A program made the position numbers and the translations under genes. The notes beneath the pieces are model-generated. The model had not been told where the DNA came from and did no database searches. It saw only the letters and a program-made list of their open reading frames with translations. 64,000 bases of DNA from Thalia democratica. Lineage: Eukaryota. Every line of letters starts with the position of its first letter. The stretch's first letter is position 1. Of the stretch, positions 1 to 64,000 are shown one piece after another. The DNA is taken from contig OZ241828.1 in NCBI GenBank assembly GCA_965202585.1, positions 40,796,001-40,860,000 of the forward strand. Reading direction: 5' to 3'.

Positions 1-2472
1 CTTTAGTTTTTGAGATTTTTACTGATGGTGTAATTCACGCACAGCTCGTGGCCATGTTTACACAAAAACACATTAATCCTAGTGGCAAGGTTATCTCATA
101 ATTTTCTTATGTTTAGATCAAAACATTTGTCTGAATATTATGCACCGTGAAACTAGCAGATATTTGTCGTTTGTTTGAAAAACTGTTCAAACGTACAACA
201 GAAGACTCAAAATTGCATTGTGTGTATGAAACGGCAACTCTCCATCACGGAGTGATATCTGAACGTCAACAAACGCAAATTAACGTTGCTCGTGCTCCGT
301 GATTGAAAAGTAAGCAGCAGGAGTGTCGTATTTACAGAATAAATACGGCGCTTAATCACAGCGAAAATTAATTTAGATTTTCAGGCATTTTTCATAACGC
401 ATGATATAGTTAAATTTTAATGAGCTCAAAAAATAAATTAACATAAATTTGAAAATATACTTATTTTATATAAATTTTATAATCCAAATAAATAATCTTT
501 GAATACGATTCAGATCAGTTTAAATATTTTTCTAGCGACACAAACCAACCATAAGCCCTTGTTTAACACAAGCTATTTATTGACAGTAGTATAGACTGAA
601 TCACAAAATAAAAAAGGTTGCATCACTGGAATAAAAATTTACCTAATATGTTGGCATATACAACTACTTTAGATACAAGTAAAGGCCTTTCTAAAATAAA
701 CATTGCAAGTTTAAAAACATCAAAAAAAAAGTTTTAATTGACAAAAAAACATGCATAAACAAGTTTTTTATATTGAGCACAAAAATACATTTTGTTTGTG
801 TTTATATAAAAAGTACACCTGTTAATATTAGAAGTTGTGTTAATAAAAAAAATTTATCCAAAGCTTAATTGATATATTTTTTTAATTAATTAATTATGTA
901 AGATTACACTTCGTATTGTTGTTTCCAAAGTTTTGAAATTTTACGGTAAATAGTCTTATCGATAGTACGAATAAAATATTTTTAAAACATTTTCTAATCT
1001 AAAGTTTTTTAAACCGTGCAAACTATCAAAAAATTTTGTACGCTTATTTTACCAGCTTCTTAATGTAACAATCATAAACCTAAGCATAGCACTAAAAATA
1101 TTTCTTAAGTTTTCGTTACAAACTTTAATATACTATTTTAATAAATTAAAAGTTAAACACTTAAAAATTAATTAGAATTAAAAATTTTTGAAAATTCTTT
1201 GCTAAACCTTTTACACATTTAGCTATAAGATAATTTGTTTTTAATTCCTTCACAGGACATGAAACATAAAAAAAAATAGTGTATGGTACTTTTCTCATTC
1301 AACGGTTTTAAGCAAATTATATTTTGTTTTTTTGTTTGTATGTAATAAATTGGTTCTAACCCTAAAACGTATTTTTCTCATTTCGTAATTATAAATTGTT
1401 TTTCAATTAAGCAGTTCAAAGTATTTCGTTTCTTTCTACTTATTAAGGAAAAAAAAACTAAAGATAATATATGATTTATATATTAATGAAAAATTTTTTT
1501 TCTTTAATTTTAAGCTTTATATCACAATTTTAAGTTTTATTAACCCAGTTTGAGCAAAAAAACATATAATACATTTTAATTATTTACGTATATATTGATA
1601 TTTGAAAAAACAATTGTTTATTTCTTAAATTGTTGTTAATCAAATAACGCAAACTTGTGTTTACACAAATGAAACTTCTTCTATGCCTATTTAAAATGAT
1701 TAGGTTTTTAACAATAAGTATACAGTTTTTTTTGCTTATATTTTAAAACTTTTATAGCAGATGAACCGTTGTGATAACGAAAAAAAAAATTTGTTCTAGA
1801 AATTGGCACTTTTTCTAATATACTTTAATTTTGTTTAAATTAGTATTTACAGGTAAAAATATTTGTCTCATTTATTTCGTTTAAAACAAGACTAAAGATT
1901 GTTAGGTTCAAAAACTATTTAATTTAGCTAATAAGCTTGCGTAGCATATCTATAATAGACGATATGGGAAATATCGCCTATTCAGGAGGCATTAACTAGT
2001 AAAAGATCGAAAAAGTAAATAGGTAAATAACTAGTAAAGGGGCAATATCTAACAAATGGGGTGATTGTGTTTTAAAATTATGCCAAAAAGTTATTTTTAA
2101 AATGAGTTTTGAACTTTTAACTGACTAAATAAACATTTACTTTAGCCAAACGTCAAGTATATTATATATTTTATACATTTATTATTCATGACATCAAAAT
2201 TTGTTTAATTGAAAAACAAACAACTATGTTTTATGGAGCTAAAAATTAAAAAACCTAACAAACTTTATAAAATTATATAATGAAGGTTTTAAAATTATTG
2301 ATATGTGACTACTACGCATAGGCTGAGCTATAAGAAGATTAGTTAAAACTGTAATTGATTTCTACAATATACACTTTTTGAAATCCATGCTAGTTACCTA
2401 CCAACAGGTTTTCTATTACATTTAATAATAAATCCTTATTTTCTTATTCCATACGAAAAAATGGATCGAAAG

Positions 2473-2967
2473 CAGGGTTTCCCAAAGCTAGGCCATAAGC
2501 AACAAAGGGGGCAAAGGGTGCAAAGGGGGAGGCATAAAGCCATTATTTGAAACTTACAGCAGATACCCTGGAGTTGAAGATGAAGAGCAAAAAAAAAGGT
2601 CCTAAGTGTGTTTAATTTTAAAGCTGACATTAGGTGTTCTGGAGTTGAAGATAAAGAGCAAAAAAAAGTCCTAGGTGTATTAAGGGTAGTTTTAAAACTT
2701 ATACAAAACATTATGGAAAATTTTAAGAATTGGCCATAGTTTGAAATTGTCACTATATATTCTAGAGTTGATGATGAAGAGCAAAAAAAGAAGGTCTTGG
2801 GCATATTTTATGGTAGTTTTTTGAGAGGGGCCATAGCTTTTTTTATTACTTTAAAGAGGGGAGTTTAAACTTTAAATTTTTTAAACGATGTAAACAAAGC
2901 GAAAAAAACCTTCCTATAATATTACATATCTAAAGAAGGCCTTATGAAAAAAGTTTAGGAAACCCTG
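2473..2967. mobile_element. hAT-like MITE with internal GAAGAGCAAAAAAAAAGGTC subrepeats
   Basis: Ends CAGGGTTTCC / GGAAACCCTG; three internal copies of GAGTTGAAGATGAAGAGCAAAAAAAAAGGTC (about 2571, 2641, 2765); flanks only loosely similar (ATCGAAAG / ATCTAAGA), so TSD uncertain. Confidence 0.6.
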
Positions 2968-3891
2968 ATCTAAGAAATATTGTACTTATAACTTTTTTTC
3001 CTCGAAGCTTAGATCTTTCGGAAATGCAAGTGTCTTCTTTGAAATATAATTTTGAACTCTGTTTGTTTGGTATTTTGCAAGTATAAATTATACTAATTTT
3101 GTGCAACCGCTTTAGTTCAAAATACTCTATAGAATTTTTATCTGACTACTGATTAGTCCAAGTCTACCACTATGTCTATTATTTTACCAACAATATAAGT
3201 TTTAACATCTGCTGATCCAAGATTTTAAGATAGATAAGCTCGTTTTATTATCAAAATTGGTTTTTTTAAATCATGTTCTATAGACATACTGGTATACTGA
3301 TATTCTTGTATAAGTCTGCTGTATTTCAATGTTAAACTTATACAGAAAATGTTTTACTTAGCTTAGCATTATACATGGTAAATAGGTGAGATCGTTTTTC
3401 AGATTATTAAGGTAAACTTCAACTTTTTGTTATAAGTTATATTTCAGAATTTTTCAAAGTCTACCTTGACTGTGAAAATTGACAGTATCATCGTTTGATA
3501 CTCGTGCTTTCTGATTAAAAAAAAACAATACAAAATAAATAAATCTATACGTTTATGAATAAACTTCTTTGTCACATGATATTAATAAAATTTCTAAAAA
3601 TGTTTAACTACTTTGACTTTTTAGAGTACGACTCATCTTCCAAACTTATTTTTAGTCTGCTTTGAAACCCAGTTACAACAAAGATTTCCTACAGATATAA
3701 GCTTTTGTAGAACTTTACTTTTTTCTCCTGAAACGCATTTTGTTTTTATTGCGTTAGAAAAATTTAATATAAAGTGATTTAAACAAAGTACACACTAAAT
3801 TTAACCTAGACATGGAAAAGTATCCGTCCTTGAATGTTTAAGTTATCTAAAAAGAATCAGATTGCTTTAAAAAAAAAACTAGTTTATAAAA

Positions 3892-4573
3892 CAAGGTCGG
3901 CAAACTGCAGTCCTGAAAGCCCTAATCTGCGGTTATATGACAACTCAAATTCGGGAAATTCAAATTCAAATGATCCGAGTTCTTTAAACAATGTTTTAAA
4001 GACTTATCTCAAAAACTGTCACATATTTGAAAAAAAAATTGCGATTGTAGGTCTGATTAGAAAGGTTCAGATTGTAAATGCTCAACTGAAAAAAAAAATG
4101 TTTAGTTAATTAAATATAATAAATTTTAAAACTAATTTTAGCCATATCTCAAAAAATAAAATTTTACAAAAAAAAGTACTTCAGCTGTTAATTAGACTTA
4201 CAAATGCATTTTACTTTTTTCAAGTATACTTTATTTTTTTAGTTGTGGCATTTAACAGATATTTTTATAACTTAAATTATCCGAACTTGAATAGTTGTAC
4301 ACCCCAAATCTGCAGCCTGAAAGGTACTTTTAGCTTAAAACTTACTTTTAAATATTAAGAAGAAGACATCTTTATGGTAAAAAGCTTAGAATTTAGCTTT
4401 ATTTGTCTCTTTTATGGCTTCTTGACCATATTTTCGGTCTAAATAGGATATATAAATAGATATATTTTCAATTAACTGCGGACCGCAAAAAAACACTTTT
4501 TATACAGTGCGGCCCGTGAGCAGCTTTTTTCATTAAAATTGGCTCGCCACATGTAAAAGGCTGCCGACCCCTG
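3892..4573. mobile_element. hAT (Charlie-like) non-autonomous element
   Basis: Left CAAGGTCGGCAAAC, right CTGCCGACCCCTG with subterminal GCGGACCGC/GCGGCCCG motifs; related fragments near 12445, 25220, 37365 and 39268; no clear TSD. Confidence 0.5.
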
Positions 4574-4833
4574 AAATAGTATATAGTTTGTACTACCTAG
4601 AAGTTTAGTTTCTATGGATTGATTTGCGATATCGCAGGTCAATTTTACAGAAGCTAGTGTATACCTTATGTTATTATAGAGTTTAACTAAATGTGATTTT
4701 AATTTTAAATTTAAATTCCTTTATTTACCTTAGATATGTAAATTTGTTAAAAAAAAGTTTTTATGCGAAGAAATGTTAATTGATTAGTTTGTAAATGCGG
4801 GTCTTGTTAGTCAAGTTCTTATTTTTAGCGGTA

Positions 4834-5594
4834 CAGTGCTTCCTCGCTTATCCGGTCATGTTGGGCAAGCTTTTTTTGTAATTATGGCCGGATTAGCCTT
4901 TGGTCGGATAGAAATAAAGTATTGCTTTTTTTTATAATCTTCCTCATTAATATTATGTATGCATGTAAAAAGATGTACAATGATTTTTTGGTTAATTTAA
5001 TTCATTTAATCTTCTTTAAAGAACCAAAAAATTAAAACAGACGAAAAAAATGGGTAAAGTTTAAAAATAATTAAATGAAAACAGGTTACACCGTAAACAG
5101 TTTAACCAAAATCGGAACTCTTTGTGAATAAGAAATAAATGGAGGTTTAATCGTTAAATTTTTCCTCTCTCTTCAAAATGTCATTCAAATTCAATTGCTT
5201 GTGCTAAACTGGCACATTAATCTTTGCCTTTTCGCAAACTTTTAGCTTGTTTTCAATTGTTAGTTAAACATGTTTTCTTTCCTTTTTTGTAACATCTAAT
5301 TTTCAAACCAGATGCTTTGACTGTGTAAAGTGTATGTAATTAATTTATCAAAATTAGAAAAAACTTGCGAATGTGTAATATAACACGCTTTCATTTACTA
5401 AGCGCAAAAACTACAAATTGTAACAATAAATTTGAAAATAAATTGGAAAGTAATTGTAAACTTCTTGCTTAGTTATCGAAATTAAATTAAACATGTATTT
5501 GTAGTAAAATTTTATTTTTGCTGAAATAATTAAAATAACTTCTTGACTGAAACCGGCCAGATAAGCGAAGAACCGGATAAGTGAGGAAGCACTG
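4834..5594 (-). mobile_element. Internally deleted pogo/Tigger (Tc1-mariner) element
   Basis: 22-bp TIRs CAGTGCTTCCTCGCTTATCCGG / CCGGATAAGTGAGGAAGCACTG flanked by TA on both sides; minus-strand remnant RKHV*LTIENKLKVCEK resembles the pogo N-terminal HTH. Confidence 0.8.
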
Positions 5595-7995
5595 TATCAC
5601 TAAAAATTGTGCTTGTAAGCATATATACTAGTGTAGAAACGTTGGCATTAAACATAGCCTTTTCATAAACAACTAAAGTATGTGCAAAAAGTACTACAAT
5701 CAGCTTTTAAATTGAAAAATAGTTTAAAAACGTTAAACTAATTCAAAACTGGTTTCAACTAAGAAAATAATTTTAAAACAAATGTTAGTGAGTAAAATTA
5801 ACAGTTATATCAAAGCAGTATAGCGTCCATAGTTTGAAATATTTAAAATCCTTTGGGCTAAAAATAAATAGTATTGCTCTAGTTTTAAAAAACAAGCTAA
5901 GATATCTAAATGTTTTATTTTTTAATTTCATAATTAGTCTACTAAACGAAAACAAATACTTAAATTATTATGTAATTTTTTTTAATTTTAGAACTACTGA
6001 TAAAAAATAATTACATAATCGTTTCTCATTTTTAAAAATTTACTATTAATCATGGTATAATTACGTGAAAAACAAAAGTTTTTATTTTTGCAAATATCAA
6101 GCAATTTTTTAATTGTAACTGAAATCTTTATTATCTAAGATTTTTTTTAATACTACTTTGACCCAAGTTTTCCTTCCATTTTTCAAATAGTTAACAAAAT
6201 TTTATAACTTATATAGATTTTTCTACATTTTTATATTATAAATTCACTTTATAATATGTTTTTAAACATTAAGTTGAAAACAGTATTTTTTAACTATATA
6301 ACCCTTAGTTTTTAACACAAAAGTTTTAGTTTAAAGTTTATAAGTAAAATATTCTACTATATTAAAATGAATAAAATTAAAATATATCAACAAACATGAA
6401 AATTATGATTAATGAAATGGTTTTAAGGTTTTAACCGAACTGTGGCCATATTAAAGCACTTGCAAAAAAAAATTCAATCATGAGGCTCATATGTAACCGA
6501 TATAAACAAGGGATTTTAATATTTACGATAAAAATTAGAGCAATAGTTTTAAAAACCGTCACGGTAAAAAAGAATGAACAAGGTTGACCACAACTATTTT
6601 AATAAAAACTTCTTTGTTAAAATCTGAATTGTTGAGTAGTGGTTGTTACTGTATAAGCTTAACTTTAGTACAACCGCAGTCTTTGTTTTTCATACTAGTT
6701 TTTTTATTAAAATTTTTTAAAGGTTAAGTCTTTTCAATAAAATCTATTTTAGTACAGTATGTAAAAAATTTTAAACTTTTTTACAAAAAATGACATAAAT
6801 ATGTATCAAACTAACTGTTTTCTCAATTACAGTAAATATTTCAAGTGTATTGAAAGTATAATATTCAAATCACAACTAATTGAGTAGTCGTGTTTTAATT
6901 TTTGTTCGGTATGCTTTACTTATATAGAAGTATTTTTAAGCCTTTAAAATATTAAAGCTATGTTCGAAGACATATGTATATGAAACAAATCATAAAACTG
7001 TATAACAGTATTTAGTAACATTTTGTTAGACTTTAATACCTCATAAAAATTGTCATGTACTTTTAAATTTAATGATATTACTTAAAAACTTTAGTTTTAT
7101 GAAAAAACAAACCTAAATTTCTAATATTATCAAAAGTATTAACGAACAAAGTTAAAAAAATGAGACTGGGTATACTATGAGTTGAATCTATTATACTAAA
7201 TCAAAAAATTTAGTAGCAAAATAAAGTTTTTAATTTGTTGCAGTTTCGTTTTTACAGTTAGTTATGAAAAAACTTCTTAACATAATATAAGCAAGTACAA
7301 GGGTTTTGGTTCAACAAAAATATTCTTTAAAAAATCAAACTAATTCGAATTATTTTAGTTAATATACGTTACTGTAAAAAAATTGAAATTTTTTAAACTA
7401 TTATACAACTTGATAACAAAATTTCAAAACAAAAATTATCATTTTTATATTTTAGAAATCGGTTACACTAGCTTTTATGTCTTTTAAATCAATACCAAAT
7501 TAGATAATATTTTTTTATTTTAAATTGTTTTAAAAACTACTTACAAGTATTGATATAAACTATTTTGATATTTTCCTAGAAATACAAGGTACAAAACAAG
7601 GTATAAATATCTAAAATGATGTTTTTTTAAGTATATTTGTTTTTATTTCCTGCACATGATTCAACTTACTTAATTATATATATAAAACCACATAAAAAAT
7701 TGATAAAACTTTAACTTAAAAAGTAAGTTTATAATGGAAACAAAAAGTATTCCATGTTCATATTTCATATTTAATTTTACCGTAAAAAATTATCTACAAA
7801 TTCTTGGTAATATTCAACAATGCCGGCTTTATTTAACAAGAAAATAATTGCCGGAATTCAGATAATTTGCCAATGTGTAGCATTTTTACTATTGAGAAAC
7901 TTTAGATAAATCACTCTACGATACCATTAAATTGCTGAAATCATCTCCTATTGTGATATAAGCTTACAAACTAACATTATAAGTACACTTTTCAA

Positions 7996-8462
7996 GTGAA
8001 TGGGTCAAATATGCACGAAGAGTCTAATATGTACGAAGGGTCACTTTTGCACGGGAAGTAAAAATTAAATAAAAGAAAAAGAAAAAACGAAAAAACAAAA
8101 ACTAATAAAAGTAAAAAACATATGTTAGTTAAAAAAAAAAAGTAACTTACCGAGGGTATGGTTAGGGGTAACAGTGATAAAAAAAACCTAAAAAAAATTG
8201 TTAATGAATATAAAAAAATAATAAAAAATATATCATAAAAAACCAAAAAATATAAAAACAAAAATTACCTACCGGTGATAAGGGGTAGGCGTAATAGTAA
8301 AACAAAAGTTAATAATAAATTTCAGTAAATAAAAAATGATAATAATAATGAAATAGTAATAAAATTTCAACCCGTGCAAAAGTATCTTCATGGAAAATTG
8401 ACCCTTCGTGCAAAAGTGTCTTTGTGAAAAATTGACTCTTCGTGCATTTTAAACTCCTATCC
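7996..8462. mobile_element. Foldback/Mutator-like MITE, copy A
   Basis: Perfect 9-bp TSD ACTTTTCAA (7987-7995, 8463-8471); modular TIRs of TTTTGCACG/CGTGCAAAA subrepeats; two internal GGTTAGGGGTAAC-type modules. Confidence 0.85.
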
Positions 8463-8949
8463 ACTTTTCAAATATCTATGATTTTAAAACGTTTTTTAAA
8501 TGTACCGATCCTAACTTAACCTTAAATTAAATTGTCTAAAACTTATCAAAAATATACTTAGTCTGTTCTGTTTTACAGGAAATTATAAAATTTTAAAATA
8601 TATATTTAAACTTAATAATGACTACTTTTCAATAAAAAAGAAAAAGTTTTTGGTTAAACAGTATTATATAATTTTGAATTTCTGCTTTTGGTATTGAAAA
8701 CATAATAGTTTGTTCTTTAAATTATGGCAACTAAAGTTGTTAGTTTTCAAAGATATACTTAACTAACAAAAAAAGCACCAGTTTGTTTACTTATTTTACA
8801 AACGAAGTTTTTGTAAATATTTTTAAGAACCATAACAAAGATTTTAAAAATAAACTCTTAGAAAGTTAAAAAAAAACTAAAACAATTTAATAAGTTTAAC
8901 AGTTCTATGTAAAATAGTGGGTTAAATTAAGTTATAGTAAAATTATTTA

Positions 8950-9066
8950 GTCCTGGACAAGCCGTTAAAAGGAATCCAAGTGGTGTGCGGCTTGATAACC
9001 GAAAAGATTTTTCGTGCACCAGGTCTTATGACCAAGTATTTTGAACACTATTTTCGTTCAGTAAAC
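8950..9066. repeat. About 120-bp dispersed repeat, copy 1
   Basis: Alignable by eye with 36613-36726 and 37900-38006. Confidence 0.6.
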
Positions 9067-9420
9067 AATATAGTTCCTTAAATTTTTTAAAAAGAAAATA
9101 GTTAGTTTGTAAGCTTTTGTAAAAAAAAAAGAAAAAAAATCTATGAATATTTGTCTTTATTTCCAGCCAAAAGTGTTTTTATAATAAACAAATCTAGGCT
9201 GTATCAATTATAATAAAACTTTTATAAAAGTTTCAGATCTATATAACTTTATTATATGATGATTATAATAAAAACTACTAAAAATAGATTTTTTTATTGA
9301 TGTTTAAAGTTTTTTATTATTACAAAATCTAATGTATAAACTGTTGATTTCTAAACAACTATTTGTGGTTTATAACCAGTAAAATTTATATTTTCGAATT
9401 TAAAAGAGTCTGCTTTGCAG

Positions 9421-10058
9421 GGGTAGGAGTCAAATATGCACGAAGGAACTTTTATGCACGAAGACGCTTTTGCACGAGGGGTGACTTTTGCACAAAGACA
9501 CTTTTGCACGGGTTGATTTTTTTTTAATACATATAATTTTGTTATTAATTATAGTTTTATTATTTTTTTATTTTTACTATCACTTTTACCCCTAACCCTT
9601 ACCCTCACTCGATAACTTTTTTTTCTTCTTGTTGTTTTTTTTATTATTTTTAATTTTTTTGTTGTTTTGTTTTAATAATAGTGTTTTTTACTAATTAATA
9701 ATTGTTCTTTTTCACTATCACTGTTACCCCTAACCCTTACCCTCGGTCGATAACATTTTTTCTTTTTTTAAACAATTTATTTTCTTTATTTATTTTTCTT
9801 ATTTTTTGTAATAATAACTTTTATTACTTATTTTTTTATCATTATTTTTACTACCACTGTTACCCTAACTCTTAACCTCGATCGGTAACTTTTTTTTTCT
9901 TGTTTTGTTTTTTAATTTTTGTTTTACTCTCGTGTAAAAAAAAAACCCTTTGTGCAAAAATGAAACTCCGTGCAAAAGTGTCTTCGTGCAAAAGTGTTCC
10001 TTTGTGCATATTTGACTCTTCGTGCAAAACTGTCTTCGTGCATATTAGACCCGTTCCT
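9421..10058. mobile_element. Foldback/Mutator-like MITE, copy B
   Basis: 9-bp TSD GCTTTGCAG / GTTTTGCAG (one mismatch); ends GGGTAGGAGTCAAATATGCAC and GTGCATATTAGACCCGTTCCT; three internal ACCCTAACCCTTACCCT-type modules. Confidence 0.85.
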
Positions 10059-10067
10059 GTTTTGCAG

Positions 10068-10135
10068 GAAGGGTCACCTTTGCACGAGTTGTCAATTTTG
10101 CATGAAGCTCTTTTTGCACGAGCTTACTTTTTTAT
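10068..10135. mobile_element. Arm fragment of an older foldback copy interrupted by copy B
   Basis: GAAGGGTCACCTTTGCACGAG...TTTTGCACGAG subrepeats continue directly after the copy B TSD. Confidence 0.55.
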
Positions 10136-10551
10136 GCCGTAATGGTTAACTTATAATTGAAGACTTAAGAAATATGTTAAGCACCAAGTATTATTGGGTT
10201 TTAAAATCAAAGAAGTTGTTAACTTTAAAACAAAGAATTTCTTTTTGACTTGTTCAAAGTTAAAGCAGAAAAGTATATGTCAAATTTTTAATACTAATGC
10301 TGATAAATATAACTTAACGAGTAGTTATGATGAAACTTTGTTATATAAGTGCAATAAAAAACTTATGTATATAATTTAAAACTTAAAGCTAACTACTTAA
10401 AAATTTTATTAAGGTTAGATTGGTGGTTTTACTAAATTCATTGATAACAACTGTTTTTTTATATGTTTAGGTTTATATGAAGTATATGTTAACTTTTTTT
10501 GTTTTCTTAAAACATATAAACCCCTAACTTTAAATTAGATATATAAATAAT

Positions 10552-11150
10552 AGGTAGCTGTCAAATTTGCACGAGCGTACAAAATTGCACGAGAGCACGA
10601 AATTGCGCGAAGATACTTTTTTACGAAGACACTTTTGCACGAAAGGTCAATTTTGCACGGATTTAATTTTTTTTTTATTTTTTTTTTCATAATTACTTAA
10701 TTAACTACGTTTTTGGTTTTTTTGTTTTTTTTTTCTATCACTCTTACCCTAACCCTTTTTCTCGGTCAGTAACTTTTTTTTTTACTTATATTATTTTTTT
10801 CTTTTAATTATTATCATTACTATTTTTTTTTCCACCACTGTTACCCTAAACCCTTACCCTCGGTCGGTAGCTTTTTTTTTTCTTTTAAATTAATTCATTT
10901 TTCATAATCTATTTTTTTTATATATTAACTATTGTTAGTTTTTTATCACTGTTACCTCTTAACCTTACCCTCGGTAAGTATTTATTTTTATTTTTGTTTT
11001 TTTTAATTTATATTTTAGTTTTTAATTGTTTTTTTTTAACTTCCGTGCAAAAATTACCCTCCGTGCAAAAATTACCCTCCGTGCAAAATTGTCTTCGTGC
11101 AATTAAGTACCTCGTGCAATTTTGTCTTCGTGCAATTTCAACCCGTTCCC
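10552..11150. mobile_element. Foldback/Mutator-like MITE, copy C
   Basis: Perfect 9-bp TSD ATAAATAAT (10543-10551, 11151-11159); same modular TIRs and three internal modules. Confidence 0.85.
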
Positions 11151-12782
11151 ATAAATAATGTGTATGTTGATCGTTATTTCCTTATTGAACATTATAACTA
11201 TCTAAAAGTTCCTTTGTATTATAAAGTATTATTTTAATTAAAATTAACTACATAAAATTGCTTTCAAAATACCTAAAACATAAAAGAAACTAATTCTAGT
11301 AATTGTTTTCTAATTATTATTATAATTTTTAAAGGAAATAATTTTACTGAGTTTGACTTATTAGGATTTTTTTTATTTCAAACTAGATACTACAAGTATG
11401 TTAAGATTGTTCATGCAGCTATTGTAAGATACCTGCTCAAACGTCAATGAAGTCTTTAAAAAGCATTTTTGTTTAAGTGTGCGTAATAGAAAATATAAAT
11501 ACTATAGTCTACCTTTTAGAACTCTAAATTTAATTTAACAAAGAATATCTTACTACAATAAATTAAGATTTCAAGTTTAAGTTATTTTACTCATAAAATC
11601 AACTTTTAAATATTACGTAAATAACATTTTTCAGCAAAAATAAACATTTCTAGTTTTTTGGTTTTACATATACAGTGGATCAGAACATATTTTACACTTT
11701 TATTTTATAATTTAAATACATGATTATCTACATTATTTTTTCAATTGCTTGAAACTTTTTATATTTACAAATGTTCAAAGGCAAAACTTTGGATGTTTTT
11801 GTTCTTTTTAAAATTCATTAACTGGTGCAGTTCTTAATTATTGTGAGCTAAAATACGACCTTATTGAGCTGAGTATAATAAACGTTGAATTTTTTAGACT
11901 ATGTTCTTATTTTATGCTGTTAATTTTTTCAATATAGTAAATTAAGATAGTAACAATATCAAGTTAAAGAAGAAAGTTTTTGATTAAACTAATTCTGAAG
12001 TTGTTCTTTTTTAAAAGTTACTAAAAATTATAAACAGATTTCTTAAATCAAAAACACATATTAGTGGTTTATTAAACAAAAATTTTAAAAAAATTTTTAA
12101 ATTTTTGTTCAAGAACCTGGATACGCAAAAAAACCTCTCGGTCATCGAATTGCATACCCAACTTAATCAAAATTATAATGAGCTACAAATGATAAAACAA
12201 GAAAAAAACTTTACAGTCAAAATTTAAACTCTAAAACGAAAAACTCTATAAAAAATGAGACTGTTAAACTTTACAACATTAAATACTTAAAAGAAAAATA
12301 TGTCAAAAAAGTAAAATAAATTTTATACACACATATGTTTAACATTATAAACACATAAAATATATATTCAACTCTACGTCAAAAGGTAAAGTTTATATCT
12401 GAAATGTTTTTAATTTTTTAATTTTTCAATAGTTTTAGCAAATACTTGCGGTCCGCACATCATATTGCGACCAACTCAACGTATTAATACAGATCATTAT
12501 TAACTTAATACTTCATGAAAATCGTCTTGAAAAAAATAGTTTTGCATAATTATATTAGTAGATAGGTTAACTACTTATGTGAACATATATTTAAACTCTT
12601 TTATTCATTTAGTTTGTTTAAAATGCCAAACTTTTTAGGGATAATCTAATTTTTTTAACCATTTATTATTAACCAAAAAATATTATTACTTAAGCATGTT
12701 TAATGGGGATCTTGTTATTTAGCTTTTTTTTCTTAGTTAAACTAGAGCTGATTTAAACAAAATTATGCTCTCGTGTTTTATT

Positions 12783-13250
12783 TAACAAAACATTGGCAAC
12801 AGTCCAACAGTCCAAAGCTTGGACTTACGTGTGTCATGAGAAAAGCTCAAGTTGACATAAAAGTTAGCTGATACCGCTTCGATCATCAGACCACAAACTT
12901 TAGGTAGACTGAGACTCGGGTTTAGTTTTTATTGAAACTTCCAGTCAGTCACGACCAAAAAAATTTCATTGGTCAATTAACAAATGGTTTTTCACGTTTT
13001 ACCAGGAGTATTTGTTAAAGTGTCTCTGCCAATTGGACAATGTATTACTCGATAATGGCACGGCAACTAGAAATTCTGACATTAATGATCATACCATGAA
13101 ACAGTAGCTTCATAGTAAAATATAACAAACCGTTTGTAGGTTGAAAAATGCAAGTTGTTTTAATTGCAACTAACTAAAGAGTTTAAACAAAAACGAAACT
13201 CAGGTATCAGTCTACTAAAACCTTGTAACTGGTGATCGGAGTGGTTTAAA
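12783..13250. mobile_element. Old inverted-repeat copy of the hammerhead-bearing PLE-like element (ribozyme cores decayed)
   Basis: Both arms align to the 25727-26108 element (e.g. TTCGATCATCAGAC...GGTAGACTGAGAC; AAACCGTTTGTAG...CGAAAC...TCAGTCTAC); non-palindromic centre. Confidence 0.7.
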
Positions 13251-14149
13251 CAAACCTCTTATTTTTTGTTATAGTTTTATGTTTTACTGTTGTTATATAA
13301 TTTAACAATAACTTAAATGTTTTTTGAAGGCTTATGTTTTTAAATATTCTTTTTCCATATTCTTTGTTATATAAATTACCAAGTAAAGTATTCATTAGGC
13401 TTGTATTTTTTGCAGTAAGCTAAAACCTAGACAAAAAAGTAATATCTAATTTTGTTAAGAGGACTTTTCAAACACATATCTTAAAAAACTTCTGCAACGA
13501 TATAAAAAGAAAAAAAGAATTTTTGTAACTAACTTTTTTGAAAATAGTTAATTGTACTTTACATAAATGTTGTTTTTTAAGTTCTACTTACATACTATTA
13601 GAACTTAGTTTTTTCGAACTAATTGTTCGAAAATTTTATTTTTATTTATACTGACATGAAATTGGTCTTAAATTTAGATATTGATAATAATATGTATTTT
13701 AATGAAGTCAAGAGGATAATTCAAAAAGCTTTAAAACTTTATCTATAGTTATTAACTTATATTTACTTAATTCAAACTACAGTAACCTCTTGGAAATATA
13801 TGCACTCATTTGGTTACTCATTCTCGTTTAGTTACGCATTTTAGAACTTTAAAATGACAATCCTAACATTTCAGCATGTAATTAGACTAGTTAAATATTA
13901 TTAATAAAGTTTTTATAACAAATATATTGTTTAAAACAATGATAGAAAATTAAATATTCAATTATTGTCAAAATACTACGTATTATTTCTCACTTATACA
14001 ATTTTTAGCTTTTAGACTAAAAAAATAATTAAACAACTTTAAATATTAGTTTTTTGTTTGAGATGTTACCCATTAAGCATTAAAGTTTTTACGACATATC
14101 CGTTTTAATCTAGAAAAAATATTTTATTACAATTTTCTTGTATCTAAAA

Positions 14150-15067
14150 TTAATCTACCTTTGCACAATATTGTGAGAAGCATTTTCTCGCGCAAGTTTC
14201 GTGATAAACAAGAGTTTCAGGTGTCACAACGAGGGAATCACCAAAACGAAATAAAACATTGCAAAACTGACAAGTTCTTTCTGCAGCATTCCGACATTTC
14301 TCCACGACACGAGAATAAACGATCCTGTCGTGTTTCTCAAAAACACCAAAGTCTGTTGCCGAACAAACAAAGTTTTGGAATCCGAGCTCTGACAAAAGTT
14401 CGTGGGCAACTTGGGGAAACTTTTCTGAGTCGTCTGTTAAGCTCATCAGATTTTTTAAAAGTCTCGAAGTTTTAATAAACAACTTTTTCATCACTAACAT
14501 GTAAAACAGTTTGTAGACTTCCTTAAAAAAATCATTGTCTGTAACACAACCTCCTAACTTTAAAATTGCTGTTTCGAATAAATAAGACACTAATTTATCT
14601 TCATTGATTTTTGTTTCTGAGCAATATTCAAAGTTAGTCGTATTTAAGTAGGCGGGAAATACTTTAAAAATGACCAAGCTACTAATCGTTTTCCTATCGA
14701 AATCGGGCAAAGTTGGCTGTAAAACATCAACTAGCTTGTCCATAACTATTCGGCTGTCGTCAGTTTTTAGTTCTCTGCTTATAATGCTAAACGACAAAGA
14801 GATGTTTTTCGGGACAAATCCATGAAAACTGTTTCTTTTTAAAAATAGAGTAAAATTTTTTAGATCTTCGGTTTCTTTTAAGTGTATCACATCAATGTTT
14901 GACGTAGAACTCAAACACAAACTCGGGTCCGAATCCGAAGTGAGAAATGATGAATTTGAACTGTTTAAAAGCGGGTTAAACTGACCAAAGTCACTGCTGT
15001 CAGCGAAACTTTTTCGCTTTTTGTGGACATTTTTTACTAATTTTATTGATCTTCTTATTTGTTTCAT
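14150..15067 (-). CDS. 305-aa uncharacterised protein with C-terminal degenerate RING (C-x2-C...H-x2-C)
   Basis: 918-bp uninterrupted ORF in very AT-rich DNA, raised GC/CpG; C-terminus CQFCNVLFRFGDSLVVTPETLVYHETCARKCFSQYC aligns to the RING-H2 pattern; could be the last exon of a larger gene. Confidence 0.7.
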   Translation of the reverse strand: MKQIRRSIKLVKNVHKKRKSFADSSDFGQFNPLLNSSNSSFLTSDSDPSLCLSSTSNIDVIHLKETEDLKNFTLFLKRNSFHGFVPKNISLSFSIISRELKTDDSRIVMDKLVDVLQPTLPDFDRKTISSLVIFKVFPAYLNTTNFEYCSETKINEDKLVSYLFETAILKLGGCVTDNDFFKEVYKLFYMLVMKKLFIKTSRLLKNLMSLTDDSEKFPQVAHELLSELGFQNFVCSATDFGVFEKHDRIVYSRVVEKCRNAAERTCQFCNVLFRFGDSLVVTPETLVYHETCARKCFSQYCAKVD

Positions 15068-18000
15068 ACTCTATAACGCTAAGAAAGTATGATATAAAAT
15101 ATAATTTTTATTTTATTTGAATATATTTATTAAGTATACACTAACGATTTTTTTGGAGATTTGTTTTAGCTTCAAAAACATTAAAAACAGTACGTTTTAA
15201 TTTGTTAAACTGAAAAAATGAAGTCCGTAAGTTTTGTTTTCATAGTAAAACATTAACATAAAATTAATCACAAATAAAAAAATTAAAAGTAAAATGTTGA
15301 CTTTGAAAAATAGTTTTAACTTTTTAAGTATCAATTTTTTCCCTCAACGAACTAATGAAGAAGCAAGTAAAAGTTTATAACCTTATAAAAAAAATGCTTT
15401 TATATTTTATCGATTTTTGTGTCAGATATTATGAAACAGTGTTAAAACCTGAATTATTATTAGCTAAAATAATTTCTGACAATAATATTACAATTAAATT
15501 TAAAAGTTGCCAACCTTAGTGTGATATGAATTTTCATTGACTTAAAGAAAAAAAAACAAGTTTTGATAGTGAATAATAGTTTTTAAACCTTCATTTTTGG
15601 TAGGAAACCAAAAATTTTAACTTAACTTCTTTTTTACATTATTAATATTAGTTATCAAAATTTATTTTATTTTTTTTCTTTCAAACAATACATAAATGAA
15701 AAATTACACATTGCTTTTTTTTGATATTTTTTAAAAATAACATAAATATTAGTATGTTAAGTATTAGTTGTCAACTTTTATTTTATAACATCAAAATAAT
15801 GTTTAAAAATTTGAATTACATTAATTAAAGTTTATGAACTGAACAAGTTTTAAAGGTTCTGTATTTACGTAATATCTTGAAAGATATGTAAATTAATATG
15901 TAGATTTTTCTATTCATAATAAACACGTATTAAAAAAAACACATTTTTAATACGTGTGTTTTAAATTTATTATTTTTTCAAATTTCGCTTTTTTTTTTCA
16001 TGAGTACATATCTTATTTACTAAATATAGTTACAAAGAATAAGATGCCATAGATTCAAATTAGTTTAGAAGCCTAACTAAGCTTCTCAAAGCAGCTTAGT
16101 TTGAACTTTTTTTAATTCTTAAGTTATTGTCATAAACTGTTTTAACATACTTTCTAGACAATAGTAAACAGCTATTAAAAAAAAAAATTATTATAAGGCA
16201 TGGATTGTGGTATACTAAATTTATTGGTACTACTCGTCATAATTAAATCCTACTTTACTTAATAACTCTTTTAAATATTATATTCTAATTAAGATTAATT
16301 TATATAAATCTGACGACAGTTTGTTAATGTATTTTCTATATAAAAGAACCACAAAAAAAAACTACAAAATCTCTATTTCAAAAATATAAATTACTTTTAA
16401 AACTTATATAAATCACTTAGCAAAAGTGCAACTTAATAATAAACCAAGTTATAGTTAGCAAACTTTAAACATTTAAAGAATTTTCAAATATTTAACTCTA
16501 TTTCAAAAGACTTAAAACAATGTAGTAAAGCTTAAATAAAAACTTTTACGGAGCAATAAACTCTATAAGGCTTAATAAACTATTAAAAATGTAAAGGTAG
16601 CTCAAATATTTAAGCAAAAAAAACAGCTTAAATATTAACTTACACTAGATACTCTTGAGTTTGTATTATGATGAGAAAAAAAGGTATTAAGCATTTTGCG
16701 AGAACTTTTAAAATTATACTAGACATTCCGGAAAATATTTTAAATTTAGACCAGATACTAAGGAAAAATTTAAAGTAACTGAAGGATTCGGATTCGCCTG
16801 GATCTTCATTTGAAAATAAGATCCACATCGGGAGATCACAAATAGCTAGTCAAAAATTATTAATCCTACGTCTTAAAATAAAACCTTCTAAAATGGAAAC
16901 ATGATGCAAACAGTTCAGGTTTTCTTCTTTGTTTGCATGAGCAGTCTCCATCTTCTCTAGAATACAAATTTTGCAGACTTTTTAACTAACAATAAAAGCT
17001 ATAATGGATCGACTGGTGAAATGTTTATGAAAAACGATACGCTCATATCAGTAAGATAAAAAAATGGAATTGTACTATTAAAATACTTTTTAAGTTTAAA
17101 TAAATAACATTCACTATTAATTAAGATGAAACATAAAACATAGATTAGGTGAAAAAATAATATCAAAAAAATTTTAATAAATTTTGTTCAAGACTAGATA
17201 ATGTTTGCAAACAAAACCTTAATAAAATACATGATCGTGTTCCCATTTTAAGAGGTTTTGTTTTAAGGCGTAGGGTTATTGATTTTTGACTGGCTACCAA
17301 ATTTTCTTATTTTTGACTTTTGTATTCGTGATTTATTTTTAACGTTAATGCTTTTTAATAAAATATAGCATTTTTTATATGTGTGCATTATAGAATAAGC
17401 CTATTTTTGTATAAATAAAAAACATTATCATTATGCATGAAAACTATTTTTATAGTTCTATACAAATATCAAAGTTTTAAATTTACTTATTTAATTCATT
17501 ACTTAAGATATATTTTTATATGTATTTAGCTTTGATATAAGAATTAACAACTGTACATAACAAATTAAAATAATTGAAGAACTGTATTGTTAACTGAATA
17601 TCTTCACTTGAGCAGTGAAACTTAGCCGTACTAAATAAATATAACTGAAAAACTGTATTGTAAATAATGTATGAAATATATACTTAGTTATTACTATTCA
17701 TTTATAGTTAATCTTAGCGTCTATTTGTTTATGTTAACTTCTTATTTAAATTACAGAGCTTTTAGCTCCTTTTGGTAGGAACATTATTGCTAAATAAGCT
17801 CTTTGAAAATTTGTTGTTTAAATACCTTATTAAAGTTTTCAAAACAAAATGACATATCTAGAATTTTAGATTTCCAATTTACAACTTGGTTGTAAAAACC
17901 TCATTTTGAAAAAATATGTTTTTTGAAAACAGTTTAAAGTAAATATATGACTATATTTTAAATAACTTCAATTAACTAAACATTACCTTTTGGAGGTCAT

Positions 18001-19195
18001 TATATAAATACTTTATCGATTAGAATAAATTTTAATAAAACGCTACAAGATAGCTTACTAGAAGTTGAAGTTCATAATAATAAATAATTCTACAACTTTT
18101 AAAAATAAATATCTCATCAAACTTTAGTTATTTAGGTTGGTATGGTGTAAACAAATAACACAGATCAGCGTCTATTTCTTTTTTAGATAATTAACAGGTT
18201 TTTAGCAGCAAAATAACTTTTGAATAGAAATCAGATTTGTTGGTTATCCACAAGAGATTTTTAAAAACTATCTTAATAAGAAAAAAAATCATACCTGACT
18301 TAAATAGCTGACATATAAACACTGTTATTTTATTTTATTAGTTTTAAATTTATAAACTTGTTTAATGATATTTTTCTAAAATTAACTAAATTTTTTGGTT
18401 TTTAATTTAGTAACTAAATTTTTACATGAAACTATATTATCCATCTACATTATACAATTTTCTGTTAAAGCATCTAGTACGCTTTCATATAACTTTCAAC
18501 TTTAAATTCTAAAGAACTTGCTTAAAGCAAAAATTGGTACAGTTTTAATTTTTTTGCTGAAATAACTTTATTTATAATCAAATCTACTTAAAAATTTTCT
18601 GTTATTTTCATATGCGGGTATATGAGTAAAGTTGAAGTAAGTATTTTTGGCATAACAGTCTTTAACACTGATCTAGTAAAATGTAATAAAACCTATTTGT
18701 AATATTTTTTTAGTTTTTACTGAAAAATGATCGATTTAATAAAAGATCAAAACATTTTTCTTCTGGAAAACATGTTCAGCAACGTGAATAAGTAATGTTT
18801 TAATTTAAGGTGAGAATTTACTTCAAAAATTTAAAACTTTTTATACTTCCTAATTATAATAAAATTATAACATTTTTTTAAATAAAATTAAAAATATTAT
18901 TCCTCAACTAAATTAATTTCACTAAATACTAATCACACATTTTTGATATGCTAAGAATAGTGGTTGATTAATAAAATTTACCTAATTTAATTACAAAAAG
19001 TAAAAAATGCTAATTATAAACAAACTAAAAAAAATGATACAAACTTTAGTCAACTGCTGCATGGACGTAAAAAAAAACATCAAACCAATGATTAGTAATA
19101 ATAAAGTACAGCTTTACTGTACTTAAAAATATACAACAACTACCTATACCTAGTTTTCAAAACATCGTCTAAGTTTGAAAAGTATAAAACGAAAA

Positions 19196-19305
19196 TTATT
19201 CTAAACAGGATTGTCCAGGTGGGAAAACCCCTTTTTCAGTGATAATTCCTCCAGTAATCAAGTGAGCAGGAGTAACATCGAACGCTGGATTCCAACAGCT
19301 TACGT
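19196..19305 (-). CDS. MRI1: MRI1 exon 6 (last)
   Basis: [36 protein letters not shown]; acceptor CGTTTAG. Confidence 0.9.
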
Positions 19306-22300
19306 CTAAACGATTTGTAATAATCAAAAAACATCGTTATATGTTTCACGCAAAGTGGTTACAATTAAAGCTATAAAAAGTTTTAGAGTAAACAAACAAA
19401 AAAGTAAATTTAACTGCAACAATTTAAAATTAACAGTTTAAGTTCGGAAGATATTTTTAACTAGCCAAAACTACAGTTTATAAATAAAAAATTATATTAA
19501 AAATTAACTTAAATACACATATATCATAAAACATTAATTCTACTTACAATACACCCTAGCTAAAATATGTGTGAAAATTTTTTATTATGTCTAACCAGTG
19601 CTTTTTTTGCTATACACTGCAAACTTTATTTGCACTAAAATTTTATTTTTCTATAGAGGAATTTATATTTACTGTTGTTAAATAACTTTTATTAGTTTTA
19701 AAATAATTACACTCAATAAAAAACTTCAACTAGAATCTTTGTTATAAAAACAGTTTTTGTTGCACTAAACTGAACATAAAACATAGTACAAAAGGGGCTT
19801 TTGGAAATCGAGCAAGAACAAATTAATATATATTTTAAACAAACATATTCATAATTTGTTGTTTTTATAGATGAGCTGACAACAGGAAAACTAATTATCA
19901 ACAAAACAAAAGTGCTGCTTACCTTTAGGCGCGATTCTCACACCAGCTACTAGCTTCAGCTCGTCGGAAGGCCTCAACTCTATCTTGATGGCGTCTCCGC
20001 TTTTCGCGTCGTTGTCATGGCTACTGAGGGGAGCGGCAACGTAGAAAGGCACATTGTGGTACTTGGCCAGGACTGCGATCTGGTACGTGCCTATTTTGTT
20101 GGCGGTGTCCCCGTTTCTCGCTACACGGTCTGCGCCCACCACTACAGCTGTCAGAATGGTTGTACTTTAGCATTAAAATATTTTTTGCGTTCACATAGTC
20201 AAAGAGTCATAATTACTTCTGTTTGAAACTTATCAAAGAATGCTGTTCGAAACATTTTCAACTTTATTTTACTAGTTTCTTTGAAACAATTTGCTTTTTT
20301 TACCAAAAACATATTTATCAAACATTTTCCTAATACAACCTAACTAATATTAAGAAATATTTATGTCAACTATAGTTACTAGGAAAAACATAAGTTAATT
20401 ACTTATGTGTGTTCTTTTTTTGAAAGTCTAAGAAGAAAATATAAATAGAACAAATATACATATATATATATATATATACATTTTCTCAAAGTTCTTTAAA
20501 TTAAGACTTCTCAAACCAAAACATTCATAATTAAAGTGATATTTCTTCCTTTAAAATGAAATGCATTTTTTATAATAAAATTTAGATAATACAAGAGCAA
20601 TTTCTTTCCAGAGGAAACCTAAATGTGCTAAATATTTTAAACTAAATCACTGAGCTCAATTGTTATACTAACTTACACAAGTTTACATTGAACGAAAATT
20701 TAAACAATTTTGTTGATAATCACTAAATTACATATTAATAATATTATGTAATAACATTATGTTTTGTTTAAAGCAATAGAAATACTAATAATAAAATTTA
20801 ACAAACTTCTAAAACATTAGAATATAATGAAAGCATACAAACTTAATTAATTAAACTCAAACAAAAAAGTTAAACAGCTCGTTATAGAACTCAGTTAAGT
20901 ATGTACTTAAAAACTATTGTTTATTGAGCGTTTAAAAAGTTTGGTCAAAGGACCTGATGTACAATAATACTTTTTGATTATCAAGTCATAGTCCAGGGAA
21001 ACAGTTTAATGAATTGTCCAGGAGAACTAAGTATAAAATTGTTTTCCTAATAAACAATATCAACCTGTTATCTTTTTTTCTTTCATTAATGCTGCTACCA
21101 TACTATCTGCAATCAAACATGAAGGAATTTCATCATGAACTAGCTCATAGGCGGTCAACCTAGAGCCCTGGTTGTAAGGCCTTGTTTCGGTGTGATAAGC
21201 AACTTGCAACACTTTTTTATTATTCAATGACCTAATTACTCCTAAACAATTTTTTATGTAAAGTTGTTTTAATTCATTTAATTTTAAGTTATTTTATAAA
21301 ACTTTGAAACTTTTTGATTAAAAAAAATCTGCATTTTTTTTTTAATCATTTATAAAAACTATAAAAAAGTAATTTATATAAGAGTACTCTTATTTTAGAA
21401 CAAAACTTGTTTTTAATATTTTTACTATCTTTATCCGCACGAAGATTAAAATTCAACTATTGGCTTTTTCTTTAATTTAATCAACTTATTCATATTTAGT
21501 TATCAATTATACAAACTCTTGTACACTGTAGTTAATTCAACAAAATTTTCATAAGTATAGTATTAAATACTTACTTTAGAGCTCATAAAACATTTTTAAC
21601 TTCTATTTAAGTAAAACCTTTCTTAAAGTAGTATAATACGTAGTGTAAAAATATTTAGAAAAATATTTAAAAAAAAAAAATTTCACACTAAAAAAATTTG
21701 AAACTTGGTTATACGTCTTATAACTAATAGGTTTCAAAAGCAATTTATCACAACCTAATGCCGTTCCAAAACCAGAAGTGGCAAGTGTTCCAGTATTACA
21801 ATGAGTAAGAATATTGATTTGAGATTTAGCAAAGTTATCTAATATATGGCACGCTCCGTGATTTCCAATGTTTTTATTTATTTGCAAGTCATCCGACAAC
21901 AACTTTTCACAATATTCAATGACCCTTTAAATAATATTTAGCAGATGGTCAATACTCATCTTTGTTACTTAGTTATCGTATCTAATATTTTTCTTATTCA
22001 ATTACTTTCTCAATCCTAACCAAACCTTAGTCCGAAAACCACAAAACTATCAATATTTTTTAAAACTACCTAGTAGATTTAATTTTGTTTTAAATTTATG
22101 GTTAGTGTAGAATACAGTATACATTAAAAAAAAGTTACAGAGAAAGTAGTTTTATCCAAACCAGTAAAAGTGTTAATATCTTTTCAGATTGCCAAGTTAA
22201 TAAATTGTTTAAATTTAAACTCAAGTTTTTATATCATCCCTAAACTCAGTACAGTACATATATAAAATATCCTCAAGTTTACCTCAAGGTTTTGTTACAA

Positions 22301-25300
22301 AACTAGAATTAAATATTTGTTAAAATTCATAGTATTTTCTCATATAACAGTTTTGTCAACTTTACAACACTAAATAATTTTACTCAGATTCAGTTACTTT
22401 GTGTATTGGTTTATTATAAAACAATGAATCTTCAATTACTCAAGCTAAAACGCTAAAAAAAACAACCAGTCAATTAATAGTAAAGCCAATTAAAAATGTA
22501 ATCAGTGTTTGCATAAATTTGTTGCAATTTTAAGAATTAAGTAAAAATTTAACATTTCAACTCATGTACTTTTAAAAACTAAACACAAAAAAATATAAAG
22601 CAATGTTATCAACTACTTACTTTTCAATAATGTCTTTTGCTGAGCTATTCTTTTGGACCTCACATATTTTACTCAACTCTGACGCTGATGTGTGCATATT
22701 CACTGCAGTTGGTCTTGCCTCAACAAGCTCAGTTGCCCAGCTTTTTATTTTTGAGATCAAATCGTCAGCAGTCATTTCACTAAAACTTTCATCCGACTGC
22801 AATTTGACTGCAACACTCAAGCAACCGACTATGGCTATGGCTGGTGCGCCTCTCACCTGTGAATTGTTATCTTGAAAAACTACAAAAGAAACGAACATTT
22901 TAAATTACATATAACTAATCGTATAAATATTAGAGCTTAACTAAAAAACCTGTTGTTATAAATTTCATTAGAAATAAGGTTTAAAGAAGCTTGTTAAGGA
23001 GTCTAAATTTTATAGTTTATTGAAAACTTAAGAAAAAACAATAAATATATAAAACAGAATAAAGTTTATTCAACTAAATCAATTTTTTATAGCCGGGTTG
23101 AAATAGCTTCCAAGTACTTTATTTCAAAATCCAAAAAAAAAGTACATATATTTTATGCAGCTTTTTGCCACAATCATCAGCTATGTCATTTGAAATAAAT
23201 AAATATATATATATAGTTTATTTTGAAAATTCGATTTAAAAAGAACAGTACATATGTTTCATAAAAACATTTGCTTTGTTTTTTTTTGTTTTAATGTTTA
23301 GCAAAGTGCAATTAAATTTGAACTACAGTTGATAATGAAAAAAAAAAATTAAAGACACTGTGACGTAATTATTAAATGTTGTAGAGGACAAAATTAATCT
23401 TTCTTGCAAACAAACAACTAAAACTTAAAAAACTGAAAATAAGTGACTGTAAAATTAAATACTTTAAAACTTAATAAATTTTAAGAGAATCTTTTTCATA
23501 TTCCGACAAGACGATATAAATTCACTTCTCTTGTTTAAGCAACCCTCTTTTTTCAACGCATACACAGCGGCCATTGACTCTTTTAAGCACAGCCTAACAA
23601 ACAGGGTTATTACCATCTGCTATAGGCTGTGTTCTTTTTATAACCTCCCAGGTTAATTTAAAATCAATGTTTTAGCGCTTTAGGTCACAAACGTACGTTG
23701 AAAGCTCAGTCTCATTTTCATATAGAACCTTTAATAGATTTTTTATGGTTAGCATACCGGAATCTGAACTGAGTTGAGCAAAACCGATGCAGAACTTTTT
23801 CTTAAGGTCAGAGTTAACTGTTGCCCTGTAAATAATGTCTTCCGAACGGCAATTACCCCTTTTCAAATTATATTTGCAGTCACCAGCGCAATTACATTGA
23901 TTCTGGATTAGATTACTTTTGTTTAATGTTTTTTGGTTATGTGACTTAATTAATCTCTCCAAACTAACCGTAAATGGATTATCTTTGTTTAAAATGCATT
24001 TTTACTAGATTTATAAATTCTCTGCACAGCCTATAGCAGATGATAACAACCCTGTTTATAGGCTGTGCTCTAAGAGTCAACGGCCGCTGTGTATGCGTTG
24101 AAAAAAGAGGGTTGCTTAAACAAGAGGAGTGAATTTATATCGTCTCGTCGGAATATTAAAAAGTTTCTCTTAAAATTTATTAAGTTTCAAAGTATTTAAT
24201 TTTACAGTCACTTATTTGTGTTTTTGTAAATTTTAGTTGTTTGTTTAGAAATCAGATTAATTTTTCCACTGAAAATTTGTCCTCTACAACATTTAATAAT
24301 TACGTCCTAGTGTCTTTTGTTTTGTTTTTTGTATAACCTTCGTATTAATGTTCTTTAATGTTTTAAATGCTTAATTTAATGAAATACTTAAAACTTATAA
24401 AATTACTCTTAAAAACAGACTGTTTATTTTATCTATTTAGTTTGTGTTCAAAACATGTTTTTTAAGTTTATTTTTGCAAATAGATTTACTTTAAAATAAT
24501 TTACAACTACAGATTTGTTTGTGAGAAAAAAGTTTAAGATCTCTACTTCGTAGGAGAACAAACATATTTTTATTGTCTCAAAAATTCATTAAAAAACTAA
24601 GTTTTGCTCAAAGAGCTTGTCAATGCACCTAACAAATAACTCTTATTTAAGTAGAACTTAAAAGCCCCTTTATAAAATTATTAAAATAAATCTAATTTAG
24701 TAGAAAAGAATGGAGACACATTTTTTTTTTAATTCACATACTTTTTTACTACATAGCTGTTTATCATTAACAATTAGTGCCTTATGCATTAAGTACGTAA
24801 AAAATTCAAAATACTTGCTTATTAAACTAAACATTTTCTTAGTCCATAATTTTTTATATAATTTTCGCATGGTTTTTCTCTATATCAAGTAGGAGATAAC
24901 ATATTTTAGTAAAAACGCTTAACAGAAAATAACCAGCATTTTCATCAAACATTGTTCATAAATATTTTTTCTGCAAAACTTTATAACACCAGGCCTTTTA
25001 AATATTTGGTTAATTTTTCTAGAAGTTTGATGTATGAAAATATCATCAACGGACCGCAGGTATTCAAAACAGTTGTATAAATATAAACAAAAATAATAGT
25101 TTAATTAAAAATATGTAATAATAAATCTATAAACCTTGTTAATTTAATTAGTTAAGATCCTAATTGTAAATTTTTGTCACAAAACTCTTTTTTTATTTTT
25201 CCTAGTTGAAAAGTACATTGCGAACCGCATACTCTTACTTTGACCCACGGGCTGCCATTTGCTGGCTCCTCTTTTTAAGAACAAATGATATTTTTAACTT

Positions 25301-26484
25301 AATTTAAAGGTTTTCAACACTAATTTTATATAACACTTTTTAATTATGAACAAAACTATGATCAATTTATTGACGCAAATGTAAAACTTTAGAACAAAAC
25401 TGTTCATAACTTATTAATTTAAACACTTCAATCACTTCAAACTAGTGTTTAGTAGTTTAGAGTTTCTCAAAAAGCACACATACAATATGCATAACTAAAT
25501 ACTTAGTTCTTAATGCTACGTTTCAATTTCGTTAGTTTTTTTTTTGAATTGAAAATAATAATAATTTGGTTTACTTGCATTGCTTTTTAATACATTTTTT
25601 AGGAACTAGTTGCATTTTAAATTACAAAAATTGTCAGTGATCAATGCACTCTTTAGTTAGTTTAAACTATTCTGTTAAATTAACCTCCTGTAGCTAAGGT
25701 TTTTTTTATTAATTAAATAAGTCAATAATAGGGTTGATCACGCCAATTCGATCATCAGACTACAAGTTTCGGTAGACTGAGACCGGTTTCGTCCTTATTA
25801 GGACTCATCAGTCAGTCACAACCGAAAAACCTGTAGTCATCAATCTACAAACGGTTTATCATGCTTTCACATGAATCAACCACTTGCTAGCAATGATCAG
25901 TGACGTCACTGATCATTGCTAGCAAGTGGTTGATTCATGTGAAAGCATCATAAACCGTTTGTAGATTGACGACTACAGGTTTTTCGGTTGTGACTGACTG
26001 ATGAGTCCTAATAAGGACGAAACCGGTCTCAGTCTACCGAAACTTGTAGTCTGATGATCGAATTGGCGTGATCAACCCTATTGTTAAACTTGAGCTTATC
26101 TCACGTTGTTAAATAAGTCAATTTTTTCTATTTAAACAAACTTTTAAAAGCTTACAAACACATTTGATAAACAAAAATTTTAGTAGTTTTCAAGAAAAAA
26201 GATTTACAAATAGTTGCCATGACCATCAAACTTGTTTATTTAAAACTTATAAATATCCTACAGCTTAATTTAACTTCAAGTAAAACTTAGCATTTGCGTT
26301 AAAAGTCCTTTCCCTTATTTACCATAAAGTTAGTAAACGCGTTGCAATATACCTTCATAGATTTAATAGCATCAGCGGCCTCTGATACTTCTCTGATCTG
26401 TATAAACTCCGATGTTGTTGGAAGTAACAACTGATTTAAAATTTTTAGACTTCCTTCGCTGTAATCAATAGCCTTTAAAACCAT
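19196..26484 (-). CDS. MRI1: Methylthioribose-1-phosphate isomerase, 6 coding exons, 349 aa
   Basis: Exons 26353-26484, 22621-22856, 21755-21924, 21065-21241, 19923-20147, 19196-19305 total 1050 nt with GT-AG introns and consistent phases; motifs [64 protein letters not shown]. Confidence 0.95.
19923..20147 (-). CDS. MRI1: MRI1 exon 5
   Basis: [40 protein letters not shown]...; CTGACAG acceptor, GTAAGC donor. Confidence 0.95.
21065..21241 (-). CDS. MRI1: MRI1 exon 4
   Basis: GVIRSL...[37 protein letters not shown]; not in the supplied ORF track. Confidence 0.92.
21755..21924 (-). CDS. MRI1: MRI1 exon 3
   Basis: [23 protein letters not shown]...[20 protein letters not shown]. Confidence 0.92.
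22621..22856 (-). CDS. MRI1: MRI1 exon 2
   Basis: [17 protein letters not shown]...ARPTAVNM; TTCACAG acceptor, GTAAGT donor. Confidence 0.93.
23351..24317 (-). mobile_element. 5'-truncated PLE fragment (Cys-rich linker plus GIY-YIG endonuclease, frameshifted) with inverted duplication of its 3' end
   Basis: Minus strand, after frameshift repair: [16 protein letters not shown]...IIYRATV...FCIGF(C)[14 protein letters not shown]...ETELSTYV...LTWEVIK...CRLCLKE...[12 protein letters not shown]; arms 23351-23631 and 24025-24317 are reverse complements. Confidence 0.85.
25775..25817 (-). ncRNA. Minimal type I hammerhead ribozyme (minus-strand mirror copy)
   Basis: Exact reverse complement of 25992-26034; lies on the MRI1 pre-mRNA strand. 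Confidence 0.85.
25992..26034 (+). ncRNA. Minimal type I hammerhead ribozyme
   Basis: GACTGA-CTGATGA-GTCC-TAATAA-GGAC-GAAA-CCG-GTC-TCAGTC: stem I GACTGA/TCAGTC (extendable by TTTCGGT/ACCGAAA and GACTACA/TGTAGTC), full core, stem II GTCC/GGAC, very short palindromic stem III ACCGGT; predicted cleavage after C26028. Confidence 0.88.
26353..26484 (-). CDS. MRI1: MRI1 exon 1
   Basis: [22 protein letters not shown]...DAIKSMK; donor GTATAT. Confidence 0.9.
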
Positions 26485-27670
26485 TTTACTAGTAAATTTC
26501 TGTAGTGTTTTATAAGAAAAAAGTAAAGCGAATAATCAAGTATCACCCAATAAAGTATATTTTATGACAATATTTATTTCAAGAAAAAGAAGCACAAAAA
26601 AACTATTTTGAGGAATGGAATAACGACTTTTTAAAAGTTTAGTAAATTTTTAAAACGATATATTTAAGTAGATTAAGTTTAATCTAACATAAAACTACAA
26701 AAAAAAACTACATAAATATTAAGTATAAACGTTTTTTCTAGATTAAATTAAGTATGTCTAAGTATAACTAGTCAGTACTTTGTTTACTCTATAATTCAAT
26801 TCATAAAAGAACATTTTAACTTAATAACAATGTGATTGAAAATGATTAAAATAAGTAGTTTTTAAGTGATGAACTTAAAAATTTCAGATTGCAGCATACA
26901 TGAAAAAATCATTGTAACAAACTTTAGATCATGCACTGGTCTATACATAAATATTTTTAAAAATTCAAGTTATAGCTTAATATTAAACTTACACTGACAA
27001 TTTTTATCAAGTTCGAATAATTGTAGGTAAAGCAAAAACAACACTTTTTATTTCTTACTATTTACATGTTTAGTTTATACTATACATGTATAGAATTATA
27101 ATTTGTTTACATTATATCAAAGACTAATAGTTATCACTACCAATAATAACAATTCAGTAGTATGAAAAAGTAGTGATTTAGCTCACAACTTAAATTGTAA
27201 TGTTAAAATTGTTTAAACTGCTCGTTTTAAAAACAAAATAATATATATAGTCATATTACTTATCAAAACGTGTGTTTGTAAAACTTAGATGAAAAAATCA
27301 AAATCAGTGAGTAAATTTGAACAACAATTATTACAACTTAAAATTGGTTCTTATATTTAAAACAGCTCTGTACATAACAAACAGTATAGAAAGTTATGTA
27401 ATAGATTTTGTCTTTTATATTAACAAAAACCAAAAAAACCTTTTTTTCATGCAGTTATAAAAATACGATTCATTTATTATAATTGAACAATTTAAAGACT
27501 TTAAACTCTTTAAAGGACAATGAATTTGTATTGTTGTGTTTAATTTAAACAGTCTGCACATAAACAATCGCTTAACCCTTATAAAAATGATAAAAAAAAT
27601 ATATGTAATTTTAAAGATAAATTTCACAAAAAAATTTGCATGAATGAGCACAAAAAATTGCAGGAAATGT

Positions 27671-30079
27671 TTATAGTTTAAGTTGAAAGATTGGGTCATC
27701 TACATTTCCTTCAGCAACCAAAGTTTCTTTCCGGTCATTTATATGTCTAATTGTGTTGTCGAAATGCATCTTAATCATTTCATTTTCGTTTTCATCTGAA
27801 ATTTCAGGAAGCTCTTCGCGAATTTTCTCAATAAGTTGACCAATGATATCATATGTGATCGTGTCACAACCATGCTCCACAAAATAAAGGTACTTGTTAA
27901 GAATTTCAACAAACAGTTGGAGTTGCATTGCTGATTCCATGCATTGATTTGCTGTTTTCACGGCTTTTTTCAAGCACTCTGCAACTCTTTTTCCGTCTCT
28001 CATTTCCTCTCCACCAGTTTCTTGTGTTTTTCCTGACCAAAAAAGATGAGCAACGTGAGCAACTGCACGACACTGATCAGGTTTCTTTAGCAGCCTGGAT
28101 GCAGCATGAGCACATTGAGTGCGCAGTGGGGCATGATTCTCTTCACTGAAGCATGTACACTTTTCTACAGTGCTAACAAAAAGCAACACAGCTGCTAACT
28201 GCGCTCTACTGTCATTAATGTCTTCTTCATAAATGGAAAAAGCTTGTGACATAAATTCATATGCTATAGCTTCGTGATTGTTAAAGCCAAGATGTGAAAC
28301 TGTTAGAGCTCCTTGCAAAAATAAGCGGAATGGTAGATCTGCTTGATCCAAATGCTGGCATAAACTGTTGATTATAGATCGACAAGTTTCAAATAGCTTC
28401 TTACACTTCTTTTGCCAGTTTTCATTTTCATCTTTACTCTCTTTGTATCTAGAAGCTAGCTTATATAGAGCAAATACAACAGCTGGCAAAGTTATGACCA
28501 TTCTCTTACTTCCGCCTTTTTCGAAGTGAGATATAGCCTTTTTCAGAATAAAGTAATGCTCGTCAGGACTACTGGAGAACAACAAATGAACTAACCTACC
28601 CACTAAACTTTGCTCTTCAGCAAATGTTTCTTCGTCAAACTCTCCATTTGGTTGGTCAGCTTGATCTTGTATCAAAACTGCAACCAACAACATTAAAGCA
28701 TCTGTAAGTTCTGGAGTATCAATGACAGTTTTATTTTCTAAAATATTACTTACTACATTTGTAGCCATCTTTTGACGAGCGTTATAATCAAAGTGATCAA
28801 ACAAAGGCCCATAGTTTTCAAGTTTCAAAACAGTAAGAATGTTGTTATAAACGTCTATAGGCATTTGAAGCAAATTTGACATCTCTCTGCACAAAACAGT
28901 CCCACTATTTACAGTATCTGTACCCCTTTTACCAAAAACTTCAAGAGTTGCACCTAATACCTTATCAACATAATCAATCCTATCTGGATAGCATTTGAAA
29001 GCCAGGTTAATAACAGCAGCTTGCATAGACACTATATCTTCTAACTTCATTGATGGTCGTGCAGAAATAATGTTTGAGACTTGCTTATTAAAAATGTCAA
29101 AAAGTTTTATATCATCTGGAATGCCATTTGAATGGTCCCTTTGAACAAAAAGAGTAAGACGTTCAACCATAGCAATTATAGTATTTTTCACATTTACGTT
29201 TGGATGGAGATTAGCACATGCTTGAAGAAAGCTATCCAGAGTTTGAAGATGAAATTCATCTGGAAAAACTTGAATTATACATTCCATCAAATACTCCTGA
29301 GCAATTGCATCGTTGCACTTAACAACTTGTTCAAGAACTCTTGGCAATACAATTTTTTTGTAGTTGTTGACATCAACACCTTCAAGCTGACTCAACCTAA
29401 CAAGATTAGTACCAACTAAAATCCTTAGCTCTTGTCTTTCTTTTTCACGCTTTTCTCTATCCTTACTGTGGCCTAAATGCTGCATTCTTACCCAAAGCTT
29501 GTTCATTTCAGAAAAGTTTTGGAGTATGAATTCAATAGAATTGTTAACATCTTGCTTCATAGATTCTTTTTCATCTTCATCTGCTTCTGGGTCAATGTCA
29601 GGAAGAACATTTTTTGTGCACTGAAGTAAATAGTTACGCAAAAATAAACCTCTTAAAGGATGCTGAACTCCTCTACACATTTCAACTAGATCTTCAAGAA
29701 TAACTTTACAGGATTTTGACTTGACATTTATGTATACAACACCCATTGTTACAAGCAAATACAGTCTTGGAATAATATTTCCAGCATACTGTACAACTTG
29801 GTACAAGTCTGTTTCAAATTGATTTTTTTTAACTTCTTCTATCAGGTAGTTTTGTAAATGTCTGAGTTCATCACAGATACTCATATATAGCTCATAATAG
29901 TTCTTAGGAGTAAGGTTTGATGTTCTTAATTCTTTAATCATGTCTGATGCATGTTTCAGTCCTTCCAAAACCTTGTTTTTGTCAAGATCTCTCTTCATTT
30001 GAAAACTTTCCATTTTCACATGCTGTACAGCCTCATCAAGCAATCTTTCTTGCTCTTCACTGTTCATTTGTCCACTCAT
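27671..30079 (-). CDS. VPS35: Vacuolar protein sorting-associated protein 35 (retromer core), intronless, 802 aa
   Basis: Full-length ORF with ELRTS-like N-terminus, [88 protein letters not shown]. Confidence 0.97.
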
Positions 30080-31089
30080 TTAGAATTAATTAATATTAAA
30101 TTAAATTCTAAAATTAAAGTAAGAAATGTAAAAGTTATTTACATATGTAACAGCAGTAGCTATACATAAAATTGAGTAAAACTTACACCAAAACTAGTAT
30201 TTTTATGATAAACAAAAAATTGTTTATGGACATTAAGCACAAAAAACAATTCTAAAAATTATATTTGTCTATATCTACTTGAACTAAATTGAGGATTGTG
30301 ATAGTTGTTTTACTTTAAAAGAGGAATACAGTAACAAGCACAAAATATTTTTTAATTCAAAACTTGGTTATAAAAAAACATAACTTTAGATAACTAAATA
30401 GATATATTTAGATAATTAAAAACCTTTTTGTTTACTAAACTTCAACTAATAGCTATTATTTGTCATTATAGGTCACAAACTAAAAGTACTTTTTTAGGTT
30501 TTTATTACAAAAGTAGTAAGATAGTACATTGGAATCATGAAGAACTAAGTTAGTTGTACTTGTTACTTACAAAAAACTAAATTAAAAACTTTAAATTTTC
30601 TAATTTTTTTTATAAGTTATAAAGTACATACATAATTTACAAAGTAGCTTTATTTCACAATTTATTTAGAACTTATATACCTTTTTAGTTTGAAAACTTA
30701 TACTTGTCAGACAAACAAACTTAGGTTACATCTTAAAAATTACAAAACATTTAATATAAGGAAAAATAGACATAAAAAACATACTTAATTGATATATACA
30801 TAGAAAAACAATTAAGCAACAATAAAATAGTTTTTCAACAAGTTTGAAGGTTCCCATAAAATTTTAAAAAAAGTCTATATAACTAAAAAATCTTTATCTA
30901 ATATTGTTTATTTTAATAAATTCTATATACTAGAATTCTCTTCTTTTTTTGTATCTTAATTTATTTTCTGTTTTATTTTTCTGTTCTTGAAAGATTTTAA
31001 AATTTTCTAACTTTGTAAAGATACAATTATAAATAATTCTTTTAGCAATAAATTGAACCACACAGCAATCAATCCAAATGACATTCTGC

Positions 31090-31119
31090 GACTTGGTTTT
31101 GTCCTTAGGACTCATCAGG
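31090..31119 (-). ncRNA. Degenerate hammerhead core (GAAA mutated to AAAA)
   Basis: Minus strand CTGATGA-GTCC-TAA-GGAC-AAAAC-CAA-GTC; stem I cut off by the adjacent MITE. Confidence 0.45.
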
Positions 31120-31533
31120 CAGGGGTGCACGACTATTCAAATTCGGACAATTCAAGTTCTTAAAAAAAAATTGAAACAGCTACAAATAAAAAATTAAAGT
31201 ATATCTTTCAAATATAAAAAATAAATATGTAGGTCATATTAATATCTACAAACCCTTTTTTTCATTTTGCAAAACATTAAATATTTTTTAGATATGGCTT
31301 AAATAAAGTAAAAAGTATAGTTATTTTTAGTAATTTTAAAATATCTTGAAAAATATTTTACATTTTGCAAAAAAGAAAAAAGTGGCTTGTAGATATTAAT
31401 AAGATCTACATATGTATATTTTATTTTTTTCAAATTGATATTACTTATTGAGATATAGTTTTTTAAATAATTTTTTAAGAATTTGAATTGTCAAAATTTG
31501 AGTTGTCCAAATTTGAATTGTCATGTAACCAAT
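31120..31533. mobile_element. MITE (hAT-like ends)
   Basis: Left CAGGGGTGCACGACTATTCAAATTCGGACAATTCAA, right TTGAGTTGTCCAAATTTGAATTGTCATGTAACC; no TSD recognised. Confidence 0.55.
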
Positions 31534-33597
31534 TGTCACAATAAATTGTTGTATCAGTCAAATTAAACTTGATTAAAAACTTTTGAATAGAAAAGTTAAG
31601 TTTGTGGATATCAGTTAAGAAAATATGACGAAACTAAATCATCACACAATTTTATGACTTCTATGACAATGTCAGTTTTAATGTGAAATTATTGAAAACA
31701 CTCATCTTTTACTTCATCAGCTTTTAAATAGTAGTGCCTTTTCTGTCAACAAGCTCAATTGTTTTGAATGTGCATTTCAGTTTATTGCTAATTGCTATGG
31801 CAGCAAAACATCTCTGCTTTACAAACAATGGTCAAAAACAATGTTTTTAAAAGATATATTATCATCAAACATTATGGTGTGCATAGAACCTTTCTATAAT
31901 TATCTACTGTGAAGACGTTTTTAAGAGTAGGAGCACTACTGATTTGAACTAGTGTTCATTTTTATATTAAAGCTTATTTTAACAGTAGTTTATTTGTTGA
32001 AATTATTGTAATTTTATAAATTTAAAGTTAAACATATACAGTAAAGTTTGTTTTTAAAAAGTTTTTTTTTTAATACTATATAGTTTTTAAAAAGTTGTTA
32101 AACGTTTTTTTTTTTTAATTTCCAGGTTTTCTAAATTTCTTCCAGGTTTTTGAAAGTACAAGTTTTCTATTACCAATTTAGTATAGAATTGAATTTAAAG
32201 TAAAAAAACTTTCTTAAATAGAATAAAAATATTGAAAAGATACTGTGTTGTTAATTTTTATGTGTTTTATAATATATAAAGTAGTAATTTTTACAAGTAT
32301 TGTAGATGATAAATTTTTTGTACGTAATCAAAATTTTATCATTTTATATGTAAAAACTAGGTTGATTAAAATTCCAGGTTTTCAAGGCTTTTTTGCCTAA
32401 ATTGACAAGTTTAAGGTTTTTTCCAGGAATCAGTTTTTTTTTGCAACCCTGTTATTAAGAAGGGTCTTCAACCTTCTCAAAGGCTGTGAATAGTAACGTA
32501 CTGGAAAATAAATTCTGTACACACTAGACTAGAATTGAAATAAACTATTATTATCGCTAAAGTAACCTATTTTTTATGTTTTGAAAATTGTTAATATACG
32601 TTTTATTTTAATTAACTTTTTCTAGTATAAAAGACAAAACTAACGCCTTAAAAAATTAAAATTTACCTTAAAAAAAATTCTATGAACAATAAAATATCTT
32701 TTTATGTACACTACTGCACACAGGTGCATAGATTAAAGATGACTGTTTTATAGTATAATATTGTATTAAAAAACAAATAAGCAAAATTATTTTGATATAA
32801 ACAGTGTTAAAGTAAGTGCATTCTTAAATAAATCAATATCATGCAATATGTAAAGTAAACACTCTTTAAGTCAAAATACTTTCATGAGTGACCTTAAACT
32901 GTCTTGGGTCATCTTGAGTTTAACAATTCTTAAAAAAATTAATAAACCTTTCAGTATCAATAAAATCAACTTTTTAAACACAACCAGTTATATAATAACA
33001 AAATATTTGAAATTAATAATATAATATATTAGAATTAGATCAACTAAATCACATCCAAGATCTCTTAAAAACTGGCCTAAAGCTTTCAAAAATTAACTAT
33101 CCTGAGATTTTTATAAGAAAGCAAACTGTTTAGAGTCAGCCTAAGTTTTTTGAATTTTCAATATGACCAAGTTATCCTGAGTGCGTGGCAGCTTGATAAC
33201 ACATACCCTCTGAATGCTTTTAAAAGCAGGGTTGCCACTCTTTGAATCACTAAAAAAACTACCTTGAGTCACCTTGAGTTTTTTTTTTGACTACTTATAT
33301 ATTATAAAAAGTTTAATATTTTGACGTTGAGAAATCACATAAATAGACAGCACAAAAAAATTATCTTTCTAGCTTTAAGCTTGTTGGAGCAAATTACTTT
33401 TAAAAATTTTGCTTTATATCGGTATATTTAATAAGGGGAAAAAGACTATTTAACTAAAAATCTATTTTCTCATATGTTTTTTGAGATTTATCTCAAACGT
33501 TTAGGAAATGTTCCATGCCATATTCAGAAAATTATGTCTTAACAAAATTTATTAAAAAAAAATGTTATGCAAAAATAAGAAAAAAATCAGTTATTAA

Positions 33598-34284
33598 GGC
33601 CATAGGGGGTTAAACATATTTTTTTACAAAAATTAACATTGGCTTTTATATGAAAGCTTTAAGTACAAACTACAAGCCAGTTTTTATAGAATTCAAAAAT
33701 ATCATTTAACTTTTGAGATATTAAATTTTTTGTAAAAATTTTTAATATAAACGTATGGACCACAAATTTTTTGGGGTCAATTTTCTCGGAAATTTTAAAA
33801 TTCACTAAAAATCTATTTCTTCCTTCATTTTTTAAGCAATCTTCTTCAAATTTTCAGGAAACGTCCCTTATAATAAAAGAAAAACATGTTACTTTAAAAT
33901 TTTAATAATTTAGAAAAACAAAAATTTTGTCACAAAAATTAAAAAAGAAGTGTTATTTTTCAAAAAAAATATATTTTTACAATTTTTTTTTAATTCCAAA
34001 GTTACGTTTTTTTGTTATTGTATAAAGATTAGACTGTGAAAGTTTAAAGAAGATTGCTTGAAAAATGTAGGAGATAGATTTTAAATGAAATAGTCTTTTT
34101 TTGCTGTTTTAGTTTTCCCTTCCCATATGGGACCTATTATGCGGCCCAAATTTGACTGGTCATATCTCAAAAAATAATTTAAATTTTTCAAAACAACAAA
34201 AAACATCTTGAAGCTTAGAAAAAACTCTATAAAATAAAATCAACTTGTAAAAAACATGGTTTACCCCCCCCCCCCCCTATGGCA
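33598..34284. mobile_element. TTAA-flanked MITE with purine-starting TIRs (Kolobok-like)
   Basis: TTAA|GGCCATAGGGGG ... CCCCCCTATGGCA|TTAA; related sequence continues at 34290-34500 and 35700-35790. Confidence 0.7.
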
Positions 34285-34515
34285 TTAACTTGATGTTGCA
34301 ATTTTAAAAATATTGCAAATAAAAATTCTAGATAAAAAAAGTCCTACATTCAATCTTTCTTAAATTTAATAATGGAATTTCTGTGAAAATTTGAGGAAGA
34401 TTGGTTTAAAAATGAAGGAGAAGATTGATTTTAAATGAAATAGTCTTTTTTTGGGCATTCTAATAGGAACCTAATGAGATCACTGACTTTGATCGCTTAT
34501 ACCTAAAAAATTAGG

Positions 34516-35229
34516 CATGGTTGCCACTCATCAAGATAAGAAAATTTTCCTGACTTTTCCTGACTTTTTACCAAAATTTTCCTGACTTTTCTAAATCAAG
34601 CTCTTAAATTAAACTTATTCTAAAATACATAATCTAACACTTGAAACTATATAAAGCTTCCAATCTAACTTTAATACAGGTTATAAACAATAGTTTTTTG
34701 CTGAATTCTATCATCAAACTTCCAGTAAATCACTTCAACCATCTGTGTATGATTGATGTTTGTAATAAACAGCCCTATAAGCAAAATACTTATATTATTA
34801 CCTTGTAAACACAGCTTGTCTGAAAAAAGAAACATTTTTTTAGCAAATCCTAGCATAAATGTATCTAGATAAACAAACGACATATAAGGAACATTTTGCA
34901 GTTTATTAAAGGATATTTTACTAATTTATACCAGCTGAAGGCATTGGAAATAAAATTAAATATTTTTGTAAATTTCTAGGAAAATTTTGGAATTTTTTTC
35001 TAACTTTAAAGGACTTTTAATTAACTTTTACCACTTGAAGGCTTTGGATAACAAGGAATTTTGTAAATTTAAACTGACAAATTCTGACTTTTTTTTTTTT
35101 TATCAAATTTCCTGACTTTTCCTGACTTTTTTTCAAAACCCCCCATTTTTTCCTGACTTTTGTATTTTTTTCAAATTTTTCCTGACTTTTCCTGATTTCC
35201 TGACTTTTCCTGACCGAGTGGCAACCCTG
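34516..35229. mobile_element. MITE with CAGGGTTGCCACT-type TIRs and TTTTCCTGAC subrepeats
   Basis: CATGGTTGCCACTC / GAGTGGCAACCCTG; flanked by a perfect 6-bp ATTAGG duplication; related ends at 33227, 32451 and 44428. Confidence 0.75.
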
Positions 35230-36612
35230 ATTAGGTAATCAAGTACAAGAAGTCTGCACATAACTTATTGTTATTTTTTTTTTCTTCAATAACTATTACC
35301 AGGGAAAAATAGGCTTCATTACTACCTGTAAAGGTTAGTGTCTTAATTACAAAAAAAAACAATATACATTTAACTATTAATGACATTTTAACTGTGAACG
35401 TTAAGATTAATATAATTTGCATTAAGACAGCCAAATTCTAAATGTTTCAATGACAAAATAAGATAGTGAAAATAAATACAAATTTTCAGTACAATTGTCT
35501 TTGCTTGTTTATACTTATATATTTTTTAATTCAAACTAGTAGAATTTTTGGTAGAGCTAAACAGTTAAGTTTTTATTACCAAATAGATTATTATTTAACA
35601 GTTATAAAAAAACTAATTTAGCAGTTAAAACGCCATTAGAAATTGAAATTACATCAAGTACTTCTGTAAAAAAGACTCTAAGCTTTACAGGTAATACTCC
35701 ATAATCAAAAATTACTTTGAATTTTTTAAGGCCTTAAAAATGTCTAAGATCAACTTGTAAAAATCTTGGTGGACCCCCCTTCCCCCATGCTCTTAGGCCT
35801 TAATGATTCCCTATTAAGATTGACAAATTTACTGCAGATATAGTTATGAAAATGATAATGAAGACCTTTATAAATGGCGCTTTATTTTTAAGTTGATCCA
35901 TTCATTAATCTTAATGTCACATCAACAAATCAAAACTGGTCAAATCTATTTATTTAAAATAATAAACAATTTAATTTAAATTGAGAATTTATAAAAATAT
36001 TCAATAGTAAGTTCATAACTTTATACCATATGTGAAGCTACATTGCTAAAAATAACATTTTTGTTCAAAACAGCACTCTAAGTGCCATCTAAAAAAAAGT
36101 GTATGTTATTTAGTATGTTTAAATAAATAATGTTCTAGGTATTGTTTTTAATTGTAAACTAATTGATAGATTTTTTTTTTTTTGGTCAAAAAACATCAGT
36201 CTCAAACTCTACCCCAACGATAAACGTTTTCTGGGGAAAAGTGAGTGTTTTACATCATATGTAACTTTACCTGCCCAATTAATATTTAACTTTAAATGTA
36301 ATATAATACTATATGATATAGTTAATTTTCACAAATTACTTTGTCAATATTTGTATGCTAATTAAAATTTATTGTTTATATATAAGTATAGGCACTTAAA
36401 CCAAAAATTTATATCATTTATAAAAGTGTAATTTTAAGTTCATGAATTAGTAAATAAATGACAACAAAGGCTTTTTTATTTTGAAAACACATACTCGTTT
36501 TTCCTTAATGTAGATAATTCGTTTTATTTTAAAATTAATTTTGCATTATTTTAAAGTTATTATACATATTGAAAGTGTTACTGATATAGATACTTTTAAC
36601 TTAATCATTACT

Positions 36613-36726
36613 GTCTGGACAAGACTTTAAAAGGTATCCGTGGTGTACGTCTGGATAACTGGAAGGTTCTTCATGCACCAGGTCCTGGGACCAAATATTT
36701 TGATCACTTTTTTGTTGTTCAATAAA
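36613..36726. repeat. About 120-bp dispersed repeat, copy 2
   Basis: Aligns to 8950-9066. Confidence 0.6.
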
Positions 36727-37899
36727 ATATAACATATTGTTTTGAAATAATAATTTAAATTAAAACTTAAGTATACTTGTTATACTGATAGAAATCTAAA
36801 AAAGATAAGTTTTTTTTTTTTTTAATATTCCAAATATTAATAGTAACTACCAAAAATTATATCAGCATTTTTTTATTTGTGTCTGTAATGAGTTGTTATA
36901 AGAACAAACAAAATTTTGTCAATCTTACATAGTAGAACAACTTGAAGAAAAATTTTCCATAAGGTATATAAATATTTCTGGGTTCATGATATAGAATTTT
37001 TCTGTAAATTTTCATTTTATTGGTTTTTACTTAGGGACTATTTAATGATTTGTCAAATGCTTACAACAGAAAGAAAAAAAAGGAGAACTGAAATTAAAAA
37101 CTTAATTTACTATAGATGAATATGGCATAAAGAAAAAATGTTGGTCAATAAAGACAACTATTTAAAAAAATTCAGTATATTTTATTCAAATTATACTGAT
37201 ATGAGTATTTATTTTTGTAGTTTTTACTTTAAAATACATTGAAAATCACCTTTTAATTTTGAATTAACATAAATAAGATTTTCTTAAAGCTGTCTAAAAA
37301 TTAATCTATTTTATACTTTGGAATAAAATACTGTTATTATTGATAAATATATATATTTTTAAGTAACTGCGGCCCACATTTTTTTTCTATTTAGTGCTAC
37401 CTTAGAGCAACTTTTATCAATAAAAGTTGGCTCGTAATTTTTTGAGGCAGCCAACGATTCCTAGGGTAGGGTAAGTACTAAGTAGACACTTGCTTATATG
37501 CGTTCTTTACTTTTTATACCGGTTTATTTTATCATAAACTATAAATAGTAGATTTTTTTATAATTTTATATATCTTTAAAAGTAGATGATAAAGTAAGTT
37601 GGTTATATAAAAAATACTTAATTTTGTTAAAATGCTTTATAAAAAAGCTAAGTTATTAGAACACACATAAAAGTTAGAAAGTATTTATATATATATAAAT
37701 AACTTTTTTTTTTTCAAATTAGTTGTATTTTGAAAAATAAAATACCAAAGTAAATTATATTTTAGATTGTATTTAATTGTCGCTTAAAACAAGATAACTA
37801 ACTAAAAGTATTAAATATTATATATACTCATTATAAAACACTTTGGTTTACTGTTTATTAAACTTAAAGTAAGAAATTAAACTTTAATAAAATTTTAAA

Positions 37900-38006
37900 G
37901 TCCTAACTAAAAGGTATGCGTGGTTAGCGACTCGAAAACTAAAATATTTTTCTTGCACCCGGTCTTAAAACCAAGTATTTTAAGCGTCTTTTTTTTCGTT
38001 TAATAA
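37900..38006. repeat. About 120-bp dispersed repeat, copy 3 (more diverged)
   Basis: Aligns to 8950-9066 over TAAAAGG...GTGGT...GCACC.GGTCTTA..ACCAAGTATTTT. Confidence 0.5.
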
Positions 38007-39365
38007 ACTACAAAAAAGTATAGTGTTATATGTTTTATAACTCGATGAGATCTTAATACTTATTTATAAAAGAAGCAATAAAAAAGCTAAAAGGTAATAA
38101 AACAGTTAATCAAGTTACTGTATATAAATGATTAAGCTTTTTAATTCAAAAAAAAAAGTATTTTATTATACTTTTGTTAACTTTTAATCAAGTCAAAAAA
38201 AATTTATACAAAAAATTAGTTTAAGAAAAAAAATAACAAAATTAAAAATGTTTTCAAAAAAAGTTTAACTTTTAAAAATTACTCTAAAGTACTTTTGAAA
38301 AATTAATTAAAAATTTTTGCAAAAATTTTATTTCTTAATTTATTAGATTAGTTGGTGATACAAAATTGGCCTAAAATTTTTAACTGAAATAGTTACTTAT
38401 ACATTTTTATTTTTATTAACGAATTAAATTTTTTAATTATAACTTTTAATTTAACACGCAAATTTTAATACAGGTAGAGTTAAGGTTGAATAAAAGAATC
38501 CACAACAGAGAAAGCTTAACACATTATGTATGTTTTAACTTTAGTATTTCATGCTAATTTTTTAAGATTTATTCAAAATAGCGACTCTAAGCAAGACCAT
38601 CTTTTGCTAAATATGCTTCGAATTATTTTTGTAGGCAAGCTTTTAAAAGATTTTTTATAAAGTATAAATGATTTATACTCTTATAAAACAATTCATTAAC
38701 GAAAAAAGATTTGATAAATTTGCATATTAAACACGTCTTTTTGTACTTACACACCAACTAAATGTACTTCTTTTTATAATACTTAAAAGTTAGACAAGAG
38801 AAAATTTCTTATAAAATATTTAAACATTGCTATGAGAAAATTTATGAGTCTAAATTAATTTTTTAGCTCTAAAGCTTAATTTAAAATCTTATTTAAATTA
38901 TTAAGTATTTTTATATCAATAACTAACAATATTCTTCATAAAAGTATATTATGCGCTAAGCACTTGTTAATTTTACTTTATAAGTAAAATAACTTAAAAA
39001 ACTCTTCAACTGTAATTTTAATTCTGAAAAGGAAAAACATATATACATGAAAAATGTTTAACTAGTCTCAGTAAAAAAAACAAGACAAAACATATCGCGT
39101 TAAATTAACAACATAACTTTTACATACACAAATAATATCTTAGTATTTATTCTTAGAAGTGTGAGATTATTTTAAACTTAGATTGTCTAGGTGAAAAAAA
39201 TATTTTATAGAATCAAGTCTTTTAAAAATACTTTGAAAAGATTTTTTATAAAGTATAAATGATTGTAGGGTCGGCAAACTGTAGCCCACGGGCCAAATTC
39301 AGCCCTAAAAGCCAATTTCTGCAACCCGTGAAGTACTTATAGCTCAAAGCATACTTTTTTAAATA

Positions 39366-39512
39366 CAGTCAACGAAAACATCGGCGAAAGCCTACAAAGC
39401 CGAAGCCTGGAATTTTGTGTGTTGTGAGACAAGCTCAAGTTTAACAAAGATTTGATCATACCAAGTCCATCATTAGACCACAAGCATTTGATATGAGACC
39501 GGTCTCGTCATT
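39366..39512 (-). mobile_element. 3' fragment of the hammerhead-bearing element family
   Basis: GTGAGACAAGCTCAAGTTTAACA...CATTAGACCACAAG...TGAGACCGGTCTCGTC matches the tail and half the ribozyme of 25727-26108, and the 12783 copy. Confidence 0.6.
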
Positions 39513-41367
39513 GTTCTAAAAGTTTAAAAGTCTAAAAAAAATTTTAAAGTTCTACAGTATTTTTTACAACCAAACAAATTGATATATACGGTATCTGTAA
39601 ATAAATAAAAACTGTCTTTTAATTATTTTAATTCTTTAAAATCAAAATTTTAAATGTTTGTTAAAAGTTTTTATGCAAAAAACTATGATTTTTTTTATGA
39701 AATTGTAAATATTTTTATAAAATTTAAGCTTTTTTCAAAGTTAAAATATTTTGTGGTTTAATCGTTGTTTTTTGATTGTACACAATCAATCTGAATCCAG
39801 TTTTTTTTTTCGAAAAAAACTAAATTCTGTTAGTTTTATTTGCTAAAAGTCTCAATTTTATAATTTTTTAATAAATCAGTGTCTAATCTTAAAGTGTTTT
39901 GAAACTATTATATTAATAATAAATACAATATTTTAATGGCTAGCTAACTTGGATTTAGTGGCAATAAACCATTTAATTTTGTCTTAAAAGAGTCTTTGAA
40001 ATAATAGTTACTATAAATAAAGTTATTTTGTCGAAAATTAGGTTAGCAAATCATCATTATATATTGTAGAACCTTTTAGAAACGATATGAAAATTAAATA
40101 TATATAAAAGTAACACTAGCAAGTATTATTGAATCGGTATCTATTTTTTGTTAGATTTATATTACTAACAACTAAAACTATAAAGATTATAAAATATTTT
40201 CAATATGAAAAACTTAACTCTCACTTTTGTTTAAAACATAAATTAAAAAGTTCATTTTATTAGGTTTGCAAATATTTAAAAATATTATCTAGTCGTTAAA
40301 ATCAATAGAAATTATTGTAATATATGTAAAATAAAAATATATTCTACTGCATCTGGCAAAAATTAAAATGTTTTATTTTTTGTAACTCTTTGTATTTTTA
40401 ATACAAAGTAAAAAAATATATATTAAAATACTTTATTCATGTTTTTCATATCTTTGTAATAGAAAAATATTTATAAGCACATAAGCTTATATAAAAAACA
40501 AGTCAGTGATAACAGTTTTGATGAAATGTTTATTTTTGACCACGTCACAGTCGTATTCTTCTTTATATCATTCTATGTTGAGTTATTGTTTTAATGATTT
40601 AATCACATTTATCAGTATAAGATATTAATATCATAAAGTTTTTCTTAGGCCTAAATATTTTATTTTTTTTTTATTTTTTTTTTATAATTTCAAAAAATTG
40701 TTTTAACTTTTTTCTGTCATTAAAATTAGTAGAAAGCCATTATTTAGGTATTTAGATTCAATTTTTATTATCTTTCAAAATTAACAAAAAATAAGAGGAT
40801 TTCCTTCAATTCAATTTAACATTAAACTGTTAAGAATTATCTATCTCTACTAAAAACTAGTTTGGATAAAAAAGTCAGACGAAGCCTTTAAAGATAGAAT
40901 TCAAAGAAAACTTGTGGCCAATTTTTTGTAATTTTATCGCGAGCTAAGTAACCGTAATTCAATATAAAGTTAGTCTCGTCGTTTTAAGTACTATGTTTTT
41001 CTACACTATTATCATAATGCGTCTATTTTTTTAAATTAATATTTAGTTAAATAAACCAGTGGTTTTTAAAACCTGTGCTTAGTAAACTATTGGCAAACTA
41101 CTTCAGTGCACTATGTACAATAAAGATACGTACTAACTATAAATAACACTAGTTTTTAAAGCTATATAGATTTAAGTGTCTTATTAATAGAAATGAAAAA
41201 CTGGTTACTTACGTAAAGAATTTTGCTTTCCAAAAAAAAAGAATTCAAAAGGTGTTATACCGAAATAAAACTTCTGTGCACATTGAAATAATTTCTATTC
41301 AAACAATGTGCAAAGATGCATACTGTGCTAAGATCACTACAGTAAACTAAAATACGTCAATCTAGTA

Positions 41368-41432
41368 CAGTAACCTCTCGCATCTTTACGCACTCGTGAC
41401 GTTACGCACTCTCGTTTAGTTACGCATTTTAA
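41368..41432. mobile_element. Tigger-like TIR end fragment
   Basis: TA|CAGTAACCTCTCG...CTCGTTTAGTTACGCATTTTA; near-identical end at 13790-13846. Confidence 0.45.
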
Positions 41433-42522
41433 AATTCTGAAAAATTTTTTTTTTTTTTAATATTTCACAAATTAGGTTTATTTTATATTTTTAATGTATT
41501 AAAGCTTTGCTTTAATCACAAACTTACAATTAACAACAAAGAGCTTACAAATAAGCATCTAGTCTAGTCTTATCTCAGAGCGCGTTAAAGCTTCTGCTTA
41601 ATTTTTATCAAGGGTTTGATATTAATATATAAACTTAAACTTGTAGTCTTTTAATTCTCAAACTAACACTTCTTGTACTTTAAAACTTCAATTTAAGTCA
41701 TGTAAATGAAAAAAATTATTGCTGATAGACAAAGCGTTTTGATTACTTAAAAGTACGTTACAAAGTTATTTTAGACGTTGTTATACTAAAGATTTATGTA
41801 ATTGGTAATATTAAGATGTTATTGAGTATCTATATATCTGTATCTAAATGACAATTTAACTACCAGAATAAAAGTCTGTAATATTATAATATATAAGTTT
41901 TACTTCTTAATTTAAGTACTAACTAACTTTTGGCACTACGTTGTTTTCAAATCTTAATTCAAATGGTTCATACTATAGTCTAAGACTCTAAGTCTTATAG
42001 CCGGAACTTTTAGGACAAAAGTAATTAAGTTAACGTGTGTTTTGCATATAGTTTAATATAATCATAAGTTATTTAGTAAAAAAAAATATTGTACGAGAAA
42101 CAAAATTGAAGATTGAAAATTTTTCTATCCTAGATAGTAAAGTAAATGTTAATTTTATAAGTGTATTTATGTAATTGTAACTAAGCAAAAAAGGTAGGTA
42201 TTTGTTTAAACATGCAGTTTTTACAAACTACAAGAGTTTTAAAAATTAATCTATTTTGTGCTATGCATCAAAAGTTTTAATCTGTTTATAAAATAATATT
42301 TATCTGTGATTTTTACAAAATTAGACTGTAAAGAATTTAACTATATTAAATAACACATAAGTAACAGTTTATTTTTATGTTTACGGAAATAAACTTACCA
42401 ACTTTAAGTTTCACTTTTAAACCATGATATGACATAAGTGTAGTATTACAAACTTGTAAATAAGAGCATAGCATAGTATCGTAAACTAGTTAGTTCACAT
42501 TTAAAAGCTTTCTAACTCTATT

Positions 42523-42878
42523 CAGTAGGGACATCGATAAGATACGCACCAAAAGAACAATCGAGGTAAAATGCGTGCCTTCCAAAAAATGTTACCTTAC
42601 AGCTTTATACAAAGTTTTTCTAAACACCAAATATTAACAAAAGTTTACATAGTTCAATAAAAATACAGTCTATTTTATATGTTTAGAGTTAATATAACTT
42701 TATCAAAAAATAATTCTGTTATATTTGAATTATCTATATTAAGGTCATGTTTTCGTTCATTTAACTTTATTCGTTTAATGAATTATCTTTTAAATGTATT
42801 TTTCAAAGATAATTTGTTATCATCCATTTTCGAGATTCGGTAAGTAAGTTATTGATGTCCCTAGGCAAGTCCCTACTG
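42523..42878. mobile_element. Tc1/mariner-like MITE
   Basis: CAGTAGGGAC ... GTCCCTACTG|TA inverted ends. Confidence 0.55.
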
Positions 42879-44560
42879 TATTTGCTCTTCAATTGCAGAT
42901 TTAACTAAATTTGATATATGCACTTATCAAAGTTGTTGCACACGAAATTAATTTTTGTTGTTGACCAAGCAAATATTAGGGGAAACATTTTAAAATTACA
43001 ATCAGAGCCTATTGTTACAACACTAAAATGTTTTAAAGTAAGAAGTTATACAATGATAATATTGCGTGCATTATGCTCATTAGATGCTTTTTCTTAGTTT
43101 AATAAATATTTAACATAAATCAAAATACTTACAATTAAAAAATTACTGTAAAAGACATACTACAACAACAAGAAAATAAGGGCAACTAGAAAAATGTGAA
43201 TGTGAACATAAAAATCTAAATATAGGGGAGGAGACGGTTGGAGCCCATAGTAGACTGTGGTTTCCATGGTCAATATTGGTAGTTATGGGTTAAAAAAGAG
43301 TTCTTACCATTTTTAAAATTGTTTTATTTTACTAATACTTTTTAAGTTTTTTTTCATTATTGTTTTAAAGTTAGCTCAAAGTATTCAGTCACAAGCAAAT
43401 GGTGCACAGCTTGATGAACAAAAGGTCTTTCTCTACACCAACCCATTGACCTTAATTGTGAGCGTTCACATTTTTCTTATTTCTTCATGAGTAGAAAATT
43501 TTCAACTCAAATAGTTAAAAGTTATTATTCTTTTTCCAAAGATAACTTTTTTATTTCTTTTAGTGTAGCCTTAATGTTTTAGATTTATGGTCTTATAATC
43601 TTTATTTTTTATTTCTATAAAACACTGAATTGTAATAAAAAAACCTATCTTAGGGAAAGTAAACATAAAAGAAAGCCCTGCAAGGGTTTGAGACTGATGT
43701 TTTTTTTTTTTTTTCCATAATTGTGTAATTTTAACTCATGGCCAACTTTATAATTTTGGTTATTTTTGTGTAGTTGGTGCAGACTTAAAATTTAATATAA
43801 TTTGCAAAGCATTTGGAGTAAATATTGGATTGAAAATAATAAAAACTGGTATCAAAACTTACAAAACTTTTAATATAGTTAAAAAAAAGACTCACACATT
43901 TTGAAATGAAAAAACTTAGTTCTACATAAATTAGAATTTTGTTCAACTTTTAGTCACTAATAAAATTAATTGCTGCCTACTAGCCCACTAAGTAAAATAG
44001 AGTATTCTTAAATAAACAATTTAAAAGAAAAAAATCAAATTTAGAATAGTAATCTAGCTTTTACTTAATTAATATTCTTAAATATTTTAGCTTGTTGTTT
44101 CAGCTAACTCAATGCATTTTAAATTTCATAATTAACAGTTTAGGCTAAAAAAATCAGGAAAAACCTGGAATTTTAAACAATTTTCACATGTAAAATATTA
44201 AAATTTTGATTTGACACAAAAAGTCTACCATATAGATAAAAAAATTTGTCATCATCAAACTTTTTTATATTAAAAAACACATTTAAAGTTGTATTACAGT
44301 ATCTTTTTGATGTTCTTATACTACTGAACACAATATTTAACCTTTAACTTAAATAAACTAAGGTAGACCCAAAAACTTGTACTTTTAAAAACCTGGAAGA
44401 AATTTCTTAAAAACCAGTGGCAATCCTGATAGTGTAAGTTTTGCATGTACTGAAGTTAAAGCTCAATGACTAAATTAAAAAATGTATATTTATGTTATTA
44501 TGATACCTACTAACAATAAAATAAATAATGTATTTAGATTTTGAATTTATTAATTAGACC

Positions 44561-44881
44561 ATGGAAACAAGATTTCTATTATTGTACTTACTGCTTACAT
44601 TAACTTCTACATTTGCAATGGATTCATACCAGAGGGGTGACAAAGTAGAAGTTTTTGTCAACAAAGTTGGTCCATATTTTAATCCTCATGAAACTTATCA
44701 TTACTATTCACTTCCTGTGTGCAGACCTGACAAAATTCAACATAAATCGTTAACATTAGGAGAAGTTTTAGATGGAGATAGGATGGCTTACTCTATGTAT
44801 GAAATAAACTTTTTGAAAGATGTAGAAAACAAATTGCTTTGTAAAGTACATTTAGAAGAGAAAGAACTTCAACAACTCAAG
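44561..44881 (+). CDS. TM9SF1: TM9SF1 exon 1
   Basis: METRFLLL...KELQQLK; donor GTAAAA. Confidence 0.93.
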
Positions 44882-47800
44882 GTAAAATTAGAATTGTTTA
44901 AATTTTTGTATAATTTTTTGGGGAATTTTGATTTTTGTAAAATTTTTTCATTCTGCAATAAAGGTTGAGAACACTTTATAATTTATTATAAAAGTCAAAT
45001 TTCAACTAAATTAAATGTTAATTGTATCATTTAGATACTTTATTATAGTTAACAAAATGAAGTTTGTTTTAAATTTTCAGTTTTACCAGTTTTTAAATTT
45101 TTCTTATACTAAATACATCTAGCATTGATTTAAATGAGTTAAATTTCTACAAAATATATAAAAAACTTGGGAACAGGTCAAATATGCACAAAAAGACACT
45201 TTTGCACAAACACAATGTTGCACAAAGGGACATTTTTGCACTAAGGGCACTTTTGCACAAAGACACTTTTGCATGATATGTCACTTTTGCACTAGAATTA
45301 AAAAATATAAATAAAATACAATGATAAATAAAAAAATAAAAGTAAAATAATAAAAATTTACTCACTAAGGGTGAGGGTTAGGTTGGGGGTAACATCGATA
45401 TTAAAAATAGAAAACAAATTAAATTAATAAAAAAAGAAGATTAATTGATAAATTTTCAATCTGTGCAAAAGTGTCTTCGTGCAAAAATGACTCCTTGTGC
45501 AAAAGTTTCTTTGTACAAAAATGTCCCTTTGTGCACATTTGACACCTACCCAAAAAAATCTGCCTAGTTTGCAACGACTTAGGCTTTTTTTTTGAAACAG
45601 CTGTAAGTTGTTACAAATAGTTTTTAAGGCCATATAAGTTTAAAATATACTTACAACTTAGTTACATATAAATTCTCCTGTAAAATTAGAGGGCAATGCC
45701 ATTTAGTCTAACTTTTTGAAAAGTTTACAATATTATATATATTTGTTTCCTAATTTTTTCTAAACACAATCTCTCAACGAATAAAATAAATTAAAAGTTT
45801 AGAAATAATATGGAGTTTTTAAGTATATTGCTGATTATAAACTGCTAAAAGAAATATAATATTTACTAATTAGCACTTTTGCTGTTTTAGTTTGTACTAA
45901 AAAACTAACCTGTTAAAAACTATAACTTAGCAATATTTAAAATTCTTTAAATTAGTTATGCTGTAATAAGTAGGGGTAACTAGAGTAAACACCTTTAAAC
46001 TGAAATCAACTTTAAAAAACAAAATTGACTCCAATTTAGCTTGAGTTGATGTGCTTTCAATTTTAAGATTAAAAAGTTTCAATTCAATTTTATAGTTAAG
46101 ATTTTTTTTTAATTACAATATAATTTATTTTTATAAAAACATTTTAATCTTCATATAGTAGTATAAAGTTTAAAAAATTGTTATAAATTTGCTATGAATA
46201 TAGTGCTATCTTGAAAAATTATTAATAAGCAAGAATTTTAATTATATGAAATAAGTAAACCTAATTTAGAGAAGAACAATTTTATAAAGCTGATGAAAAT
46301 AGCAACGAGTGATGTGCAGTTTAATTTCAACAATACAATTTACAGTCAGATAGACGGCGTAGCCATGGGGTCACCTTTGGGTCCTACTCTAGCGAATATT
46401 TTTATTGGATATTTAGAATCCAAAATTGCTGACGACTTGTCTTCACAAGTTGTCTACATAAGATACGTGGACGATTGTTTGGTCATATCCAAAACAGAAA
46501 GTGAAAATGAAGATATTTTTCAAAAATTAAACTCTTTACATAAAAAGATTTCTTTTACTAAAGAAGTAGAAGAGAACAATCAGCTGCCATTTCTGGATAT
46601 ATTAATAATAAAAGATAAAACAAGCTTCTTAACGAATGTTTATAGAAAAACAACTTTCACTGGGCAATACTTACACTACCAATCGTTTTGTAGCAAGAAA
46701 CGAAAAGTAAATCTAATCAAAACGCTGTACCATAGAGCATACAGAATCTGTTCGAAAGAATTACTTCATTCAGAGGTTGAGAGAATAAAAGAAATATTAA
46801 TAAAAAATGGGTACCCACCAGATTTGATTAAGAAGGTGATAAAATCACACCACAATAACATAAATCAACCTAGACTATTTGGACCGGAGAAGTTCCCAGC
46901 AATATTAAAATTACCTTATATTGGAGAAAAATCACGAGTATTTGAGAGCAAACTAAAAGACTTAACAAAAACATCTTACAATCAAGTGCTTCCAAGAGTT
47001 ATATTTCTTTCAAAATCTTTATTAAAAGTGCAGTTGAAGGACCCGATACCAGACCAAGACAAAAGTTGTGTAGTATACAAGTTTAATTGCTCTTGCGAAA
47101 AGAGCTATATTGGGCAGACCTCTAGGCACTTAAAAACCAGGATAAAAGAACATCTACCTGCTTGTGTATTGAAATTCATCGAACAAGAACCTGAAATAAA
47201 GACAATAGCAACAAAAAACGCAGCAAAAAGATCTTCAGTTGCAGAACATCTAATAAATAATAGAGATTGTGCTAGGAAATATGACATATCCAGATTTAGA
47301 ATAATCCATCATTGCAATAGTGTGTTTGATCTCGTGAAGTTGGAGGCTATCTCTATATTTTTGGAGAAACCAGAGCTGTGTAAACAGAAGGAATTTTATT
47401 ATAAAGTGTCTTTATTTAGTTAAATTATCTATTTTTTATCCGTTAGTAGTATTTGAGTTTAATTATTTATTACTTTACACTGATTATTTATTGTGCTTAT
47501 TACTTTGTTAGTTTTAACTTTTTGTGTTTTTGTTTGAAAACTTATTCACAGTTTTAGAATTGTTCTACTGTTAAGTTCTGACGAAAAGTAGTGTAATACG
47601 TATAAACTATCACAGAAAACTTGAGAGAGTGTTTTATTTATTTGTTTTTGCATTAAATATGAATTAGCTGATAATGTTTGAAGTATTAATAAGCAAGAAA
47701 TTAGATAAAAACCAAAACTTTTAAGAAACCTGAATTCTGATTTGTTTTTTTTACATATATTATTTAATTGAAGGCTCTTTTGTCTGCTTAAACCATAAGT

Positions 47801-50800
47801 TATACTCAATTTACTTAAGTATGTTAATCTTGATTGTTTGAATTGCGTTTGAAAGTATATTTAAATTTGTCAAGTAGTTTCAAGCCTTAGTAAAATATGT
47901 TCTAGTTGTAAATGAGAATTATTTAGCAAATTATAATTTTTTTAAGAAAAAAAAGCTCAACAAACTTAAAATTCATGAATAATAACTTAAAGTTTAAACA
48001 ACTTAGTTTAGCTGTCTTACTCCAACTGGCATGAAAACTTTTTGTCAAATAAAGTTGGTCCTATCATTAAACATATTTCACAAAAAATACTTTTTTTTAA
48101 ATTTAGTCTTATTTTTTCATAATTACATAAGCTACTTGTTACACTTTACCACTTGTTAAAATTCAGAGTAACTTTTGAAATATAAGCAATCAAAGTTAGA
48201 AGGATCAATAAATTTTTATGGGAGGCGGAAACTATAAGGATAAAAGTATACTATTTCACTAAAAATATATCTTCTCCATCAGTATTTTAGCAGTTGTCTT
48301 CGAACTGTTTCAGAGTAATATTTTATAAATTTCAAACAACTTGTAGGAAACAAGTTTTTAACTATGCAAAAAATAGACAAAAAAATGTTTGTTTTTTAAA
48401 CTGTGGTCATAAATTTTCTCAAGGCTTTTATTCAAAAATCCGCCTCCTACAAGTTGTTTGTAATATTGTAAACTACGTTTTCTGAAAATTTAAATTAAAT
48501 TTCTTTAAAGATGAAGGAGGATATAGATTTTTGGTAAAATTTTCAAAATTCCAAAAAAGTTGACCTTGAAAATTTTTGATTCCATTTGATTGTATTGGAT
48601 TTTTTTTAAACAAATATTGTTATATCTCAAAAGTTAATTGATATTTTATGTTCTATAATAACTATTGTGTAGTATATACTCTAAGCTTTGAAATAAGAAT
48701 CAATGTTAATATTTGTAAAAAAAATGTTTGATCCCCCAACTGCCCTTTAATGTTACAAATAAATTATGTTATAACTTAAAACAAACTTAATATTCGTAAA
48801 AATGAATTTATACATACTAAAAATTTAAGGATGCAGTTGAAGAGTTGTATTATTCAGAGCTTGTTGTAGATGAGCTTCCTGTCAGAAACTTCATTGGTAG
48901 ATTAGAAGAAAGCTCGTTTCTTACTGTGCCTCATATTCACAAGCTGTTTCTTTATAACCATTTAACGTTCCACATCACATACAACAGAAATAAAGTTTGT
49001 ATTTTTAATTAAGTTTTGAAAAAAATTACCAAAAAAGCTACCACTTAACTTACTTTTATATTTAATTGTATTTAAAATTTGAGTTTTTTGTATATAACTA
49101 GCTTTTTCCAACTTTTTAGTAATTTTTTTTATATTGTTGTTCGAATATTTAAGAAATTTGTTTAAATAAAGTATTTAAGATTGAATTCTTTTTAAAAATG
49201 TTGCATTTCAACAATTTGCTAAACTGTTTTATATTCTTATAGATTTGTTAAACGTTTTTTTAAAATTAAATTTCACATAATTAAATATGCAAGATCTAAC
49301 TTGAATTTTAGATATCTTAACAGAACATTTTCACAAGCAAGTTTCTAAATGAAAATTTTAAAGTGTTATTTGATAGCATGTTGTGTAAGTTTTTTAAAAT
49401 CATAAAAACATGCCTTGAATTTTCGTCAATCTGAATGTGTAATTATTATACAACATTATTTTATGTGTCGAATTAAAAGTTGTTTATAATTAGTTTAATC
49501 CTTTCCATCACTTAATCAAAAAACATCTAACTCAAATTTTTTTTATAAACTATAAAGTAAAGATTTTGTATATGATGCAATTATCGTATTTGTTTTTAAA
49601 ACAAACAAAACTAAGAACGTTGGAAATCGTTTAAAAAGAAAGTTCGTTTTGTATAGGCTTATAAATTAATAGCAAACTTATTTGTATATTAATTTTCCCT
49701 TATCTTCCAATTCTTCTAAAATCTTACATGAAGTAAGTATTACACTACATTTTCATTAGTCTGTAATTTATCAATGTATAAAGAATTACTATTTTATTAA
49801 AAAAAATTCAGATTATATCAGTAAACACCACAACTGGAATGTCTAATTCTTTTTCATTGGATAGAGAACCACCATTTGAAATTGAATACACATATAGTGT
49901 TGAATGGAAACCTACTGACGTTTCCCCTAAAAAACGCCTTTCTTTATTGAAAGATTACAGGTTAGATTGTATAACTAAAATAAGGTTTAGAGTTTATAAA
50001 AAAGTTAACAATTTTTGAAAATTTTATTTATATATACAATAAAATATTTAAAAAAAAAGTAAAATAAAACAACTGTATAAGCTAAATATTGATATTTATC
50101 TAACTAAAATCTGATTAAAAAAACTTTTTCATAAAACATTTCAATACTGTAAAAAATAAGATATTTTTAAATATTAAAATATGTTACCCAAAATATGAAT
50201 TTAACAAATTTAGTTTTTATATTTACATTTTTCATTATGATAAAGTATTAATAAATGGAGATATTTTACTTTCTATAGATTATAAGTTAATATAAAATTT
50301 CAATGTTTTGAGTGTAGAATATGAAAGTTGTTTGTTTTTATAAAATGAAAAAAAGCTTTTACAATGAAGATTAAAATAGAGACTGTATTGAAGAAAAACA
50401 TTTTATGTCCATATTAAAAGTTTTATATTTTTTGTTTATTTTATTCTTTGACAGCCTTTTTTAAACTATAATTTTTTTTTTAAACAAGAAATAAAAGCCA
50501 TTTCTTTATTTTTTATTATATATTATTCGAAACTGATCTGAAACAATGAAATTTTGTGATAAGATTTAACATGAATAAAATACTATTTTTTTGGCATTAT
50601 AATTTGATCATCTCTGAGGAATTTATTAAACTATCTTACTTGAACTCAAAAGCTTCTTTGAGTAATGAAATATGGTATAAAAAGCAACTGTGAGCTTGTT
50701 TAAAAAATCTGCCAAACAATATCAAATTGTAAAAAAGTGCTTTACCCTTTCTATGGCCTTTAAAATATATTATCAGAATTGTAACTACTTAGGGGTCTCA

Positions 50801-53800
50801 TGGAAGTTTTAAGTTTTTGACTAAGATTGGTTTTTGATGACTTAAGCAATTTTATTTACTTTAAATTGTGTAATTTGCAATTTTTTCCTTATATTGGTTT
50901 TTTATTTAATTAATATATACTTATTTTGATATCAACTTGCATAATTTTTCAACTTAGCTAGACTATTATCAACTTAAAACAACTTTATTATGTTGTCACC
51001 GTTCATAAAATTCGATAAATATACTAATTTATTTTTAAATTTAAACAGTTTCTTTCCTCGTACATTAGAAATCCACTGGTTGTCTATAATCAATTCTGTG
51101 ATTCTAATCTCCTTACTAATGGCTTTTATAGTTGTCATACTGACTAAAGTCCTGAGAAGTGACTTCTCTAGGTATAACAAGTAAGTCTGTTATGTATGTT
51201 AGTTTTGAAATGGTTTTTTAAATTAATTAGCTCGCAGCTAAATATGTAGTCTCATAATAAAGTGTATATTTGTATATAAGTTTAGTGTGCTTTTCACTTA
51301 AGTTAACTTACTCAATATTATAACGAAACATTTTTGGTTTAAAATAAATATTTCAAACAGAATAGATGATGAAGAAGATTTGAGGGATGATGACAACGGC
51401 TGGAAAATCATTCATACTGATGTTTTCAGATTTCCCAAGTACAAATCTCTTTTCTGTAGTGTTATAGGAGTTGGTAGTCAGTTGCTGTCTATTGGTTCAG
51501 GTTAGATAGGTGTTTTTTAATAAAAACAAGTCAAAAACTATAATAGTTTAGTTTATAAAATACAATCAGTACTTAGTCGATAGTTTTTATATATTGTTAT
51601 ATTTAAGATAATACATGTAACTCTATTCATTTGACATTTACAAATTACATAAATGTAAAGTTATTGATCTCATAGTTTTTAATTATTTTAATATACTGAT
51701 AAAACGAAGTATAAATGGAAGGGCTAAAGGAAACATTAGACTCTGTTACATAAGTAATTTAACAGTAAGTTTAAAAAAAGAATATATCGAAATACATAAC
51801 AGCTTAATTTTTCATGTGTTAGATTACATGCTCAGATGCGTTCGTTTTTATTACAACGTCACACGCGCATTTCACGATCATTCACACGGTTATTATAAAC
51901 ACGAAAACTGCTTTTGAAATTTTATAGTGTCAAGAAAATTAAAAATGCTTGTTGTATTATAAATATTTCCTTCGGTACGAACAAAAACTTTGATATTTAA
52001 AAACGAACTAACTTACTTTTTCTTCATGTTAACGTTATTTTAATATATTACTAGTTATGCTTTTCTGGGGATTGAAGTATATTTTTACAAGTAAAAAGAA
52101 CTGAACTTAAAATATCTATGAGGTTGATAATAGTATATGTTATGGAATTTTGATTTTTTGTATATGATTTAAAAAAGTTAAACTTTGATAGAATAATAAA
52201 TTTAACCTTTTTAAGATAAATTGAAAGGTATATACAATAAAAGTTTTAAGTTTTTTAATAGCTTTTGTTTCAAACTAGTAAATACAGATTGAAAAAAATA
52301 TACCTTATAAATATTTGAATATTTACCTTGTAAAGCAATAGTTTGATAAGTTTTAACTTAAGTGCTTAGATCAAAAATTAATATACTTATATTAAACATG
52401 TTGTTGTATCTATAAGTGTCAATATTGTTTAATTTCAGCCTATTAGTAAAAAAATGTTGCATCAATTATACCAGTCACTTTTGAATTTTAGTTTTTAATG
52501 ACGAAAATTAAAAAAGAAACATAGTAGTGCAGTTTTCTTTTATTTACCTTTTTTAACATTTTTTTTTGATAAGGGTACAGTTAAAGATATTACCAAATTT
52601 ATATATTTTATCTGAATTAAAAACAAATTTTCTTAGTGTTTGACATCTTGATTTGATTTAATATAAAATAAAATTTACTTTTTTAAAGCCTTTATAACGT
52701 TTTTAATATCAAGAAAGAAACTTTTTAAAGATTATTTCAATACTAAAGATTCGTTTATTTTTTGTATTTATAAAATAACTTACAAAATTAAAAAATCAGG
52801 AATAATAATAATGGCACTGATGGGCTTCTTCAAGACGACCCGCCATGGTTCGATGAACACGGCTGCCATTCTCCTTTACGCTCTTACGTCATACATCGCC
52901 GGTCACGTGAGCTCGTCCATGTACCGAAAGCTTCAGGGCGACAAGTGGGTCAAAAACATCGTTCTCACTGCTTCCCTGTTCACAGGTTTTTTTTTTTTCA
53001 TTTATCACCTACGATGTGTTGACTGTAAAAAATAGCTCGTTTCACAGACTAAAGAGCTTTTTAATTAAATAATAATAATTATTATAACACTAATAAAAAG
53101 TGCGAACATCAATAAAAAAAGTTTACAATTTTATTTATATTTGATTGATAAGGTCGGATTTTTCCCTGCTGATAATTAGAACACTTAATTCGCACTTTTG
53201 TTATTATTATTTAAATATGTCACTTCAATTCACACAAACACAGCGCCCTGCTTCATCGTGTGGTCTTGCGTCAACTCTGTGCACTGGTTCTACGGCAGCA
53301 CCCAGGCCCTCCCCTTCTCCACCGTCCTCCTCCTCATGCTCGTCTCCACCCTCGTCGGCTTCCCGCTCACCGTCCTCGGCGGCATCATGGGCAAGAACAC
53401 CTCGCACGAGTTCGACGCCCCCTGCCGCACCAAGAACATCTGCAGGGAAATCCCCAGGCAGCCGTGGTACAGAAGCATGTTCTGCCACATGGTGTTCGGC
53501 GGGTTTCTACCGTTCAGGTTTTATTTTGATATTAACTTTTGTTGTTATTGCATTTTATGTTGACATAAAAAATAAAAAGTTATACAGTAGGGATTATACA
53601 CTTAAATTAGTAGTAAAAAAGACACTTAATAAAAATCCTATTTAATAAATGTTATCAATTCCTTTTGGGAAGATATATTATTTTACAGATTTACTAGATT
53701 CTATTTCGTTAAGCTTCTAATTCTATATTTATTGATATTTGTAAAAAGCCTAGTTAATAAGTTAAAGTATACTTATTTATGGATTTGAATAATGAATATG

Positions 53801-56518
53801 TTCATAAGCTGTCCAACATTCTTAATTTTTTTTAAATTAATATCAATTTTGATATTTTGTTTACATATTTATTTTAATAATTTATACATAAAACTTTTCC
53901 TATATCTATCCAATAATTGTTTTGATAAATAAATATTATTAAATATTTTATGAAGTTGTTTAAATTGTAAATATATAATTTTTTATCTTTGGTTTATAAA
54001 TTACTTTTAAATAAAATAAAAACTGTAAAAATTTATGATATTGAAGAAAAAAAGTAAACCTTACAAAAGTATACAGTATCAAGAGATAAGTTTGTGGGTT
54101 ACTATATTGTTATTTTTAAGCAAAACTTAATCATTATTTTAGTTTGAACTTTCATAGCTTATAATCGTTGATAAATTTTGAAATATCAAGTTATGAACTT
54201 AATTATTTAATATTTTTTAACAATAAAAAAGTATACGTAATTAAAAAATTATACACCTTTTGAAATTAGCTGTAAGTAAATATTGTATACAAAATTAGAC
54301 TACAGGTAGTACAGACTAAAATTTTAATTAAATAAGATTTAAGTTAATATCACTGTTTCAAAATAATAAATAATTATAGCTAAAGGTTTTTAACAACTTT
54401 AAATTTGTAACAACTTGTTGTAATAATAATCTTTATGTTTGTGAAACAGCGCCATATCCGTGGAGCTGTACTACATTTTTGCAACGGTGTGGGGAAGGGA
54501 AATATACACGCTGTACGGAGTGTTGTTGCTCGTGTTTGTACTTGAAATAGTTGTTAGCGCGTGTGTTGCTGTTGCGCTAACCTACTTTCAACTGTCAAGT
54601 GAAGACTACAGGTTTGTATTTTACATAATTTATTTCGTACCAAATTATTATTTTCTGTAGAGTTTTAAATTTAATCTATGTTATCTGACAATGTTTGTTT
54701 GTTTATTTATATTTTTTTACACTAATTTCGTTTTTTTTATTCATATTTCTTATTCAAATTACTATTTATTTGAATCCAGTAAATAAAAAAAGATAGAAAT
54801 AGATTTTCTTTTACTTTAGATTGTTTAGTTTTGTTAAGGTTTCTAGTAAATAATCTCAGGTTAGTTTAGGTTTTTCATCATACAAAGTTTGTTTAATTAG
54901 TTTTTGTTAATTTTGTAATATTTAGTCGACTTGTGCAACAAGTTACCCACCTTGTAGCTAAAATTACACAAATAGTAGATTTCATCATTAATTTTTATAG
55001 AAATATAAAATTACTCATATGGATCTCAAATGAAAGTTTATAGGAGTAGCAACCAGTAATTCATAGCTCAAATAAAAATAATCAGTTATAAAAAATAAAG
55101 TAAACTAAAACTAAAAACACATATTAAAACACCTATTACAGTTGTTACACCTATCAAATTAAGTTTGAAGTTAGATATTTCAAAATATCCTACCTTTCGA
55201 TTTTTTACACTTGAGCTATGTTACGCTTCCTAGACTCTTTGCAATTTTAGTCACAATTGTATGTATTGCATGAATGTGAGTGTACAACAACATGTAATTT
55301 AAGTGAGGCGTTAACAAAACATTGCACCGGAAATGAAATACTTTAAATTTAATTTGATTTTTATCTTTAAAATTGTATAAAATTTTTTTTTTAATTTTTC
55401 AACTAAAATTTAGTAGAGAAAGCTCAGTGGCTAAAGATTTTGACCCACTAAAATGTATATTACACATTGGAATGTACGTTTGATAACATTTCTTATAACA
55501 TTTGTAGTTGTTTTTTCAAATTTAAATACTATAACCAAAAATTTATTATAACAGATGGTGGTGGAGGTCCATATTCAGTGCTGGTTCCTCGGCTTTCTTT
55601 GTTTTTATGTAAGTTTTTAAGCTTTCTTGTAAAACTTTTTATTACATTAAATAATGCGTAATTTTCTATATCATTTTCAAATTACAACTATTTTTTAGTA
55701 TCCTGTCAAATTTTATTATACATTTACAACATTTATGTACAACTCTAAGATTTTTAGATAATGATATTTAGAAGCAATTAAATTACTTGGTAACATTTGA
55801 AGCATTTTAATTAAAGCCGATGTTTTACAGAGTGTTAAAATTTTTTACTTTTATTCTTTTAAAGCTTATAAAATTGATAAAAATTTAAAACATTTTGCAA
55901 CAAAACAAAAAAATAACTACGTTTTATTTATGATAGACGTTTAATAAAACAATAAAAAAAATTAAATTTTTGTAACTGAACGCAGTTTATGCTATTACTT
56001 TTTTGAACAGCATTACTAAAGTTGAAATGGTTTCAGAAGTTAAATGGATCTAAAACATTTAACTAAAAAGTATTTTAAGCCTTTCTTAATTTGTGCTGGA
56101 ATCTTTTTTTTTGAGTTAGGTAAAACTTTAGCATCAAATTTTCTTTTTACAGTAGATGATTTTTTCTAAAATAATTTCGTACAAAAGTTAAAGGTTTTTC
56201 GTACAAATTTAATATAAGTGTATGTTTATTAAATCTTTTTGTCGGTTATTGTAAAATAAAAACCATGCAAAAGTTTTATTGTCGAATAAGAAAAAATGAT
56301 ACTTTAGTACTTATTTTTGATATTTTACTTGTTTTTCCAGGTATTGTTGTTTCTTTTACGTGAAAAGGTCAAACATGTCAGGCCCGATCCAAACAGTTGA
56401 GTTTTTCGGATATTCCATTTTGACCTGCTTTGCGTTCTTTCTCAGCCTAGGAACTGTTTCGTTTTTTGCTAGTCTCAAGTTTATTAGGTATATTTATGTG
56501 AACTTAAAAACAGACTAA
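44561..56518 (+). CDS. TM9SF1: Transmembrane 9 superfamily member 1, 10 coding exons, 586 aa
   Basis: Exons 44561-44881, 48830-48994, 49812-49960, 51049-51180, 51361-51500, 52800-52985, 53244-53517, 54450-54611, 55555-55608, 56341-56518 total 1761 nt, GT-AG, phases consistent; signal peptide, [87 protein letters not shown]. Confidence 0.95.
45169..45551. mobile_element. Foldback/Mutator-like MITE, copy D (TM9SF1 intron 1)
   Basis: GGGAACAGGTCAAATATGCAC / GTGCACATTTGACACCTACCC; one internal GGGTGAGGGTTAGG module; degenerate TSD AAAAAACTT / AAAAAAATC. Confidence 0.8.
46242..47423 (+). mobile_element. 5'-truncated Penelope/Poseidon-type PLE: RT C-terminal half plus GIY-YIG endonuclease
   Basis: Open frame from 46242 (ATG 46293): [71 protein letters not shown]; RT N-terminal motifs absent. 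Confidence 0.92.
48830..48994 (+). CDS. TM9SF1: TM9SF1 exon 2
   Basis: [27 protein letters not shown]...[12 protein letters not shown]. Confidence 0.9.
49812..49960 (+). CDS. TM9SF1: TM9SF1 exon 3
   Basis: IISVNTT...[27 protein letters not shown]. Confidence 0.88.
51049..51180 (+). CDS. TM9SF1: TM9SF1 exon 4
   Basis: [43 protein letters not shown]. Confidence 0.92.
51361..51500 (+). CDS. TM9SF1: TM9SF1 exon 5
   Basis: [39 protein letters not shown]. Confidence 0.92.
52800..52985 (+). CDS. TM9SF1: TM9SF1 exon 6
   Basis: [61 protein letters not shown]. Confidence 0.92.
53244..53517 (+). CDS. TM9SF1: TM9SF1 exon 7
   Basis: [27 protein letters not shown]...[20 protein letters not shown]...GGFLPF. 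Confidence 0.93.
54450..54611 (+). CDS. TM9SF1: TM9SF1 exon 8
   Basis: [29 protein letters not shown]...[11 protein letters not shown]. Confidence 0.93.
55555..55608 (+). CDS. TM9SF1: TM9SF1 exon 9 (54 nt)
   Basis: [17 protein letters not shown]; ATAACAG acceptor, GTAAGT donor. Confidence 0.88.
56341..56518 (+). CDS. TM9SF1: TM9SF1 exon 10 (last)
   Basis: [25 protein letters not shown]...[15 protein letters not shown]. Confidence 0.93.
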
Positions 56519-57611
56519 ACGCAGTTGCAAGTTTTTAAGCCTTATCAAGTTTGGTGAAAGATTTATTAGAAGGTTGATGTTTACTGGTTCAGCTTACTTT
56601 TTGTATGTTCGTTTTTGTTTTATTTTAAAACAACTAACTTAATTATATATTTACGCATTAAGTTTATTTTAAAACAATTTACACCCATATCCTGTTTTTC
56701 AATAAGATGTGACTCATGTTTGAGAAACATTACTTGTTTTTGACAAGTTAATAAAACTTTAACAGTGCTTATATTTAATGTAGGTGATTTTTTTGTTTTA
56801 ATTCTTATTGCTTTAAAGAAATTTTCAAATTTTTAATATACAGATATGAAATATTTTGTTTTAGTTTTGGTGCAATTGATTTTAAAAGGTAACTACATAA
56901 TAACTTAATTTAAAAACAATACTTTTTTACAATTATAAATGTTTAAGCTTAGTAAATCTCTGTAATGTTTTAAACTTAATTTAAATATTTATTACAAGTT
57001 TTATTTAAGAATATCAGTTAAGTTTATTTTGCATTGTATTTTATTTTACGTTACACAAACATTTATTTATCAATTTTATACGAGTAGTTTCTTGTATAAC
57101 CTACTCATAAAATGTTTATTTTGTAAATGAGTAATAGTAATGTTTTTTTATCAAACTAAAACAGCTTTTAATAAGTTTTAAGATTTTTTTTGCTGCCAAT
57201 ATTTTTATTTATTTATCTGATATTATAGTTTTTTGTTTTGTTTCAATAATAAACTTATTATTAATATAACAAAATTTGTTACTTTTTCTAATTTTTGTTA
57301 TAAGATGTTTACTAGTTATTCTGATTCGTTTACAGAAGTTAAACAAGTCATGAATATGTTTTATGTAATGTACTAAACTAATAATGAAATTTACTTTGTG
57401 TTAGTTGAAAACTCATAAAATGAGTGTATTTTTTGAATACTATTTAACTATTTTTAATAGAACTACTTGCCCACAATAGCACATAAACAGTTGAAAATTA
57501 TTTGTTATTAACTAAAAATATAACAGTTTTTAACTGAGAAGTTAAAAAGATTATATAATGCTTAAATAGTTACTGAACACTAAAATATTTGTTTTAAACA
57601 AAAGTTTTAAG

Positions 57612-57807
57612 TAGTGATGTACCGGACCCGGACTTTTTTTTCAAATTAGAATCGGCCGGAACCGGATCCGGACTTTTTTTTCAAACTAGAGTCCGGCCGG
57701 AACCGGATCCGGACTTTTTTTTCAAATTAGAATCCGGCCGGATCCGGATATTAGACAAAAATGGCAATATCCGGCCGGACCCGGATAGTGAGTCCGGTAC
57801 ATCACTA
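57612..57807. mobile_element. 196-bp hAT(Ac)-like MITE with CCGG-rich 40-41-bp internal tandem repeats
   Basis: Perfect 15-bp TIR TAGTGATGTACCGGA / TCCGGTACATCACTA; flanks GTTTTAAG / GTTTAAG; three units CCGGACTTTTTTTTCAAA(T/C)TAGA...CCGGCCGGA. Confidence 0.85.
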
Positions 57808-59401
57808 GTTTAAGTAACATCTGTTTAAACAATTTAAGGTTAAAAGTTTTAATACTTCAATAGTCAAGTTATAACAAATATATAGCTACATATATTCATT
57901 TAAAAATTGTAGCTAAAATATCAACTAGAAAATAACTTCATTTTAACATTGTATTTTTTTTAGAACTTGTAAATAAATACAATATCAGAAACTGTAGGTT
58001 TTCATATAAAGAAAAATTATTATCTGTAAATGGCCATTAGCTGTAAAAACAATAACGCAATTACTTTTCAATCTAAATTAACAGGAGCTTTATAATTAGG
58101 TAAAACATTTTGTAAGTCAACCATAACTACACTTAAAAATTATAAAAATCAAGTGTGAATTTTTTTGAACTATTTTTGTTTACATAAAATATTTACGATT
58201 TGCTACTTGATAGATTTTCAAGTCAAACTGTTTACTCAGCTTTAAATTAATAAATTTCGTTTAAGAGAATATATCTGTTAAGTGAATCATAAAACATACG
58301 TATATTTCAGCTTAAAACCTGATATTAACTTTTGATTATATTTCAAATTATATGCTTCTTTAAATAAACAATTTTTCTAAGTTTAAACAACGCTATAACC
58401 TTATTTATCAATAAAAAACTGAAATAAATGTTGTCAAATGGAAATTCTTTTACTAAAATTTTACCCGTCAACAATCAGTATGTTGAAAACTCGTAGTAAT
58501 TTTATTCATAGCGTTAACTTTTCACAGAAAGCTACCGTATAGTTTTTTTACTAACAATTGATATAAACAAAAATGATTAAATTGTGTTTATAATTTTTGT
58601 CAAATAACTAATTTGAAGATAGTCAAGTCTTAATATTTTGGAAATTACATTAAATATTAATATACTCTTTTATCGTTTCCTTTCAAATTGTTTTTGTCGC
58701 TATTTTGTTTAAGAGAATAGCTAAATAAAGTCATAAAAATGACTTTTTCTATTATCATAATCTAAAAAACTATTTTTAAGGAAATTCATACACCATTAAA
58801 AATATTTATATTATCATAAATGTTTAATAATTGAGTTATACGCAAGTTTTTTACATAGATTTTTAAAGCTAGTCGTACTTACGGACAAAAAATTTCTTCT
58901 AAAAAATTTATTTCTTTAAGGTTCAATAAAACGATCAATTTTATCAAATATATAAAAACAGGTCTACTTTTTACAATTATTTCAAACCTAAACATTTATG
59001 AATAGTACGCTATATTGTGAACATTAAAATATTTTTGTTGATGTTCCAAAAACTTTAAGTACATTATGGGCGTCAATAATGTAACACTATATGAGGTACG
59101 CACAAAATCTGGAAAACTAAATTTAATTATAAAACTCCTGATATCTGTAAAAAGTTTTAAATGAACTGAAACATGATCTTATTAGATTATTACAAGTATA
59201 GGACACTCCTTAAAAAGGTATGCTTTATAACAAAATAGAAAAGACCATATTTTTACAGATTTTTTTTTCATATGATTAACCAATCTAACAATCATTAGAC
59301 GTAAACAACTTAAAAAAAAGTTTTATCTAACATATAATAAACTAACCAATAATTTTTTTATTATTATAGTATTATCCAAGAATTTTGTATTAAACCTAAA
59401 C

Positions 59402-59740
59402 CAGCGATTCTTAAACTGAGGTATGTTCACCCATGTGGTTAAATACCTTTGTTTTAGTGGGTAAACTTTCTTTATTACCAATTATGTAAATTAATGTTTA
59501 CTAATTATATATATTTTTTAAGTTAGTATTTAACTTTGACTTTTTTAAAGTTAAATAAAACCTTTAAACATTACTACTTTTTATACTTAACGTAACGTTC
59601 AAAAATCTAGTTTTATTCCTCAAAATTAAACACTTTGTAGTATATTGGGGGTAAAACTGGTAACTACTTTCCAGAAAGGTGTAAATTTGGTAACAAAATT
59701 CCAAAAAGAGTAGAAAAATAAAATATGTTAAGAACCACTG
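59402..59740. mobile_element. hAT-like MITE
   Basis: CAGCGATTCTTAA / TTAAGAACCACTG; 8-bp TSD ACCTAAAC / GCCTAAAC. Confidence 0.75.
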
Positions 59741-60532
59741 GCCTAAACGAACAGTTTTGGTTTTGTATGGTATAAACTTACCAGGGACGTAGCCAGCTCG
59801 TAAAAGCTACGAAACTGCAAAAAAAAAACATGCATCAGGGATCAATAGTTCATAGCTGGAACAAAGCAATATAAACGTTGAGCCACTATCTTTGCTATTA
59901 TATTCTAGAATACAAATTAATTTAAAATTACCTCAAATCTATTCCTTCCTGCACAGTATTTTTTGTATTGGATTTCTTTTTCTTATTCGGAATAAACTGT
60001 TTTCGAAGTTATATTCAAAAATTACAAAATAAATCTGCAATACTTTTATGTTGCTTATAACTCTACAACTAGTTTCGATTAAAGATAATCATTTTCAAGT
60101 AGATATTATAATTATGACTTAATATTCTAGAAATATATTCTAGAAAGATTAAAAATATTATTTAAAATAGTGATGTCCAGTTGTGTCGCGTGGTCTTTTG
60201 TTAGGGGGTGCTGCAGATTGACATTGTCAAATTAAAAAAATCCTCTAGTCTTCAAAAATTTGTATTAAATCATAAAGGTAATGTAAAGAAATAGCAACTT
60301 TTTTAGAAAAAAATTGAGCATATTTTTTTAATTTATTAATATATAAAACAATTAAAAACAAATATTAAAAAAAAACCTATCTTATACCTTTGTATATCAT
60401 CACCCTTTCCTAACAACTACGGCTACTTTTATTTTTATTTATGTACATGTAAGTTTCTGTATTTGCACAGTAATAAATTTACTAACTTAGTTTTATGAAT
60501 TGTCTAGCTAGTAATAAAAAAACAAAAAAAAA

Positions 60533-60877
60533 TTAAAACATGCAAGTAACTTCAAAAAAACGAGGTTGCCCCTGCTCGAGTTGCTCCTGATCAAGTTTAC
60601 CCTGCTCGAGTTTTCGCTGCTCGAGTTGTCCCTGCTCGAGTTGTTTCTGCTCGAGTTGTTTCTGCTCGAGTTTTTTCTTGCTCGGGTTTCCCTGTTCGAG
60701 TTTCCCTTGATTGAGTTGCTCCTGCTCGATTTTTTCCTGTTCGAGTTGTACCTGCTCGAGTTGCTTCTGCTCGAGTTTTCCATGCTCGATTAGTTCCTGC
60801 TCGAGTTTTTCCAGCTCGAGTTGCTCTTGCTCTAGTATTTCCTGCTCGAGTTTTTCCTGTCCGAGTTGCCTCTGCAT
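60533..60877 (-). CDS. Putative (LEQxx)n pentapeptide-repeat ORF or exon
   Basis: 114-aa open frame through the whole array with synonymous CTC/CTA/CTT, GAG/GAA, CAG/CAA variation; low complexity makes open frames easy to obtain. Confidence 0.3.
   Translation of the reverse strand: MQRQLGQEKLEQEILEQEQLELEKLEQELIEHGKLEQKQLEQVQLEQEKIEQEQLNQGKLEQGNPSKKKLEQKQLEQKQLEQGQLEQRKLEQGKLDQEQLEQGQPRFFEVTCMF
60566..60870. repeat. 15-bp minisatellite, about 20 units (CTGCTCGAGTTnnnn)
   Basis: CTGCTCGAG recurs with a 15-bp period. Confidence 0.95.
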
Positions 60878-61381
60878 GAGTTCAACTTGTCTAATTGTTC
60901 TCGCGTTGTTGTAAATTTTAAAAAACAGTCATCATTTAATTCACAGAATTCAACTTTTCAACATTTTTTGTATTGAAAACTTGTAAACATTTAAGATGTA
61001 GCTGACACAGATTGAGCTTGCAGCTCCAATTTGACGAACATTTTGAACATCCAATATCAAAACTTGAAAAAAAATAATTTAGCAGGGAATTAACGACGTT
61101 CATACACACATTTGGCTGCATTTTTTGTACAACTTTATGATAACATAACTTTCTTATTTTTTAAGATAATATAAAAAGTTTTATTTCATTTTAAAGCACA
61201 ACTCCTTAACTTTAAAATTCCTTAACTTTGACGTAGTTTGGGGTTGTACAGCAGAAGCAGGGACTCATTTAAAGCAGCGTGTTTAAAGGCTTTAACTCTA
61301 AAATCAAAAAAATAATTAGCATAATTTTTCATTTTTAGGTGTAGCTACAGCTCCAGCGTTCCACCCCACGCGACGCCCCTG

Positions 61382-61635
61382 GTGGTGTCACAATAGTCTA
61401 AGGACCGAGTTGAAAACTTAACTGACGGGTACTGAAGTCGTGCAGAGGACGTATACGAATTTTTATCGCTGTTGAGCTAGTAACTTTACTTATGGACTTT
61501 AGAAAGGCTAAAAGTCTTATTTTCAATAGTGACGTCACAATAGTCTAACGACTGAGTTGAAAACTTAACTGAAGGGTATTGAGGTCGTGTAGAGGACGTA
61601 TAAGAAATTATTGCTGTTTAGCTAGTAACTTCATT
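61382..61635. repeat. Direct duplication with 147-bp period
   Basis: GTG(G/A)(T/C)GTCACAATAGTCTAA...GAGTTGAAAACTTAACTGA...GAGGACGTATA...GCTAGTAACTT at 61382 and 61529. Confidence 0.9.
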
Positions 61636-64000
61636 TGTAAACTTTTTATTTTTTTACACTTTACACTTCAAGAAGGTGTGGCGGGGCGTGTCATTTAAAA
61701 GTCACTAAAATTCAAATTTTACATAAGCCAATTAAAACTACACCATAAAGTTTGATTTTTCTAAATTAGCTCTGAGGTTTAAAACACAGTTGAAGCAATA
61801 TAAATGCTTCAACTATAAAACTAAAAGCTGTAATTAAAACTTTATCTAAACAAATATAAAATTTTTGAAACAAATTTCAAATCAAAAATAGATTTTATAA
61901 GTACTAAACAAAAAACCTACAATTTATTTATCTTTTTTCAAAATAAAGTTTAATCATTGATTTTTTTGTTTTTTCTTTCCTGTTGCAAGCTTTTTGTTTT
62001 GTCGTGTAGCTTTTCCTGATATTACATATTCAAGTTTCCTTGATAGAACTTCAAAACATTAAATCATTACTATTTGGAGTATTTTTTTTTTGTTTATGTG
62101 TCAATCACTAACCTCCAGTTTTCAACATTCAAATTTATTTGACTTTAATAAAAAGTTTATGTTTTTTGTTAATTTTACTTTGAACCTCATGTATTGTAAA
62201 CACCAAATTAGTGTGAAATTGTTTCTGTAAGTTTACTTTGTTGAGTTATTACAAAGTTTAAACTGCTTTTGTCTTTGTTTATATTTTTGTGACACAAAAA
62301 ATGCGATGAAAATTTTCAAAAAACATTCATTTCTAAATGAGTCAATACTTTAGTTTTAAAACAACTTACTTAGTACTTTTTTGTTTTTTCACATATAAAG
62401 AATCTATAGATTCTATTCAGGTTTTTTTTACAATGCTTTACTTTTTGATAAGAAAAATCAGATATGAGTTAATGGTATAGAATCTAGATGTATTTACTTA
62501 GATTAAATTTAATGACTCTAAAAGTGCTAAAGAGTATGTCAAAGTTATCTCTCAGGAGTGAAAAACTAGGAATAGATAAATACTAAAAGTAAACCAGCAG
62601 AGTCTTTATAAGCTAAAGAATTGAAACAAAAGCGCGTTTTTTTTTTGCAAAAACGTTTTTGTTGCTGCAGATTTGCAGAAAAAACCTTTCGGTTATCGAG
62701 TAGCACACCACTAAAATTTTTTAACGTCTTGTCCAGGACAAAACTACAACTTATAAATACTACTATACATAATTATAAAGCTTTAGTTTTTTATTTTAAG
62801 ATTAGTTTGTTATTTTCTGAAGGTACATCTTTTTCAAATGTTTTATGGAAGTTTTTTAAAAATCTGTAAATGTTAACAAGTATTTACGTTTTGTGAACAC
62901 TCTTTTGTTATCATGTTTAAAATTAAATAGTTAAAAATAAATGTTGAAGCAATTAAAAATTTCTAATATAAATTTAAGTCTTAATCTAGACTGTTTCTCA
63001 AGTAAAATCTATTATTTTTATTTATTTATAAAAAAATAGTTTTATTTGTTATTCATTTCTTTGAACGTTTTACAGTCATTTAATTTTAAGTACAAAAATA
63101 TTGAAAATACATGTTTGATTTCTTTTTACTTAATTTTGTTGTTTATTCGAAAGGTATTTTGTTCTTTGATACTTTACCTCATACAACCTGCTAAACTATT
63201 TTTTGTTTTATTATGCTTTCTTGATACTTTTTCTTACCAAAAAATAATGAATTTCTTTTTAACAATAAACTAAAAAACTATCATAATGTCTAAATTGAAA
63301 AACTTGTATATAATTTTTTTTTAGTGTTTGTTGAGATAATCTCGCATACACAGCACAGCCTTTTATCAAACATATTTATCGATTGTAATTAGTAAGAGCT
63401 TTGCTTATTTTTCTCGAACATTGTTCTTCTGATAAAAAATGATAGTTTTAACTAAAAAAGTAACTAAAAAACAAAAAAAGGCTACATTTATTTTACGGAA
63501 ATTTTGTTAGGGGAGTAGGATAGTTTCATACAAACTTTGTGATTTTTACTATTAAGTTTAAATTTTCTATTTGGAATCACATGTTTGACAATGATAAATT
63601 GTAGAAAAGACGGCCTTTTATGCTTTTGGTTTTTACAAAATTATCATTAAGTACCACAATAAGAACTGCCGATGAAATGAGGTTTAGGTATACTTAAAAA
63701 ACTAATCTGACTGTATTATTTAACGACAAGGGAGAAACTGTCTAAACAGATTGTTGTTAAAAATATAAATTTACTAAAAGTGGATGATTTGATTTTTTTT
63801 TTCAACCTTAAATTTTATATATCTAAAATTATTAAACAAACTAAATGTAAACATAATTAATTGTAGACCATAATAAATTAAACTTTTTTACCAGCTTAAA
63901 ACTATTTTGCAAATTTATCAGATTTAAAAAAAAACTTAGTTCATTAAGTCAAGTATTTACATTTTTATTACTAACTTGTATTTTATGAAAATAGTTCACA

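Follow-up and report, generated by a model that had tools for sequence, protein, structure and literature searches.

Intron 1 of the MRI1 gene of the tunicate Thalia democratica is interrupted by a nearly perfect, loop-less palindrome that carries a hammerhead ribozyme motif on each strand. Does this structure represent a new kind of ribozyme element that moves as inverted dimers, as a first-pass annotation of the sequence had proposed, or is it the product of a retrotransposition route that is already known? We addressed this question by dissecting the insertion itself, its relatives in the window (the whole 64,000-nucleotide stretch of DNA analyzed here), and the wider repeat family across the genome.

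Layout of the insertion and its hammerheads

The insertion is 396 bp in size and consists of two head-to-head partial copies of a hammerhead-ribozyme repeat. Its features and the adjacent exon are as follows.

25713-25726, no strand: left copy of the target site duplication (TSD), 14 bp, TTAAATAAGTCAAT; 100% direct repeat, single copy kept in the run X3 empty site
25727-25904, minus strand: left arm, antisense, family unit 312 to 131; 97% identity to the natural 335-nt unit from locus L027
25759-25829, minus strand: minimal type I hammerhead; Rfam HH9, 39.4 bits, E 1.4e-8; predicted cut after the C opposite G25781
25901-25908, no strand: symmetry center TGAC/GTCA, TGACGTCA, an 8-bp palindrome equal to natural unit positions 131-138
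25905-26082, plus strand: right arm, sense, from the center to unit 312; from inverted-repeat and unit alignments
25980-26050, plus strand: minimal type I hammerhead; Rfam HH9 (RF02275), 39.4 bits, E 1.4e-8; predicted cut after C26028
26083-26105, plus strand: tail, at one end only, unit 313-335; from unit alignment
26106-26108, plus strand: TTG, 3 nt without a unit match; the CTCACG+TTG junction occurs once genome-wide
26109-26122, no strand: right copy of the TSD, 14 bp, TTAAATAAGTCAAT; 100% direct repeat
26350-26484, minus strand: exon 1 of MRI1 (methylthioribose-1-phosphate isomerase); amino acids 1-45 align to human MRI1 (4ldq), E 2.5e-6

The layout described in the first-pass annotation, with its perfect 14-bp TSD, 178-nt arms with two mismatches, TGAC/GTCA center, and 26-nt tail, was confirmed. 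The arms are 178 nt each with 0 nt between them, and they disagree only at 25839/25970 and 25860/25949. Alignments of the two arms to the unit share the 8 nt of TGACGTCA, and the insertion is symmetric and loop-less because the junction landed on this palindrome, which is the unit's own. The tail had been called unique, but 26083-26105 is simply unit 313-335 of the family, and the TTG is all that is left unmatched. The outer end of the left arm lies at a recurrent start site of the family, site A (unit 312), and the other end of the insertion lies at unit 335. At 23 (+3) nt the tail is short compared with the usual family tail of ~75 to 80 nt, and its end (unit 335 followed by TTG) is atypical, the usual end being a second position, site C. 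The TTG may be untemplated, or it may be a remnant of site C (unit 52-54) left after the tail hairpin was skipped. A phage database searched with one arm returned no match, which is uninformative.

The hammerhead core CUGAUGA...GAAA...GUC is complete on both strands (CUGAUGAG / CGAAAC / GGUC^U, with GUC as the cleavable NUH triplet), and both strands also carry an extended helix I with internal loops and a helix II of GUCC/GGAC. The loop of stem III (ACC/GGU) measures 0 nt, and this stem is predicted to form only between two motifs. Rfam and our reading of the core thus agree with the earlier description of a complete hammerhead on each strand with a palindromic ACCGGU mini stem III, and the assignment to the minimal stem III hammerheads of the Penelope-like element (PLE)/retrozyme type is borne out. 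The HH9 matches (Rfam clan CL00010; E = 1.4e-8 locally and 1.7e-6 across the whole window) score below the HH9 gathering score of 52 because the stem III loop is missing, and they appear only under an E-value threshold, under which they are the only two hammerhead matches in the 64 kb; at the gathering threshold, Rfam gave no match in the whole window.

Because a 3-bp stem III without a loop is unable to close in cis, a transcript with a single hammerhead is expected to show almost no activity, regardless of what lies 5' of the motif. The proposal that the antisense arm silences the ribozyme of its own insertion is therefore unnecessary, since the hammerhead needs a dimer anyway. Minimal hammerheads acting as dimers were reportedly described by Lunse et al. 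in 2017. The dimer-active minimal hammerheads of the PLE type and of amphibians share the canonical core and a helix III of palindromic ACCGGU that forms between motifs only (PMC4209133, PMC7229834), whereas the hammerheads predicted here occur as one sense motif per strand with no partner in cis. With one partner-requiring hammerhead plus its own antisense in each transcript, the copy is probably inert; it also lacks the tail domain (unit 1-55), which contains a hairpin and beside which reverse transcription (RT) of the family normally starts.

The retrozyme family and its inverted insertions

The family unit is ~335 nt long and non-coding (longest ATG open reading frame [ORF], 57 amino acids), with a GC content of 0.44, and near-identical copies number in the thousands in the 801-Mb genome. 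We worked with a first set of 48 scored matches at 94 to 100% identity (from 1685 candidates) and a further 166 matches at 96 to 100%, most of them at 98 to 100% (from 2634 candidates). The family inserts in inverted form, as single 5'-truncated copies, and as direct tandem arrays spaced 335 or 328 nt, and 46 intact hammerhead cores were counted among the sampled loci. It thus has the non-coding unit of 170 to 400 nt, the type I hammerhead, and the tandem arrangement of a non-LTR retrozyme, although the window copy itself is not tandem, together with the low GC content and a TSD of more than 4 bp (14 bp here; family median, 13). By these sequence features, the family is a non-LTR retrozyme, a non-coding tandem hammerhead repeat. 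The view of a retrotransposed non-coding hammerhead element that is flanked by a TSD and was primed at or near its tail is accordingly supported.

Metazoan non-LTR retrozymes (PMC7229834; 10.64898/2026.07.22.740005) share with the family a low-GC, non-coding unit of ~330 nt with a type I hammerhead, the occurrence of dimers to multimers of the unit, and TSDs of more than 4 bp. RNA contigs here cross the unit boundary: marine metatranscriptome contigs carry pieces of the family, one of them running from unit end into unit start, for which DNA carry-over or multimeric linear RNA would also account. Retrozymes of this kind are characterized by expression as linear and circular monomer RNA. In contrast to these retrozymes the window copy is head to head. 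In the full text of Cervera & de la Pena 2020 (PMC7229834), a word for inverted arrangements is absent.

Relatives within the window had been claimed at 12.8, 39.4, and possibly 31.1 kb. The first two stand, one as an inverted pair and one as a simple copy, but at 31.1 kb (31095-31122) there is only a weak match of 28 nt.

12837-13260, both strands: old inverted pair of the same layout; arms 12837-13000 (minus) and 13021-13260 (plus), 70-74% identity
39358-39515, minus strand: old simple copy, unit 240-335 plus 1-66; 78-80% identity, 5'-truncated inside the hammerhead

At the outer ends of the old pair, the antisense arm reaches unit 333 with a tail and the sense arm ends at unit 312, site A; its hammerheads are decayed.

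The claim that the family often integrates in inverted form held up well. We dissected 39 inverted insertions (the MRI1 locus and 38 further loci), and by hand tally inverted insertions make up ~60% of the sampled loci of the young 328-nt subfamily. The TSDs of the dissected insertions are mostly 13 to 14 bp long, and 35 clear TSDs have a median length of 13 and a mode of 14 bp. The two ends are strongly ordered: in 35 of the 39 insertions, a site A end (unit ~302-322) is paired with an end in the tail zone, with no case of A/A ends and one of C/C-like ends (P about 2e-7 against a coin flip). Inverted microhomology of at least 3 nt was found at 9 of 20 junctions, compared with ~1 expected (P 2e-7). 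The TGACGTCA-centered junction recurs in L032, an independent insertion whose ends lie at A and C and whose TSD is 13 bp long. Symmetric junctions also occur at other palindromes of the unit, namely ACCGGT (25 loci) and TGATCA (1 locus), with 0 in controls. Palindrome length alone does not set the junction, because no symmetric junctions were found at the 10-nt palindrome TTGCTAGCAA. A metagenome scan for the ACCGGT-centered junction found none. Self-copying can be excluded from the sequences of nine or more further inverted insertions of the family: at L010, L011, L015, L016, and L029 the inverted arms hold sequence missing from the partner arm, and at L062, L064, L066, and L073 the site-A arm exceeds the tail arm in length.

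Probable Penelope-type integration and the origin of the palindrome

Inverted dimers had been presented as a special property of a new ribozyme element. That idea is not sustained: they are a published hallmark of PLEs (PMC8557442, PMC11167929), and the present family also occurs as single and tandem copies. In PLE insertions, a second copy, inverted and 5'-truncated, lies next to the first, and one of the two ends carries a tail (Craig et al. 2021, PMC8557442). The PLE protein cuts both strands and initiates their extension at two neighboring internal RT start sites, and the sequence between these sites forms the tail (Frangieh et al. 2024, PMC11167929), and two-strand extension has been demonstrated in vitro for the Anolis PLE (PMC11167929). 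Animal retrozymes have, in addition, been proposed to be non-autonomous PLE derivatives (Li et al. 2026, bioRxiv 10.64898/2026.07.22.740005).

The inverted insertions of the retrozyme family resemble this pattern closely. An inverted 5'-truncated copy abuts the sense copy at the MRI1 locus and at the 38 further loci, and a tail extension at one end lies between two recurrent starts in 35 of the 39 (at the MRI1 locus, the ends are unit 312 and unit 335). TSDs of variable length and an AT-rich target are likewise shared, the two RT initiation sites of PLEs match the two recurrent start positions of the family, and both target strands were apparently extended. Unlike PLE insertions, the MRI1 copy has no RT/endonuclease ORF, no detectable similarity to the sampled PLE copies, and two arms that are each shorter than one unit. 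Tail length also differs, at 30 to 40 nt in PLEs, ~75 to 80 nt in the retrozyme family, and 23 (+3) nt at the MRI1 locus. Given the PLE insertion signature of the MRI1-intron copy, this copy was probably integrated by a PLE RT with its GIY-YIG endonuclease.

Such machinery is abundant in the genome, with >10,000 first-look candidates for PLE RT/GIY-YIG sequences, among which head-to-head pairs occur too. Open frames are intact up to 827 amino acids (match table), with an ATG ORF of 813 amino acids at L057; the copies are 95 to 100% identical and carry a C-terminal YIGQT..R..EH motif, so that both RT and GIY-YIG domains are present and recently active. Comparison of the retrozyme unit with 25 PLE loci of two families (L036-L060) by blastn and nhmmer found only neighboring retrozyme fragments (at L043 and L057), and a hammerhead search of these 25 loci at E <= 0.01 found none. 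By sequence comparison, then, no autonomous PLE having sequence in common with the unit was found among the two sampled families, and the earlier statement that PLE ORFs share no sequence with the element holds for those sampled. Two PLE ORFs had been reported in the window; one was confirmed, and the other (14150-15067) is not PLE-like.

Overall, the insertion is probably the recent product of retrotransposition of an abundant non-LTR retrozyme, brought into MRI1 intron 1 by PLE-type integration. It is the usual scar of Penelope-type retrotransposition and not a new kind of element. The TSD shows that the target was cut with a 14-nt stagger. Each of the two nicked target strands would then have served as a primer for RT of retrozyme RNA, with synthesis from one strand starting at site A and from the other within the tail zone, as we infer from the positions of the ends. 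The resulting cDNAs, being of the same polarity, could pair only at self-complementary sequence; they would have paired at TGACGTCA, and each could then have served as the second-strand template for the other, leaving a loop-less palindrome.

The first-pass annotation envisaged a single cDNA, with priming at the tail, a stall at TGACGTCA, and fold-back of the cDNA to serve as its own template. This is an unlikely source of the same structure. The range of the left arm lies wholly inside that of the right arm, and at both TGACGTCA-centered loci, the MRI1 copy and L032, the arms have the same extents except for the tail, as self-copying would also yield. A 2-bp stem closed by a 4-nt loop could form at the palindromic center, but an 8-nt palindrome is a very weak intramolecular primer. 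Nor does self-copying explain why the left arm breaks off 23 nt early, exactly at the recurrent start site A (unit 312). Moreover, the arms differ at a site at which both alleles already exist in the family: the C of the right arm at 25949 is common to 43 copies genome-wide, and the left arm (25860) has the majority G. The position of the left end, these preexisting alleles, and the nine or more insertions that cannot be self-copies all argue that fold-back of a single cDNA is not the best mechanism. The other difference of the left arm (25839/25970) is unique in the genome and is a CpG-to-TpG change. The only other copy with the right-arm haplotype, at C2:23348024, was considered as a source and rejected, as it is itself an inverted insertion with 5 differences.

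Priming from both target strands recalls the twin priming of LINE-1, reportedly described by Ostertag and Kazazian in 2001. LINE-1 twin priming shares the flanking TSDs, an inverted 5' part joined to a direct 3' part, and a junction formed by microhomology between two cDNAs primed on the two target strands. In the present case, by contrast, the second priming would occur at a fixed internal RNA site, site A, and not by chance annealing, poly(A) is absent, and a PLE RT and its GIY-YIG nuclease were probably responsible.

A more specific version of two-strand priming, which we advance only tentatively, would have both target strands extended in a coupled manner from RNA sites A and C, the cDNAs meeting at palindromes, and the template copied as a hammerhead-paired dimer. 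In the predicted fold, sites A and C are the two strands of a 7-bp helix, GAUCAAC/GUUGAUC, that closes the tail domain; this fold is no more stable than those of shuffles (z = -0.8), and the A:C helix is only a lead. The strongest meeting point of the cDNAs may be ACCGGU, the helix III of hammerhead dimerization, and not the longest palindrome (25 junction loci, compared with 2 for TGACGTCA and 0 for the 10-nt palindrome). If this is true, retrozyme RNAs are copied as hammerhead-paired dimers, the family is a natural, genome-scale record of PLE-type RT in vivo, and the resulting hairpin loci could be sources of double-stranded RNA against the family. Three regularities of the family, namely its site A/tail zone end pairs, its junction microhomology, and its palindrome-centered junctions, offer testable in vivo counterparts of the 2024 in vitro result with PLEs. 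The locus also ties hammerhead retrozymes to Penelope-type integration in a tunicate, a link so far argued mainly from vertebrate co-occurrence and phylogeny.

The host intron and its empty allele

The insertion lies, as first annotated, within a host intron, ~230 nt into intron 1 of the minus-strand MRI1 gene, whose downstream exons match PF01008. In run X3, a 5.7-kb contig has 25712 immediately followed by 26109. An independent sample whose flanks are 99.8% identical thus has the exact empty site, which shows the insertion to be both real and young. Contigs of run X1 span both outer flank junctions of the filled site; support for the center of the palindrome comes solely from the assembly, as k-mer contigs cannot cross it. 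Taken alone, the MRI1-intron copy is an ordinary insertion, probably dead on arrival, but it is a clean, dated example, with a perfect TSD, an empty allele elsewhere, and one family polymorphism between its arms.

It is very unlikely that the palindrome is a selected RNA device of the intron, either an antisense-silenced ribozyme or a precursor of hairpin or small RNAs that targets the family or MRI1. Its position near the start of intron 1 would suit such a role, and the full transcript is predicted to fold into a 178-bp hairpin (-335 kcal/mol, compared with -65 for one arm). Nevertheless, the insertion is absent from another sample and is therefore not conserved, no activity is expected of a monomeric hammerhead, and the RNA contigs match the retrozyme family and not the flanks or center of the MRI1 locus. 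Weak Rfam matches to microRNA families (MIR4227, MIR1515, and others) were set aside, being far below gathering thresholds and of a kind that any perfect hairpin gives. For annotation, such fold-backs are best treated as transposon scars and not as ribozyme switches or microRNA genes.

An assembly or sequencing artifact, such as a fold-back chimeric read taken into the assembly, is more improbable still. Perfect palindromes are a known artifact of long reads, and the center is the part that contigs do not confirm, but this palindrome is short, has unique sequence on both sides and a perfect TSD, is crossed at both outer junctions by X1 contigs, and has a matching empty site in X3; the same architecture recurs at dozens of other loci. 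Finally, inverted repeats within a TSD give the locus the appearance of a fold-back element or MITE moved at the DNA level by a transposase, with the arms as terminal inverted repeats, but this reading is highly improbable: each arm is a truncated part of a tandem unit, the ends are asymmetric with a tail on one side, junction positions and arm lengths vary between copies where constant, symmetric terminal inverted repeats would be expected, the variable 13- to 14-bp TSD is atypical of cut-and-paste families, and the same family gives rise to simple 5'-truncated copies and direct arrays.

Layout and reality of the insertion

Our analysis placed the 396-bp inverted insertion ~230 nt into intron 1 (~3.4 kb) of MRI1, and its parts map onto a tandem hammerhead repeat unit as follows.

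Features in the window and landmarks on the repeat unit
19891-26484, minus strand: MRI1 (methylthioribose-1-phosphate isomerase) gene, at least five exons
25713-25726: left copy of the target-site duplication (TSD) TTAAATAAGTCAAT, 14 bp, perfect direct repeat
25727-25904, antisense: left arm, unit 312 to 131
25759-25829, minus strand: Hammerhead_HH9 (Rfam, 39.4 bits)
25905-26082, sense: right arm; with 23 nt of the tail, unit 131 to 335
25980-26050, plus strand: Hammerhead_HH9 (Rfam, 39.4 bits)
26083-26108: tail, 26 nt between right arm and right TSD copy
26109-26122: right TSD copy TTAAATAAGTCAAT, 14 bp, perfect direct repeat
46293-47423, plus strand: 5'-truncated Penelope-like element (PLE), last 376 aa of the RT plus GIY-YIG ORF
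Unit 131-138: TGACGTCA
Unit 228-235: CUGAUGAG
After unit 258: predicted cleavage
Unit 335: unit end

The 14-bp TSD, the arms with two mismatches (25839/25970 and 25860/25949), the centre with a spacer of 0 and the 26-nt end piece described in the first-pass annotation were all found again in the window. Mapping of arms and tail on unit 131-335 showed that the tail is family sequence and that the symmetry is centred on an 8-bp palindrome belonging to the unit itself. The tail has the length originally given but is not unique, since 23 nt are unit sequence; TTG at 26106-26108 are the only unexplained bases, and the junction there is unique in the genome.

The insertion is real and young. Contigs from sequencing run X1 span both outer junctions with zero differences (25400-25753 and 26076-26450), and the unoccupied allele that had been proposed as a check was found in a 5.7-kb contig from run X3 (another sample, with another organism code and 1 difference in 655 flanking bases), where 25712 is joined straight to 26109, an exact empty site with a single repeat copy. 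The palindrome centre is carried by the assembly alone, k-mer contigs being unable to cross it; against an artefact stand the many loci of the genome with an identical build.

The two hammerheads are the only Rfam hammerhead matches in the 64-kb window. Each has a local E-value of 1.4e-8 (1.7e-6 for the full window) and falls short of the gathering score of 52 because the helix III loop is missing. Although sub-gathering, these matches agree with the earlier reading of a complete core on each strand (CUGAUGAG / GUCC-loop-GGAC / CGAAAC / CGGUC^U, with a loop-less helix III, ACC/GGU), and the core sequence leads to the same predicted cleavage site, after C26028. Several Rfam miRNA models, among them MIR4227 (60 bits) and MIR1515, also match the palindrome at 25846-25959, well under their gathering scores; we regard these as generic hairpin matches rather than signs of a miRNA gene.

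The repeat family and its mode of insertion

The arm is a fragment of a very abundant repeat in the 801-Mb genome, with 48 scored matches at 94-100% identity out of 1685 first-look candidates; a 328-nt subfamily gave 166 matches at 96-100%, most of them 98-100%, out of 2634. The unit is defined by direct tandem arrays, found in the genome search that had been suggested, with a spacing of 335 or 328 nt. It has a GC content of 44% and a longest ORF of at most 57 aa, and its coordinates follow a natural copy from locus L027 (reverse complement). Family words are also present in marine metagenomes, and marine metatranscriptome runs X14 and X24-X26 contain 24-65% of the sampled words of one family tandem array, one contig running from the unit end on into the start of the next unit. 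This signal suggests expression of the family in wild animals, with DNA carry-over as the alternative source.

Dissection of 39 inverted insertions (19 from the 335-nt family and relatives, 20 from the 328-nt subfamily) bore out the proposal that the family repeatedly integrates in inverted form. The median length of the 35 clear TSDs is 13 bp and the mode 14 bp, with AT-rich targets. Outer ends cluster at two recurrent sites, A (unit ~302-322, mostly 304-313) and C (~47-67 nt into the next unit), and a site-A end is paired with a tail-zone end in 35/39 insertions (P ~2e-7 against a coin flip). No insertion among the 39 has site A at both ends; L010 has two tail-zone ends, two others have their non-C end at 275 or 285, and in L014 the right arm, 22 nt long and ill-defined, stops at unit 203. 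Simple, non-inverted insertions mostly end at site C, and single 5'-truncated copies and direct arrays also occur; head-to-head copies make up ~60% of young 328-nt loci by hand tally. Sites A and C are the complementary heptamers GAUCAAC and GUUGAUC (unit ~298-305 and 51-57 of the next unit, in the L027 and L032 units). They pair in the fold predicted for either subfamily, closing a tail domain of ~85 nt, whose predicted hairpin is CGAAAGUC...GACUUUCG; the fold is no more stable than shuffled sequences (z = -0.8).

Inner junctions vary in position. At least 3 nt fit both arms in 9 of 20, where ~1 is expected (P 2e-7), and the remainder carry filler of 2-6 nt. Inner ends are also non-uniform: an arm stops at unit 1 in 5/20 junctions of the 328-nt subfamily and at 183 in 3/20, and in the 335-nt family plus L032 seven arm ends lie at unit 131-135 in 335-nt numbering (L001 twice, L009, L011, L023, L032 twice).

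This insertion pattern is the published PLE picture (Craig et al., PMC8557442; Frangieh et al. 2024, PMC11167929). PLE insertions carry an adjoining inverted copy, truncated at its 5' end, and a tail on one side (Craig et al., PMC8557442). Assays with purified PLE protein showed cutting and extension of both target strands and reverse transcription from two adjacent internal RNA sites, the tail being the stretch between them; the hammerhead proved dispensable for insertion (Frangieh et al. 2024, PMC11167929). A 2026 preprint (10.64898/2026.07.22.740005) uses phylogeny to argue that the retrozymes of animals derive from PLEs and are non-autonomous. Inverted copies, a feature of the present family, are unmentioned in the 2020 description of animal retrozymes (PMC7229834).

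The genome has a very large number of young PLE RT/GIY-YIG copies, some of them in head-to-head pairs. The autonomous partner sought among them was not found in the 25 loci of two PLE families examined, none of which carried a hammerhead or resembled the unit. One of the two PLE ORFs earlier assigned to the window, at 46293-47423, is indeed a PLE, with 54% identity to an intact 813-aa ORF in locus L057 and with copies at 95-100% identity common in the genome; the other (14150-15067, minus strand, 305 aa) does not resemble a PLE and matched no family. L057 also holds two autonomous PLE copies head to head (3489-5672 and 6533-8716), repeating the retrozymes' inverted layout at full-element scale; their 2184-nt arms are 100% complementary, and a 224-nt tandem repeat lies within the 860 nt between them. 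Related hammerhead families have also left tiny fold-back insertions beside PLE copies, at L057 3042-3198 (arms ~110 and 42 nt, each truncated 3' of the ribozyme) and L043 355-585 (ribozyme decayed, GACAAAAC).

Origin of the inverted arms

The layout is compatible with two cDNAs, one per target strand, or with one snapped-back cDNA. We favour two cDNAs primed from both target strands. The outer end of the left arm coincides with site A, a start that recurs in the family, and falls 23 nt short of the tail end; a cDNA copying itself would not be expected to halt at that point. Each arm haplotype already existed in the family: the right arm's C at 25860/25949 is shared by 43 copies genome-wide, and the left arm has the majority G. 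The window's ACAGG variant a few bases downstream occurs in 20 genomic copies, only two of which, the right arm and one other, also have the C allele. The second arm difference, unique in the genome, is a CpG to TpG change and most simply a later mutation. Finally, at least nine other inverted insertions could not be self-copies, since either one arm holds sequence that the other lacks or the arm ending at site A is the longer. Between cDNAs of like polarity, pairing is limited to self-complementary sequence; the two would have paired at TGACGTCA and each would then have been extended on the other, which yields a palindrome with no loop. The TGACGTCA centre recurs in an independent insertion, L032, whose arms span 2.6 units, whose ends are at A and C and whose TSD is 13 bp long. 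That the arms are equal except for the tail at both TGACGTCA loci fits the snap-back of the first-pass annotation, in which one cDNA folded and copied itself, but the site-A stop, the haplotypes and the other insertions make it unlikely. The original observation was correct and its interpretation partly right.

Symmetric head-to-head junctions are a recurrent class genome-wide. Twenty-five loci are centred on ACCGGT, the helix III palindrome, as TAGACTGAGACC|GGTCTCAGTCTA with at most 1 mismatch (for example G000:C2:34043280, C5:1137826 and C6:60859952), two on TGACGTCA, with one imperfect match at C7:3220026, and one on TGATCA; the 10-nt palindrome TTGCTAGCAA has no symmetric junction genome-wide, and reversed control patterns gave 0 loci. 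ACCGGT-centred junctions are far commoner than those at the unit's longer palindromes. Templates could have been copied as hammerhead-paired dimers, or short cDNAs could simply be commoner.

Function and neighbouring gene

A transcript of either strand is predicted to form a 178-bp hairpin of -335 kcal/mol, against -65 for a single arm, making the proposed masking of the ribozyme by the antisense arm thermodynamically trivial. Masking would also be unnecessary, because the loop-less 3-bp helix III needs a second copy of the motif and neither strand has a second sense copy; minimal PLE and amphibian hammerheads likewise form helix III only with a second copy (PMC4209133, PMC7229834). Unit 1-55, the tail domain with its hairpin, beside which reverse transcription normally starts, is also missing from the window copy, and for both reasons the copy is probably inert. 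Its absence from the X3 sample argues against a selected role. Nearby, a Vps35 ORF (27671-30079, minus strand; PF03635, E 2e-286) runs uninterrupted for 802 aa while neighbouring genes have introns; it is a retrogene or else a gene without introns.

Follow-up and report, generated by a model that had tools for sequence, protein, structure and literature searches.

A codon-delimited peak of G/C-ending codons in exons 6 to 8 of a Thalia democratica TM9SF1 gene amid AT-rich introns

In the tunicate Thalia democratica, the gene encoding TM9SF1 combines exons that are poor in G/C-ending codons with an exon that is almost saturated with them, and the introns separating these exons are AT-rich throughout. 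This raises the question of what kind of force could take GC at third codon positions (GC3) from 25% to 93% and back within one gene. The locus lies in a stretch of 64,000 nucleotides, hereafter the window, taken from contig OZ241828.1 of assembly GCA_965202585.1 (positions 40,796,001 to 40,860,000; all coordinates below are counted from the first letter of the window). A sequence-only reading had drawn attention to positions 52800–54611, which is the span of exons 6–8, and had suggested an undescribed compositional process operating at the level of exons.

Rebuilt with canonical AG/GT junctions, the TM9SF1 open reading frame encodes 586 amino acids in 10 exons on the + strand. Exon 1 (44561–44881, start codon at 44561) has a GC3 of 25% (27/107), followed by 36% (20/55) in exon 2 (48830–48994), 22% (11/49) in exon 3 (49812–49960), 41% (18/44) in exon 4 (51049–51180) and 32% (15/47) in exon 5 (51361–51500). 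GC3 then climbs to 66% (41/62) in exon 6 (52800–52985), the 5′ shoulder of the hump, and reaches 93% (85/91) in exon 7 (53244–53517), before falling to 54% (29/54) in exon 8 (54450–54611), 50% (9/18) in exon 9 (55555–55608) and 46% (27/59) in exon 10 (56341–56518), which closes with the stop codon at 56516–56518 and is followed by an AT-rich 3′ UTR. The introns of the gene contain 19–26% GC; intron 6 (52986–53243), 258 bp long and bordered by a GC-rich exon on either side, has 24.8%, and intron 7 (53518–54449, 932 bp) has 18.6%. The Pfam family EMP70 (PF02990) is matched exon by exon along the gene, with exon 7 scoring 85.9 bits, above the curated cut-off of 27, and the closest named relatives are records of 'transmembrane 9 superfamily member 1' (Stylophora, Mytilus, Branchiostoma, JGI records), not of TM9SF2, 3 or 4. 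The 3 other EMP70 genes of the genome share only 30–40% identity with TM9SF1 over exon 7.

GC3 differs among the TM9SF1 exons with a chi-square of 128 (p = 3e-23). Every per-exon count given in the sequence-only reading was reproduced from the rebuilt model, and so were its AT-rich intron between exons 6 and 7 and its unbroken run of 56 G/C-ending codons in exon 7, which occupies 53279–53446; in 10,000 shuffles the longest run was 19. Plotted in genome coordinates, the values form a single hump, from 0.32 and 0.41 about 2 kb upstream to 0.66, 0.93, 0.54, 0.50 and 0.46, and within exon 8 GC3 drops from ~0.7 to ~0.4. The third positions of exon 7 are made up of C62 G23 A3 T3, its CpG o/e is 0.84, and the 4-fold counts bear out the described use of CTC without CTG (8 and 0), ACC without ACG (6 and 0) and mostly GGC (6, with GGG 1). 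An overlapping RNA element was considered as the origin of the exon 7 spike and rejected, as an Rfam search of the exon gave no match and its fold has a z of −0.56.

Exon 7 is real, native and expressed. An independent contig (X1, 2.8 kb) covers 52797–55582, comprising exons 6–8 and their introns, with 0 differences, and exon 7 with both its junctions is present in a second organism, organism B, with 1 difference. Spliced contigs from marine metatranscriptomes cover exons 4–10, exon 7 included, and contain junctions 4–5, 5–6, 6–7, 7–8 and 9–10; among them are the joints 51180>51361 (GT..AG) and 55608>56341, and those that skip 1299 nt between exons 5 and 6 and 258 nt between exons 6 and 7. The RNA contigs extend past the stop codon to 56700, and the exon 1 reading frame recurs with 100% identity in marine metagenome contigs (P0208). 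A chimeric assembly, named in the sequence-only reading as one of the findings that could overturn its observation, is thus excluded by the independent contigs and the spliced RNA. The same reading had considered conversion of exons by a foreign donor or from mRNA or cDNA, and replacement of exons 6–8 by sequence from a foreign source, a paralogue or a cDNA, like a chimeric or contaminated assembly, would be in line with their composition, which is very unlike that of the remaining gene. No positive evidence for such an event was found, and we regard it as barely credible: no second copy of or donor for exon 7 was found in the 802-Mb genome, where the next best match is 34% identical, nor any duplicate or 'echo' of exons 6–8 inside the window, so that a paralogue or retrocopy was rejected as the donor. 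Furthermore, the introns are kept at positions common to relatives, with both exon 7 junctions common to L013, L016 and L018, and a per-exon comparison gave concordant similarity ranks, exon 7 ranking the same as its neighbouring exons. Dozens of unrelated exons display the same pattern.

Orthologous exons in relatives have a GC3 of 59–73%; for the relative that is 84% identical in amino acids the value is 0.59, with flanks of 0.27 and 0.36. At the distance of L013 synonymous sites are saturated. The GC-island exon within AT-rich flanks in the relative with 84% identity disfavours the proposal that the exons record a fossil hotspot whose introns have since turned over, and so do the introns of organism B, which are collinear and ~98% identical, with ~13 small indels in 5.8 kb.

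Our view of the rest of the genome comes from about 60 exons, in which exons rich and poor in GC3 form a genome-wide mosaic within a very AT-rich genome, TM9SF1 exons 6–8 being a local peak. Among 25 Ras-family exons GC3 ranges from 0.17 to 0.92, and the distant flanks have a GC of 0.24 in the high and low classes alike. Further GC3-rich cases comprise two TM9SF paralogues, two intronless actin-related genes and the MRI1 exon that had earlier been put forward as a companion to TM9SF1. GC at second positions is 0.37 in both GC3-rich and GC3-poor exons and the shift in GC is therefore synonymous; GC at first positions, leaving out Leu and Arg, is 0.53 vs 0.48, a difference that is not significant.

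Several simple determinants of the state of an exon were tried and rejected. A regional isochore effect is contradicted by the identical flank GC of both exon classes. Exon length or a lack of introns does not account for it either, since VPS35, an intronless single open reading frame of 802 codons, has a GC3 of 0.29, and four other intronless genes have 0.74–0.93 (low-profile ones 0.83–0.93). Nor is the spike tied to a region of the protein: one TM9SF paralogue is rich in A/T-ending codons (AT3) over the homologous region (GC3 0.23–0.37), and in two other TM9SF paralogues GC3 climbs toward the 3′ end. Amino-acid conservation also fails as a determinant, because exon 1 is conserved like exon 7 (58–71% identity to distant animals) and yet is AT3, which makes selection for accuracy at conserved residues an unfitting explanation.

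The boundaries of the GC-rich state are set at the level of codons, as judged from 15 exon boundaries, 3 start codons and 4 stop codons, which are small samples. In the 15 GC-rich exons the outer 30 exon nucleotides have a GC of 0.52–0.56, and the adjoining intron sequence has 0.197 at +7 to +30 and 0.227 at −4 to −25, such that GC falls from ~0.55 to 0.20 inside 7 nt of the splice site. No rise in intron GC was detected 7–60 nt from these exons, where it stays at 0.20–0.22. In the intronless genes the GC-rich state begins at the ATG and stops at the stop codon or just before it: the 60 nt upstream of the ATG have a GC of 0.15–0.25 in L046, L048 and L080, whose first 10 codons have a GC3 of 0.6, and within 60 nt past the stop codon the 3′ flanks of L081, L080, L048 and the last exon of paralogue A have 0.13–0.27. 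The edges at splice sites, ATG and stop codons, together with the unchanged second positions, mean that the force is directed at codons and not at regions.

A further property of the GC-rich exons is that the choice between C and G is not constant. At 4-fold sites C:G is 34:8 in exon 7 vs 4:11 in exon 8 (p = 3e-4), and in GC3-rich exons of soluble proteins C and G are about equal (253:295). Among Leu codons, TM9SF genes have CTC and CTG in a ratio of 19:4 and soluble proteins in a ratio of 24:75 (p = 3e-7), a difference between protein classes that is not expected from a strand-symmetric DNA process. Actin exons have a GC3 of 0.5–0.7 and nearly lack G-ending 4-fold codons (C39:G1). The highest GC3 values came from an intronless actin-related gene (0.93) and from Ras-family genes, in which G is as frequent as C. 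The excess of C over G noted earlier is real for exon 7 and for TM9SF genes but does not extend to the GC3-rich exons elsewhere, which use C and G about equally.

Of the processes that could produce such a mosaic, ordinary regional GC-biased gene conversion (gBGC) had already been judged a misfit, and the confinement of the spike to exons agrees with this. A variant confined to exons would require a recombination or non-crossover hotspot of ~2–4 kb centred on exon 7, with introns acting as heteroduplex barriers as proposed for rice. The single GC3 hump in genome coordinates is what such a hotspot would leave, the near-equal gain of C and G in the GC3-rich exons of soluble proteins suits it, and an intron barrier with reduced intron recombination has a precedent (PMC4684703). 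In an allele comparison of four samples, moreover, window-specific alleles in GC-rich exons are mostly A/T where 2–3 other samples have G/C. However, intron GC does not rise next to GC-rich exons, not even in intron 6, and a barrier of scattered polymorphic indels should produce a gradient where a step is seen, quite apart from the collinearity and few small indels of the organism B introns. The GC-rich state also halts at start and stop codons, positions that have no intron, and with a kappa of ~4 and a B of ~4 intron GC would be expected to gain ~2 points per 1% neutral substitution. While gBGC should enrich G and C at the expense of A and T in all site classes, introns included, and without preference between G and C on a strand, the enrichment did not extend in this way, and exons 7 and 8 show an exon-specific C/G skew that would be unexpected, the exons of soluble proteins elsewhere in the genome being symmetric. 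We therefore consider exon-confined gBGC unlikely, though the strongest of the rivals.

Another account would place the cause in mutation and repair, with germline chromatin (nucleosomes, H3K36me3-guided mismatch repair, CpG methylation) differing from exon to exon and thereby damping AT-biased mutation in some of them while intensifying it in others. CpG frequencies lend it some weight, as CpG o/e is 0.59 in AT3 exons vs 0.93 in GC3-rich exons (p = 0.03, GpC being equal) and 0.27 in TM9SF1 exons 1–5 vs 0.95 in exons 6–8, and as the intronless VPS35, with its low GC3, sits in a region with a CpG o/e of ~0.3. In addition, several genes for base-excision repair are reportedly missing from thaliaceans (PMC13746493). 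Regional CpG depletion through methylation, suggestive as a switch within the window, is contradicted by paralogue A and L080, which are GC3-rich although CpG is strongly depleted around them (o/e 0.37 and 0.16), and CpG o/e in the flanks of the Ras-family exons (0.80 vs 0.68 between classes) does not differ significantly. Chromatin marks, which have a resolution of roughly a nucleosome, are moreover blind to start and stop codons. Protection from AT-biased mutation in particular exons, as the sequence-only reading had envisaged, cannot lift GC3 to 93%, beyond the values seen in relatives, and thus falls short as the sole cause; we keep exon-specific mutation or repair bias as a rival but deem it improbable. 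Less probable again is classical translational selection, under which highly expressed genes favour codons matching abundant tRNAs. The restriction of the effect to synonymous sites of the coding sequence accords with it, exon 7 favours C-ending codons as actin genes do, and pelagic tunicates probably have very large populations. Yet such selection should affect the mRNA from end to end, whereas GC3 in TM9SF1 spans 22%–93%, the actins with their C-ending codons reach intermediate values whereas the GC3-richest genes use G like C, and the preferred Leu codon varies by gene class. A single preferred codon set, linked to expression and uniform along the gene, was not what we found.

Neither gBGC in its ordinary or intron-barrier form, nor translational selection linked to expression, conversion by foreign DNA or cDNA, or turnover of introns fits the data as well as the explanation that we favour: the peak in TM9SF1 exons 6–8 would reflect an advantage in fixation, selection-like in character and exerted at the level of translation or of the coding mRNA, of synonymous codons that end in G or C. 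This is put forward tentatively, at somewhat less than an even chance, and the selection-like character of the cause is something we infer. Under this fixation advantage, introns, UTRs and many exons would lie at an AT-biased mutational equilibrium of ~20–25% GC, and in some coding segments synonymous positions would be pushed to G or C against strong AT mutation pressure, the force being codon-level and not a regional DNA process. The strength required would range, in 4Nes units, from ~0.3 in exons 1–5 to ~4 in exon 7 inside one gene.

Codon selection has observations counting against it as well. It would have to be switched on and off exon by exon within one mRNA, and we know of no synonymous selection that toggles between adjacent exons of one mRNA. 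The preferred codons are inconsistent, with CTG in soluble proteins and CTC in TM9SF genes, and G in exon 8 and C in exon 7. Highly expressed actins are only intermediate in GC3 and avoid G-ending codons.

Wide variation of GC3 is well known from other genomes. In mammalian and avian isochores and in the honeybee, GC3 heterogeneity is driven by gBGC, and intron and flank GC track GC3. T. democratica resembles them in its wide GC3 variation against AT-biased mutation and in the enrichment of both C and G genome-wide; in contrast, its flank GC is the same for both exon classes and does not rise just outside the exons. Translational selection in Drosophila and Caenorhabditis is a property of whole genes that scales with expression and favours one preferred codon set. 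As there, the effect described here is confined to synonymous coding positions and ends with the coding sequence, but here adjacent exons differ, codon flavour varies by exon and actins are not extreme. The nearest analogue appears to be the intron-structured GC steps of rice: in rice and Arabidopsis GC and GC3 step at introns, an 'intron barrier effect' for which gBGC combined with an intron barrier has been discussed as the cause, genes with few or no introns behaving differently (Ressayre et al., 2015; PMC4684703). In T. democratica exon GC likewise changes stepwise at introns. However, the GC rise in rice affects coding sequence that lies outside the introns at either end, before the first or after the last of them, with internal exons at a common level (PMC4684703), whereas the peak described here is an internal exon, 7 of 10, and the 5′ exons, beginning with exon 1, are AT-rich. 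The amplitude is also far larger, from 25% to 93% within 2 kb amid introns of 20% GC, and the host is an animal. For T. democratica (790.7 Mb), a low, rounded (broad) GC3 peak has been reported, the thaliacean GC3 distribution being unlike that of other tunicate classes and gBGC being named as a possible cause (BMC Genomics 2026, PMC13746493). That work treats GC3 per gene and species and is silent on exon mosaics, splice-site-sharp edges and AT-rich introns beside GC3-saturated exons. The suggestion that the exon-level pattern is undescribed holds to the extent that we found no description of it in animals in the literature.

For salp-type tunicate genomes more generally, it is conceivable, though we incline to doubt it, that a codon-delimited drive towards G and C operates at synonymous sites against extreme AT mutation pressure, which may itself stem from the loss of base-excision repair, turned on or off for each coding segment of a few hundred nucleotides and with an exon-specific C or G flavour; its cause would be either a new form of synonymous selection, for instance on local properties of the coding mRNA, or a repair bias informed by translation or splicing. 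On such genomes, gene finders, codon-usage statistics, dS estimates and screens for horizontal gene transfer will go wrong if they presuppose a uniform composition within each gene. Whether mutation bias, gBGC or selection shapes GC3 has long been debated and is difficult to decide in most genomes, since introns and flanks there co-vary with exons. Here exons and introns are fully uncoupled, with neighbouring exons differing by 70 GC3 points beside introns of ~20% GC, and the genome therefore offers a natural test, since processes acting on DNA regions and forces acting on codons predict opposite, checkable outcomes for it.

The TM9SF1 gene of Thalia democratica, identified by a Pfam EMP70 match and by named matches, lies on the + strand and was modelled from its open reading frames and canonical splice junctions as 10 exons with 586 codons, starting at 44561 and ending with the stop codon at 56516-56518. 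The share of G or C at third codon positions (GC3) is 25, 36, 22, 41, 32, 66, 93, 54, 50 and 46% in exons 1-10 and differs significantly among exons (chi-square 128, p = 3e-23); along the coding sequence, the G/C-ending state forms a single hump between roughly codons 303 and 490, with an abrupt edge at the exon 5/6 junction and a gradual one within exon 8. The third positions of exon 7 comprise 62 C, 23 G, 3 A and 3 T, and 56 successive codons at 53279-53446 end in G or C, compared to a longest run of 19 in 10,000 shuffles of the TM9SF1 third positions. The introns of the gene contain 18.6-26.1% GC, in a window of 25.7% GC overall. The counts of the sequence-only reading, which had claimed an exon-restricted GC3 spike at 52800-54611 (exons 6-8), were reproduced exactly (27/107 for exon 1; 18/44, 15/47, 41/62, 85/91 and 29/54 for exons 4-8), and the 258-bp intron separating exons 6 and 7 is as AT-rich as it had stated (24.8% GC). 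The predicted RNA fold of exon 7 is ordinary (z = -0.56), and Rfam yielded no match for this exon. Intron 1 is CpG-depleted (o/e 0.48) and contains, at 46242-47420 (+), a 393-codon open frame that looks like a Penelope-like retroelement, judging from a reverse-transcriptase YVDD motif and a GIY-YIG-like motif at its C-terminus.

The exon-restricted spike is confirmed and is no artefact. A 2,786-nt contig from a public run of organism A spans 52797-55582 with zero differences from the window, taking in all of exons 6-8, introns 6 and 7 and most of intron 8. In a run attributed to a second organism (B), exon 7 and both its junctions are covered with one difference. Spliced contigs from two marine metatranscriptome runs join 51180/51361, 51500/52800, 52985/53244, 53517/54450 and 55608/56341, all GT..AG and in exact agreement with the gene model, so exon 7 is transcribed and spliced in wild animals. 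No second copy of exon 7 was found in the 802-Mb genome, where the next best peptide match (34% identity) is another TM9SF gene, nor any echo of exons 6-8 elsewhere within the 64-kb window. Furthermore, both exon 7 junctions are common to the orthologues of L013, L016 and L018, relatives retrieved from metagenomes and from public assemblies, and a per-exon check for chimerism, run as an identity ranking of relatives, gave exon 7 and its neighbouring exons the same order. Independent contigs and spliced RNA hence exclude, within reach of the data, a chimeric assembly or contamination. Within the same reach, the missing second copy, the shared junctions and the concordant ranks exclude that a donor, whether foreign, paralogous or cDNA, overwrote the exons, and the foreign-donor and cDNA-templated conversion proposed earlier is rejected. 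The exon structure of the orthologues varies: the more distant relatives L015, L016 and L018 have one exon where TM9SF1 has exons 8-10 (54450-56518), which means that two introns were gained in the window's lineage or lost in the others, while an extra intron divides exon 7 in L076 and exons 1 and 2 are fused in L079.

In orthologues from genomes of 36-54% GC, GC3 climbs mildly from 5' to 3' along the exons (in L076 and L078 from 0.23-0.27 to 0.43-0.57, in L016 and L018 from 0.55-0.60 to 0.73-0.76). Exon 7 stands at 0.43-0.73 in these orthologues, which indicates that it was pushed upward in the window's lineage, where the 5' exons lie at intron level. Synonymous differences between the window and metatranscriptome haplotypes, counted as A/T in the window to G/C in the others, number 11:3 in exons 6-8 and 10 and 1:3 in exons 4-5 (p = 0.08). 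Organism B can arbitrate at four sites, and at three of them the odd A/T allele is the window's. These allele differences fit a mutation bias toward AT that is countered by a fixation bias toward G/C, whether by selection or conversion. Accompanying them in exon 7, both marine samples carry non-synonymous A>G changes at 53387 and 53406 (Met>Val, His>Arg), amino-acid differences that also go toward G.

At most of the GC-rich exon borders examined, the likelihood change-point of GC coincides to within a few nucleotides with the acceptor AG or the donor GT. Averaged over 15 GC-rich exons from 10 genes, GC is 0.52-0.56 in the outer 30 nt of the exon, 0.197 at intron positions +7 to +30 and 0.227 at -4 to -25, and every bin beyond the exons out to 400 nt is at or below 0.27. 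The same edges occur at start codons (three genes) and stop codons (four genes). In the intronless loci L046, L048 and L080 of the same genome, the 60 nt upstream of the ATG contain 0.15-0.25 GC and GC3 already reaches 0.6 in codons 1-10. In L081, GC3 stays at 0.8-1.0 right up to the stop codon and GC is 0.27 in the following 60 nt; L080, L048 and the last exon of another TM9SF gene (paralogue A) end similarly, and in L046 the G/C-ending state is gone about 26 codons ahead of the stop, in an unconserved tail. Because the 3' UTR shares both the exon and the mature mRNA with the codons before it, it is the coding sequence that forms the unit rather than the exon as DNA or RNA. The shift between exon classes is synonymous: GC at second positions is 0.37 in GC3-rich and GC3-poor exons alike, GC at first positions without Leu and Arg does not differ significantly (0.53 vs 0.48), and codons shift from Arg AGA to AGG and from Leu TTA to CTG or CTC.

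Beyond TM9SF1, the genome-wide claims rest on about 60 exons of Ras, TM9SF and actin-type genes and the window. GC3 ranges from 0.17 to 0.92 in 25 Ras-family exons found by Pfam search (12 below 0.40, 11 at or above 0.55), and DNA more than 300 nt from these exons contains 24% GC for both classes. Two of the three TM9SF paralogues rise from A/T-ending 5' exons to 0.76-0.79 in their final exons and the third is A/T-ending throughout, so the spike is not tied to one part of the protein. GC3 is 0.74 and 0.93 in two intronless actin-related genes and 0.5-0.7 in true actin exons. An MRI1 exon at ~19918-20165 (-) forms a moderate island (0.6-0.8 per 10 codons across most of its length) bordered by canonical AG and GT, and GC3 is 0.37 in the MRI1 open frame upstream of it (22620-22904). 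That long or intronless exons are GC3-rich is contradicted by VPS35 at 27674-30079 (-), one unbroken 802-codon frame with GC3 0.29 and CpG o/e 0.37; around it (28-36 kb) CpG o/e is about 0.3, and by its composition the region may be a methylated domain. The intronless Ras-like paralogues L046 and L047 (contig C5, 32.330-32.336 Mb) sit on opposite strands some 4 kb from each other, pointing outward, with GC3 of 0.83 and 0.48, and L050, a related copy interrupted by a stop in frame, has 0.50. Two GC-rich islands in the window are no obvious exons of conserved genes: 57598-57810 (+) has an open frame with an internal PDPDFFFKLES repeat, and 60518-60928 (both strands) an internally repetitive LEQ-rich one.

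Several explanations have to be weighed. Ordinary GC-biased gene conversion, like any mutation or repair effect acting on a whole region, predicts higher GC in introns beside GC-rich exons and fails because intron GC is flat, as the sequence-only reading had held. Its own variant, that the bias once covered introns and was erased by their turnover, is disfavoured. Given a neutral GC of ~0.2 (kappa ~4), a GC3 of 0.93 needs a B or S of ~4, which by calculation would raise intron GC by ~2 points per 1% neutral substitution; yet the introns are collinear with organism B (~97 single-base differences and ~13 small indels in 5.8 kb), and a relative at 84% amino-acid identity already has exon 7 as a GC island (GC3 0.59; flanks 0.27 and 0.36). 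Introns as barriers to conversion tracts, proposed for rice (PMC4684703), fit worse, since tracts ending at scattered indels should leave gradients rather than the observed step within 7 nt, and the proposal is silent on the edges at the ATG and at the stop codon. Chromatin-guided repair or methylation meets the same problem of resolution: its link to CpG depletion is real within exons (CpG o/e 0.59 vs 0.93) but regionally inconsistent.

Expression-linked translational selection fails as well, in line with the earlier doubt about selection on whole genes, because neighbouring exons of one mRNA should not differ, actins are not extreme and are nearly without G-ending 4-fold codons (C39:G1), and the preferred codons vary. 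Leu CTC:CTG is 19:4 in three GC-rich TM9SF genes vs 24:75 in soluble proteins (p = 3e-7), and within TM9SF1 the C:G preference is 34:8 in exon 7 and 4:11 in adjoining exon 8 (p = 3e-4). This C or G flavour per exon hints at some property of the coding mRNA, but the fold of exon 7 is ordinary and Rfam gave no match. TM9SF genes (exons 6-8; paralogues at C1:46.04 Mb and C1:46.42 Mb) favour CTC and GTC, soluble proteins CTG and GTG.

In a full-text literature search, no account of GC3 varying as a mosaic from exon to exon turned up for tunicates or any other animals. The nearest described phenomenon is found in rice and Arabidopsis, where GC changes stepwise at introns (PMC4684703); it differs from the Thalia democratica pattern in GC location and amplitude. 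A comparison of 38 tunicate genomes (2026) reports 790.7 Mb and a low, rounded GC3 peak for Thalia democratica, states that thaliaceans have lost smug1, MUTYH and MPG, and offers no settled cause for the GC variation (PMC13746493).

Taken together, TM9SF1 exons 6-8 are one clear example of a pattern repeated in this genome, and the exon-level process first suspected is borne out and sharpened to a codon-delimited one. It is best fitted by a selection-like fixation bias at synonymous coding sites with local intensity varying along the gene, which would act toward G/C on the coding sequence, more strongly in some gene segments than in others.
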